A DNA stretch of 64,000 nucleotides from positions 1 to 64,000 of the forward strand of contig JAUCBJ010006756.1 in NCBI GenBank assembly GCA_032718475.1, written 5' to 3'. This document shows positions 1 through 64,000 of this stretch, one piece after another. Source of the stretch: Nemertoderma westbladi (taxonomy: Eukaryota; Animalia; Xenacoelomorpha). The notes under the pieces are model-generated. The model searched no databases. It worked only from the letters and a program-made list of their open reading frames with translations, and had not been told where the DNA came from. The position numbers and the translations under genes were made by a program. Positions within the stretch are counted from its first letter, which is position 1, and each line of letters begins with the position of its first letter.

Positions 1-944
1 GTGTGTTGGCTACATTAATGTCAACATTATTGCAAAATGTTTTATTGTTGGATTACTCTGTCAGTCTCCCCTTCAGAACATTGTATAGGGAATTTACTTT
101 AGTTTACTCTACCTTGCCATTCAGCTGAATGGATTTGAGCGATTGCCAAGTTACAGAGTTGCATCATTCTCTGACCATAGGCTAAGACATCAAATCTTTT
201 TAAAAAGATACTTTTTCCATGTTTTTTTTTCTGACCAAAAATTTCAAAAAAAAATTTTTCATAGCCAGTACTGTCAATCGATTTGCCATCAAAAATAACG
301 CAAAAAATATTTTTTGCAAAATTTTAAATTACTGTAAATTTTTGGCGACTGGGGGCCTGGGGGGGGGGGTCAATTTTTTTCGATCCGCTATAACTCCGGA
401 ACGCTTTGTCCAAATTCGATGGGGTTTTTATTTTTCAACTTAATTCGATGTCCTCTTTCAGCCTATCCATGTTTCGAAAACCCAAACAGCGCCGTTCAAA
501 AATTAATTTTTTCTAGTTCTAGAATTTTACAAATTTCAAAAAAGTTGCAGTATTTTATCAACGCTATACGGAATTCGATAACGTTTTCGATTTTTATATT
601 AAACACAATATCCTGAATCTCATTAGCCTAGTTTCGCGTCACCAATGCCAAGACTTCATATTTTTTGAGGAAAATTTTTCTAGAATAATTTTTATTTAAT
701 TACATTTATAGCAGCGATTTCTTATTACTGGTTGCACATGAATTGAGTTTTCAATTTATTAACTAAACACGATATCGCGCATCGCACCAGCGTGGTTTCG
801 AAATTCCAAAACGAGGTCTTCACTAGTTGCAGGTCGATTTTGTTCTGGAATTGAGCAACTAATAATATATCGAATTTATTAATAATTATTGTATGAAATA
901 TGATTGTATTTTTACATAATTATTAGTTCTATCAAATATTAGAC

Positions 945-1265
945 ACTATGTTTGACTTTGTCCCTTCGAGCAGCACGTGAGTTTGGCTTTGACCCTTCGA
1001 TATACTGTATGTATTTGCGCCCTTCGAGCAGCACGTGAGTTACATCAAATAATAGACACACTGTTTGACTTTGTCCCTTCGAGCAGCACGTGAGTTACAT
1101 CAAATAATAGACACACTGTTTGACTTTGTCAATTCGAGCAGCACGTGAGTTTTGCTTTAACCCTTGATATGATGTTGCGCCCTTCGAGCAGCACGTGAGT
1201 TACATCTAATAATAGACACACTGTTTGACTTTGTCCCTTCGAGCAGCACGTGCGTTTGGCTTTGA
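945..1265. repeat. Tandem ~50-60-bp repeat with core CCCTTCGAGCAGCACGTGAG
   Basis: About 6 copies of the core; the same block recurs at ~41165-41485 and ~47210-47525. Confidence 0.85.
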
Positions 1266-1284
1266 CTCTTCCAGCAGCAGGTGT

Positions 1285-2176
1285 CAATCGAGCCGAATCA
1301 TTCCTATCGAGCCGAATAGAACCAATCGAGGCAATCAAGCTGAGTCGAGCCCAATCAAGCCGAGTCAAGCCGATCGGAGCCGAGTTGAGCCCAATCAAGC
1401 CGAGCGAGCCAGACTGAGCCGAGTCAAGCCCAATCGAGTCGAGTCGAGCCCAATAGAGCCGAGTCGAGCCCAATCAATCTTAGTCGAGCCCAATTGAGCC
1501 GGTCCGAGCCAAGTCGAGCCAGACTGTGCCAAGTTGAGCCAAATCGAGCCGAGTCAAGCCCAATCAATCCAAATCGAGCCGAGTCGAGCGGATTGAACCG
1601 AATCGAGCCCAATTAATCCAAGTCGTGTCGGATCGAGCCGAGTCGAACCCAATCGAGCCGAGTCAAGCCGTGTCACACCAAATTGAGCCGGACTGAGTCG
1701 AGTCGAGACCAATCAAGCCGAGTTGAGCCCAATCGAACCGGACGGAGCCGAGTTGAGCCTAATCAAGCCGAGTCGAGCCAGACTGAGCCGAGTTAAGCCC
1801 AATTGAATCGAGTCGAGCCCAATAGAGCCGAGTCGAGCCCAATCAAGCCTAGTCGAGCCCGATTGAGCCGGACCGAGCCCAGTCGAGCTGGACTGAGCCA
1901 AGTTGAGCCAAATTGAGCCGAGTCAAGCCCAATCAATCCAAATCGAGCTGATTCGAGCCCAATCGAGCCGAGTTGAGACCAATCGAGCCGAGTCGAGCCC
2001 AATTAAGCCAAGTCGAGCCAGACCGAGCCGAGTCGAACCTAATCAAGCCGATTGAGCCGAATCGAGCTGAGTCGAGTCGAGCCCAATCAAGTCGAGTCGA
2101 GCCCAATCGAACCAAACCGAGCCGATCAAGCCAGGTCAAACTGAATCGAGCCCAATCATGCCAGACCGAGCCGAGC
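1285..2176. repeat. Pentamer-mosaic minisatellite (GAGCC/GAGTC/CAATC/AAGCC)
   Basis: Continuous 5-bp-period degenerate repeat; source of the spurious 'LGSTRLDWAR' ORFs. Confidence 0.9.
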
Positions 2177-2241
2177 TCGTTGTCTCTTTTATTTGAAATA
2201 AAAAGTCGTTTCCTTATCGGGCCGCTAGGCCCATCACTAGT

Positions 2242-3712
2242 TAGCAAGTCGTTAGACTTGATTACTGTAAGAATTGTTAGCTGACTGGCTGGCTGACTGG
2301 CTGGCTGGCTGACCTACAGCCAAAACTACTCTAACGATTTTGATGAAATTTTCACAGCATCTAGATACCGCGATTCTAAGGTCCCTGGCATGATCGGCTA
2401 CTCCGTCCATAGCCTCTGGGCTCGAAAAATAGAGATAAACGAAAAAACGCCATAGGCGCAATGGTAAAATAACACCCATGACAGCTGGTGTCCTGATGAA
2501 AAATGGCTTATGTACACAAGGCTTAGTATAAATCGATGAGGTTGCCAAGATTATTGTACTTAGTACACCCATACTGTTTGTTTAGGCCCTGCACTCTCTG
2601 TCAAAGCAAATATTAACTGGTTGATTTTGTTTGTGGTTCTACACAGGCTTAGTATAAATTGATGAGGCTGCCAACTGGTTGGTTTAGTTTGCAATCTATT
2701 ACTGCCTCAGCTGAATAACTCTTCCCCCTGCTGAATGACTATTAGGTATACAGTGTATCGGCTACATTAATGCCAACATTAATACTGTGGAGGCTGTATG
2801 CTTATAAGGTGGAATGTTTACTCAGCCTTATACTGATACTCTGTAAGGCTAAGACTAACATTATAGTTTGAAATATAAAAATCACTTATTATTATCTGTA
2901 TTGGGTTAATAATCACTGTGGCATTCAAAATGTTTTATAGGTGATTGACATTTAGTGCAAGCTGAATGACTGTTAGTTACAGAGTACTACTGCACTGTAT
3001 TTTATTTTTAAATCTTTCGTCCAACATTAATACTTTGGAGGTTGTATGCTTATAAGGCGAATGTTTACTCAGCTTCATACTGATACACTGTAAGGCTAAC
3101 ACTAACATTATAGTTTAAAACATAAAAATCACTGCTTATTATCTGTATCAGGTTACACACTGTGGCATTCAAAATGTTTAAATGTTTTATAGGTGATTGA
3201 TATTTAGTGCAAGCTGAATGACTGTAGGTTACAGAGTACTATTGCACTGTATTTTATTTTTAAATCTTTTGGCCAACATTAATACTGTGGAGGCTGTATG
3301 CTTATAAGGCGGAATGTTTACTCAGCCTCATACTGATACTCTGTAAGGCTTACACTAACATTATAGTTTGAAATATAAAAGTAACTGCTTATTATCTGTA
3401 TTGGGTTAATCACTGTGGCATTCAAAATGTTTTGTTAGGTGAATGACATTTAGTGGCTAAGATTATTCTCTGTCAGATTCCCTTCACACCATAGGCAAAC
3501 ATTGTTGAGGCTGAGGGAATTTACTTTAGTTTACTCTACTGAGTCATTCAGCTGAATGGATTTGAGCAATTGCCAAATTACAGAGTGGGATCTCTCTCTG
3601 ACCATAGATAAATAACACTTCCCTTCTGAACAAAGGTAAATATTGTTGTGGGAACTTACCTTTGATTGACGACTTCCGACTTGCTTAACGGCGTCTTGAC
3701 GCCGTCTCTAGT
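2242..3712 (+). mobile_element. HINE subfamily X, complete copy (~1.47 kb)
   Basis: 5' TT-AGCAAGTCG with stem-loop CAAGTC-gtta-GACTTG, then a (CTGG/CTGA)n microsatellite; 3' reverse-complement subTIR CGACTTGCT, hairpin ACGGCGTC-tt-GACGCCGT and CTAG|TT; DINE-1/HINE architecture. Confidence 0.8.
2773..3440. repeat. Three ~250-bp internal tandem repeats of HINE-X
   Basis: CCAACATTAATACT(G/T)TGGAGG starts at ~2773, ~3020 and ~3273; same in the copy at 43230-44734. Confidence 0.85.
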
Positions 3713-4610
3713 TAGGAACCGAGAGGTTCATTACTGTAAGAATTGCTCGAGACTGGCTGGCTGACTGACTGACTAATCTACAGCCAAAACTACTCTAACG
3801 ATTTTGATGAAATTTTCACAGCGGCTAGATACCGCGATTCTAAGGTCCCTGGTATGTTCCGCTATTTCGTCCATGAGCCGTGGGCTCGAAAAATAGACAT
3901 AAACGAAAAAACGCCATAGGCACAATGGTAAAATAACACCCATGACAGCTGGTGTCGTGATGAAAAATGGCTTATGTAATGCATTTCTACAGAAGGCTTA
4001 GTAATAAATCGATGAGGTTGCCAAGATTATTATACTCAGTACACCCATACTGTTTGTATAGGCCACCACTCTCTGTCAAAGCAAACATTAACTGGTGGTT
4101 GGTTTAGTTTGAAATCTAATGTCGCCTCAGATGAATTACTCTTCCCAATGCTACCTATGGGAATATCTCACTCTGCTAATAATGTAAGCTGAATGACTTA
4201 AGTACACAGTGTGTTAGCTACATTAATGCCAACATTATTGCAAAATGTTTTATTGTTGGATTACTCTCTGTCAGTCTCCCCTTCAGAACATTGTATAGGG
4301 AATTTACTTTAGTTTACTCTACTCTGCCATTCAGCTGAATGGATTTGAGCGATTGCCAAGTTACAGAGTTGCATCATTCTCTGACCATAGGCAAAGACAT
4401 CAAATCTTTTTAAAAATATACTTTTTCCATGTTTTTTTTCTGACCAAAAATTTCAAAAAAAAATTTTTCGTAGCCACTACTGCCAATCGATTCGCCATCA
4501 AAAATAACGCAAAAAATATTTTTTGCAAAATTTTAAATTACTGTAAATTTTTGGCGACTGGGGGGGGGGGGTCAATTTTTTTCGATACGCTATAACTCCG
4601 GAACGCTTTG

Positions 4611-7600
4611 TGTTCGCGCTTTTAGACCTTTAGCAGTTTAACCTGCCAAATTTAGGTGTCTTCTAGGTTATAAATCGACTTTAGCCTATGACAAGTATTT
4701 GATACACTACATTAGCCGAAGCCAGCCTATGCGCGACCATTCACCCACTGGATTTACCCGGGAGACTGGATTCGGATGCTCTGACCTTATTGCGGTGTAG
4801 GCCTACTGTATTATTCGATTGATCGTTAATATATAATCTCTGACAAATATTATTCACTTTCGGGAAATATTAACAGTTCCTTTAGGACGTGGCGCTCTAA
4901 GTATGTAAACAGAGTTATGACTTACACTAAACACAACGGGATGGCTAATGATTCACGTATAAAGCGCATTCTTTAGGAGATGCTTTGTTATCTATCACAC
5001 TCATGCACACTACCGCACAATGCTGCACACCGATCTGTCGACCTTCACTAATTTTAATCATATATAAGGAGAACAGCAACCGACACATGTAGTGCCTATG
5101 AAATAGCATTAGATTCACTCCAAAACCACTATAATGTAAGTCGCAATTGCTATATGTAACCGGTCTCTCTAACCTTCAGTATATCAAGAAGATTGGGGTT
5201 TTCTGATTATTTATCGATATTCTCCAAATATAACAATATTCCATCAACTGATACAATTAATAACCGACAGTAAATAGCAGTAAAATAATGCGGTGTTTGT
5301 ATGTGACCAGGTTTGTTATGAGTTCGTTAGATAGAATAACAGTTATACGTTTCTATGATCAAAGCCGTTCTAATGTTTTGCTAAAGTCTGAAACACAGAA
5401 TAATTCCACAGCCGATGTTCTAGGCATAGGAAAAAAGGTAAACATAAACCAGCCCTGCAAACAATTTAACGTTAATGATGCATTAATATACGTTATTTTC
5501 TGACAATGCCAACGTTAATTATTAACGTAAAAAATAGATATAAATAACGTTAGTTTGGCCGCCCTTTTAACGTTAAAAATTAACGCAAATTAACGTTAAT
5601 TTTAAACGGTAGTGATTTGGATCGTCAAAATATATTGCATGTTTAACGTTAAAAAATGACATATTACTGACAATCACTTTGGATCGTTGGAATATATTGT
5701 ATGTTTAACGTTAAAAAATTACATATTACACTCATATTAAACAGTTAGGGTAGGGTGGGTTGACCTCAGGTGACTAATGGAATTAATAACATCAGTTAAA
5801 TTAAAAGCTTTCTCCCATCAGGGCTTCTTCGGGTAATTAATAAAAATGCATACAAACAGATCTCACCAATCAATTTTCAGATTTGAAATCCTCTATTTTA
5901 TGTCTTTTGTATTGCACTTAGGCTCATTTTCCTTTGTAACACTAGGCCCTATACATATGTGTGACTTACGGTCCTTTTACATTGAATTGCTCGAGAACTA
6001 GAGTAGATTGCACGGCAGATATGTCCTACTACACCCCCCCCCCCCCCACACTACTGACGAGGTACGTCCAACTAAGCACCCTTCCCCATCCCCAGTGTTG
6101 AGGTACGACCGAATACCCCCCCCCCCCCCGGATAATATTATGTTATCATGAAACATTTTACTATTACGTCTACATGATATCCCATTTTGACCCTAGAAAT
6201 AAAAAAATAAATTTGGATAACCCCACATTGTTTCATTGCAAAATACAGTAGGATATCTGAAATAAAACTAATTGAAAAATGGGGTATCCCCTAATTAAAC
6301 ACCTTAATTAACATAACACTAATTGCCATAAATATTTGTAATTAGTTACCAGATTCGATGGAAGGAATTAATTTATAGTTATTACCAATTCTCTATATCT
6401 CTATATTAGTTTTTAAGCTGATATTATATCATTTAAGGAGTTCGGACGCAGTGAGGGTAGGGAGATCAAATTTCATACTAATTTGGTAACCCGGTACTAA
6501 ATTGCCAATTGGGGTGTCGTTTCAGTCTTCCCATAAGGTTAATGTTAAATTAAATATTGAAAACTTAGTGCCTAGATGTAAAAATTGTCCTGTAAATTGT
6601 GCTCCAAAATTTAGTTTATTGTTTTGGTTAGAAAAGCCTGCTTGCTACTAATTGCTCATTTCCTTTAAAATGTACATGGCTTAAATGGTGAAATCTTATC
6701 AACATTAAATATTCACGAAATTAAGTTAATTATATGTTAAAATAGGCTGAAACGACACCACAATTGGTAATATGCAAACCGGGCTCCATGTCATTTGTTA
6801 CGGATTATTTAGAAAAACGCTGGTCTTTTTGACTCGGCGAATAAGCCACACTTGGAATTGTCCATAAACGCTATTTAAACTATTGAACGGTAGTTTGTTT
6901 TTTCAGTGTAGTACACATGATCTCAACTGAACAATACACATGTGATACATTTAGTATAATTCAGATGGTTAGGTCAGGTTATTAACTCAACCAGCTACTC
7001 TAGACAGGAAAAAAGATGACCCCGTATTCACAAATTCTGTTTACTACTTATTTCAACAATACAACAGAGAGACCACAGGTGAGTCAACAGAGCGAACCAA
7101 TGAGAGTCAAATAAGAGACAACTGTTGAGTCAACCGAAAGAATATGTATGAGTATTTTCAGGACACATTATCCTGAATAATAATGAATATGTGATAGATT
7201 GCCCACAGATACGGTCAAATTCTTACTGTTTATAGTGATGTAATTAAGCGCAATCTCCTGGTAGAATACAGTATAACACTGGTATTGCCGATAAAATAGG
7301 AATCGTGTTGATCAAGTTTTTCGATTTGTAAATGTATGTGGTAGTCAGTTACTGTAACTCTTGGTAACCTTAATTAGGTCCATGGCCCAAAGTATGTCTC
7401 GTTTCTTTCGTCACCTCCAATAATATCGCATTCGTACAAAGTTAGTTTATCAATTAGTTTTTTTCGTCTCCTGAACATTTCGTCGCTAAAACCATTTTGT
7501 TTTTTATCGATATATAATCTTCAATAAAATTACTTAATAAAAGTCAAAACGTTATGACCATGAAGATGGAATTGTCAATAAAATTTATGCCCTGGCTATA

Positions 7601-8468
7601 CTGTACGCTTGGATGCTGACTAGTAAGGAAAATATTTAAAAATAATATTTGAAAAATTACACTCGTATCACAAAAATTTAACAAAATACGAAATGAACAA
7701 AGTCATCGGATGGTCAGCTAGACATAGATATGTTATCCATTGATAAATCAGTTAAGTGATTCACTAATCATTGTTAAAATCTGATGTATTTTAATGCTAA
7801 ATTAACGTTAATAATGAACGTTAAAAATTAACGTTAAAAATTAACATTAAAGTAACGTTAAAAAATATGGTATTGTCAGATAATTGTCTATTTTTGACGT
7901 ATAATTACTGTAAAAAATTAACGTTAAAAATTAACATTAAAGTAACGTTAAAAAATATGGTATTTATCAGATAATTGTCTATTTTTGACGTATAATTACT
8001 GTAAAAAATTAACGTTAAAAATTGACAGAATTTTAACGTATTTTAACGTAGGTTTATGGTTAAATTCTAACTGTCATTTTTTAACGAATGTCTAACATAA
8101 ACCCAACGTTAGATTAACGTTGGTGGTTTGCAGGGAGAATGCATTGCGCGATTTCCCGGAGGTTTCTGTACAAATAAAATGAAAATCGCTCTGATTGGTC
8201 GACCGAACAAAGAACAAAGAAAAAGTTACACGTGGACATATCAGCTGATAGATGTCGTCATAAGAACTTACACTGTATCAAGAGTATTTTGGCGTATTGC
8301 GACATAAAATCGCTAGTTATGTCCGCTAAAGTACACATACAGAAGAAATGGCTTTTTATGTCCACTAAAACACCAGTACAGTAAGGAAACGGCTTTTTAT
8401 GTCCGCTAAAACACCTACAGAGTACTTTGCGGGGAAAATGACTAGCTAATTCCGCAAAAGCCTTTACA
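4611..8468 (-). repeat. 3' LTR of element A (interrupted by a DNA transposon at 5453-8135)
   Basis: Matches 39744-40627; TGTTCGCG...CCTTTACA; adjacent purine-rich tract (sense CTGGGAGCGG, 8469-8478). Confidence 0.93.
5453..8135. mobile_element. Non-autonomous DNA transposon, probably CMC/EnSpm(CACTA)-like, 2683 bp
   Basis: TIRs CCCTGCAAAC / GTTTGCAGGG, 2-bp TSD AG (empty site AAACCAGAATGC in the other LTR), dense subterminal AACGTT motifs at both ends, no ORF; superfamily inferred from CCC ends plus 2-bp TSD. Confidence 0.8.
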
Positions 8469-8546
8469 CCGCTCCCAGAAAATGGGATTTAATTCTATAA
8501 AATATAAAAAATCACAGTTTCTAAAATATAAAAATACTCTAAACAG

Positions 8547-10098
8547 TTAGTCTTTCTTGCGAGGATGGCGTTTACGCAGTTTTTTGAGGCTAGCAAGAGT
8601 CCTTTTCTCTTTGGGGCGAGCCACTTTACTAGGAGGGCTATAACTCCTGGGTGAAGGGTGCAATACAATTGCATCGGAAGGTTTAGGATTACGATCGATG
8701 TATCCGCCGGTCGAGGTACCTGGTTGATCTATATCAACCTCAGTGGAACGAGGTCGAACAACCTGGAGAGCGCATTTTAAGACAGCAGCTCTTATTGGTC
8801 CCTGACGGGTCGTTTGCACGAAAGCGGTAAGTGGACCGTGTGTAGTAAGAAATTTCCTCGGTTTGATAATTCTTTTCAACTCGCGTTCTCGGGCTCTATC
8901 AGAATCGATATGCTTCTCCTCGAGCTGATTTTCCTCCGCTTTGCATTGAAAGCATTCGTCCAAAACTCTTGCAGAAAGTAGAGTCGTCCAAGTTCGATAT
9001 CTTCTTAGGGATTCCGGATTTCCTGATCGAACTGAGATAAAGCTAATTCGTTTACCGCTTGGACTTGCTGCTGCAATTTACGTTTCTCTAAACAATTGTA
9101 GGTTCCTTTTCCGATCTTTTGACGAATAGTGTCCAACGCGTTTCGTACAACTCTCTCCTCCGCCTCGGTGACAGGTTGTATCGGGTTAAACAGGGACGAT
9201 GATACGGTTGAATGGCGATATTAGATGTCCGCGTCTCAATCCGACTAAGTAAGATGGGTGAATATTTAGGGAGCCCACAACCGGAGTGCCACCGACTAAC
9301 TGTTCGGGTAACACTAGATCTTTGAACAGTGAGTACAGTTCGGGAGGATCCGTGATACTATTAGGATCAAGAGTCTGAGGTCTAACTAGGGAATGAGGAG
9401 GTCTGACCGAGTATTCCGGAACTCTGATCATAGGTTTATTTAAGGATCGTTTGAATCGAGCGAGCGTAGGTGATACATCGAACAAGTTTCGCTTGAAACT
9501 CCCGTAAATATAGCGAGTAAAACCGTGTTTAAAGCAACGTCTCCGCGGATGTTTATGTCTTTCCGTTTGTTGGTTGGGTCTTGGGCATTCATCGCAATAA
9601 TACCAAAGACGCACGTCTTGTAGGGGAAACGCGGGTGATATTTATTCGGTTTTACAACGTTTCTCTCAAGAATTCCAAATATACGTTGGAGTTACTGCGT
9701 TTATCCGGTTCTTTAACGTCTTCTCTTTCGAGTCGATTTCGAATAGAATTTTTGCGTTCGATTTTCAGTTTATCGTTCCGACTCCGCTGGGTAGGATATT
9801 TAAATAGTACCATTTCCCTTTCGGTGTCGACATCATCCGTATCGTGTAAATCGATAGGATGACCAGTAGTTAAGAAGTCCATATGCGTACCATTACGATG
9901 CGTATAGCGAGCAGTGAATTTTCGATAGTCAAATTCACGCGTAAGTTGCTCCTGGGACATCGGCGGTTCGATATAACGACCATTGTCCTCCGTAGTAGTT
10001 GGACTAGCGTTGCTGCGTATCAAGCTATCAATAAACGCTTGCAACGGTAGAGTATATTTCTCCCTGATACCAAGATCATCTTCTATCAACTCAGTCAT
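8547..10098 (-). pseudogene. Fragmented accessory ORF of element A between pol and the PPT, unknown function
   Basis: Consecutive minus-strand ORFs 10098-9652, 9614-9186 and 8963-8547 (last two in one frame, separated by two stops); more GC-rich than the flanks; basic C-terminus LKKLRKRHPRKKD. Confidence 0.55.
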
Positions 10099-11855
10099 AG
10101 CTGCTATATGAGTTTATCAATATTATAATTAGTTATAATTAGGCTAGCGAGCGTCGCTGCCTACCCCACTCGGCCCCTGGACAGCGCAAGATCCTCAGCG
10201 CTGGTGTACTTTCGCCGATGTGCCTATCGCCAACATAGTAGCTGCACAACGACCACAACAACCAGCGTGAGTCACTCCACCGTCCGTCCCAAAGGCTTAG
10301 ATTTACTTCAGGTTCTTACTGGAGAGTTAGGGCTACTTTCACAATTGCGACTCGCTACTGTAAACACACTTTAGTATAACATTCACCTATAAACGCACAA
10401 ATTCCACACAACTGTCACAAACCGCACACATTCGGGCCATTTGTCCGTTAGTCAAGTGCCTTCCAGAATGCCACGTTATTATTGGGTATCCTTGGATACT
10501 AGCAGTGTGCTATTTATTCCTTATGCTATTCAATAGGGCAAGGTTTTATTGTGCTTTTAACTCACTTCTATTTCTAGCGTGGTGGTTGCCATGGTGACAT
10601 TATGGAAAGCTAGCGGTAGAATTAGGGTAATTCCCATGCATACAGATCTGGGATGCTATTTAATAGTAATTCTTTAATTGTCAATATCTCCCTTATACAT
10701 GATTTTATGAATTTTTATCGGCTATTGACTATATATTGGAGATTCTCGCACACTAATACACTTAATAGGGTGAATCTCTGCTCCCATGATCTATTAATTA
10801 ATGGAATTTTGGGAATGTTATAAATTGCATAAAAATGACAATTTATCAAATTCATTAAAAGATATGAATTTAAATTTATTCCCGTAAATTTTATTATTTA
10901 ATATTAAATAGACACAATTTTATTCCAGAGCATGTCTGGGGACTAGGATCCTGAATTCTAGGAAATTTGTCCTTTTAAGAGTATCGGTAAGTGCAACGAT
11001 ATCTTAATAGACTAGAATTTTAAAGGATCTAAAATTTTACAGATTTTAATTTATAGAATTTCTAGAGTTAACTTGTAAGTAGTTACTCTATTGTATCTAT
11101 TTGACAGATTTTATAAATATTAATAGTTAATATTTAAGATGGGCACCGATTTATTCCAGAACATGTCTGGGGACGTTAACCACTGATTCTAGAATTTTGT
11201 CTTTCAAGTATATCGGTGGGTGCCGCGATATCTTAATCGACTAGAATTACAGATGGTCAAAGGGTTTAACAGATTTATTTTGCGATTTACGCTACTGTTA
11301 AAGGGACATCACGCTACTATATGTATTATTTAATATACGGTATGAGAGCAATATCGCAAGAAGCAATGTCAGTGAGAGGAGGCAAGTCGTTTCCAAGGTC
11401 TACCCAGAGCTTGGTTTAGCCGAGACACGAGGATCTGAATTTTGCATTGCTAATACTCTACTTACCAATAATACTTGAATATAGTAGGAGCTTTATTGTA
11501 CTTTAATAAGTACGGACATTTCATCTTACTGTAGTCACGTATTTATAATGTAATATGGACAGTAAGGAAAGAGAAAAAGAATTATTTCTCGCCGTCGCAC
11601 TAAATATAATATATAAGTAATTAAGTAATAAACGCGAATATATATATGGCACTAATCTACTAAATAATCGCTAAAATAACATTCTACTAAATAAAATTAA
11701 AGAAAACGATTATAATAAAATTACATAATGATACATACATAAATATAAAATAATAAGAACAAATATAAAATAATATAGTCACACACCCACTCCAGATGCT
11801 GTCACGTTGGGGAGTCCCTAGATATTTGTTGGATTAGGGAGGTGGTCGTGGGAAG

Positions 11856-12428
11856 TGTTCGCGGCGGAACTACTGAACTGAGTAATCTGATGATGAACTG
11901 AAATGTGTACTGTATCTGCATTCTAATTCTATTGAGAACAATAGTCTACGCCGCTAAACTATGTTCCATTTTGGTTGATCGCTAATTCTGTCTGCATGGA
12001 CTGATGGAAAAGGTTTAAAGACAGTTGTTGTGACATCTTACATTGTATTTGGAAATGTAGTAATTGTAATTACCATAGGCGAATGAATATGACTAAACTA
12101 AAGTATCTAAATATTATACTGCCGGACTGGATATTATCTAAAGTAAAGATCTACTAAGGCTGCAATGTCTGAATGTAAAAGAAAGGGTGCTGAATTCTGA
12201 ATGAAGGAGTACTGAAGTAGGAAAGCGGAAAAGGCAGAAAAAGTAATAACCAAATTTGTGGGAAAAATGTTGTGATTGAAATAGAATACAGAATGAATCG
12301 GAAAGTCTGATGGTTGAGCTTTATATACGGTCTGAATCTGAATGCTGATTGGTTACTCTATTCTGAGACATACTGTACAGTATGTCGAATAAATATATTT
12401 TGTTGAAAATGGCATTTCGCCGATGACA
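11856..12428 (-). repeat. 3' LTR of element B (573 bp)
   Basis: Near-identical to 28010-28591; TGTTCGCG...GATGACA. Confidence 0.95.
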
Positions 12429-12592
12429 GTCCCCCCTACAATTTATGACGAACATTTTCGCAATAAATTGGATTGAACTACGTGGCGAAATGTTACGACA
12501 TGTTTATTTTAATTCTGTAGGGATATACAGTATTATAATTTTTTATTTAATTAGGGTGTGTATTATTACAAATTGAATCATATTTAATTGAC

Positions 12593-12890
12593 TGGACGTA
12601 GAAAGGGCACATATAGGACGTACAAAGGGCACATATAGGACGTACAAAGGGCACATATAGGACGTACAAAGGGCACATATAGGACGTACAATTAAAAGTA
12701 TGGATTAAAACCATACAAAAGGGCACATATAGGACGTACAATTAAAAGTATGGATTAAAACCATACAAAAGGGCACATATAGGACGTACAATTAAAAGTA
12801 TGGATTAAAACCATACAGACGACGGATGTGGACATACAAAGGGCACATATAGGACGTACAATTAAAAGTATGGATTAAAACCATACGAAA
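12593..12890. repeat. Tandem repeats in the 3' UTR of B (22-bp AAAGGGCACATATAGGACGTAC plus a 50-bp compound unit)
   Basis: Directly visible repeats. Confidence 0.9.
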
Positions 12891-13618
12891 GGAGAAAGGG
12901 GAGAACCATTACTTTTATATTATTTTTAATTTATTTTATTAGTGTGAATTTACTCACACATATAGTTATATATATATAGTATATAATTTGAATTTTATAT
13001 ATATTTTTTTTTTTTTAGAGGTACCAATCAGTACTAAAATAAGACCAATATGAATTTTTTTGAAAGGGCAGAAATCAAACCAAATCAAAAAGAAAAATAT
13101 TGAAAAAAAAGGAAAAATAATGTTGAAAAAGAAATTTTGAGTTGCAGCCTAAGTAGATCGATAGACTCGCGCAGGTATTATATACCGTCACCAAAATTGC
13201 ACCGCATCTATATATAAATGAGTTAAATGATATTACGGACGGAAAGAATAAGCTTAACATACGATTGCGGAATGTCTAATAGAGTCTGATGGCGTTGGTA
13301 TGGCTAAGAGAGTCTGATGGTATGTCGAGAGTAGATTGTCCGTATTCGTATCAGTACTCCCCATATTCTTGATCCTGTAATATAATGATTACCGTATAAT
13401 GTTAATAGATCGTATAGGGCCTAAGCATAAATTAAATATATATGCTGTCAAGTATGAATTCATAAGATAATTATTAGGTCTATAGTTAATATATCTATAG
13501 CTATAGGTCTATGTTATATATAAATTAATAATATAATTTATAATTATAATTATATATATATATATGTAAATGAATACCGGTATATCAGAAATAATCGAAA
13601 TGGTTGATTTACGAAATT

Positions 13619-16234
13619 TCATTGACTTGATTTGTCAATAGCTGCTTCCAGTAAGCATAATTTATGAATAGGGCGAACGTGTGAACCAGATGACGTTTTG
13701 ACTTTCACAGATCTGACAATGTGGTCATTGTCGGGGAAAGTCTCAATAACTACCCCAGTTTGCCATTTATTTCTGGGCAAGTCATCTTCATGCACAAGTA
13801 CCACATCACTTACCTGCAGGTTATGGACTAGTTTTGCCCACTTACTGCGAAGTGGGAGAGACGTTATATACTCACGGGTCCACTGTGTCCAAAAGCGGTT
13901 TGACAACACCTGTACTTGTTTCCAAGTTTTGGGGCTATATAATATAGCCCCAAAACTTGGAAATATATATGTCTGAATCATCAATATCACCAATAGGGAC
14001 ATCGATGGCACTGTCTTGCAGAAGCAGACGGCGCGGTGTGATTACCTGGTCTCCTGAGGGATCATCGGATACAACACATATAGGCCTACCATTGACAATG
14101 GATTCGACTTCTGATAGTGTTGTAATTAATATATCGTCCGTTACTAATGCTTGCCCAAGGACTGTATGGAGAACATTCTTACATGACTGAATGAGGCGTT
14201 CATACACACCTCCCATATGAGGAGCCCTTGGGGTATTAAACTTCCACTCAACGCCTAACAGTCTTAGATTGTTACTAATACGTTCGTTACTGTCCTGTAT
14301 TGTCGCTTCAATTTCATTTGCGGCACCAACAAAATTAGTGCCATTATCAGAAAATATTTGAATAGGGGTTCCTCTCCGATTGATGAAACGCCTCAGTACA
14401 TTAATAAAGGCATCTGCAGAATAATTAACTGCCACATCTAGATGAATGGCTCGAGAATTGAGGCAAGTTAATAATATAGGCCATCGTTTGACTGAACCAC
14501 GGCCATATTTCGTGCGAAGGGGGCCAAAGGCATCTACTGCTGAGAAGGTAAAAGGAGGTTCATAAGGAGTCAGACGTTGTGGAGGTAGTGAGGCCATCAA
14601 TTAGTTGCCACGAGGTGCATGCGTTTTCCTACAGATGAAACAATTCTGAACCATTTGTCTGCATAACGAATAAAGAGCGAGTATCCAGAACGTTTGTCTT
14701 ATTTCTGTAGCAACATGAGAATATCCTACATGACCAAGGCGTTTATGTGTACTTAACACAATGGATTGAGCGAGGTGATGTTTTGAATCTAAAATTATTG
14801 GATATTTGGCATCATAGCTGACAGGTGCCGCGGTAATACGACCACCAACACGTAAGAGACCATCATCGGTTAGAAATGGCCTGAGTTTGCTTAACGGACT
14901 ATTTATGCTCAACTGAGCACCTGAGTTGAGACAACTGATTTCTTTGGGGAACATTTGTCTTTGCACAAAATAGATAATTCGGTATCCAGAGTGTTTCATC
15001 TCTGGGTGAGTTATTGGGGTGCCTCTTTGAGGAACTACGAATTTGGAGGATATAGAGAAGTGGATGAGGCGCAATAACCAGGCAAAGATAATTCGTAATT
15101 TATTCCAACTGAAGTGAAGTTTCAACAATCGATCAATGGCTGAAACAAAGTACTCTGAATCCTCTGATTGAATGGAATGTACAATGTCTTCATCACAATT
15201 ATCAAGAATGTAGTTTACATATTCTGGAATGGACTCAAAGTCATCAGTTGTAACATGGGAATTGATGTTTGAATTTGCTTCCATTGAACATTCTTCCAAG
15301 TCGACATGGTCATTGGAAAATGTAGTATTAAGGGAAGATAGGAATTTGGGTCCATGCCACCAACTGTCTGAATTAAGAAGTTGTAGAGTTGTGGAACCTC
15401 TACTGGCTAAGTCAGCAGGATTCTCATTTCCTGAAACATGATACCACTGATTGCGGTCTGAATATAGAAGGATATGGGAAACGCGCTGCATGACATACAT
15501 TGGGAATGATTTAGAAGAGTTGTGGATGTACCCAAGAGTTACTGTGGAATCAGACCAGAAATAGGTGGAAGCAATTTGAATGCGGGGTTTAAGATTATCT
15601 AGAAGCATCTGGCCAATGTCAGAAGCTAGCACTGCTGCTTGAAGTTCCAGCTTAGGGACAGTTGGTGCAGATGCAGTCACAGAACGTACTAAACGTGATT
15701 TGGAATAAACTAATGAGACATAGCAGTTTTCCGAAATGATGCGAAGATAAGCCACTACACCATAAGCTGAAATCGAAGCATCAGAAAATATGTGTAGTTC
15801 ATTTAAAGATAAATTGTTATCACAAAGTCCAGTATAACACCTAGGAATAATTAGGGCTGAGAGGTCAGATAATTGATTCAGCCAAGACTGCCATTTCTTT
15901 GCGAGTCTGGCGGGCAGGAGATCATCCCATGAAAGATTTATCAGCCACATTTCACGAATAATAAGGCGACCCTTCAGAATGATCGGAGAAATCCAACCGA
16001 GTGGGTCGTAGATAGTGGCATTTTCAGAAAGGGCAATTCGTTTTGTGTAATATTCACGTTGTTTGGGGTGGAAATTGAATATGAAGCTGTCTGATGATGT
16101 ATCCCAGAGAATTCCAAGAGCTCTGGATACATTAAGATGATCAAGATCTATATTAACTTTACATGGAGCACGCTCACTTACAGGGAAGTGGTTAATGAAT
16201 TCTTCTGAATTGGAAATAAACTTTGTAAGACGAA
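13619..16234 (-). pseudogene. pol: Element B pol, 3' part: end of RT, Pao-type RNase H region, integrase and C-terminal domain
   Basis: LHIFSDAS, NPADLASRG, H..H..CxxC zinc finger, VDAFGP, SDNGTNF, GGVYERLI, VRPIHKLCLLE; in-frame stop at 14601-14603 and frameshift at ~13940. Confidence 0.92.
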
Positions 16235-16508
16235 TGTAAGGGAAATACCCAAACATGAAACAGTACGACACTGTCAAGTATAATAAAACGTAAAAGGTCT
16301 CATAAACTAATAACTGTATAATATAATAAGATAGAACTGACAGGAATATAATATAACAGTATAGAACCACACAGTAAGGGACGCATCAGCTGGATAGCCC
16401 AATCACCATGATAGTCACTATGAATATAATCAACTTACAATGAGTAAACTAATAACTACTATATATGGATAATATATGACCTATCTATACACGAATATAT
16501 TTCGTACA
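16235..16508 (-). repeat. 3' LTR of element C (274 bp)
   Basis: TGTAAGGG...CGTACA, near-identical to 22602-22879; adjacent sense GGCGCGCGGGAG tract. Confidence 0.95.
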
Positions 16509-16861
16509 CTCCCGCGCGCCAAAAAATTTTATTTACACAATTAAAAATATTACAGAATTAACTATTAACCTTCATACGTACCTGATATATATTATACATA
16601 CCATAAATTAAAGGGGGTAAAGTAAAATATTTCAATTATAACAATAACGAGGTCAAAAATAACAAATATACATATAGTTATTAACATGTACTGTTTGATC
16701 AAAAAAAAATTCACTATAAATATTTCATATAGGTTTTTACAAAATTTTGCACATAAATTGGTCATACGTAAATAGGGGCTTACTTAATAAAAACTTCCAG
16801 TGCGACTATTATTTTATTTTATATTTTATTTTATTACATACGTTATAGTTTGATATACTAC

Positions 16862-19800
16862 TTATTCTGATTCGTAGTCTGAACTTGAATCATTTGTGGA
16901 CATTATTTTGATTTTTTGTTTAGCCTCTTTAGCTGCTAAACGCTGAGGTCGTTCCATTGTTTTGATATCAGTCGGGGAAGCAGCTGGTTTTGGTGTAACA
17001 TTCGCCGCTGTTATTTCACTCTCTTTAGCCGTAATTTCTAAAGGGTATAATCGTTTAACTGGTCTGGTTGTCCGCCCTTTATTGGTTCTAATGGTAACGT
17101 AACGAGTCTGGCCGTCGTTTCCAGGATGAAGTTCTAGAACCTTGGCTAATCTCCACTGTAGTCGAGGGGTGTGTTTGCTTCCTTCCACAAGAACAATGTC
17201 ACCCTCTTTTACTTGGGGTCCCTTTTTCTCGTTCCATCTATGCTGTTCACGTAATGCCAATAAATACTCGGCAGACCAACGATTTCTGAAATCCCGCAAT
17301 ATCTTCTGTAAACGGTTTAGACGATCGTTTATATTGGAGGTATTAATATAATCAGGATCCAAAAGATCGCCAATATCTGGATTACTGTCCGGAATATCAG
17401 TTAACCTATAACCACATAGTAATTGAGATGGTGTAATTGGTAGTAGGTCTTTGATATCGGAAGATACATAGGTTAGAGGTCTGTCATTGAGTATCGCCTC
17501 AACCCCTATAAGAAACGTTCTGAGTTCGCTAATAGTAAGTAACGCCTTTCCAATTACGCGTTTTATTGTAAGTTTTGTACAACGAATCATCCTTTCCCAC
17601 ATACCGCCCATCCAAGGGCTGGCCTTAGGAATAAGATCCCATTTTAACCGCTTTTCCAGCAGGTAGTCGCGAACCATAGGATCTTGTTGAATATTTAGTA
17701 GAATTTGTCTGGAAGAAGTGAAGGTGGTTGAATTATCACTTATTAGAATGGATGGGTAACCTCTTCTTCCAACAAAGGAACGGAAGGCTAAAAGAAATTC
17801 CAATGTTGAATTATCGAGAACCAATTCAAGATGAATAGCTCTGGAAACAGTGCATGTAAATAGGGCAATATAAACCTTGAATACTTCTCCATTTTGTTTT
17901 GCTGCTAAACTTCCTGTATAATCAACACCTACAGCTGAGAAAGGACGTTGAAATTGGACTCTGTAGTTAGGAAGTGGAGGAGGTAATGGAGACGCGTAAG
18001 GTTTACCTTGAATCCTAAGGCATTGTTCACATTTGCGAATCATAATTTTCACGCGTTGTCTACTAGATGGTATCCACCATCTTTGTCGAAGATATGCAAC
18101 AGTACTAGACGTACCCTCATGACCATTCCTACTGTGAGCATCTCGGATAATAAGATCTGTAAGATAGTGTTTCTTCGGTAATAATATGGGCTGCTTGGAA
18201 TTCCAATCCAAATCAGCATTGGATAATCTCCCATTGCTCTTTATAATATCGTCACTTAGAAATAACTGTAACTGTCTTACAAGAGTTGGAGTGTTAAATT
18301 TATTTTTGCTCAACAAAAATTCGATTTCCTCCCCAAAACTTTCCCGCTGAACTTTTCGAATCCACCAATGCTCAGCTGTTTTGATGTCTTTCAGTAACAA
18401 ATATGGCTTCTGTTTGGTAATTCTCGTATCAGAATTACTATGCATAAGAATGCTGCCAACTTGTTGATGTTTTAATAAAACACTTTTTCGAATGTTGTCG
18501 ATGTATTTCAAAATCCATGCAGTTACCTTCAACAGACGACTGTAACTGCTAAATAATTCCAAATTTATTGCTACTGGTTCAACTTCCGGAGGGTTAGAAG
18601 ATTCTCCAACTCCGCATACTACATCAACATCATTGTCCATACTCTTGCATTGGAGAGACAACACCTTCTGTTGTGGCCAACTGGAATGATTTATTAACCA
18701 TGGCGGACCGTGCCACCACTGGTCAGAAGATAACAAATTGTTAGCTGTTGTCCCCCTTGAAATAAGATCAGCTGGATTTTCAATCCCTTTAACATGAAAT
18801 ACCTTTGCCTCAAGCTCAGAGATAATATGATTACATTCTGTTACCATCGCCTGTACAAATGAATTCAAGGGTTTTAAAGATAGAAGCCAGCGTTGAGATA
18901 TCTCGCTATCAGTCCAAAGATAAAACTTTGGTAATAATCGCATGTGTCCATACACATTGGATACATATGATAATAACCGCAATCCTAAGTTAAGTGCAGT
19001 TAGTTCCATTTGCGGCAAAGTTAATGACTCCATAGATGATTTTATCGACTTTTCAATTAAAGCTTGTTTCTTTATAGGAACCACTTTCGATTTCGATATG
19101 ACTAATTCCGGTTTATGAATATCATCGACAATATAAATAACGGAACCATAGGCTTTACCTGAAGCATCTGTAAAAGCATGAAATGAAGACTTAGGCGAAA
19201 CCGAAAGCAATTGGCGTTTAATATTGCAATTAAAAATTGCGTGAAGATCGTTGGAAATTATTTCCCATTCATCCCTGAAACTGCCGTGTAGATTTTCGTC
19301 CCACATAACCTTTGCTTTCCATAGCCCTTGAATAAAAATTCTCGATTTTATTCCAATAGGACCAAAAATTCCGAGAGGATCGAAATACTGTGCAACATGG
19401 CTAACTATGATACGTTTTGTTAATACATCCGATTTCATAAATGGATGAGATTTGAATTCTAGAATGTCTTGCGAAAAATTCCATTTCAATCCAAGGAACT
19501 TTATGACTGGTTTAGAATGTTTCGGAGTATCACCATTGTCTATTATGACCTTTGATAATTTGGGACTGTTAGTGACCCATTCTCTTAGAGGTAGATTAGC
19601 ATCGGTAAATATTCTCTTACAGTCATAATAGTATTGAATTAGATTGGTTTCAGAGTCAAATGTTCCCTGTAAGTTATCAATATATAAATTTCTCAAAATC
19701 TCATCTATTATGGGATGTGAATAATTGTTTAAATGTTCACGAATTGTTGCACCCAAAAGGTAAGAACTACAAGTCGCACCAAAAAGGACAACCATGAAAC

Positions 19801-21634
19801 GATAAGTGTTGAATTTACTTTTTGGATCGATAGGATTTGCAGGCCACAAAAACCGGGTAACATCTCTATCAGTTTCATTTAGGCGAATCTGTAAAAATGC
19901 CTTTTCAATGTCTGCAACAACTGCAAATGAACCAGTACGAAATTGCAAAATGCACGAAATAATGTTCGGTGTAAAACAGGGACCGCTGTATAAACAATCA
20001 TTCAAACTAGCACATTTTGGACCAGCTTTTGCAGAACAGTCATAAACTATACGCAATGGAGTTGTAGTTGATTCTGGTTTAGCTACACCATGGTGTGCTA
20101 AATAATGTACTTTATCAGGTAAAATATTATTATCACACGGAACCAGTTCAATAAATTTACGTTGTAATTGGTCTGTAATAATATTATTGTAAACTGAAAG
20201 TAGTTTCGGCGTCTTACGTAATTTAGCCAAGGTACTTGCTAATCTACGTAATGCTAAATTATAGTTTGATGGTAATTTCGGATGATTTGGACGCCATGGA
20301 AGTCCTACACAATATCTACCATCAACGAATTGTAAAGATTTAATAAAGTTTGTATGCACATACTCATCTACAGGACGATTGATATTTTCTGTACTTATAC
20401 CGATACTGTCTAAATCCCACAATCTACTTAACATGTTATCTAGTTTGGTTTCACTATCATTATCTACATTATAATTTGCACCAATGGAAATTAAACACAT
20501 AGTGGTTGTGTTTACTGTAGTGCTAGTATTCACACTAGAATATGGAATTCTACCTGCGATGACGTCACCTAGCACAGATGGTACGCAATATAAACCACTA
20601 GATAATTGCTGTGCGGGTACAAATTCAAAATAATAATCAATGCCAATAATAATCCCGATATCTCTTAAATCATCACCAATAATTGGATCGGCCAATAGTA
20701 ATCCTTTAATATCTGCCCCTTTCAAACTACGTGTGCGACCAGGTATAAAAAAGCGCGGAGGTAATCTATCTACTATAAGCGCACGGACTTCTATATCTCC
20801 TACCTTTGTGGATACTACAAATTGCACAATATCATACCATTCTAATTTACCGTCAGTATTAATGCCATCAATACCAGTACATTTTTTACCCACTATAGGT
20901 AGTTTGAGCAACGCAGCTAAATCTCTTTTAATTAGACTACGTTGGGAGCCTGTATCTAATAAACTTCTATGTTTACTAGTAGTTTTATTTTCACATATTA
21001 TAGGCATATATGCTGTTGGTATAAGAGAAGCATATTTATCGTCATTAGTTATTACACTTGTCTTATTAGTAGCTACAGTAGAAGATACAACTTGTGGATC
21101 AGAATCTGAATTAACAGTTTCGTTTGATGTCGCAACATTACACGTAGAATTTTGTTTGTCACTAGAATGATTTGAGATACTTTTACCTCGGTTGTAATTG
21201 CTGGAAGTATTACCTTTAGAATGGTGATCAAAGTTACTACTTTTAGTACTTTGATCTAAATGTAATAACGTGTGATGTTTTTTGCGACATACACCACATA
21301 CACCAGAACTAGGACAAATCTCACCATGTGCATGTTTACGAAAACAATTTCTGCACAAATGTAATTGTTTAGTACGCATAAACTTATCATAGGGCAAAAT
21401 GTATTTATCACAATTACGCACTACATGATTACCTTGACATAAGTAACATTTAAAGGCCGGGTTTCTATTGCTCACACTTTGAGCTACGGGTAGTGATGTT
21501 GCAGTGCCACCGTGACGCAGCAACACTTTACTATTAGAGCAGATTATCTCGTCATCAGAATCTGCGTTGGCGCGTAACTGTTCAATTTCTTTCTGCAAGG
21601 CAGCCGCAATGAATCCAGCTGCCAATATGTGCAA
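16862..21634 (-). CDS. pol: Element C polyprotein: Zn knuckles, aspartic protease, RT, RNase H, integrase
   Basis: CYLC..H..C, CRNC, CGVC..HH knuckles; LLDTGS; ADIEKAFLQI; YIDN; FTDAS; GVDYTG, SDNSTTF, GGMWERMI; 1590 uninterrupted codons. Confidence 0.95.
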   Translation of the reverse strand: MHILAAGFIAAALQKEIEQLRANADSDDEIICSNSKVLLRHGGTATSLPVAQSVSNRNPAFKCYLCQGNHVVRNCDKYILPYDKFMRTKQLHLCRNCFRKHAHGEICPSSGVCGVCRKKHHTLLHLDQSTKSSNFDHHSKGNTSSNYNRGKSISNHSSDKQNSTCNVATSNETVNSDSDPQVVSSTVATNKTSVITNDDKYASLIPTAYMPIICENKTTSKHRSLLDTGSQRSLIKRDLAALLKLPIVGKKCTGIDGINTDGKLEWYDIVQFVVSTKVGDIEVRALIVDRLPPRFFIPGRTRSLKGADIKGLLLADPIIGDDLRDIGIIIGIDYYFEFVPAQQLSSGLYCVPSVLGDVIAGRIPYSSVNTSTTVNTTTMCLISIGANYNVDNDSETKLDNMLSRLWDLDSIGISTENINRPVDEYVHTNFIKSLQFVDGRYCVGLPWRPNHPKLPSNYNLALRRLASTLAKLRKTPKLLSVYNNIITDQLQRKFIELVPCDNNILPDKVHYLAHHGVAKPESTTTPLRIVYDCSAKAGPKCASLNDCLYSGPCFTPNIISCILQFRTGSFAVVADIEKAFLQIRLNETDRDVTRFLWPANPIDPKSKFNTYRFMVVLFGATCSSYLLGATIREHLNNYSHPIIDEILRNLYIDNLQGTFDSETNLIQYYYDCKRIFTDANLPLREWVTNSPKLSKVIIDNGDTPKHSKPVIKFLGLKWNFSQDILEFKSHPFMKSDVLTKRIIVSHVAQYFDPLGIFGPIGIKSRIFIQGLWKAKVMWDENLHGSFRDEWEIISNDLHAIFNCNIKRQLLSVSPKSSFHAFTDASGKAYGSVIYIVDDIHKPELVISKSKVVPIKKQALIEKSIKSSMESLTLPQMELTALNLGLRLLSYVSNVYGHMRLLPKFYLWTDSEISQRWLLSLKPLNSFVQAMVTECNHIISELEAKVFHVKGIENPADLISRGTTANNLLSSDQWWHGPPWLINHSSWPQQKVLSLQCKSMDNDVDVVCGVGESSNPPEVEPVAINLELFSSYSRLLKVTAWILKYIDNIRKSVLLKHQQVGSILMHSNSDTRITKQKPYLLLKDIKTAEHWWIRKVQRESFGEEIEFLLSKNKFNTPTLVRQLQLFLSDDIIKSNGRLSNADLDWNSKQPILLPKKHYLTDLIIRDAHSRNGHEGTSSTVAYLRQRWWIPSSRQRVKIMIRKCEQCLRIQGKPYASPLPPPLPNYRVQFQRPFSAVGVDYTGSLAAKQNGEVFKVYIALFTCTVSRAIHLELVLDNSTLEFLLAFRSFVGRRGYPSILISDNSTTFTSSRQILLNIQQDPMVRDYLLEKRLKWDLIPKASPWMGGMWERMIRCTKLTIKRVIGKALLTISELRTFLIGVEAILNDRPLTYVSSDIKDLLPITPSQLLCGYRLTDIPDSNPDIGDLLDPDYINTSNINDRLNRLQKILRDFRNRWSAEYLLALREQHRWNEKKGPQVKEGDIVLVEGSKHTPRLQWRLAKVLELHPGNDGQTRYVTIRTNKGRTTRPVKRLYPLEITAKESEITAANVTPKPAASPTDIKTMERPQRLAAKEAKQKIKIMSTNDSSSDYESE

Positions 21635-22533
21635 TTGGCAGCTCTGTTAATGTTGTTCCGCACATCAGCAGGCAGCTTACGCATTAACAATGCAGCGTAA
21701 ACGTAGCCGGCCGCGTCGACGTCAGCGCCCAAATTTTTTAGAGCCCGTAAATGCGACTCGTACGAAGCCCGAAAGGTTGATAAACCTTGAACAGTTCCTG
21801 CAGGTTCATCCATGTCGAAAAACGCATGTAACCGAGCCTGTACCAGTAACTCAGTATTCCCGTAAGTTTCAATTAATAGTTTGACAGCATCTGCATAATC
21901 AGAGTCTGTTCGATGAAAACCGCCTAATAATTCGGAGGCTTGGTCACTAAGACAACCGGTTAGGTAATTAAATTTCGTGGCATTACCAAGATCAGTTCGA
22001 TCGTGAACAGCGTCACGAAAACGATCCCAGAATTCGGACCACTCTAACACCTTACCTGAAAAATGTGGCAAGTTGAGGTTGGGTAGTTTATACTGTTTCG
22101 TTGGAGTTGGATGATACCCGCCATGGCTGTTGTTTGGGTTTGTAAACATGGCACCATGCTGGCCATAACCACCAACGTCATCAATAACGGAAGATGTATT
22201 CGTAGCCCCTCCAGCAACCAGTTGTGCTGTTCGGAGCAGTTTTGCGATGTTTTCGTCATAGCGACTGACTTCATCCAGCTCGTTAAATAAGTCATCATCG
22301 TCCCCGGTTTCTGTCACGAGGAGCTCGATTTTTTCACTGAATTCTCGAATGTTCTTCATTTGAACCTCCACGGAATTGATCTTAGCAAGAATCTCCTCCG
22401 TATTTGGATTCTTTGTGAACACCATCTGTCTAGTATCCATGTACAGAAGAACGTTTAATTCACCAGCAATGCGAGTCACAATAGACCTGTGCCCCCCACG
22501 CCGCCGCTTTAATTGCGTTAATGAATCTGACAT
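21544..22533 (-). CDS. gag: Element C gag (BEL-type capsid-like region), frameshifted from pol at ~21605
   Basis: KLPNLNLPHFSGKVLEWSEFWDRF...KFNYLTGCL motif typical of BEL/Pao Gag. Confidence 0.9.
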   Translation of the reverse strand: MSDSLTQLKRRRGGHRSIVTRIAGELNVLLYMDTRQMVFTKNPNTEEILAKINSVEVQMKNIREFSEKIELLVTETGDDDDLFNELDEVSRYDENIAKLLRTAQLVAGGATNTSSVIDDVGGYGQHGAMFTNPNNSHGGYHPTPTKQYKLPNLNLPHFSGKVLEWSEFWDRFRDAVHDRTDLGNATKFNYLTGCLSDQASELLGGFHRTDSDYADAVKLLIETYGNTELLVQARLHAFFDMDEPAGTVQGLSTFRASYESHLRALKNLGADVDAAGYVYAALLMRKLPADVRNNINRAANCTYWQLDSLRLPCRKKLNSYAPTQILMTR

Positions 22534-22585
22534 AATAATTATTATACAGTACAGTTTATTTTAAGTTAAATTGGCCATTTAATTA

Positions 22586-22598
22586 GGTCCAGGCACCA
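22586..22598 (-). promoter_or_regulatory. tRNA-type primer-binding site of element C
   Basis: Sense TGGTGCCTGGACC 3 nt after the 5' LTR; TGG complements tRNA CCA; cognate tRNA not determined. Confidence 0.75.
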
Positions 22599-22601
22599 AA
22601 A

Positions 22602-22879
22602 TGTAAGGGAAATACCCAAACATGAAACAGTACGACACTGTCAAGTATAATAAAACGTAAAAGGTCTCATAAACTAATAACTGTATAATATAATAAGATA
22701 GAACTGACAGGAATATAATATAACAGTATAGAACCACACAGTAAGGGACGCATCAGCTGGATAGCCCAATCACCATGATAGTCACTATGAATATAATCAA
22801 CTTACAATGAGTAAACTAATAACTACTATATATGGATAATATATGGATAATATATCTATACACGAATATATTTCGTACA
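22602..22879 (-). repeat. 5' LTR of element C (278 bp)
   Basis: Direct repeat of 16235-16508. Confidence 0.95.
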
Positions 22880-24712
22880 ACGAAATCCACCTTTGGATAA
22901 GAACTGGATAAGACTTTCAGCAACAGAAATGGCTTCTTGATGGCTGAATACTGAATGAAGGCAATCATCCACGTAAAAACTTAAAAGAATAATAACGAGG
23001 ATGGCTGTTTCGAAGAGATGTGAATGATCTTCCCCACACCTACGAAGAGTATTTGTGGCAACAGTGCTGGAGCCTCTAGCACCAAATATATGGCATAACA
23101 TTATGAATGTTTCTGTTACATCTGAGCCCTTTGCTTTCCAGAGAAATCTGAGACTATCACTGTCTGATGGAGGAACAAGAACTCTATGATACATGCTTTC
23201 AATATCACAGCTAAAGGCAACTGAGCCGATACGAAAACGTAGCAGTACACCAATGAGAGAGTTGATTAAATTTGGGCCTTCAGTTAGGTTATCATTTAAG
23301 CATGTTCCCTTGTAAGTCGCCGCACAATCATTAACGATTCTGATTTTGTTGGGTTTATTGTCATTTAGAACAAAATGATGAGGAAGATAGTAAGTTTGGT
23401 TAGAGACTGAGTCAACTTCTTCTGGAGACAAGCGTCGAGCATACCCCTGCTCTATGTACGAATCAATCTGCTGTTGATATTTGTCATAGATGTTAGGAAG
23501 CTTCTTGAATCTCTGAAGAAGACCTTGTAGGCGTTTTACAGCAAGAGGTTTATTATTATGTAAGTTTGGGGGTGGACTTTTCCACATCATAGCGACTTCA
23601 TACCTACCATTTATGAACTTGGTAGTTTTGTTTAATGTGTTGAGAGCTTCTAAGCAATCGCTGGAAGGGGATGGCTTATCATCACCAGGAAGAGAATGCA
23701 AGCAATTGCTAAGATCAGAGAATCCGAGGGAAAGTTCAATGTCAATGTTTTGTTTGATACATTGAGCTATATCTGAGTGACAGGAAGTGTCAAGATTATC
23801 AAAACACTCCACATAAGAAGAATGTTCGACTAAATTATCGCATATATCAATAGGACCCATTAAAGACCATCCAAATGGTGTTCTGACGGCAGAAGGCTGA
23901 TTACTCGGGTCTGGGGCCATAATGTACTCATTACGTTTCAGGGCTTGAGGATGATTCATACCAAGTAGGACTGAAATCATGTTGACATCAATGTCTGGAA
24001 TTGAATAAAGATCATCAGCAATTTCGTTGAGGTAAGAATAGTCACAAATTGTGACCTGTGAGATGTCTTGGGTATGAGCCTGTTGGAAATTATTTACTGA
24101 GTATACAATAGGTAGAAAAACCTGAAAATGAGGGTCTGAAGCAGGCATACCTTCGACTGGTGCAACTGAAACTGACACGACATCAACACTTCTAGCAGTA
24201 GAGTCAAATGCTGTTTTGAATGAACGATTACAGTTTTTCTTAACAAGATTTAACTTATCAGAAATTGACTGGTCAATAAAGGCACAAGTAGAACCTTCAT
24301 CTAATAGAGCATAGGTTGTAATATGCCTATCACCTGAGATTAATTTGATTGGGACAATAGATAGCCATGTCCTTTTATTGGAATGTGAGGTACTGAAAAT
24401 AGCTTGAAGGTTAGGACGAGTGATTATAATATTATCATTGATGTGATTCAAGGGTGATGAAATGCTCTTACTAGGTGTTGAAGATTTGTTTATTGATGCA
24501 ACAGCGACAGGATTAGAAGATGATACAATACTGGAAGTGGTTCCTGCCATTGATGAAGGGGTTGTAGGTTTTGTAACTTGAGGATCGTGTAAGATTGTGT
24601 GGTGTTTGCTACCATTGCATACCTTACAAAGTAATTTTGAATTACAACTTGAAAGCACATGTTTAAATGATAAACATCTGTGACATCCCTTCTCTCTGGA
24701 ATGAAATGCCAC
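22880..24712 (-). pseudogene. pol: Element B pol, 5' part: knuckles, protease, RT
   Basis: CHRC, CKVC..HH, LLDEGS, SCDIESMYHRV, FYVDD; truncated by insertion of C. Confidence 0.92.
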
Positions 24713-27177
24713 CTGTCCTTGGGTGTTTTGCGCAGGAGCTCAGGACACTCACTTAGAAAGTGTTTCTCTTTACAGATACGACATGTGGGTAGTTGAAACT
24801 TATCATTAAGATTGGAAACAACATTTATGGAATTATCGAGAGTTGTAGATAATGTGGTAACCTTTGGCTTATCTACAGCATTAGAATTTGCTGATGAGCT
24901 ATACCGTTGATTGGAAGACTTGAATGTACTGCTGAATTGAGAATACGATGAGGGTTGTCGATAAAAGATTGGATCATTAACTTCATCAGCGATTCGCTTA
25001 ATGAAGTGAGCCACATTAATAAGACCTGGTTCAAGGTTATGCATTTCACGAAAGCGCATGGCCTCCCTAAGCCACCTGTTATATAGATGATCTGGAAGAT
25101 TATTGACAATTTTACGGAGGTTGTCTGGTGAATTCATAAGACAGTTGTTTTCTAATTGTTCCAAGATAGCTAGCTTATCCAAGATCTTATCAGCATAATC
25201 CCTAAGAGAAGTGCTTTGTTTTTGCCGTGAACCTGAAAGATCAACAGGACTTGTAAGTTCGGCAATTATTGATTCAATAATAGTGCTTGGGTGACCGTAC
25301 CTCTCATGTAGGCATTCCCAAGCTTTACTGTAACCATTAGCTGGTCCTTCATAACGGGCTACTAAGTCATGGGGTTTTCCTTGGGTAAACTGTAAGATAT
25401 AAGATAATTTCTCTGTGTCAGAAAGGGGTCGGACATCAATCTGGTTTCTGAAAGCTGATACAAAAGAAATGTATTTGGATACTTGACCATCGAAAATCGT
25501 TGGTTTAGGAAGTGGTAATGATATCCTTGCATTGAGACTTTCAAAGGCGGAGAGAGTGGCATCCATATTACTAGCGGTGTTGTTGCTATGTAAATTTGGA
25601 GCACCAGTAAAATTGTTTGATGCGATGGAATTATATGGGTTCCTAGTTGAATTATTGTTTGTATTACCAGTATAGGATAAACCAGGCTGAGGTATCACAG
25701 ATTGGTTAATATTGATTTGTGACTGGTTATTTGTGAACATGTAAGGAATTGACTGAGAAACGTTATTAGCAACAGGATAAGAATTGAAGTACTCAGTTGA
25801 CATGATTGGCGAAAGATTTGGGATAAAATTTTGTTGCGCAGAGGTAAGTGTATTTCCCCCCATAAAAGGGTTGGGAGGTACTTCTACACCGCGGGACATG
25901 ATTGAGGAAGTTGTTGTTGTAGGTATTTGGTTTGATGGAGCTGCATCTGTACCTCCGATGGTCATATGAGTTTTGGGTATTGAACTGGTTGATTGTTGTC
26001 CTGGCAAGATTGGGGATGGGGAAGGAATAAAGCTTTGGACATCAGGGTTCAGGGTTACAGACTTTACTGGGCCTGCTGGTTTGATGACCAAAGTTTCACT
26101 GAAATCAGTACCAGGTGAATTCTGAGGTGACTCTTGAAGGATATTTGAAGTTATTTTTGAACTGGAATGTTCAGGAAAAATATTATCGATCTGAGTTGCC
26201 ATCTCAGGATTCAAAAGTTTTAATTCCTGAGCAGCAAGACTTTCATTCAACTCAGCAATTTGTATTAGGCCACTACGTTGTTTATCCTGTAGTTGTTTGG
26301 TTATTTTAGATTGTTCAGCATCCAAATCGCACCGTAATTTTGTTAGTTTGCGTTCACTACTAGCCTTAAGAAATTTTAGAGTAGCATTTGCTGAAACTGA
26401 GCTGGCTGAGTGGCTTGCTGAGGATTTGTGGCTAGATTTACTGGAATTCTTGCTGATAATGGAATTCGACTTTTTTGATCTATGTAATACAGAAGACTGA
26501 CATAAGGACTCTTTAAAGAAAGGCAATTCAGATGATAAAAAACCCTTTGTCATATCAGGGTCTAAAAAGGTAGATGAACTTTGAGGACCCTTAAAACTCA
26601 TTACACTACCCGTACCAGAACCAACTTCATCTGAACATTTTGGTGCCAATACAGATAGTGGTTCAGATTGGTCACATTTGTAATGGTATATATTATTCAT
26701 GCGTTTCAGTTTTTCAGATAAAATCGTAACTTCCCCATTGTATTTACTTTGTAAATTTTCTGCTACTTCAGAATAGCCTAAATCATAAAGTTTGAGTATT
26801 GCTGTATTATATTCTTCCGAAATTGAATGGATCATAGATTTACATTTATTTAAATTAATTTCTAAAGAGTTTAAGTTTGACATTTCTAAACTTGATTCTT
26901 TATTGAAGGAATTATAACATTTCGAAAAATGAGATTTGTAACCAGATACTGACCGCTTTACAGAATTTATGACATCGACTTCCGATGTCGGGGGCCTAGA
27001 TCTAGGCCTACATACAGGGCCATCATTCCTACCTTTGTTACCAACATCCTGTTCCTGATTGGTTTGGATCCCACCTGAATCAGATAATCCATGTCCACTG
27101 GGATTGGTTGGCAATCCCAGGGTATCACTATTGATGACAGTTGCATCAAGATCTTCTTCGCCCGTCGTCCTCGACAT
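24490..27177 (-). CDS. gag: Element B gag (long Ser/Asn-rich N-terminus plus BEL capsid-like region), frameshifted at ~24695
   Basis: PTIFDGQVSKYISF...EKLSYILQF...ERYG; CRICKEKHFLSEC knuckle. Confidence 0.88.
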   Translation of the reverse strand: MSRTTGEEDLDATVINSDTLGLPTNPSGHGLSDSGGIQTNQEQDVGNKGRNDGPVCRPRSRPPTSEVDVINSVKRSVSGYKSHFSKCYNSFNKESSLEMSNLNSLEINLNKCKSMIHSISEEYNTAILKLYDLGYSEVAENLQSKYNGEVTILSEKLKRMNNIYHYKCDQSEPLSVLAPKCSDEVGSGTGSVMSFKGPQSSSTFLDPDMTKGFLSSELPFFKESLCQSSVLHRSKKSNSIISKNSSKSSHKSSASHSASSVSANATLKFLKASSERKLTKLRCDLDAEQSKITKQLQDKQRSGLIQIAELNESLAAQELKLLNPEMATQIDNIFPEHSSSKITSNILQESPQNSPGTDFSETLVIKPAGPVKSVTLNPDVQSFIPSPSPILPGQQSTSSIPKTHMTIGGTDAAPSNQIPTTTTSSIMSRGVEVPPNPFMGGNTLTSAQQNFIPNLSPIMSTEYFNSYPVANNVSQSIPYMFTNNQSQININQSVIPQPGLSYTGNTNNNSTRNPYNSIASNNFTGAPNLHSNNTASNMDATLSAFESLNARISLPLPKPTIFDGQVSKYISFVSAFRNQIDVRPLSDTEKLSYILQFTQGKPHDLVARYEGPANGYSKAWECLHERYGHPSTIIESIIAELTSPVDLSGSRQKQSTSLRDYADKILDKLAILEQLENNCLMNSPDNLRKIVNNLPDHLYNRWLREAMRFREMHNLEPGLINVAHFIKRIADEVNDPIFYRQPSSYSQFSSTFKSSNQRYSSSANSNAVDKPKVTTLSTTLDNSINVVSNLNDKFQLPTCRICKEKHFLSECPELLRKTPKDRWHFIPERRDVTDVYHLNMCFQVVIQNYFVRYAMVANTTQSYTILKLQNLQPLHQWQEPLPVLYHLLILSLLHQ

Positions 27178-28009
27178 GCTGTGTTCCTGCGTTGTCAGTA
27201 CAGCAGTATATACCTGATTGCGAACCCAGTCAGCTGCAGCTCGTAGAACGGAATTGATCTCTGAAGCTGAACGTAGTTATTCGCGGTACCGGTATTATCG
27301 ATGGTATCGCGGTTTGAATTAAAGGCCTAAGGGTCTAATATTTAGGGGAGTATGGGCTGACAGGCTGACATAGGCTTAGCAGAAGATGGAAGCTTAAAGG
27401 CAGTGCAGTAGGCTATATGTCTGATATGTACGGCAATACTGTAGGCAATACTAGGCCTATAGGGCCTAATAATATTGTACCGGTACGTATTTATCAAGTT
27501 CCTGAGTTCTGATTACAACAGTACAAACTAATAGTTGGATAAGCGTATGCTAGAAAACTGACCTGAATTTATGTATAGCTGTCTGGCCTACCAGCAGGTT
27601 TCTAGGCCTACCTACAAAATAATCTTGAAAGTCTGATATTGGACTATACAGATACAGAGATACATTTACAGGAACATAGGCCTATGCAATCTCGATTACA
27701 GTACACAATAGGATGATAGGGCAGTCAGGCAGTAGGACCATATGGGGCCTAGGCTGCTAGATACCATAAGGCTTATATTGTAATAAGCATATCTGCAGAT
27801 CTGCCTATATATGTATATATATATCTGATGTACCGGTCTGCCGGTACTACTGCTACTGTAGTAGGCAGGGCTGCAGGGTGAAGGAATGCCGGAATATTTG
27901 AAATGTCTAACTGTCTGAATATGTGTAGAGTACCGGTAAGGTAGCTTAAAAAATTAAATTTGGTTATAATGGAATGACTGAATCATATTCGATTAAAATT
28001 TGGTTATAA

Positions 28010-28591
28010 TGTTCGCGGCGGAACTACTGAACTGAGTAATCTGATGATGAACTGAAATGTGTACTGTATCTGCATTCTAATTCTATTGAGAACAAACTTG
28101 GAAACAAAAAAACGCCGCTAAACTATGTTCCATTTTGGTTGATCGCTAATTCTGTCTGCATGGACTGATGGAAAAGGTTTAAAGACAGTTGTTGTGACAT
28201 CTTACATTTTATTTGGAAATGTAGTAATTGTAATTACCATAGGCGAATGAATATGACTAAACTAAAGTATCTAAATATTATACTGCCGGACTGGATATTA
28301 TCTAAAGTAAAGATCTACTAAGGCTGCAATGTCTGAATGTAAAAGAAAGGGTGCTGAATTCTGAATGAAGGAGTACTGAAGTAGGAAAGCGGAAAAGGCA
28401 GAAAAAGTAATAACCAAATTTGTGGGAAAAATGTTGTGATTGAAATAGAATACAGAATGAATCGGAAAGTCTGATGGTTGAGCTTTATATACGGTCTGAA
28501 TCTGAATGCTGATTGGTTACTCTATTCTGAGACATACTGTACAGTATGTCGAATAAATATATTTGTTGAAAATGGCATTTCGCCGATGACA
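28010..28591 (-). repeat. 5' LTR of element B (582 bp)
   Basis: Direct repeat of 11856-12428 with one short replaced segment near 28095-28112. Confidence 0.95.
28455..28518 (-). promoter_or_regulatory. Putative core promoter in the B LTR (CCAAT, TATATAAA, Inr-like TCATTC)
   Basis: Sense CCAAT ~28512-28516, TATATAAA 28491-28484, TCATTC 28460-28455; spacing fits Pol II, function inferred. Confidence 0.55.
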
Positions 28592-31500
28592 GGAAGAGTA
28601 TCTTGCCTTCCATAGTTTCCGGAGAGTTCTCTGTCTCTTTCCAGTAAACATAAACGACCAACTGGGCGATTGAGCTGCTGTGTCTCGAAGACAATTCCCG
28701 GTTTCTTAAAGTTACGTTGCATGACGACGAGTTCTACCGATCGCACCAAACCATCATCCGAGATATGAGTCTCGATGATACGACCTGTCTGCCACTGCTT
28801 ACGTGGAAGATCTGAATCCACAATAAGGACCATGTCTCCAGCGCTGACGTTTTCTTGCTGCGCAAACCACTTAGTTCGAAGTTATAGCGTAGGCAGATAA
28901 TGTTTTTCGAAATGGTCAGCGAAACGACGGGATAACAACTGCATAAGTTGCCAAGTTTGCCGGCAGTATTCGTCTCCGTCCGTGATTTCCGATCGTGGGA
29001 GCATGGCTACAGGTTTCTTCAGTAGGAAGTGCGCGGGTGTCAGCGCTTCCAGGGAATCGGGACTCGATGAGACTGGCATAAGCGGTCTCTCGTTGAGATA
29101 GGCGGCGATTTCCTCCATTAACGCCTGCAAAAGTTCGTCGGTGAGATACGCGCGGCACGGCACTATAAAGTGAAATGCGGTCTTCACGCTCCTGATTAAT
29201 CTCTCACAACTTCCTCCCCACCAAGGGGCGTCGGCGGCGTTGAAGGTCCAGCTAGACGCTGTTACCCTTAGCTGATCGTCCACCTGTCTTTGGTTCCAAT
29301 CCTTGACGTAAGCCTTGATTTCATTGTTGGCACCAATGAAGTTAGTTCCCTTATCAGATCTCATCGTGTTACTAGTTCCAAAGCGAGCGATCTGTCGGCG
29401 TAAGCTCAATATGAAGCTATTGGTAGGTAAATCGTTCACCATATCAAGATGGATAGCTCTACAAGTCATACAGACAAAGATGACACACCATCTCTTGACT
29501 ATAGTCCTAGCACGATATACTTCAATAGGGCCAAATAGATCCACACCGGTATTAGTAAAGGGTGGTTCATAGAAGCTTACTCGTTCCCTAGGTAATTCTG
29601 CCTCTCGCTGTGTTAAAGGCCTACTGAATGCTTTCCTACAGGGTATGCAGTTCCTAAGAACTTGGTTCAGAGCTCTACGGGGTTTATAAAAATAATAGCG
29701 AGTTTGAATTTCGCTAAGAACTCGTTCTCTACCAGCATGATAAAGCTTACTGTGAACATCTACAATCATCTTGATTTGTATTTCAAGATTTCTAATGAGT
29801 ATGGGAAACTGAGTGTCAAAGGATAATGGAGCATTAGTTAGTCTTCCTCCAACACGTATTAACCCATCTATCATTGTGCTAGAGAAACGATCCCTTAAGC
29901 GCATCTGTGGATTTCTCAACAACAGGAAATACTTATCGGAATCCTCATAGCATTGCAGGAGTCTCAGTATCTGCTTATTGGTTTCTTCATGCTCCTGGTA
30001 ACTGATCTTCTCCTTCAGAAACCTGTCGGATATCTTGTATTTGGGAAGATCTTTAACAACATGGACCTGCGCAGATGTCAGTGGAGCAGTATCACTAGTG
30101 GTCTTCGTCCTGGAGTAGTGATGATGAAAACATCGCTTTAAATATGTAACGGCCTTACAGAGCCGATTCCAGGAACTATAATGATGTATCGCTCTCTGCA
30201 GGAGAGGTGAGAGTCCTTGCGAGACGTCTGGTATTCCAGATTTCCAATCCCTCTCTCCTAACCAGTCTGGAGTATCTATCAGTTCTTGTGGAGTTGCTCC
30301 CCTGGAGGCGATGTCGGCCAGATTAATCGTTCCGGGGCAATGTCTCCATTGATCTATCTTCGTGCGACTAAATATAATGGCTACTCTGTTGGTAATGAAG
30401 ACGCTGAACTGACAGACTTCATTGGGTAAACTTCATCGAGTAAAGCATCGGTCCAATAGACAGTTTTCTCCAGTGGATAGTCGATCTGTTCTGTTACATT
30501 CCATCCGATGGCTGTAGCGTATAGAGCCGCCTTTAACTCCGCTCGAGGAACTTTCAACTTGTTGTTTATCAAGGCCTTAGAGGTAACCAAGGTGACCTTG
30601 ATTCCATCCGGAGTTTCAACTCTCAGGTAGGCTACTATACCTATTCCCATATCGCTGGCGTCTCCAAACACATGGAGTTGATAAGAATACGTAGGGAGAA
30701 CATGACCAAAATATGAATGGGAAATTATAAAGTTCTCGATGGCTGGTAGATAATCTTCCCATTTCATCCACTTCTTTAATAGTTCTCCCTTAAGTGGATC
30801 GTCCCATGAGTGGTTTTCAAGCCACATTTGTTGTACTAAACTCCGAGCAATCAATATAACTGGGCTAATAAATCCCAATGGATCGAAATAAGTGCTCAGG
30901 ATACTTAGACAAATCCGTTTAGTCCGAACTGGATTATCTCGCTGTTTTAGCTGGAAAAACAGGATATCTCTCTCTGTGTCCCATTTCAAACCAAGTGTCT
31001 TGGTTTCTGGAAGATCGTCTTTGATTAGGTCTAGATCTTTAACTCCTCGATCTTCTACCGGGATCGATTCCAGAAACTCACGGGAGTTGCTGGTGAATTT
31101 AGTTAATCGAAATCCACCTCTTTTTAAGCACTCTACCATTCCTTTGGCGACATCAATGGCTTCTTCCACTGATGGGAGGGACTTTAAATTGTCGTCCATG
31201 TATATATCCCGTTTGATGTTGTCGATCACCTCTTTAGAGAAGGCGTCCCGGTTGTCATCAGCAGTGGTGCGCACTACTGAGCAGGCGTTTGAAGGGCTCG
31301 AGATGATCCCAAAAGCCTGGATGGTCATCCAGTACTCCACCGGTTTCTGGTTGAGGTCTCCCTCAGGCCACCACAGAAATCGTAGGCTGTCTCGATCCCT
31401 ATCCAGCGCCTTAACTTGTAAGAACATGCCTATATCTGAGGCAAAAGCGATTGAATATTGTCGTAATCTTAAGAGTATTCCCAACAAGGATTGGAGTAAG

Positions 31501-33590
31501 TTGGGTCCTGGCAACAACTCGGAATTGAGGGATTGGCCCATGTAGAGGGCGGAGCCGTCAAATACTACCCGGACTTCGTTGGGTTTACTGGGTTTGGGAA
31601 CGTAATGATGTGTAAGATAGTACGTTCTCGCAGTTATGGGTGTTTCTTCTGGTACTCGCTCCGCATATCCCTTGTCAATAAATTTCTTCAACTGAATTTT
31701 GTACATTTCCTTAGCTGAAGCATTTGCCGTAAGGCGTCGATGTAGTTGCGCAAATATTTTCTCCGCCAAAGGTCGGTTGTTTATAAATATAGGTTCTCGC
31801 TTTCGAAATGGCAGACCAATTTCATATCTAACTTGATCTTTAAGAAAAAGTGTAGTTGTTTCCTGTATCTGCTTGGCTCTTTCTTCTTCTACTGATAGGG
31901 CCTTATCGTAGGAATTGGGCTCTACAGCCTCTTGAGTAAAGAATCGTACGGCATGTTCATCCCGAGTCTTCACGTTGTAGCGAACTATCACGTCATTCAG
32001 TTCGCCGTTATAGTCGACTGGTCCTGATGGACGAATGAGGAGTTGACATAGGTTCACTTGGTTTTGCCAAGTTTCGTTTTCCGTAAGGAGGTCGATGGTA
32101 TTCTCCTTGTCGAAGAGTTGGTGGATATCGTCATTATCTGAGGAGTATGGTGTTCCCTCAGTTGTGTCGTCTACCTCACTGCTCTCCGCTTCCCATTCAC
32201 TTACCTGGTAGACCCGTTCTTTGGGTAACCTTTCCATGAGAGTTCTATGGGAAGGGCCAGTAAAGTACCAACCTACTCTAGTTCTTCCCGCATAGGTTTG
32301 TAGTGGTTGCGGTTGAGCAGGCCGTTTCTCCAATGTCTCAAGCACCTCATGCGCATTTTGGACGATGAGTATTTGCACTCCAGGGTAGTCTGTGTTGAAT
32401 CTAGGTATCTTATGCTGCTGGGTGAAATCGTCCTCATCCCAGTTATAAGGTTCCACTTGGCTGGTAGCGAAGTTCTTTATCGCCACCATTTTTACTGACC
32501 TTATACTGTGTTCTCCTAGTTCATCCTGGGGGGTGGACAACGCACCTACATAGTAATCTGCAATTACTGTAGATTTCCAAACCTGCATAATTCCTGACAT
32601 GTTTAACTTAGTTCGGAACTTGGGTTGTCCAGCAAAGATGTCTTCGGCTAGTTCTTTGTTGATGAATGTTCCTGTGCTGCCGGAGTCAAGGAGGGCGTTC
32701 ACTATATAACTCTTTTTAGGCCCGTGGACTCTCAACTGCACTACGGGAAATTCTCGGATTCCTACATTGGAAGTTGGTGCTTTCCAAGATGGTTGTCGGT
32801 CAGGAGCAGTTGGGGGAAGCTCACTATCGGTTTCTTTCTCATACGTAAGTGCTCGATACACTGCGGTATTTATTAGGTAACAGGATTCGTTTTCGTCGGA
32901 GAATTCATCCGTATAGAATCCTTCCATCTCAGAACTTTGGTCCGTGTTGTTCACATCACTGAATTGGACATGTAGTTCGGGCTCACTTACCTGACTCGGG
33001 CTGTTTCTTTCGAATTCAGTGTGCAACAAGATATGATGTTTCGTGCCGCACTTTGCACACCTTGCGTCAGAGTAACAGGTTCGCCGTTGGTGTCCTTGTC
33101 TGAGGCAATTATAACACAACCGCTTATCCCACATGACTTCACGTCTATCTTGTAGTGATTTCTTTAAAAATTTATCACACACACTTAAATGGTGGGGCCC
33201 GTCGCACAGCGCACAATTTGGTTTGATGTTACTCACCTTACCTTGGGTAACGTTGTGCACTCTCGTTCTTTCCTCGGGCTTTCTTCCGTGAACTCTATTA
33301 GGAGACGTAGGAGGAGTTTTTGTTACCTGTTCTCTCCTGTCATTGGTTCGAGACTTAAATTTACTTACGTCTTTAGGCGCTTTGTTGACATAGTAAGATC
33401 TTTCTGTGTCTTTCCCGCTGTCCTCTTCTTGAGAAGCCTGGCTTTCGCCATCGTCTGTATAACACACTGGTGTTACCTTTCTCCTAGAAACGGGTTTCTC
33501 ACTTACCTTATTTTCCGGTGTCTTCTCTCTGGACTGCTTTAGGAGCTGTAATTTTACTTCTCCATCTAAGAATGACATGAGATCGGCCAT
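28592..33590 (-). pseudogene. pol: Element A pol (knuckles, protease, RT, RNase H, integrase) with several stops and frameshifts
   Basis: CALC/CYNC/CAKC knuckles, LLDSGS, YMDD, VFGDAS, GVDLFGP, SDKGTNF, GGSCERLI; the last ~16 codons resume beyond B at 11850-~11802. Confidence 0.93.
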
Positions 33591-33602
33591 GGTAGGGTCT
33601 TG

Positions 33603-36600
33603 TCATTGTTGTTCCATCATATATAACACTTTCTTATCCCAGCGTGTACCTACTCCACCCTTTGGTAAAGTAGATGCTACGGCTCCAATAACCATAGAAC
33701 TCTGATATTCATGAGACTTACCTAGCCAATCTAATTGTCTACAGATCTCCTGAATCTCATCGGAAAACTCTATAATCCCGCTGCTAATGAACTTTCGGGG
33801 CGCTACCAATTTTGCATACAAATACCTAGCTATGTTATTCCTATTACCATACCTGATGTTTAGTGTATCCCAAACTTGTCTTAATCCATCTGGATGTCCA
33901 ATAAACTTTAACGCCATTAACTTGGGAGATCCTTCCAAGCACTCAATGAGGAATCTAAGTTTCTCTCCGTTAGATAGCACAGAGTTCTGTATGTTATCTT
34001 TATAATATTCATTAAAAGGTAACCATTTCATCTCATCTCCATTGAACTTGACGATCTCTCCCACTTTACCGCTTGACGGGCTTCGGTTCTAGCCATTTGA
34101 CGCGTAAAACTTTCTTGGGCCATCGTGTTATTTAATATCGAGTTATCGGTATATAAATTTCTCGGATTATGATCAGGTCTATAAGGAATATCATTGTCAA
34201 CAGGTTTATAATTACCCCTAATAGGGTTCACTATAGGAGTTTTTACTTCACTAGCAGTATAGATGCGTGTAGGCTCCACACCTTGCGCATGAAATACTTC
34301 AGACCTAACAGGTTGACACATTGTTACCGGGGTTGGTGGTATACCCCTTTGGGTATTTACTAATTTATCGCGTTCTAACGCGATACTCTGCTGCACTTCT
34401 TGCAACTCTAACTTACTTTCCCTTACTGTGCCCTTGAACTGCTGAACAGTCTCCTGCATCTGCCCGAGCAGGAGATCCATCCCCCGCCGTCTCTCATCCA
34501 CCCACTCGACCGCCGAAGCGGGAGCCGCCAACATAGTAGCGGGTGGACGAGGGACAACGGGCGACAAATCATTAATATTTCGCTCGGAGTCCAGGACAGG
34601 AACTGTCTCAGGGGCCGTTCTGCTGGGCACAGGTAGTTTAGTACTGTGCAAAGGGAATTTAGAGGTAGGTTCTGGGAGTACAGGTGTCTCTATCACCGAA
34701 GGGGTGGCTTCGAGAACAGGCCTAATTATTTCAGGCTCATCTATTATAGTAGGGAGTCTTGCTACCCTAATAATTTTGTCTGTGGGTTCTGTACTACCTA
34801 AGTCTGTGCTAGCTAGTTGCCTTCTAACAGCTGGGGGCAAATCAGGCAATTTCTGACGGTGGGGCATTCTTCTATGCCTGCTTAGACGAGATCTATTTCT
34901 TCCGCCTTCAGGATCGGTGGTATCGCCTTCATCAGATGATGTAAATCCCTGCCTTTTGGGAGTAGATAGACTTATCATCTGCATTTGACTAGCTGTTAAC
35001 TGTTTATTTATGCAGTCTTGCTTCTCTTGAAGATTTTCCAACTCTAGTTGGGTGGTCTCTTCAGACGCTCTCCGTTCTGCTTCCGCCACTGCTAATTTTC
35101 TTTCCGCTTCTGCCGCTGCCACTGCCGCTTTTCTTTCCACTTCAGCCGCTGCCTCTGCTGCTTTTCTTTCCGCTTCTGCCGCTGCCTCTGCCGCTTTTCT
35201 TTCCACTTCTGCCTCTGCTGCTGCCGCTGCTGCTATCTTTCTGTCTTCTATACGTTTTTTCTTTACTTGTTCTTCTTGGACTCTAGCGATGCGGAGGCGT
35301 TCATCAAATTTAGCTTGGTTCGCAGCTAACATTTCCGCATCTATTGCATCCAACACAAGCTTGGCTCCTTCACTATTAGGGCGAAGTCCAGCCAGCCGTC
35401 TCCTCAACTCTTCATCACCTAGAAATCGTTGATAGTCTGACAGATAGATGTCAATAGCGTCCCTCTGCTGCGGTTTCTCTGCTGTCGCTTCGCTTTCCAC
35501 TTGAGAAAAGGTAGCGTCTGTTGATTCTCCATGGGTTGAGCGCTCAGCCAGCTGAGATTTCCACTGGGCCATTCCTTGAACCTTAAGACCCACCCGCTGG
35601 AACCAAGTCTTTATGGCAACTTGCAACGACGTGTATTGTCTTCTTTTCGAAGCTTCCTCAAAGGCAGATAAGATTAGTCTGATTCTTAGAATTCTTTCTC
35701 TAACTTGATAAAGCAGCTCTCCCTGCTCTTGAGGTCCTTGGCGTTGTTGAAACAGTTGTTCCTCATCATTAAATCATTAATATTTCGCTCGGAGTCCAGG
35801 ACAGGAACTGTCTCAGGGGCCGTTCTGCTGGGCACAGGTAGTTTAGTACTGTGCAAAGGGAATTTAGAGGTAGGTTCTGGGAGTACAGGTGTCTCTATCA
35901 CCGAAGGGGTGGCTTCGAGAACAGGCCTAATTATTTCAGGCTCATCTATTATAGTAGGGAGTCTTGCTACCCTAATAATTTTGTCTGTGGGTTCTGTACT
36001 ACCTAAGTCTGTGCTAGCTAGTTGCCTTCTAACAGCTGGGGGCAAATCAGGCAATTTCTGACGGTGGGGCATTCTTCTATGCCTGCTTAGACGAGATCTA
36101 TTTCTTCCGCCTTCAGGATTGGTGGTATCGCCTTCATCAGATGATGTAAATCCCTGCCTTTTGGGAGTAGATAGACTTATCATCTGCATTTGACTAGCTG
36201 TTAACTGTTTATTTATGCAGTCTTGCTTCTCTTGAAGATTTTCCAACTCTAGTTGGGTGGTCTCTTCAGACGCTCTCCGTTCTGCTTCCGCCACTGCTAA
36301 TTTTCTTTCCGCTTCTGCCGCTGCCACTGCCACTTTTCTTTCCACTTCAGCCGCTGCCTCTGCTGCTTTTCTTTCCGCTTCTGCCGCTGCCTCTGCCGCT
36401 TTTCTTTCCACTTCTGCCTCTGCTGCTGCCGCTGCTGCTATCTTTCTGTCTTCTATACGTTTTTTCTTTACTTGTTCTTCTTGGACTCTAGCGATGCGGA
36501 GGCGTTCATCAAATTTAGCTTGGTTCGCAGCTAACATTTCCGCATCTATTGCGTCCAACACAAGCTTGGCTCCTTCACTATTAGGGCGAAGTCCAGCCAG

Positions 36601-37620
36601 CCGTCTCCTCAACTCTTCATCACCTAGAAATCGTTGATAGTCTGACAGATAGATGTCAATAGCGTCCCTCTGCTGCGGTTTCTCTGCTGTCGCTTCGCTT
36701 TCCACTTGAGAAAAGATAGCGTCTGTTGATTCTCCATGGGTTGAGCGCTCAGCCAGCTGAGATTTCCACTGGGCCGTTCCTTGAACCTTGAGACCCACCC
36801 GCTGGAACCAAGTCTTTATGGCAACTTGCAACGATGTGTCTTGTCTTCTTTTCGAAGCTTCCTCAAAGGCAGATAAGATTAGTCTGATTCTTAGAATTCT
36901 TTCTCTAACTTGATAAAGCAGCTCTCCCTGCTCTTGAGGTCCTTGGGGTTGTTGAAACAGTTGTTCCTCTAATCGCTCCAAAGAGCTGAAGAATCCCTGT
37001 ACATATCCTGCTGCCAACCTCTTCCACACAGCTGGATCACTAGTGTCCTTTGTCACTCCCATCCTGTGTATGTCTTCCCAGGCAGCTTCCGATAAGTCAA
37101 ACGGGAGTCCGGGTCCGGGGAAGTTCCATTGCGACTCGACAATAGACTTCAGTTCCTCCCTTGTGTATCCCGCAAAACTATCCTTGGTCGATCGCTTACT
37201 TCTCGCCCAATCAATTTGGTGTTCCTCCACCGCAATCAATACCCTAGTGAGTACGGCTGCAGGAAGGATGAGAAGGGGATCCGAATAAACCGCATCTGCC
37301 ATCTTTGCTCCACGCTCGGGTGTCAGCTCTACAGTATCCGAACTACTGGAGCTGTCGTGCCGCTGAGAAATAAGTTCTCGGCTCGAGTGTTGCTGCTGTT
37401 TAACAGCTGCTTCTTGGTCCCGCTTGACTTGAGCCCGAGTGCCTATGATAGACCTATGGTGTTTGACTAGCCTAGGGTCTGATACTATTACTGGAGGGAT
37501 GACTTTTCTTACAGTAGGAGGTGAGTTGAACTTCGGTCTCAAATGTTCAGCACTCCTATCTGGGTCACAGATGGTTGTGTCTAGGAGACTGTCTGACAGG
37601 TTTTGCTTTGTGTCAGACAT
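33603..37620 (-). pseudogene. gag: Element A gag with Ala/Glu-rich coiled-coil repeat, disrupted by an internal duplication
   Basis: IVKFNGDEMKWLPF...EKLRFLIECL...IRYG; AEAERKAAEAA repeats; ORFs 37620-35686, 35626-34028, 34064-33603. Confidence 0.85.
34566..36969. repeat. 1199-bp tandem duplication in A gag with 6-bp filler
   Basis: 34566-35764 matches 35771-36969; filler ATCATT at 35765-35770. Confidence 0.93.
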
Positions 37621-37749
37621 GTTTGTTTGTACAGTTGAATGCCTACTGCTATATTACAGTTAAAGCAAGTCTAGTAATTCAGTATCAACTGTTAGCCTAG
37701 TAATTAATTACCGATATCGTTACTCAGTGTAACGTGATATATTTACAAT

Positions 37750-38185
37750 ATATTAGAATACCGATATGCACTTATAGTATATATATAAGTATTATTACAG
37801 ACTAGTTTTGTCACAGAATACCGGTATATAATTTCAGCGCAAATATATAGAATATATAATAAGCCTATCGTGAATACCGGTATACAGCTTACACTTATAG
37901 TATATATAAGTATAATTATAGTCTAGAATTAATTACAGAATACCGGTATATAATTTCAGCACAAATATATAGAAATATATAATAAGCCTATCGTGAATAC
38001 CGGTATACAGCTTACACTTATAGTATATATAAGTACAATTATAGACTAAAATTAATTACAGAATACCGGTATATAATTTCAGCACAAATATATAGAAATA
38101 TAATAAGCCTATCATGAATACCGGTATATAATTTCAGCACAAATATATAGAAATATAATAAGCCTATCGTGAATACCGGTATATC
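37750..38185. repeat. ~55/120-bp tandem repeats in the 5' UTR of A built on GAATACCGGTATA
   Basis: Seven TACCGGTA cores in ~370 bp. Confidence 0.85.
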
Positions 38186-39743
38186 AATTATTTTAGAATA
38201 ATTGAATTTCTGAATTTTAGGGTTACTTGGTTACTTTACTTTACTTTATTACCGTTATTTAAGCAGTAGTCCAACTGATATTAAGACCTAATTGTTGTAT
38301 AACAGGCCTACTATTTTATAAATCTATTTGAGTTGATTTATAATATATATATACCCGTATAATGGGTTTTTGTCAATATTTGAAATAAATGTTATTATTT
38401 CTGGGAAAGAGTCACTGCACAGAAGCTGTACGCTCTCAGTGAAGTGCTACTGGTTGGACACTAAAACAAATAATTCTAATTTGCCTAAGTTACTTAATAC
38501 TACAAATTACGTACAATTACAGGGTGAGATTACAATCTCTAAATAAACACAAAAATTACACGTACGAATTTTTAGGGTAATTTTACAAGAAGTCTACAAA
38601 CCAGCCTAACTAAGGGTTAGAATATCTGGCTATTACAAACGGACAGGATACTACGGTATTTGAAAGTAATAAAGCAGTAGTAAATATACTGCGTTGTCCA
38701 GATAGGAAAAATACCACCGTCTGATGACTTATAGCCATAACGCTATAAGTACTACATTATGTATCACGGAGTGTTCCTACCTAGAAGTTAATTACCGCGG
38801 CCTACCAGAGCCAACGTGCCTATTAACCACTTTACAACACAAATATACTGCCTACACACTAATTACCTTCGGAAAGCACTGTACACTAAACCCTAAATTA
38901 GGTACAAGTACTTATACAATAAATAACCATCAGTTAAAAATACTTGTACAGCTAAAAGAACCACGGTATCTGCCGGAGTGACCAAAGCATAAAATCTCCA
39001 GTCTTTACCTACGCCAAACAGCCCTGATGTAGTACCGGGGTTAATTTAACTATAACGGAATGTATAACAAGCACAATTACTGTAGGAATAAACTTGGGGT
39101 TTGTATGTTGCGAATAATCGCATAAACTCTGAATAATAAATATTACGCTACCCGTACAGACTACACAAACAAAATACAAACCAAATGCTGGCAGACTACT
39201 ATCAAGCCTAAATAAACAACAGTATATGCAGACTCCGAAATGGTTAGTTAGTATGCGTTCTAACCGAGTAGTACGACTTATTCTTTCGGGGGGGGGGGGG
39301 GATTTACCTTACAGCACTGGAAGCCCCTACGTTCCTAACTAGTACTTTATCGGACATACACTCTACACACACTGCAATCTCTTCAGACTTAACAACAGCC
39401 AGACAACAATCCAGCCTACAAATTATCTGTACAATCTGAGCAGGCTTACACGCCTTCTGTTCAATATTATCTTTCAAATAAATAAAACTGACAGAAATAG
39501 GCCTAAGTAAAATCCCAATAAAAACCAGGCGTCCCCGATTAAATATTAAGACCTACCGGTATATAATTATCAAATCGAATAATACTGCTGTACCTGTACT
39601 GCTGTAAGTACCGGTTGGGTGGTTAGGCAGTCAGGCCTACTGGTTACCGGTCGACCGGTACTTTACAACTGTTATTGTTCTTACCAGAACAATATTAAAC
39701 TGTATTTATTGCCTACACTGCAATCAGAAGATATAACTGTTAT

Positions 39744-40627
39744 TGTTCGCGCTTTTAGACCTTTAGCAGTTTAACCTGCCAAATTTAGGTGTCTTCTAGG
39801 TTATAAATCGACTTTAGCCTATGACAAGTATTTGATACACTACATTAGCCGAAGCCAGCACACTGATCACACACTGCACACTGATCTGCCGACCTTCACT
39901 AATTTTAATCATATATAAGGAGAAGAGCAACCGACACATGTAGTGCCTATGAAATAGCATTAGATTCACTCCAAGACCACTATAATGTAAGTCGCAATTG
40001 CTATATGTAACCGGTCTCTCTAACCTTCAGTATATCAAGAAGATTGGGGTTTTCTGATTATTTATCGATATACTCCAAATATAACAATATTCCATCAACT
40101 GATACAATTAATAACCGACAGTAAATAGCAGTAAAATAATGCGGTGTTTGTATGTGACCAGGTTTGTTATGAGTTCGTTAGATAGAATAACAGTTATACG
40201 TTTCTATGATCAAAGCCGTTCTAATGTTTTGCTAAAGTCTGAAACACAGAATAATTCCACAGCCGATGTTCTAGGCTTAGGAAAAAAGGTAAACATAAAC
40301 CAGAATGCATTGCGCGATTTCCCGGAGGTTTCTGTACAAATAAAATGAAAATCGCTCTGATTGGTCGACCGAACAAAGAAAAAGTTACACGTGGACATAT
40401 CAGCTGATAGATGTCGTCATCAGAACTTACACTGTATCAAGAGTATTTTGGCGTATTGCGACATAAAATCGCTAGTTATGTCCGATAAAGTACACATACA
40501 GAAGAAATGGCTTTTTATGTCCACTAAAACACCGGTACAGTAAGGAAACGGCTTTTTATGTCCGCTAAAACACCTACAGAGTACTTTGGGTGGAAAATGA
40601 CTAGCTAATTCCGCAAAAGCCTTTACA
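39744..40627 (-). repeat. 5' LTR of element A (884 bp)
   Basis: Direct repeat of 4611-8468 minus the DNA transposon and a ~280-bp segment. Confidence 0.93.
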
Positions 40628-41164
40628 CTTTGTCCAAATTCGATGGGGTTTTTATTTTTCAACTTAATTCGATGTCCTCTTTCAGCCTATCCATGTTTCA
40701 AAAACCCAAACAGCGCCGTTCAAAAATTAATTTTTTCTAGTTCTAGAATTTTACAAATTTCAAAAAAGTTGCAGTATTTTATTAACGCCTGTACGGAATT
40801 CGATAGCGTTTTCGATTTTTATATTAAACACAATATCCTGAATCTCATTAGCCTAGTTTCGCGTCACCAATGCCAAGACTTCATATTTTTTGAGGAAAAT
40901 TTTTCTAGAATAATTTTTATTTAATTACATTTATAGCGATTTCTTATTACTGGTTGCACATGAATTGAGTTTTCAATTTATTAACTAAACACGATATCGC
41001 GCATCGCACCAGCGTGGTTTCGAAATTCCAAAACGAGGTCTTCACTAGTTGCAGGTCGATTTTGTTCTGGAATTGAGCAACTAATATTAGATCGAATTTA
41101 TTAATAATTATTGTATGAAATATGATTGTATTTTTACATAATTATTAGTTCTATCAAATATTAG

Positions 41165-42352
41165 ACACAATGTTTGACTTTGTCCCTTCAAGCAGCACGT
41201 GAGTTTGGCTTTGACCCTTCGATATATGTATTTGCGCCCTTCGAGCAGCACGTGAGTTACATCAAATAATAGACACACTGTTTGACTTTGTCCCTTCGAG
41301 CAGCACGTGAGTTACATCAAATAATAGACACACTGTTTGACTTTGTCAATTCGAGCGGCACGTGAGTTTTGCTTTAACCCTTGATATGATGTTGCGCCCT
41401 TCGAGCAGCACGTGAGTTACATCAAATAATAGACACACTGTTTGACTTTGTCCCTTCGAGCAGCACGTGAGTTTGGCTTTGACTCTTCCAGCAGCAGGTG
41501 TCAATCGAGCCGAATCATTCCGATCGAGCCGAATAGAACCAACCGAGGCAATCAAGCCGAGTCGAGCCCAATCAAGCCGAGTCAAGCCGATCGGAGCCGA
41601 GTTGAGCCCAATCAAGCCGAGCGAGCCAGACTGAGCCGAGTCAAGCCCAATCGAGTCGAGTCGAGCCCAATAGAGCCGAGTCGAGCCCAATCAATCCTAG
41701 TCGAGCCCAATTGAGCCGGTCCGAGCCAAGTCGAGCCAGACTGTGCCAAGTTGAGCCAAATCGAGCCGAGTCAAGCCCAATCAATCCAAATCGAGCCGAG
41801 TCGAGCGGATTGAACCGAATCGAGCCCAATTGATCCAAGTCGTGTCGGATCGAGCCGAGTCAAACCCAATCGAGCCGAGTCAAGCCGTGTCACGCCAAAT
41901 TGAGCCGGACTGAGTCGAGTCGAGACCAATCAAGCCGAGTTGAGCCCAATCGAGCCAGACTGAGCCGAGTTAAGCCCAATCGAATCGAGTCGAGCCCAAT
42001 AGAGCCGAGTCGAGCCCAATCAAGCCTAGTCGAGCCCAATTGAGCCGGACCGAGCCCAGTCAGCCGGACTGAGCCAAGTTGAGCCAAATTGAGCCGAGTC
42101 AAGCCCAATCAATCCAAATCGAGCTGATTCGAGCCCAATCGAGCCGAGTTGAGACCAATCGAGCCAAGTCGAGCCCAATTAAGCCAAGTCGAGCCAGACC
42201 GAGCCGAGTCGAACCTAATCATGCCGATTGAGCCGAATCGAGCTGAGTAGAGTCGAGCCCAATCAAGTCGAGTCGCGCCCAATCGAACCAAACCGAGCCG
42301 ATCAAGCCAGGTCGAACTGAATCGAGACCAATCATGCCAGACCGAGCCTAGC
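41165..42352. repeat. CACGTG-core repeats plus GAGCC pentamer minisatellite cassette, copy 2
   Basis: Near-identical to 945-2176. Confidence 0.9.
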
Positions 42353-42417
42353 TCGTTGTGTCTTTTATTTGAAATAAAAATTCGGTTCCTTATCGGGCTG
42401 CTAGGCCCATCACTAGT

Positions 42418-43229
42418 TAGGAACCGAGAGGTTCATTACTGTAAGAATTGTTAGCTGACTGGCTGACTGGCTGGCTGGCTAATCTATAGCCAAAACTACT
42501 CTAACGATTTTGATGAAATTTTCACAGCGGCTGGATACCGCGATTCTAAGGTCCCTGGTATGTTCCGCTATTTCGTCCATGAGCCGTGGGCTCGAAAAAT
42601 AGACATAAACGAAAAAACGCCATAGGCGCAATGATAAAAACACCAGCTGGCACTCATGAAAAATGGATAGAGATGGCCTAGTAATGCTATTCTATAGGAA
42701 TGGCCACCTAACAAGGAAATGCTTTCTGTGCCAAGTATTATCCTCACTCTACAACTCAGACAGTAAGCAAACAAAAGCCGTGGGATTCTAATGTATTACA
42801 TCATAAGCTGATTGCTCTCCCAATAGCCCTCACACACTCAATGAATCGAATGAAATCGAATATCTATTAGCTTAATGCGAATAGCTGGTAAGCTGAATGC
42901 CATTTTAGTTATTGTGTAGGCCTACTACTGTTGACTGTAGAGTAGACTGCTATGTTGCATGTATTTAATTAAAATAATTTTCGTAGAGGGAAGTTAATTT
43001 GGGATTACTTTCTATCAGATGTAAGCAAAGCTGTTCAATGGGGTGGGCCATGGGACCCAAATATAGTACATTATGCATGGCAACCATTAATAAAATCATT
43101 CAGTCAACCTGAATGGTATTTGCTTTAGTTAACTACTGTGTGTGAAAAGCGAATTTATAATGTTACCCATACTTCAGGTAAATTAATTTTTAGATATTTT
43201 GTACTGAAGGCAAGGATTTCTGTTATAAT
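42418..43229 (+). mobile_element. HINE-Y 5' fragment with divergent interior
   Basis: TT-AGGAACCGAGAGGTTC start and microsatellite; no 3' end before the next X copy begins at a TT. Confidence 0.6.
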
Positions 43230-44734
43230 TAGCAAGTCGTTAGACTTGATTACTGTAAGAATTGTTGACTGACTGGCTGACTGGCTGGCTGACTGGCTGG
43301 CTGACTGGCTGGCTGACTGACTGATCTACAGCCAAAACTGCTCTAACGAATTTGATGAAATTTTCACAGCGACTAGATACCACGATTCTAAGGTCCCTGG
43401 TATGATCGGCTACTCCGTCCATAGCCTCTGGGCTCGAAAAATAGAGATAAACGAAAAAACGCCATAGGCGCAATGGTAAAATAACATCAATGACAGCTGG
43501 TGTCCTGATGAAAAATGGCTTATGTAATGCATTTCTACACAAGGCTTAGTATAAATCGATGAGGTTGCCAAGATTATTGTACTTAGTACACCCATACTGT
43601 TTGTTTAGGCCCTGCACTCTCTGTCAAAGCAAATATTAACTGGTTGATTTAGTTTGTGGTTCTACACAGGCTTAGTATAAATCGATGAGGCTGTCAACTG
43701 TTTGGTTTAGTTTGCAATCTATTACCGCCTCAGCTGAATAACTCTTCCCCCTGCTGAATGACTATTAGGTATACAGTGTATCGGCTACATTATGCCAACA
43801 TTAATACTGTGGAGGCTGTATGCTTATAAGGTGGAATGTTTACTCAGCCTTATACTGATACTCTGTAAGGCTAAGACTAACATTATAGTTTGAAATATAA
43901 AAATCACTTCTTATTATCTGTATTGGGTTAATAATCACTGTGGCATTCAAAATGTTTTATAGTTGATTGACATTTAGTGCAAGCTGAATGACTGTTAGTT
44001 ACAGAGTACTACTGCACTGTATTTTATTTTTAAATCTTTCGTCCAACATTAATACTTTGGAGGTTGTATGCTTATAAGGCGAATGTTTACTCAGCTTCAT
44101 AGTGATACACTGTAAGGCTAACACTAACGTTATAGTTTAAAACATAAAAATCACTGCTTATTATCTGTATCAGGTTACACACTGTGGCATTCAAAATGTT
44201 TAAATGTTTTATAGGTGATTGATATTTAGTGCAAGCTGAATGACTGTAGGTTACAGAGTACTATTGCACTGTATTTTATTTTTAAATCTTTTGGCCAACA
44301 TTAATACTGTGGAGGCTGTATGCTTATAAGGCGGAATGTTTACTCAGCCTCATACTGATACTCTGTAAGGCTTACACTAACATTATAGTTTGAAATATAA
44401 AAATAACTGCTTATTATCTGTATTGGGTTAATCACTGTGGCATTCAAAATGTTTTGTTAGGTGAATGACATTTAGTGGCTAAGATTATTCTCTGTCAGAT
44501 TCCCTTCACACCATAGGCAAACATTGTTGAGGCTGAGGGAATTTACTTTAGTTTACTCTACTGAGTCATTCAGCTGAATGGATTTGAGCAATTGCCAAAT
44601 TACAGAGTGGGATCTCTCTCTGACCATAGATAAATAACACTTCCCTTCTGAACAAAGGTAAACATTGTTGAGGGAACTTACCTTTGATTGACGACTTCCG
44701 ACTTGCTTAACGGCGTCTTGACGCCGTCTCTAGT
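43230..44734 (+). mobile_element. HINE-X complete copy
   Basis: Same termini and interior as 2242-3712. Confidence 0.8.
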
Positions 44735-46232
44735 TAGGAACCGAGAGGTTCATTACTGTAAGAATTGCTCGAGACTGGCTGGCTGGCTGGCTGACTGACT
44801 GACTAATCTACAGCCAAAACTACTCTAACGATTTTGATGAAATTTTCACAGCGGCTAGATACCGCGATTCTAAGGTCCCTGGTATGTTCCGCTATTTCGT
44901 CCATGAGCCGTGGGCTCGAAAAATAGACATAAACGAAAAAACGCCATAGGCGCAATGGTAAAATAACACCCATGACAGCTGGTGTCGTGATGAAAAATGG
45001 CTTATGTAATGCATTTCTACAGAAGGCTTAGTAATAAATCGATGAGGTTGCCAAGATTATTATACTCAGTACACCCATACTGTTTGTATAGGCCACCACT
45101 CTCTGTCAAAGCAAACATTATGAACTGGTTGGTTTAGTTTGAAATCTAATATCGCCTCAGCTGAATTACTCTTCCCAATGCAATCTATGGTAATATCTCA
45201 CTCTGCTAATGTAAGCTGAATGACTGTTACGTACACAGTGAGTTGGCTACATTAATGCCAACATTATTGCAAAATGTTTTATTGTTGGATTACTCTGTCA
45301 GTCACCCCTTCAGAACATTCTATAGGGAATTTACTTTAGTTTACTCTACTGTGCCATTCAGCTGAATGGATTTGAGCGATTGCCAAGTTACAGAGTTGGA
45401 TCATTCTCTGACCATAGGCAAAGACATCAAATCTTTTTAAAAATATACTTTTTCCATGTTTTTTTTCTGACCAAAAATTTCAAAAAAAAATTTTTCGTAG
45501 CCAGTACTGCCAATCGATTCGCCATCAAAAATAACGCAAAAAATTTTTTTTGCAAAATTTTAAATTACTGTAAATTTTTGGCGACTGGGGGGGGTCAATT
45601 TTTTTCGATCCGCTATAACTCCGGAACGCTTTGTCCAAATTCGATGGGGTTTTCATTTTTCAACTTAATTAGATGTCCTCTTTCAGCCTATCCATGTTTC
45701 CAAACCCCAAACAGCGCCGTTCAAAAAATAATTTTTTCCAGTTCTAGAATTTTACAAATTTCAAAAAAGTTTCAGTATTTTATTAACGCCTTTACGGAAT
45801 TCGATAGCGTTTTCGATTTTTATATTAAACGCAATATCCTGAATCTCACTAGCCTAGTTTCGCGTCACCAACGCCAAGACTTCATACTTTTTGAGGAAAA
45901 TTTTTCTAGAATAATTTTTATTAAATTACATTTATCGCGATTTCTTATTACTGGTTGCACATGAATTGATGGAGTTTTCAATTTATTAACTAAACACGAT
46001 ATCGCGCATCGCACCAGCGTGGTTTCGAAATTCCAAAACGAGGTCTTCACTAGTTGCAGGTCGATTTTGTTCTAGAATTGAGTAACTAATAATAGATCGA
46101 ATTTATTAATAATTATTGTATGAAATATGATTGTATTTTTACATAATTATTAGTTCTATAATAATTCTCGTTGTCTCTTTTATTTGAAATAAAAAGTCGG
46201 TTCCTTATCGGGCCGCTAGGCCCGTCACTAGT
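44735..46232 (+). mobile_element. HINE-Y complete short copy (no satellite cassette)
   Basis: AGGAACCGA...TCGGTTCCT, hairpin, CTAG 46228-46231. Confidence 0.8.
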
Positions 46233-49045
46233 TAGGAACCGAGAGGTTCATTACTGTAAGAATTGCTCGTGACTGACTGGCTGGCTGACGGACTGATCTA
46301 CAGCCAAAACTACTCTAACGATTTTGATGAAATTTTCACAGCATCTAGATTCCGCGATTCTAAGGTCCCTGACATGATCGGCTACTCCGTCCATAGCCTC
46401 TGGGCTCGAAAAATAGAGATAAACGAAAAAACGCCATAGGCGCAATGGTAAAATAACCCCCATGACAGCTGGTGTCCTGATGAAAAATGGCTTATGTAAT
46501 GCATTTCTACACAAGGCTTAGTATAAATCGATGAGGTTGCCAAGATTATTGTACTTAGTACACCCATACTGTTTGTTTAGGCCCTGCACTCTCTGTCAAA
46601 GCAAATATTAACTGGTTGATTTAGTTTGTGGTTCTACACAGGCTTAGTATAAATCGATGAGGCTGCCAACTGGTTGGTTTAGTTTGCAATCTATTACCAC
46701 CTCAGCTGAATAACTCTTCCCCCTGCTGAATGACTATTAGGTATACAGTGTATGGGCTACATTAATGCCAACATTAATACTGTGGAGGCTGTATGCTTAT
46801 AAGGTGGAATGTTTACTCAGCCTTATACTGATACTCTGTAAGGCTAAGACTAACATTATAGTTTGAAATATAAAAATCACTGTTGACTGCTATGTTGTAT
46901 GTATTTAATTAAAATAATTTTCGTAGAGGGAAGTTAATTTGGGATTACTCTCTATCAGATGTAAGTAAAGCTGTTCAATGGGGTGGGTCATGGGACCCAA
47001 ATATAGTACATTATGCATGGCAAACATTAATAAAATCATTCAGTCAACCTGAAGGGTATTTGCTTTAGTTAACTCTACTGTGCGAAAAACGAATTTATAA
47101 TGTTACCCATACTTCAGGTGAATGAATTTTTAGATAATTTGTGCTGAAGGCAACGATTTCTGATATAATTAAAATACAAGACAGGGGGGCTTGTTTCGAT
47201 ATATGTAGTTGCGCCCTTCGAGCAGCACGTCAGTTAATCAAATAATAGACACAATGTTTGACTTTGTCCTTTCGAGCAGCACATGAGTTTTGCTTCGACC
47301 CTTCGATATATGTATTTGCGCCCTTCGAGCAGCACGTGAGTTACATCAAATAATAGACACATTGTTTGACTTTGTCCCTTCGAGCAGCACGTGAGTTTTA
47401 CTTTGACCCTTCGATATATGATGTTGCGCCCTTCGAGCAGCACGTGAGTTACATCAAATAATAGACATACTGTTTAACTTTATCCCTTCGAGCAGCACGT
47501 GAGTTTGGCTTTGACCCTTCCAGCAGCGTGTGTCAATCGAGCCGAATCAAACCGATCGAGCCGAATAGAACCAATCAAGGCGATCAAGCCGAGTTGAGCC
47601 CAATCGAGTCAAACGGAGCCGAGTTGAGCCCAATCAAGCCGAGTCGAGCCAGACTGAGCCGAGTCAAGCCCAATCGAGTCGAGTCGAGCCCAATAGAGCC
47701 GAGTTGAGCCCAATCAAGCCTAGTCGAGCCCAATTGAGCCAGACCGAGGCAAGTTGAGCCCAATCGAGCCGGACTGAGTCAAGTTGAGCCAAATCAAGCC
47801 GAGTCAAGCCCAATCAATCACAATCGAGCCGATTTGAGGCCTATAGAGCTGAGTAGAGCCCAATCGAGCAGATTGAGCCGAATTGAGCCAAGTCGAGCCG
47901 GACTGAGCCAAGTCGAACCCAATCGAGCGGATTGAGCCGAATCGAGCTGATTCGAGTCAGACCGAGCTGGAGCCGAGCTCAATCAAGCCGAGTCGAGCCG
48001 TGTCACGCAAAATTGAGCTGGACTGAGTCGAGTCGAGCTCAATCAAGCCGAGTCGAGCCCAATTGCGCCGAGTCGAGCCGGATGGAGCCAAGTTGAGCCC
48101 AATCAAGCCGAGTCGAACCAGACTAAGCCGAGTCAAGCCCAATCGAATCGAGTCGAGCCCAATAGAGCCGAGTTGAGTCCAATCAAGCCTAGTCGAGCCT
48201 AATTGAGCCAGACCGAGCCAAGTCGAGCCGGACTGAGCCAAGTTGAGCCAAATCAAGCCGAATCAAGCCCAATCAATCCCAATCGAGCCGAGTCGAGCAG
48301 ATTGAGCTGAATCGAGCCCAATTGAGCCAATTCGAGCCGGACCGAGCCGAATCGAACCCAATCGAGCCGAATCAAGCTGAGTCGAGTCAGACCGAGCCGA
48401 GCCGAGCCGAGCCGAGCCTGGCCGAGCCGAGCCGAGCCGAGCCGAGGCCGAGTTGAGCCCAATTGCGCCGAGTCGAGCCGGACGGAGCCAAGTTGAGCCC
48501 AATCAAGCCGAGTCGAACCAGACTAAGCCGAGTCAAGCCCAATCGAATCGAGTCGAGCCCAATAGAGCCGAGTCGAGTCCAATCAAGCCTAGTCGAGCCC
48601 AATTGAGCCAGACCGAGCCAAGTCGAGCCAGACTGAGCCAAATCGAGCCGAATCAAGCCCAATCGAGCCGAGTCGAGCAGATTGAGCTGAATCGAGCCCA
48701 ATTGAGCCAATTCGAGCCGGACCGAGCCGAATCGAACCCAATCAAGCCGAATCAAGCTGAGTCGAGTCAGACCGAGCCGAGCCGAGCCAAGCCAAGCCGA
48801 GCTGAGCCGAGCCGAGCCAAGCCGAGCCCAATCGATCCGATTCGAGCTGGGTCACGCCAAATTGAGCCGGACTGAGTCGATCGAGCCCAATCAAGCCAAG
48901 TCAAGCCCAATCGAGCCAACCCAAGCCAATGAAGCCAAGTCGAACTGAATCGAGCCCAATCGTGCCAGACCGAGCCGAGCTCGTTGTCTCTTCCATTTGA
49001 AATAAAAAGTCGGTTCCTTATCGGGCCGCTAGGCCCGTCACTAGT
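46233..49045 (+). mobile_element. HINE with Y termini, X-like 5' interior and expanded satellite cassette (~47210-48980)
   Basis: Y subTIRs at both ends; ~46300-46880 matches the X interior; ~46883-47170 matches ~42945-43230. Confidence 0.7.
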
Positions 49046-52000
49046 TAGGAACCGAGAGGTTCATTACTGTAAGAATTGTTGGCTGATTGACTGGCTGGCT
49101 GACTGACTGACTGATCTACAGCCAAAACTACTCTAATGATTTTGATGAAATTTTCAGAGCAGCTAGATACCGCGATTCTAAGGTCCCTGGCGTGATCGGC
49201 TACTCCGTCCATAGCCTCTGGGCTCGAAAAATAGAGATAAACGAAAAAACGCCATAGGCGCAATGGTAAAATAACACCAATGACAGCTGGTGTCCTGATG
49301 AAAAATGGCTTATGTAATGCAATTCTACACAAGGCTTATAAATCGATGAGGTTGCCAAGATTATTATACTTAGTACACCCATACTGTTTGTTTAGGCCCT
49401 ACCAACCACTCACCACTCTCTGGCAAAGCAAACATTAACTGGTTGGTTTAGTTTGAAATCTAGTATCGCCTCAGCTGAATAACTCTTCCCAATGCATTCT
49501 AGGGGAGTATCCAAGTTTCTCCCTCTGCTAATGTAAGCTGAATGACTGAAGTACACAGTGTGTTGGCTACATTAATGCCAACATTATTGCAAAATGTTTT
49601 AGTGTTGGATTACTCTCTGTCAGTCTCCCCTTCAGAACATTGTATAGGGAATTTACTTTAGTTTACTCTACTGTGCCATTCAGCTGAATGGATTTGAGCG
49701 ATTGCCAAGTACAGAGTTGGCATAGGCAAAGACATCAAATATTATTAAAAATATACTTTTTCCATGTTTTTTTTTCTGACCAAAAATTTCAAAAAAAAAT
49801 TTTTCGTAGCCAGTACTGCCAATCGATTCGCCATCAAAAATAACGCAAAAATTTTTTTTTCCAAAATTTTAAATTACTGTAAATTTTTGGCGACTGGGGG
49901 GGGGGGGGGTCAATTTTTTTCGATCCGCTATAACTCCGGAACGCTTTGTTCAAATTCGATGGGGTTTTCATTTTTCAACTTAATTCGATGTCCTCTTTCA
50001 GCCTATCCATATTTCGAAAACCCAAACAGCGCCGTTCAAAAATTAATTTTTTCTAGTTCTAGAATTTTACAAATTTCAAAAAAGTTGCAGTATTTTATTT
50101 ACGCCTTTACGGAATTCGATAGCGTTTTCGATTTTTATATTAACCCTATTAAACCCGGGGGGGGGGGTCAATATGACCCCTCCCGTGGTTTTTTTATTAT
50201 AATTCTGAAACAAACGCAGTTGGGAATCTGAAATTTTATGACTTTTCCTAAAAATCTATTGTCTTCCTAGTAGTGAAAACCGTTTTCAAAAATATTGGGT
50301 ACTTTTCGAGTTATAGCACCATTTTTTAACCCTACTTTTGGCACTTTTTTGAGACGTTTTTTGAAAATTACATTTCATTAAATATGAATTGTAACATCTC
50401 TATTTTTGATTTACACCGGTTTTTTGGTGTTAGAAATTAGATGGAATTCATATAAATTGATTTAGAAATTTCAAACTTGTTTTTTCGGTGGGTGCCAAAT
50501 TTTGGTGCCAGCACCAAATTTTGAATTATGTCAATTTTGTAAATTGATTGTTTGAAACTTGTTTTTTACGCAATTGGGGTTTTTTGGGGTTCTGGATTCG
50601 ATGAAATATATACGAGTTGCACCAAGCGTATCAAACTTGTATTTTTCGGTGCTGTGTGCAAATTTTGGTGCTAGCACGAAATTTTGAAAATTCATTCGAT
50701 AGATAAAATTGCTTGTGACAATTTATTTCTTGCGTTTTAGAGGTTTATGGCTGTTCTGAATTCAATGGAATAAATAATTATCGAACTAGACATCTCAAAC
50801 TTATATTTTTCGGATGTGGGTGCAAAATGTGGTGCTAGCACCAAATTTTGAAAACCATCAAATATATCAATTGATTGTGTCACCTTGTTTCTTGCGTTAT
50901 ACGGGTTTGTGATGGTTCTGAATTCAATGGAATCAGTAAAAATTTCATAAGAGTTCTCAAACTGGTATTTTTCGCCAGTGGGTGAAAATTGTTGTGCCAG
51001 CACCAAATTTTGGAAAATATGCAAATTTATCAGTAGATAGTATCACCTTGTTTCTTGCGTTATACGGGTTTATGAGGGTCCTGAATCCGATGGAATCCAT
51101 AAAAACAGCACTGGACATCGCAAACTTGTACTTTTTGGTGATGGGTACGAAATTTGGTGCTAGCACCAAAATTTGCCAAATTACGCCGAAAAATACAAGT
51201 ATCAATGATCTGGCATATTAGAAATGTATTCCATTAGAATCAGCGCTCTCGAAAACCTGAAAATGTGAATTTATAGCATCGTATAAGTGAATTAAAAATT
51301 TTGTGTTCTACCTGAAAAGTGCTGGTTACTTGTTTTTTTCATTTTTTTCCTACGCAGAGAGGACTAAACGGCCATTTATAGTAATCATATCATTTTTAAA
51401 TATTTTCCAATGTATTTTGCACCCCAGAAAACCTGTATTGAAAAATAATTAGCCGAAAATGTAACTTTCAAATTTTGTGAAAATTGTGCACTACTTGTAA
51501 TTTTGGTGCTGCAATAGAACCACCCCAGTACATTTTTTCGAAAATTTTTTTTTTCGGTCGGATCCAGACAAGTGATACCTACGTACAAACAAAAAATCAG
51601 ACGTTTTCGTAAATATTTGTAGATTTTAGAGGGGGGGGGGTCAATATGACCCCCTCCCGGTATTTGTACAGCATTTTATAGCCCGGTACTAATAGGGTTA
51701 AACGCAATATCCTGAATCTCACTACCCTAGTTTCGCGTCACCAATGCCAAGACTTCATATTTTTTGAGGAAAATTTTTCTAGAATAATTTTTATTTAATT
51801 ACATTTATAGCGATTTCTTATTACTGGTTCCACATGAATTGATGGAGTTTTCAATTTATTAACTAAACACGATATCGCGCATCGCACCAGCGAGGTTTCG
51901 AAATTCCAAAACGAGGTCTTCACTAGTTGCAGGTCGATTTTGTTCTAGAATTGAGCAACTAATAATAGATCGAATTTATTAATAATTATTGTATGAAATA

Positions 52001-52105
52001 TGATTGTATTTTTACATAATTATTAGTTCTATACTAATTCTCGTTGTCTCTTTTATTTAAAATAAAAAGTCGGTTCCTTATCGGGCCGCTAGGCCCGTCA
52101 CTAGT
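49046..52105 (+). mobile_element. HINE-Y short copy carrying a piggyBac-like insertion
   Basis: Y termini; CTAG 52101-52104. Confidence 0.78.
50144..51697. mobile_element. Non-autonomous piggyBac-like DNA transposon, 1554 bp
   Basis: TTAA TSD (50140-50143, 51698-51701; empty site TATATTAAACGC in sister copies), imperfect TIR CCCTATTAnnnCCGGG, five internal ~160-bp repeats with palindrome TTGGTGCTAGCACCAA; no transposase. Confidence 0.85.
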
Positions 52106-53599
52106 TAGCAAGTCGTTAGACTTGATTACTGTAAGAATTGTTGACAGACTGGCTGACTGGCTGGCTGACTGGCTGGCTGACTGACTGATCTACAGCCAAA
52201 ACTGCTCTTACGTATTTGATGAAATTTTCACAGCGACTAGATACCACGATTCTAAGGTCCCTGGTATGATCGGCTACTCCGTCCATAGCCTCTGGGCTCG
52301 AAAAATAGAGATAAACGAAAAAACGTCATAGGCGCAATGGTGAAATAACACCAATGACAGCTGGTGTCCTGATGAAAAATGGCTTATGTAATGCATTTCT
52401 ACACAAGGCTTAGTAATAAATCGATGAGGTTGCCAAGATTATTATACTCAGTACAACCATACTGTTTGTATAGGCCACCACTCTCTGTCAAAGCAAACAT
52501 TAACTGGGTGGTTTAGTTTGAAATCTAATATCGCCTCAGCTGAAGTACTCTTCCTAATGCAATCTATGGGAATATCTCACTCTGCTAATGTAAGCTGAAT
52601 GACTGTTACGTACACAGTGAGTTGGCTACATTAATGCCAACATTATTGCAAAATGTTTTATTGTTGGATTACTCTCTGTCAGACTCCCCTTCAGAACATT
52701 GTATAGGGAATTTACTTTAGTTTACTCTACTGTGCCATTCAGCTGAATGGATTTGAGCGATTGCCAAGTTACAGAGTTGGATCATTCTCTGACCATAGGC
52801 AAAGACATCAAATCTTTTTAAAAATGTTTTTTTTTCTGACCAAAAATTTAAAAAAAAAATTTTTCGTAGCCAGTACTGCCAATCGATTCGCCATCAAAAA
52901 TAACGCAAAAATTTTTTTTGCAAAATTTTAAATTACTGTAAATTTTTGGCGACTGGGGGGGTCAATTTTTTTCGATCCGCTATAACTCCGGAACGCTTTG
53001 TCCAAATTCGATGGGGTTTTCATTTTTCAACTTAATTCGATGTCCTCTTTCAGCCTATCCATGTTTCGAAACCCCAAACAGCGCCGTTCAAAAATTAATT
53101 TTTTCTAGTTCTAGAATTTTACAAATTTCAAAAAAGTTGCAGTATTTTATAAACGCCTTTACGGAATTCGATAGCGTTTTCGATTTTTATATTAAACGCA
53201 ATATCCTGAATCTCACTAGCCTAGTTTCGCGTCACCAATGCCAAGACTTCATACTTTTTGAGGAAAATCTTTCTAGAATAATTTTTATTTAATTACATTT
53301 ATCGCGATTTCTTATTACTGGTTGCACATGAATTGATGGAGTTTTCAATTTATTAACTAAACTCGATATCGCGCATCGCACCAGCGTGGTTTCGAAATTC
53401 CAAAACGAGGTCTTCACTAGTTGCAGGTCGATTTTGTTCTAGAATTGAGCAACTAATAATAGATCGAATTTATTAATAATTATTGTATGAAATATGATTG
53501 TATTTTTACATAATTATTAGTTCTGTACTAATTCTCGTTGTCTCTTTTCTTTAAAATAAAAAGTCGGTTCCTTATCGGGCCGCTAGGCCCGTCAATAGT
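52106..53599 (+). mobile_element. Chimeric HINE (X-type 5' end, Y-type body and 3' end)
   Basis: Starts AGCAAGTCGTTAGACTTG, ends TCGGTTCCT, hairpin and ATAG (CTAG variant). Confidence 0.7.
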
Positions 53600-56500
53600 A
53601 TAGTTTATGCAGATTGGACACTGTTGAAATCACTTGAACAACGAATTGGTGGGTGCTACACAACCCAATTGCTATCAATATTGTTATTGTAATAATTCAC
53701 GCGCCTATACTATACAGGGCAGGAAGCCTAATAACGAAAAACGCAGAGCGGAACATTGGGCAAAGTACCTTCTGTCCATTATTATTTTTAAATAGATTAC
53801 GCGCCTATGCAGGGCAGCCTAATAATGAAAAACGCAAAATAAAACATTGAGCAAAGTACACAATAGTAGTATATTGTATTTTAAAAAAACACTGTTTTAA
53901 AAAATGCAACTTCTACAATTCTTAACAAAATAAAGCAAAACAAACAAACGTGAGAAATAAGGACATCTATGATGAATCCGTTCATCATCCATGATGGATC
54001 CGTCCATTATCCATGATGGATCCGTCCATTATCCATGATGGATCCGCCCAACATCCATGATGAATCCGTTCATCATCCATGATGGATCCGTCCATTATCC
54101 ATGATGGATCCGTCCATTATCCATGATGGATCCGCCCAACATCCATGATGGATCCGTCCAATAGAATCCGTTCATTATCCATGATGGATCCGTCCAATAT
54201 CCATGATGGATCCGCCCAACATCCATGATGGATCCGCCCAACATCCATGATGGATCCGTCCAATAGAATCCGTTCATTATCCATGATGGATCCGCCCAAC
54301 ATTCATGATGGATCCGCCCAACATTCATGATGGATCCGCCCAACATCCATGATGGATCCGTCCAACATTCATGATGGATCCGCCCAACATCCATGATGGA
54401 TCCGTCCAATATCCATGATGGATCCGTCCATTATCCATGATGGATCCGCCCAACATCCATGATGGATCCGTCCATTATCCATGATGGATCCGCCCAACAT
54501 CCATGATGGATCCGTCCAATAGAATCCGTTCATCATCCATGATTTATCCGTCCATTATCCATGATGGATCCGCCCAACATCCATGATGGATCCGTCCATT
54601 ATCCATGATGGATCCGCCCAACATCCATGATGGATCCGTCCAATAGAATCCGTTCATCATCCATGATTTATCCGTCCATTATCCATGATGGATCCGTCCA
54701 ACATCCATGATGGATCCGTCCATTATCCATGATGGATCCGCCCAACATCCATGATGGATCCGTCCAATAGAATCCGTTCATCATCCATGATTTATCCGTC
54801 CATTATCCATGATGGATCCGCCCAACATTCATGATGGATCCGCCCAACATCCATGATGGATCCGCCCAACATCCATGATGGATCCGCCCAACATTCATGA
54901 TGGATCCGCCCAACATCCATGATGGATCCGCCCAACATTCATGATGGATCCGCCCAACATCCATGATGGATCCGCCCAACATTCATGATGGATCCGCCCA
55001 ACATCCATGATGGATCCGCCCAACATCCATGATGGATCCGCCCAACATCCATGATGGATCCGTCCAATAGAATCCGTTCATCATCCATGATTTATCCGTC
55101 CATTATCCATGATGGATCCGTCCATTATCCATGATGGATCCGTCCATTATCCATGATGGATCCGTCCAATAGAATCCGTTCATCATCCATGATTTATCCG
55201 TCCATTATCCATGATGGATCCGCCCAACATCCATGATGGATCCGTCCATTATCCATGATGGATCCGCCCAACATCCATGATGGATCCGTCCAATAGAATC
55301 CGTTCATCATCCATGATTTATCCGTCCATTATCCATGATGGATCCGTCCAACATCCATGATGGATCCGTCCATTATCCATGATGGATCCGCCCAACATCC
55401 ATGATGGATCCGTCCAATAGAATCCGTTCATCATCCATGATTTATCCGTCCATTATCCATGATGGATCCGCCCAACATCCATGATGGATCCGCCCAACAT
55501 CCATGATGGATCCGCCCAACATCCATGATGGATCCGTCCAATAGAATCCGTTCATCATCCATGATTTATCCGTCCATTATCCATGATGGATCCGCCCAAC
55601 ATCCATGATGGATCCGCCCAACATCCATGATGGATCCGTCCATTATCCATGATGGATCCGCCCAACATCCATGATGGATCCGTCCAATAGAATCCGTTCA
55701 TCATCCATGATTTATCCGTCCAACATTCATGATGGATCCGCCCAACATCCATGATGGATCCGCCCAACATCCATGATGGATCCGTCCAATAGAATCCGTT
55801 CATCATCCATGATTTATCCGTCCATTATCCATGATGGATCCGTCCAACATTCATGATGGATCCGTCCAATAGAATCCGTTCATCATCCATGATTTATCCG
55901 TCCATTATCCATGATGGATCCGCCCAACATCCATGATGGATCCGTCCCGTCAATAGTATAGTTTATGCAGATTGGACACTGTTGAAATCACTTGAACAAC
56001 GAATTGGTGGGTGCTACACAACCCAATTGCTATCAATATTGTTATTGTAATAATTCACGCGCCTATACTATACAGGGCAGGAAGCCTAATAACGAAAAAC
56101 GCAGAGCGGAACATTGGGCAAAGTACCTTCTGTACATTATTATTTTTAAATAGATTACGCGCCTATGCAGGGCAGCCTAATAATGAAAAACGCAAAATAA
56201 AACATTGAGCAAAGTACACAATAGTAGTATATTGTATTTTAAAAAAACACTGTTTTAAAAAATGCAACTTCTACAATTCTTAACAAAATAAAGCAAAACA
56301 AACAAACGTGAGAAATAAGGACATCTATGATGAATCCGTTCATCATCCATGATGGATCCGTCCATTATCCATGATGGATCCGTCCATTATCCATGATGGA
56401 TCCGCCCAACATCCATGATGAATCCGTTCATCATCCATGATGGATCCGTCCATTATCCATGATGGATCCGTCCATTATCCATGATGGATCCGCCCAACAT

Positions 56501-58300
56501 CCATGATGGATCCGTCCAATAGAATCCGTTCATTATCCATGATGGATCCGTCCAATATCCATGATGGATCCGCCCAACATCCATGATGGATCCGCCCAAC
56601 ATCCATGATGGATCCGTCCAATAGAATCCGTTCATTATCCATGATGGATCCGCCCAACATCCATGATGGATCCGTCCAACATCCATGATGGATCCGCCCA
56701 ACATCCATGATGGATCCGTCCAACATTCATGATGGATCCGCCCAACATCCATGATGGATCCGTCCAATATCCATGATGGATCCGTCCATTATCCATGATG
56801 GATCCGCCCAACATCCATGATGGATCCGTCCAATATCCATGATGGATCCGCCCAACATCCATGATGGATCCGTCCAATAGAATCCGTTCATCATCCATGA
56901 TTTATCCGTCCATTATCCATGATGGATCCGCCCAACATCCATGATGGATCCGTCCATTATCCATGATGGATCCGCCCAACATCCATGATGGATCCGTCCA
57001 ATAGAATCCGTTCATCATCCATGATTTATCCGTCCATTATCCATGATGGATCCGTCCAACATCCATGATGGATCCGTCCATTATCCATGATGGATCCGCC
57101 CAACATCCATGATGGATCCGTCCAATAGAATCCGTTCATCATCCATGATTTATCCGTCCATTATCCATGATGGATCCGCCCAACATCCATGATGGATCCG
57201 CCCAACATCCATGATGGATCCGCCCAACATCCATGATGGATCCGCCCAACATCCATGATGGATCCGCCCAACATCCATGATGGATCCGTCCAACATCCAT
57301 GATGGATCCGCCCAACATCCATGATGGATCCGCCCAACATTCATGATGGATCCGCCCAACATCCATGATGGATCCGCCCAACATCCATGATGGATCCGCC
57401 CAACATCCATGATGGATCCGTCCAATAGAATCCGTTCATCATCCATGATTTATCCGTCCATTATCCATGATGGATCCGTCCAATATCCATGATGGATCCG
57501 TCCATTATCCATGATGGATCCGTCCAATAGAATCCGTTCATCATCCATGATTTATCCGTCCATTATCCATGATGGATCCGCCCAACATCCATGATGGATC
57601 CGTCCATTATCCATGATGGATCCGCCCAACATCCATGATGGATCCGTCCAATAGAATCCGTTCATCATCCATGATTTATCCGTCCATTATCCATGATGGA
57701 TCCGTCCAACATCCATGATGGATCCGTCCATTATCCATGATGGATCCGCCCAACATCCATGATGGATCCGTCCAATAGAATCCGTTCATCATCCATGATT
57801 TATCCGTCCATTATCCATGATGGATCCGCCCAACATCCATGATGGATCCGCCCAACATCCATGATGGATCCGTCCAATAGAATCCGTTCATCATCCATGA
57901 TTTATCCGTCCATTATCCATGATGGATCCGTCCAACATCCATGATGGATCCGTCCAATAGAATCCGTTCATCATCCATGATTTATCCGTCCATTATCCAT
58001 GATGGATCCGCCCAACATCCATGATGGATCCGCCCAACATCCATGATGGATCCGTCCAATAGAATCCGTTCATCATCCATGATTTATCCGTCCATTATCC
58101 ATGATGGATCCGTCCAACATTCATGATGGATCCGTCCAATAGAATCCGTTCATCATCCATGATTTATCCGTCCATTATCCATGATGGATCCGCCCAACAT
58201 CCATGATGGATCCGCCCAACATCCATGATGGATCCGTCCAATAGAATCCGTTCATCATCCATGATTTATCCGTCCATTATCCATGATGGATCCGCCCAAC
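53588..58300. repeat. ~2358-bp tandem duplication (unique leader plus start of the satellite)
   Basis: CCCGTCAATAGTATAG... at 53588 and 55946; the ~380-bp leader and following variant order repeat; right end approximate. Confidence 0.85.
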
Positions 58301-61300
58301 ATCCATGATGGATCCGTCCAACATCCATGATGGATCCGTCCAACATCCATGATGGATCCGTCCATTATCCATGATGGATCCGTCCAATAGAATCCGTTCA
58401 TCATCCATGATTTATCCGTCCATTATCCATGATGGATCCGTCCAACATCCATGATGGATCCGCCCAACATCCATGATGGATCCGTCCATTATCCATGATG
58501 GATCCGCCCAACATCCATGATGGATCCGTCCAATATCCATGATGGATCCGTCCAATATCCATGATGGATCCGTCCAATAGAATCCGTTCATCATCCATGA
58601 TTTATCCGTCCATTATCCATGATGGATCCGTCCAACATCCATGATGGATCCGTCCAATATCCATGATGGATCCGTCCAATATCCATGATGGATCCGTCCA
58701 ATAGAATCCGTTCATCATCCATGATTTATCCGTCCATTATCCATGATGGATCCGTCCAATATCCATGATGGATCCGTCCAATATCCATGATGGATCCGTC
58801 CAATAGAATCCGTTCATCATCCATGATTTATCCGTCCATTATCCATGATGGATCCGTCCAATATCCATGATGGATCCGTCCAATAGAATCCGTTCATCAT
58901 CCATGATTTATCCGTCCATTATCCATGATGGATCCGTCCAACATCCATGATGGATCCGCCCAACATCCATGATGGATCCGTCCATTATCCATGATGGATC
59001 CGCCCAACATCCATGATGGATCCGTCCAATATCCATGATGGATCCGTCCAATAGAATCCGTTCATCATCCATGATTTATCCGTCCATTATCCATGATGGA
59101 TCCGTCCAACATCCATGATGGATCCGTCCAATATCCATGATGGATCCGTCCAATATCCATGATGGATCCGTCCAATAGAATCCGTTCATCATCCATGATT
59201 TATCCGTCCATTATCCATGATGGATCCGTCCAATATCCATGATGGATCCGTCCAATATCCATGATGGATCCGTCCAATAGAATCCGTTCATCATCCATGA
59301 TTTATCCGTCCATTATCCATGATGGATCCGCCCAACATCCATGATGGATCCGTCCAATATCCATGATGGATCCGTCCAATATCCATGATGGATCCGTCCA
59401 ATAGAATCCGTTCATCATCCATGATTTATCCGTCCATTATCCATGATGGATCCGCCCAACATCCATGATGGATCCGCCCAACATCCATGATGGATCCGCC
59501 CAACATTCATGATGGATCCGCCCAACATCCATGATGGATCCGTCCAATAGAATCCGTTCATCATCCATGATTTATCCGTCCATTATCCATGATGGATCCG
59601 TCCATTATCCATGATGGATCCGTCCAACATCCATGATGGATCCGTCCAATATCCATGATGGATCCGTCCATTATCCATGATTTATCCGTCCATTATCCAT
59701 GATGGATCCGTCCAATATCCATGATGGATCCGCCCAACATCCATGATGGATCCGCCCAACATTCATGATGGATCCGCCCAACATCCATGATGGATCCGTC
59801 CAATAGAATCCGTTCATCATCCATGATTTATCCGTCCATTATCCATGATTTATCCGTCCATTATCCATGATGGATCCGCCCAACATCCATGATGGATCCG
59901 TCCAATATCCATGATGGATCCGTCCAATATCCATGATGGATCCGTCCAATAGAATCCGTTCATCATCCATGATTTATCCGTCCATTATCCATGATGGATC
60001 CGCCCAACATCCATGATGGATCCGCCCAACATCCATGATGGATCCGCCCAACATTCATGATGGATCCGCCCAACATCCATGATGGATCCGTCCAATAGAA
60101 TCCGTTCATCATCCATGATTTATCCGTCCATTATCCATGATGGATCCGTCCAATAGAATCCGTTCATCATCCATGATTTATCCGTCCATTATCCATGATG
60201 GATCCGCCCAACATCCATGATGGATCCGTCCAATATCCATGATGGATCCGTCCAATATCCATGATGGATCCGTCCAATAGAATCCGTTCATCATCCATGA
60301 TTTATCCGTCCATTATCCATGATGGATCCGTCCAACATCCATGATGGATCCGTCCAATATCCATGATGGATCCGTCCATTATCCATGATGGATCCGTCCA
60401 ACATCCATGATGGATCCGTCCAATATCCATGATGGATCCGTCCATTATCCATGATGGATCCGTCCAATAGAATCCGTTCATCATCCATGATTTATCCGTC
60501 CATTATCCATGATGGATCCGTCCAATATCCATGATGGATCCGTCCAACATCCATGATGGATCCGTCCAATAGAATCCGTTCATCATCCATGATTTATCCG
60601 TCCATTATCCATGATGGATCCGTCCAACATCCATGATGGATCCGTCCAACATTCATGATGGATCCGTCCAATAGAATCCGTTCATCATCCATGATTTATC
60701 CGTCCATTATCCATGATGGATCCGTCCAACATCCATGATGGATCCGTCCAACATCCATGATGGATCCGTCCAACATCCATGATGGATCCGCCCAACATCC
60801 ATGATGGATCCGCCCAACATTCATGATGGATCCGTCCAACATCCATGATGGATCCGTCCAATATCCATGATGGATCCGTCCATTATCCATGATGGATCCG
60901 TCCAACATCCATGATGGATCCGTCCAATAGAATCCGTTCATCATCCATGATTTATCCGTCCATTATCCATGATGGATCCGTCCAACATCCATGATGGATC
61001 CGTCCAATATCCATGATGGATCCGTCCATTATCCATGATGGATCCGTCCAACATCCATGATGGATCCGTCCATTATCCATGATGGATCCGTCCAATAGAA
61101 TCCGTTCATCATCCATGATTTATCCGTCCATTATCCATGATGGATCCGTCCATTATCCATGATGGATCCGTCCAACATCCATGATGGATCCGTCCATTAT
61201 CCATGATGGATCCGTCCAATAGAATCCGTTCATCATCCATGATTTATCCGTCCATTATCCATGATGGATCCGTCCAACATCCATGATGGATCCGTCCAAC

Positions 61301-64000
61301 ATTCATGATGGATCCGTCCAATAGAATCCGTTCATCATCCATGATTTATCCGTCCATTATCCATGATGGATCCGTCCAACATTCATGATGGATCCGTCCA
61401 ATAGAATCCGTTCATCATCCATGATTTATCCGCCCAACATCCATGATGGATCCGCCCAACATCCATGATGGATCCGTCCAATAGAATCCGTTCATCATCC
61501 ATGATTTATCCGTCCATTATCCATGATGGATCCGCCCAACATCCATGATGGATCCGTCCATTATCCATGATGGATCCGTCCATTATCCATGATGGATCCG
61601 TCCAACATCCATGATGGATCCGTCCAATATCCATGATGGATCCGTCCATTATCCATGATGGATCCGTCCAACATCCATGATGGATCCGTCCATTATCCAT
61701 GATGGATCCGTCCAATAGAATCCGTTCATCATCCATGATTTATCCGCCCAACATCCATGATGGATCCGCCCAACATCCATGATGGATCCGTCCAATAGAA
61801 TCCGTTCATCATCCATGATTTATCCGTCCATTATCCATGATGGATCCGCCCAACATCCATGATGGATCCGTCCAACATCCATGATGGATCCGTCCAATAG
61901 AATCCGTTCATCATCCATGATTTATCCGTCCATTATCCATGATGGATCCGCCCAACATCCATGATGGATCCGTCCAATATCCATGATGGATCCGTCCAAC
62001 ATCCATGATGGATCCGTCCAATATCCATGATGGATCCGTCCATTATCCATGATGGATCCGTCCAACATCCATGATGGATCCGTCCAATATCCATGATGGA
62101 TCCGTCCAACATCCATGATGGATCCGTCCAATAGAATCCGTTCATCATCCATGATTTATCCGTCCATTATCCATGATGGATCCGTCCAATATCCATGATG
62201 GATCCGTCCAACATCCATGATGGATCCGTCCAACATTCATGATGGATCCGTCCAACATCCATGATGGATCCGTCCAATAGAATCCGTTCATCATCCATGA
62301 TTTATCCGTCCATTATCCATGATGGATCCGTCCAACATTCATGATGGATCCGCCCAACATCCATGATGGATCCGTCCAACATTCATGATGGATCCGTCCA
62401 ACATCCATGATGGATCCGTCCAATAGAATCCGTTCATCATCCATGATTTATCCGTCCATTATCCATGATGGATCCGTCCATTATCCATGATGGATCCGTC
62501 CAACATTCATGATGGATCCGTCCAATATCCATGATGGATCCGTCCAATAGAATCCGTTCATCATCCATGATTTATCCGTCCATTATCCATGATGGATCCG
62601 TCCAATATCCATGATGGATCCGTCCATTATCCATGATGGATCCGCCCAACATCCATGATGGATCCGTCCAATAGAATCCGTTCATCATCCATGATTTATC
62701 CGTCCATTATCCATGATGGATCCGTCCAATATCCATGATGGATCCGTCCAATAGAATCCGTTCATCATCCATGATTTATCCGTCCATTATCCATGATGGA
62801 TCCGCCCAACATCCATGATGGATCCGCCCAACATCCATGATGGATCCGTCCATTATCCATGATGGATCCGCCCAACATCCATGATGGATCCGCCCAACAT
62901 TCATGATGGATCCGTCCATTATCCATGATGGATCCGCCCAACATCCATGATGGATCCGCCCAACATCCATGATGGATCCGCCCAACATCCATGATGGATC
63001 CGTCCAATAGAATCCGTTCATCATCCATGATTTATCCGTCCATTATCCATGATGGATCCGCCCAACATTCATGATGGATCCGCCCAACATTCATGATGGA
63101 TCCGCCCAACATCCATGATGGATCCGTCCAATATCCATGATGGATCCGCCCAACATCCATGATGGATCCGCCCAACATCCATGATGGATCCGTCCAACAT
63201 CCATGATGGATCCGTCCATTATCCATGATGGATCCGCCCAACATTCATGATGGATCCGTCCAATAGAATCCGTTCATCATCCATGATTTATCCGTCCATT
63301 ATCCATGATGGATCCGCCCAACATTCATGATGGATCCGCCCAACATTCATGATGGATCCGCCCAACATCCATGATGGATCCGTCCATTATCCATGATGGA
63401 TCCGCCCAACATCCATGATGGATCCGTCCAATAGAATCCGTTCATCATCCATGATTTATCCGTCCATTATCCATGATGGATCCGCCCAACATTCATGATG
63501 GATCCGCCCAACATTCATGATGGATCCGCCCAACATCCATGATGGATCCGTCCAATATCCATGATGGATCCGCCCAACATTCATGATGGATCCGCCCAAC
63601 ATCCATGATGGATCCGCCCAACATCCATGATGGATCCGCCCAACATCCATGATGGATCCGCCCAACATCCATGATGGATCCGCCCAACATCCATGATGGA
63701 TCCGCCCAACATCCATGATGGATCCGTCCAATAGAATCCGTTCATCATCCATGATTTATCCGTCCATTATCCATGATGGATCCGCCCAACATCCATGATG
63801 GATCCGCCCAACATTCATGATGGATCCGCCCAACATCCATGATGGATCCGTCCATTATCCATGATGGATCCGCCCAACATTCATGATGGATCCGTCCAAC
63901 ATCCATGATGGATCCGTCCATTATCCATGATGGATCCGCCCAACATCCATGATGGATCCGTCCATTATCCATGATGGATCCGCCCAACATTCATGATGGA
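53965..64000. repeat. 22-bp satellite ATCCATGATGGATCCGYCCAWY running off the window end (interrupted at ~55946-56325)
   Basis: Hundreds of monomers with a few recurring variants and a recurring 14-bp truncated unit. Confidence 0.97.

Follow-up and report, generated by a model that had tools for sequence, protein, structure and literature searches.

A lineage of BEL/Pao retrotransposons from marine animals probably starts minus-strand DNA synthesis from its own RNA, with the primer-binding site (PBS) pairing to a segment of the element's own LTR and not to a tRNA. We hold this reading, which comes from comparing sequences, with good confidence. The signature shared by these elements is the absence of TGG at the primer site, together with a perfect Watson-Crick match of 11 to 16 nt that starts 0 to 6 nt past the LTR end. 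The letters of this self-match differ between families, and most relatives have it across a GTAAG...AG junction within the LTR. Self-priming is a known mechanism; what would be new is its presence in a superfamily described as tRNA primed, for which the Belpaoviridae profile (ICTV, PMC8742986) specifies an 18-nt PBS that pairs with tRNA-Arg or tRNA-Gly of the host. If true, this would bring self-priming into the third LTR superfamily, probably by independent origin, and would explain why PBS-based annotation overlooks these elements.

Three nested elements and their primer sites

The window, the whole 64-kb stretch of Nemertoderma westbladi DNA that was analyzed (contig JAUCBJ010006756.1), contains three nested BEL/Pao elements, A, B, and C, all on the minus strand, as are the features described below. 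Element A is outermost, B lies where A's integrase frame ends, and C lies within the reverse transcriptase (RT) of B. All three matched the Pfam domains DUF1759 and Peptidase_A17 along with integrase domains, and A and B carried DUF1759, Peptidase_A17, Integrase_H2C2, and rve in the PR-RT-RH-IN order typical of BEL/Pao. In a protein search, RT identity was 39 to 49% to polyproteins in which that Pfam set also occurs. Both A and B have two LTRs with TG...CA ends, a target site duplication (TSD), and a polypurine tract (PPT), as BEL/Pao elements do, and the LTR pairs of A, B, and C were 96 to 100% alike, depending on the segment. Between A and B, RT identity was 38%, with no alignable similarity in the LTRs. 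By these sequence features, A and B belong to BEL/Pao (Belpaoviridae) despite the absence of a tRNA-type PBS; the superfamily label was kept because it rests on protein phylogeny, and the PBS is reported as an exception. The window elements resemble the Belpaoviridae of the profile (PMC8742986) in LTRs of 0.2 to 1.2 kb, a PR-RT-RH-IN gag-pol, a PPT, an animal host, and a 5-bp TSD, but A and B differ in lacking a tRNA PBS, whereas C has the TGG type. ARAGORN found no tRNA genes in the 64-kb window, and a pattern search of viral contigs returned 17 matches, none of them a relative. The flanks (1 to 4500 and 40630 to 64000) consist of dispersed repeats and satellite arrays of 10 nt and 22 nt.

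The ends of element B are fixed by its LTR pair (97.1% identical) and the TSD CTTCC (28592 to 28596 and 11851 to 11855). Its 5' LTR (TGTCATC...GCGAACA, 582 nt) occupies 28010 to 28591, and its 3' LTR, preceded by a G-rich PPT, occupies 11856 to 12428. Between them lie gag-protease-RT in two frames (22856 to 27276), with DUF1759 and an RT homologous to BEL/Pao polyproteins that is interrupted by C, and an RNase H-integrase region in three broken frames (13619 to 16385) with Peptidase_A17, Integrase_H2C2, and rve. Three contigs from run X4 exit the window at 28592 into letters that match those beyond the 3' LTR of B, as would be expected of an empty site.

On the minus strand, the LTR edge of B reads CCGCCGCGAACA, then TT, then ATAACCAAATTT, with no TGG within 5 nt of the LTR. 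The PBS position (27996 to 28007), which begins 2 nt past the LTR, is the exact reverse complement over 12 nt of the candidate self-primer segment AAATTTGGTTAT in the predicted R region of the LTR (28410 to 28421; 12246 to 12257 in the 3' LTR). A second exact copy of the PBS 12-mer lies 40 nt downstream (27956 to 27967). Only four places in the window have these letters: 12246 and 28410 carry the 12-mer on the plus strand, and 27956 and 27996 carry its reverse complement. The first-pass annotation of this DNA had described B as lacking a TGG primer site, with a 12-mer complementary to its own LTR and repeated nearby; the sequence after the 5' LTR confirms the former, and the latter proved exact to the base. 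The comparison with shuffles that it proposed also came out in its favor: a 12-nt match at an offset of 0 to 4 appeared in 3 of 20,000 dinucleotide-shuffled LTRs (run with LTR ends off by one base), and 4 of 1,000 shuffles did as well when spliced matches over any GT-AG were allowed. The duplex with the PBS is short and AU rich (−10.5 kcal/mol). A splice-built primer was rejected for B, where the best spliced match was 5 nt.

A chance match, or a single duplication in a decayed AT-rich element, would suit a self-match of only 12 AT-rich nucleotides in an old element (LTRs 97% alike) with another copy close by. The shuffle tests argue against it, as does independent recurrence in A and 21 further families, for the most part across splice junctions absent from the DNA, and we consider this explanation scarcely credible.

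Element A, overlooked in the first-pass annotation, provided a second case. Its 5' LTR (884 nt, ending GCGAACA; TSD CAAAG) spans 39744 to 40627, its 3' LTR, split by two later insertions, spans 4611 to 8468, and its gag-pol frames, with DUF1759, Peptidase_A17, and Integrase_H2C2, are broken (28522 to 37653). The LTR edge reads ACA followed directly by ATAACAGTTATA (39732 to 39743), which over 12 nt is the reverse complement of the candidate self-primer segment TATAACTGTTAT in its own LTR (40187 to 40198; 5336 to 5347 in the 3' LTR), and there is no TGG within 5 nt of the LTR. Shuffles matched A in 17 of 20,000 cases (again with LTR ends off by one base) and in 13 of 1,000 with spliced matches allowed. 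The PBS positions of A and B have ATAAC in common, and the other seven positions differ, each being matched in the element's own LTR. A splice-built primer was rejected for A too, since the best candidate, 11 nt with a weak GTTATT donor, was shorter than the contiguous 12 nt.

Contigs of family A contained a variant at PBS position 8 (39736) at 74% (X1) and 60% (X3) of depth, and another at position 12 (39732) at 31% (X1) and 53% (X3) of depth. No compensating change at 40194 or 40198 was present among the 40 of 56 variant rows listed for the family, which counts against self-priming. Contig depth near A's LTR segment was far below depth at the LTR end, and many subfamilies may therefore be unrepresented there.

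Element C (16233 to 22879; LTRs at 22602 to 22879 and 16233 to 16508; TSD TTCGT), nested in the RT of B, served as an internal control. TGG next to the LTR is the mark of a mature tRNA primer. The LTR edge of C reads ACA, then TTT, then TGGTGCC, with the TGG-type PBS starting at 22598, and its best self-match was 5 nt, a length reached in 281 of 1,000 shuffles.

Self-matches in metagenome relatives

A protein search with the RT of B returned 684 proteins, and among the 120 listed, the named relatives came from corals, anemones, echinoderms, one hemichordate, one mollusc, and one nemertean. We infer that this host range would suit the Sinbad/Sailor lineage. An alignment of 30 of these proteins and three window frames yielded 79 marine metagenome loci, taken from the best 80 of 558 matches in a scan of 15 of 64 metagenome parts.

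In five of these loci, the 3' end of the LTR was fixed by a second LTR copy. All five members of this strict set had a self-match, and none had TGG. Four matches were spliced over a GTAAG...YAG intron: 12 nt over a 149-nt intron in L011 (1 of 1,000 shuffles), 12 nt over 123 nt in L017 (5 of 1,000), 15 nt over 76 nt in L012 (0 of 1,000), and 11 nt over 105 nt in L008 (33 of 1,000). The match in L026 was contiguous over 11 nt (29 of 1,000). A locus with a truncated 5' LTR (L060) was outside the strict set. In several related families (L008, L017, and L026), the LTR ends in TA, not CA.

A blind scan extended the comparison to 51 loci, 28 of the 79 having been dropped for lack of a gag start or too little upstream DNA. 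A match had to be at least 11 nt long and lie 0 to 6 nt from a YA; five donor motifs were allowed, and G-U pairs were not scored. Under these rules, 27 of 51 loci matched, compared with an expectation of 5.9 from shuffles and a count of 5 in a parallel-complement control. Twenty of the matches existed only across a GTAAG...AG junction in the LTR, all of them using the GTAAG donor though five donor motifs were permitted. Five were contiguous (L026, L031, L034, L040, and L065), and two were chance-like (L003 and L029) and are probably due to chance. Matches at L009, L023, L031, L034, and L042 are weak singly, as their windows are long (null, 0.2 to 0.45), but the total of 27 is not. After manual inspection, the acceptor filter was loosened from 10 to 8 and then 7 pyrimidines of 15, with the null using the same filter; stricter first blind scans with other window limits had missed cases found by eye. 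The count leaves out L038 (10 nt, 37-nt intron), L024 (donor half only), and L004 and L036 (without the LTR part). Among the inspected portion of the 24 loci without a match, many had no LTR in the contig. For the lineage, the strict-set and blind-scan shuffle tests together refute chance.

Merging at 80% RT identity left 16 spliced and 5 contiguous families. The expectation that sister families would carry the match in different letters was borne out in A and these 21 metagenome families, and by sequence comparison the self-match is a lineage-wide feature of these BEL/Pao relatives, not a peculiarity of B. The base following the primer was C in 18 of the 21 metagenome families, as expected from a defined cut site; it is T in A and B, a point against the reading for these two. 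In a tree with its midpoint root on C's long branch, contiguous forms were scattered among spliced ones. For example, contiguous L040 and spliced L057 formed a clade with support of 99/87, and the last 7 nt of the primer are common to both. Elements A, B, and C formed long branches whose placement is unsure.

In both A and B, the letters at the LTR edge and PBS are repeated 40 to 60 nt downstream (27956 to 27967 in B; in A, 14 nt of the LTR-end/PBS junction at 39667 to 39680). None of 17 metagenome loci reached 8 of 9 identities to a second PBS copy within 200 nt, and the repeat was rejected as a feature of the lineage.

Primer position and routes of priming

A motif scan of B, L008, L011, and L012 found the same order in each LTR: a TATA-like box, the primer segment, A(A/T)TAAA, and the LTR end. 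In B, the predicted start site follows from a TATA-like box, TATATAAA (28484 to 28491), and an Inr-like TCATTC (28455 to 28460), and AATAAA lies downstream of the primer segment (28208 to 28213 in the 5' LTR; one base differs in the 3' LTR). With the TATA-like box on one side of it and the poly(A)-like signal on the other, the segment is probably in R, and so would be on both RNA ends and away from the predicted cap. The first-pass annotation had likewise placed the segment of B off the extreme 5' end, and these motifs agree, putting it about 38 nt past the predicted start.

Given such a transcript, the RNA would fold so that the R segment sits on the PBS, and would then be cleaved immediately past the segment's 3' end; by analogy with Tf1, the RNase H of the element would probably make this cut. 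The new 3' end on the PBS would point into U5 and prime reverse transcription, the short minus strand would jump to the 3' R, and plus-strand synthesis would copy the primer back into the PBS. With the primer copied into the PBS, the PBS and LTR segment would therefore change together, and the PBS could spell a spliced junction. Such a primer would keep a 5' leader of about 40 nt (B) to more than 100 nt, unlike Tf1. In intron-bearing families, R upstream of the cut would be copied from the RNA 3' end, which must be unspliced, and the intron would survive for that reason. Splicing at the 3' end would give rise to intronless families, and A, B, and five metagenome families may be such forms. The fullest version of this proposal, that a whole animal BEL/Pao lineage exchanged tRNA priming for an internal self-primer with a leader, assembled in most families by the host spliceosome, and that A and B lost the intron via their own reverse transcription, seems to us evenly balanced between right and wrong.

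Within self-priming, the primer could also come from the 3' copy of R, in an RNA circle, or be supplied in trans by a short LTR transcript that has been spliced. This would be compatible with a segment flanked by the TATA-like box and the poly(A)-like signal, and thus present on both RNA ends; an intron that is spliced for priming yet inherited would require two differently processed copies. A cap-proximal intron would, however, be likelier to be spliced, and the Tf1 precedent is in cis and 5' (PMC10085805), which leaves a 3' or trans primer a doubtful, if reasonable, possibility.

A second variant within self-priming follows the classical geometry of Tf1, with transcription starting at the first base of the segment, the first 11 to 16 nt serving as the primer, and the TATA-like motifs unused. 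RNA starting at the segment formed the PBS duplex with a probability of 0.98 in A and, when the second copy was excluded, 0.90 in B, where PBS pairing wins, and the motif scan found no TATAWAW upstream of the segment in A, L017, or L026. Against this geometry, B, L008, L011, and L012 have TATA-like motifs 70 to 165 nt ahead of the segment, and first exons of merely 4 to 9 nt would need splicing. We regard a start at the segment itself as unlikely. As a point against self-priming in B, the segment paired with the second copy at 0.45 versus 0.01 with the PBS when the full predicted leader was folded; the global fold was no better than shuffles (z, 0.11). Side helices of the Tf1 type scored in B (17 of 500 and 3 of 500), and neither scored clearly in A, L011, L017, or L026, leaving the three-duplex pretzel of Tf1 unsupported as a general feature of the lineage.

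The pairing might instead be a selected structural RNA element, acting in packaging, dimerization, translation, or a splicing switch, while some host RNA or tRNA fragment does the priming. Pairings between LTR and leader are common in retroelement leaders. Half-tRNA priming without TGG also occurs in copia lineages (PMC6317226). The matches, however, begin within 0 to 6 nt of the LTR edge, the very place at which a primer has to end, and reach 11 to 16 nt without counting G-U pairs. The letters differ among 23 families, so that each would need its own host RNA, which argues against a host-RNA primer. A structural role combined with host-RNA priming is thus quite improbable in our estimation. 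Covariation of PBS and LTR segment, together with a PBS that spells a junction found only in spliced RNA, is, we infer, the strongest argument for priming over structure; selection on the helix could also produce it.

If the spliced-only primer is real, it would tie reverse transcription to RNA processing. With a spliced 5' R and an unspliced 3' R both required, splicing would be a switch for reverse transcription. The elements might also be beyond the reach of tRNA-fragment interference at the PBS. Each family predicts an exact splice junction and cut site.

Known self-priming systems and further observations on family A

Precedents for self-priming are the Tf1/sushi lineage and, as predicted self-primers, the Tcn1 and TAR lineages (PMC6317226, PMC10085805, and PMC4600332), and PMC11042837 describes copying of the Tf1 primer into PBS DNA. 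Elements A and B resemble Tf1, Tf2, and Tj1 of the Tf1/sushi group in having no tRNA site, an LTR segment complementary to the adjoining PBS, and the need for a cut to create a 3' end. They differ in that Tf1/sushi elements are Ty3/gypsy chromoviruses, whereas A and B have BEL/Pao domains and no chromodomain match, and in that the primer of the BEL/Pao lineage is predicted to be internal to R and, in most relatives, spliced together. The Tf1 PBS has the letters ATAAC (PMC11042837), with which the PBS of A and B begins; this is probably a coincidence, as other families differ. For Tcn1 (Ty3/gypsy) and TAR (Ty1/copia), the available sections of Neumann et al. 2019 (PMC6317226) describe at least 10 nt, 0 to 5 nt past the LTR, complementary to the 5' LTR, and the matches of A and B lie within these limits. 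Tcn1 and TAR are, in contrast, plant elements of other superfamilies, and those sections report contiguous matches only.

A literature search found no paper on BEL/Pao self-priming in the portions of the literature available, although supplements, Repbase Reports, GyDB, or subscription journals may hold a remark. Three BEL/Pao surveys (PMC554778, PMC3118150, and PMC6238403) do not mention tRNA, PBS, or priming in their main text, the available parts of PMC3601003, PMC6934838, PMC8220671, and PMC12440569 contain nothing on BEL/Pao self-priming, and PMC7472051 had no match for terms describing it.

Several minor features were seen in family A. Summed contig depth (X1 to X3) over A (28574 to 40800) was about 100 to 1,000 times that over the start of B (27700 to 28573), and this family without a tRNA site looks very abundant in this organism, depth not being a copy number. 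Many A-family contigs skip about 1,768 nt of RT-RNase H (window positions 30356 to 32125) and have 11 to 12 other letters instead; these contigs represent a probable deleted, nonautonomous subfamily. One X3 contig has a joint that skips 68 nt (40118 to 40187) from precisely the 3' end of the primer segment in A onward, with very low depth at 40144 to 40185. This skip, seen in one contig with unassigned letters between, is possibly the mark of a cut site. Between A's pol and 3' LTR (8547 to 10113) lie three broken minus-strand frames of 151 to 176 amino acids with no Pfam match, a possible remnant of an extra gene. The gag region of A also contains a 1.2-kb tandem duplication (34566 to 36969), with copies 99% alike.

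Follow-up and report, generated by a model that had tools for sequence, protein, structure and literature searches.

Self-priming of reverse transcription is established for Tf1 (PMC7175516). In the accessible parts of the papers concerned it is also reported for the Tf1/sushi group and Tj1 and predicted for Tcn1 and TAR (PMC7175516, PMC4600332, PMC6317226, PMC2864245, PMC5443660, PMC3601003). Tf1/Tf2 of Schizosaccharomyces pombe, Tj1 of S. japonicus and the Tf1/sushi elements are described there as having no tRNA site, and in them 11–13 nt of LTR RNA from the element itself are complementary to a site just past the 5' LTR (PMC7175516, PMC4600332). The corresponding sequence rule, at least 10 bp of the LTR complementary to a region starting 0–5 nt after the 5' LTR, is also the one by which self-priming is predicted for Tcn1 chromoviruses and for the plant Ty1/copia elements TAR, Houba and Osr-1; the accessible text deals with plant Ty3/gypsy and Ty1/copia lineages and names no BEL/Pao case (PMC6317226). 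In the fungal copia element GalEa there is no primer-binding site (PBS) and a palindrome that includes the final A of the LTR occupies its position, as far as the available text goes (PMC5445492).

For BEL/Pao elements the ICTV description of the Belpaoviridae gives priming by host tRNA at an 18-nt site complementary to tRNA-Arg or tRNA-Gly, and calls replication poorly understood (PMC8742986). A term search of the accessible text of PMC554778, PMC3118150, PMC6238403 and PMC12440569 returned no mention of a primer or PBS, and the available part of PMC8220671 gives only a general scheme of priming. No paper on self-priming in BEL/Pao was found among the literature matches listed, the scope of which excluded most subscription papers, GyDB, Repbase and supplements.

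The window analysed here, a stretch of 64,000 nt from Nemertoderma westbladi, contains three LTR retrotransposons nested on the minus strand between 4611 and 40627, with C inside B and B inside A (Table 1). Each has its own 5-bp target-site duplication (TSD), the LTR pairs are 96–100% alike, and no further LTRs of A or B are present in the window. All three are BEL/Pao by Pfam, with DUF1759 in gag and Peptidase_A17 and Integrase_H2C2 in pol (E-values in A of 9.7e-13, 4.7e-34 and 9.6e-7, respectively). With the Belpaoviridae (genus Semotivirus) A shares the DUF1759 gag, the Pao RNase H (Peptidase_A17), the order RT–RH–IN, LTRs within 0.2–1.2 kb and a 5-bp TSD (PMC8742986); its LTRs are direct repeats of the form TG...CA and a purine tract precedes the 3' LTR. 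The Pfam matches are Pao-type and not those of the Ty3/gypsy chromovirus pol that marks Tf1/sushi. Homologues of the A pol, 33–42% identical, come from marine invertebrates, fish and an insect (120 of 376 listed), and PF05380 is present in all 120 of those listed. Element A, on the minus strand, is a high-copy BEL/Pao LTR retrotransposon and is broken: its frames are interrupted, B is inserted within it and its gag carries a tandem duplication of 1.2 kb (34566–36969, 99% alike).

Both ends of the A LTR are fixed by the TSD CAAAG. The first-pass annotation had put the start of this LTR at about 40310, and it must be moved to 40627. The misplacement arose because a 2.7-kb inverted-repeat element splits the partner LTR (8468–4611) and hides its first 325 bp. 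This insert (5453–8135), in which no stop-free frame of 70 amino acids occurs and whose terminal inverted repeats read CCCTGCAAAC, is probably a non-autonomous DNA transposon. A 278-bp U5 segment is absent from the A 5' LTR and present in its 3' LTR and in contigs from public sequencing runs. Between the A pol and the 3' LTR (8547–10113, minus strand) lie extra frames of 83–176 amino acids, one of them Cys/His-rich; none of three gave a Pfam match and the one tried gave no usable Atlas match. A 45-bp near-perfect palindrome (13919–13963) is found at the end of the integrase frame of B. The flanks (1–4600 and 40630–64000) are dense repeat, with 10-bp and 22-bp tandem arrays and dispersed repeats, and A lies inside one such repeat. 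No tRNA genes occur in the window, and Rfam has no matches in 37600–41000.

Table 1. Features of elements A, B and C in the window (positions on the 64,000-nt stretch; TATA-like box, intron and self-primer are predictions)
Feature	Position	Strand	Remarks
A TSD CAAAG, upstream copy	40628..40632	-	other copy 4606-4610
A 5' LTR	39744..40627	-	884 bp, TGT...ACA
TATA-like box CATAAAAAG, predicted	40511..40519	-	motif scan; second copy at 40560
Second long-range arm at predicted transcript start	40477..40493	-	17-bp complement of 39342-39358
Predicted GT-AG intron within A LTR, upstream of primer segment	40239..40430	-	motif scan
A in-LTR complementary segment, predicted self-primer	40186..40198	-	LTR nt 430-442
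ATTAAA polyadenylation-type signal	39904..39909	-	followed by GT-rich stretch
A post-LTR site at primer-binding position	39732..39744	-	12 nt plus last base of LTR, no TGG
Small hairpin just 3' of post-LTR site	39708..39724	-	folding; longer covarying versions in other family contigs
8-bp hairpin burying start of duplicate	39673..39694	.	arm also fits true LTR end junction
Duplicate of A LTR end (5 nt) and post-LTR site	39664..39680	-	one A-to-G change, still G-U pairing
Leader arm of 17-bp helix	39342..39358	-	386 nt past LTR; encloses 13-bp helix
A gag region	33603..37653	-	several frames; 1.2-kb tandem duplication; DUF1759
A pol region	28882..33602	-	two frames: RT with YMDD, Pao RNase H (Peptidase_A17), integrase zinc finger
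A 3' LTR	4611..8468	-	inverted-repeat element at about 5453-8135; 13-mer copy 5335-5347
B 5' LTR	28010..28591	-	3' LTR 11856-12428; TSD CTTCC; nested in A
B in-LTR segment	28410..28421	-	complement of 27996-28007 and of duplicate 27956-27967
B post-LTR site	27996..28007	-	after TT spacer, no TGG
C 5' LTR	22602..22879	-	3' LTR 16235-16508; TSD TTCGT; nested in B
C TGG-type primer-binding site, control	22586..22598	-	after TTT spacer; TGG 3 nt from LTR end

The strings quoted for element A in the first-pass annotation are all present at the positions given: TATAACTGTTATT at 39732, AATAACAGTTATA at 40186 and 5335, and AACTGTTATTGTTC at 39667 and 39735. The 12 nt past the 5' LTR, taken together with the last base of the LTR, form a perfect complement of an internal LTR segment. 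The proposed 13-bp reverse complement is therefore perfect, but it is not wholly outside the LTR, since 39744 is the terminal LTR base and only 12 nt lie beyond it. No TGG is found at the LTR edge, as had been stated; the nearest one is 57 nt beyond and is too distant from the LTR end to be accepted as the PBS of A. The tRNA site described by the ICTV is absent from both A and B, while C has a TGG site. By its proteins A is BEL/Pao, yet it departs from the described priming feature.

We compared the longest perfect LTR complement starting 0–5 nt after the LTR with that obtained from dinucleotide shuffles of the LTR. Element A has 12 bp at a spacer of 0, a length reached in five of 5000 shuffles. 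The Tf1-type feature, at least 10 bp of LTR complement starting within this interval, is found in A, in B and in five relatives. In a blind scan of the 87 ACA/TCA sites in 41000–37700 the sole match of at least 10 bp falls at the true LTR end of A. The scan background is six of 1172 sites with at least 10 bp and a single site with 12 bp, which is the LTR end of B. A splice-made extension of the match was sought at GT-AG junctions in A, B and C and none was found. The match in A is real and not due to chance.

The 12-bp own-LTR match of B, the letters of which are unlike those of A, is reached in one of 5000 shuffles. There is no TGG in the first 80 nt past its LTR, and the blind scan finds the match at the true LTR end and nowhere else among 88 sites. 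The LTRs of A and B share nothing beyond plus-strand words of 8–9 nt, in agreement with the earlier statement that they do not otherwise align. Their common CGCGAACA terminus is more simply read as a putative integrase attachment end, since the LTRs of relatives end in similar GC-rich...ACA strings. Element C, proposed as an internal control, serves fairly as one: in the shuffle test set it has no own-LTR match 0–5 nt after its LTR. RT identities are 38% for A–B, 29% for A–C and 31% for B–C.

Next, relatives were collected from metagenome contigs. The scan gave 29 loci, of which eight hold a whole LTR and leader and seven were scored; L005 was left out as its RT is identical to that of L004, and in the other 21 the whole LTR and leader are absent or could not be located. 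Relatives with the pol of A or C were absent from the viral contigs and those with the pol of B from the genome contigs. Five loci, with 41–47% RT identity to A, have a contiguous own-LTR match after a spacer of 3–4 nt: L002 (12 bp, two of 5000 shuffles), L007 (11 bp, 44 of 5000), L008 (11 bp, two of 5000), L011 (10 bp unspliced, 123 of 5000) and L012 (15 bp, none of 5000). L004 and L017 have no contiguous match. Across a predicted GT-AG junction L004 gains 11 bp and L011 14 bp, neither reached in 1000 shuffles. The predicted LTR introns span nt 194–294 in L004, where removal creates the match, and nt 257–365 in L011, where it lengthens the match from 10 to 14 bp. L017 has a changed donor and shows neither type of match. 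Among the seven relatives there are thus five contiguous matches of 10–15 bp, one that exists solely across a predicted splice junction and one failure; these relatives share ancestry, a point against the self-priming reading. None of the seven has a TGG within 5 nt of the LTR end.

Own-LTR matches measure 10–15 bp in the cross matrix and foreign ones 0–9 bp, with one foreign match of 11 bp. This is the match to the LTR of L012 that exceeds the unspliced 10 bp of L011, the sole exception to the rule that the own LTR is best. In every family the match begins 0–4 nt from the LTR end, the place required of a primer. This end is confirmed by a 3' junction (L006) for the L004 family and was placed by eye, with the match in view, in five relatives; in the loci, roughly 0.5–1% of ACA/TCA sites carry a background match of 10–12 bp. 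In all eight matches the final two letters of the LTR segment are A-C or A-T, suggesting a conserved primer end. Pairing is purely Watson–Crick in eight of nine cases. In an RT tree of 24 rows, built with no named references and leaving out eight loci with short segments, A and B are long unresolved branches and C is farthest. The earlier reading of the pairing as covariation-like support holds in part: a shared geometry with different letters is real in A, B and five families, but it is recurrence across families and not covariation demonstrated inside A.

Within family A six public runs contain the stretch or part of it, with thousands of contigs on it. For 39722–40262, 40 of 52 variant rows at ≥10% are listed, covering 31 of 35 places in run X1 and 36 of 41 in X3, and at these places neither 13-mer carries a variant at ≥10%. 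This is compatible with the proposal and not significant, because only about 1.5 variants are expected by estimate. Sites separated by 450 nt are beyond the phasing range of the short run contigs, in which no compensatory change appears; run X4 (RNA by guess) has no coverage of 40159–40262. With the extra 278 bp, the spacing of the arms is probably about 730 nt rather than 450 in the majority of family copies. Three other post-LTR versions are found in family-A contigs, one of them placed at the true LTR end only probably. The same start is apparently kept in them, and each has a hairpin of about 10 bp directly after the site with arms that change together. None has a TGG, nor was a TGG-bearing copy, which would have spoken against the proposal, seen among the displayed contigs.

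The duplicate of the post-LTR site is present and longer than described, comprising the last 5 nt of the LTR and the 12-mer with one G-U change, and the 8-bp hairpin said to overlap it is also there. As a feature common to A and B the duplication is not general: it is absent from some family-A contigs, and inspection by eye showed none in the five relatives whose match is contiguous. Folding led us to reject the duplicate as the working partner in A (pairing probability of 0.0 with the LTR segment). In the leader fold, the check suggested earlier, the 13-bp helix of A has predicted pairing probabilities of 0.82–1.0 at 12 of 13 pairs and 0.60–0.68 at the last for all five assumed starts, and 0.85–0.92 in a 1.3-kb fold. 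The fold of the whole leader is not unusually stable (z = -1.72, 20 shuffles). The helix of B is in the minimum-energy fold and not in the centroid, with a predicted probability of at most 0.02 at the first site and at most 0.2 at the duplicate, which in these models speaks against B folding spontaneously in cis.

A second inverted match of 17 bp (40477–40493/39342–39358) is perfect and is reached in none of 2000 shuffles. Its predicted pairing is 0.91–1.0 at 16 of 17 pairs, it folds together with the 13-bp primer helix, and its first arm starts 26 nt past the CATAAAAAG box, at the expected transcript start. Position 40485 of this arm differs in the A 3' LTR and in about 99% of the family depth in X1. 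In the predicted fold the 17-bp helix may clamp the initiation domain of A.

The segment of A lies 321 nt past the TATA-like box in the motif scan, or about 130 nt with the predicted intron removed; this intron has the sole strong donor, and its acceptor is one of four pyrimidine-rich ones. In B, L002, L008 and L012 the segment starts 53–70 nt past a TATA-like box. Thus, by motif scan the complementary segments are well downstream of the TATA-like boxes, whereas in Tf1 it is the first bases of the transcript that pair. Because the A segment is also upstream of the polyadenylation signal, it is predicted to be inside R and not at the cap, and the self-primer site would be 25–100 nt or more inside the transcript; in this model A differs from Tf1, where the segment is at the 5' end. 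The LTR of C, a tRNA-type element, also has a strong donor (nt 74) and an acceptor (nt 175), and LTR introns may therefore be common in BEL/Pao whatever the primer.

The edge of the A LTR carries no TGG, a perfect LTR complement takes its place, and B and five relative families have the same geometry. From this we judge, with a probability of roughly two in three, that in A the primer of minus-strand DNA synthesis is a piece of its own LTR RNA and not a host tRNA. Transcription would start upstream of the segment, probably near 40490, placing the segment within R. The segment would fold back onto the post-LTR site, and by analogy with Tf1 the RNase H of the element would cut on the 3' side of the segment, probably after ...GUUAU. 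Since the terminal base of the LTR is itself in the last pair of the 13-bp helix and must be copied, the cut is placed one base inward from the end of that helix. From the end so released, RT would copy U5 and R as far as the cut and then jump to the 3' copy of R. Because the primer would itself be copied during plus-strand synthesis, the perfect match between the two sites would be maintained. Whatever lies upstream of the cut, an intron included, would come from the 3' copy; since the 5' RNA upstream of the cut would not be copied, an intron could persist in the LTR.

The helix may instead be a structural RNA, such as a switch controlling whether the initiation site is exposed or an element for packaging or translation control, with something else as the primer. 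The stronger 17-bp helix of A lends this some weight, since at 386 nt from the LTR it cannot be a primer site and long-range pairing here need not mean priming. In GalEa, too, a conserved hairpin replaces the PBS, for which the accessible text offers no accepted model (PMC5445492). We consider this reading unlikely: the LTR edge offers no alternative primer site, and the start at 0–4 nt in every family together with the nearly exclusive Watson–Crick pairing would fit templated copying better than selection for structure.

Rather less probable is that the same sequence primes from the 3' copy of R or from the second RNA of a dimer rather than by a 5' fold-back. The segment is expected at both RNA ends as it is upstream of the polyadenylation signal, a distance of 170–450 nt or more separates the 5' arms, and the cis fold of B is poor. 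Against this, A folds well in cis, and a cut in the 3' R would damage the acceptor of strand transfer unless another RNA supplies it.

Priming by a host RNA that lacks a CCA end, such as a tRNA fragment or other small RNA, with the LTR match as a by-product, is improbable. Half-tRNA primers are known in Ty1/copia lineages according to the accessible text of PMC6317226, but each of the eight post-LTR sequences, all different, matches its own LTR, so such a primer would have to change with every family, and the LTR match would be left unexplained.

The AT-rich, quasi-palindromic nature of the A sites, rightly raised as a caveat, is real but small. That they are a protein-binding site or dimer signal present twice, with an incidental inverted match, is very improbable: the core is an interrupted palindrome with possible self-duplexes of -7.0 and -6.5 kcal/mol, but the hetero-duplex reaches -13.7 kcal/mol, the sites agree at 10 of 13 positions as a direct repeat and at 13 of 13 as an inverted repeat, so that all three discriminating positions favour the inverted one, and B (self-duplex of -0.2 kcal/mol) and, by eye, the relatives keep the geometry with non-palindromic sites. 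In this respect they also differ from the palindromic GalEa; A resembles it in the position of its site and in the inclusion of the final A of the LTR, but the partner in GalEa is downstream, with no complementary U5 sequence found in the available text, while that of A is inside the LTR (PMC5445492).

Self-priming from the LTR is thus the reading we retain; A would carry a modified form of an established mechanism, of which we found no report for this family. It differs from Tf1/sushi in that the latter belongs to the Ty3/gypsy superfamily and in that self-priming of A is a prediction from sequence. With less assurance, though still on the favourable side, we propose that tRNA priming has been lost in a broad animal BEL/Pao branch (about 40% RT identity), whose members would excise the primer from within their own R, in some families only once host splicing has joined the two halves. 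This would be an independent system, and in A the 17-bp helix would clamp the whole initiation domain.

How reverse transcription starts in BEL/Pao elements has so far been assumed and not shown. If the proposal is true, a self-primer would explain the missing PBS in such elements. They would be freed from the host tRNA supply and, by extension, perhaps from control by tRNA fragments, and annotation based on the PBS would miss them. With an internal primer, and in relatives one made by splicing, the Tf1 mechanism would no longer be confined to primers at the capped end. The proposal also specifies an exact RNA end that can be searched for.
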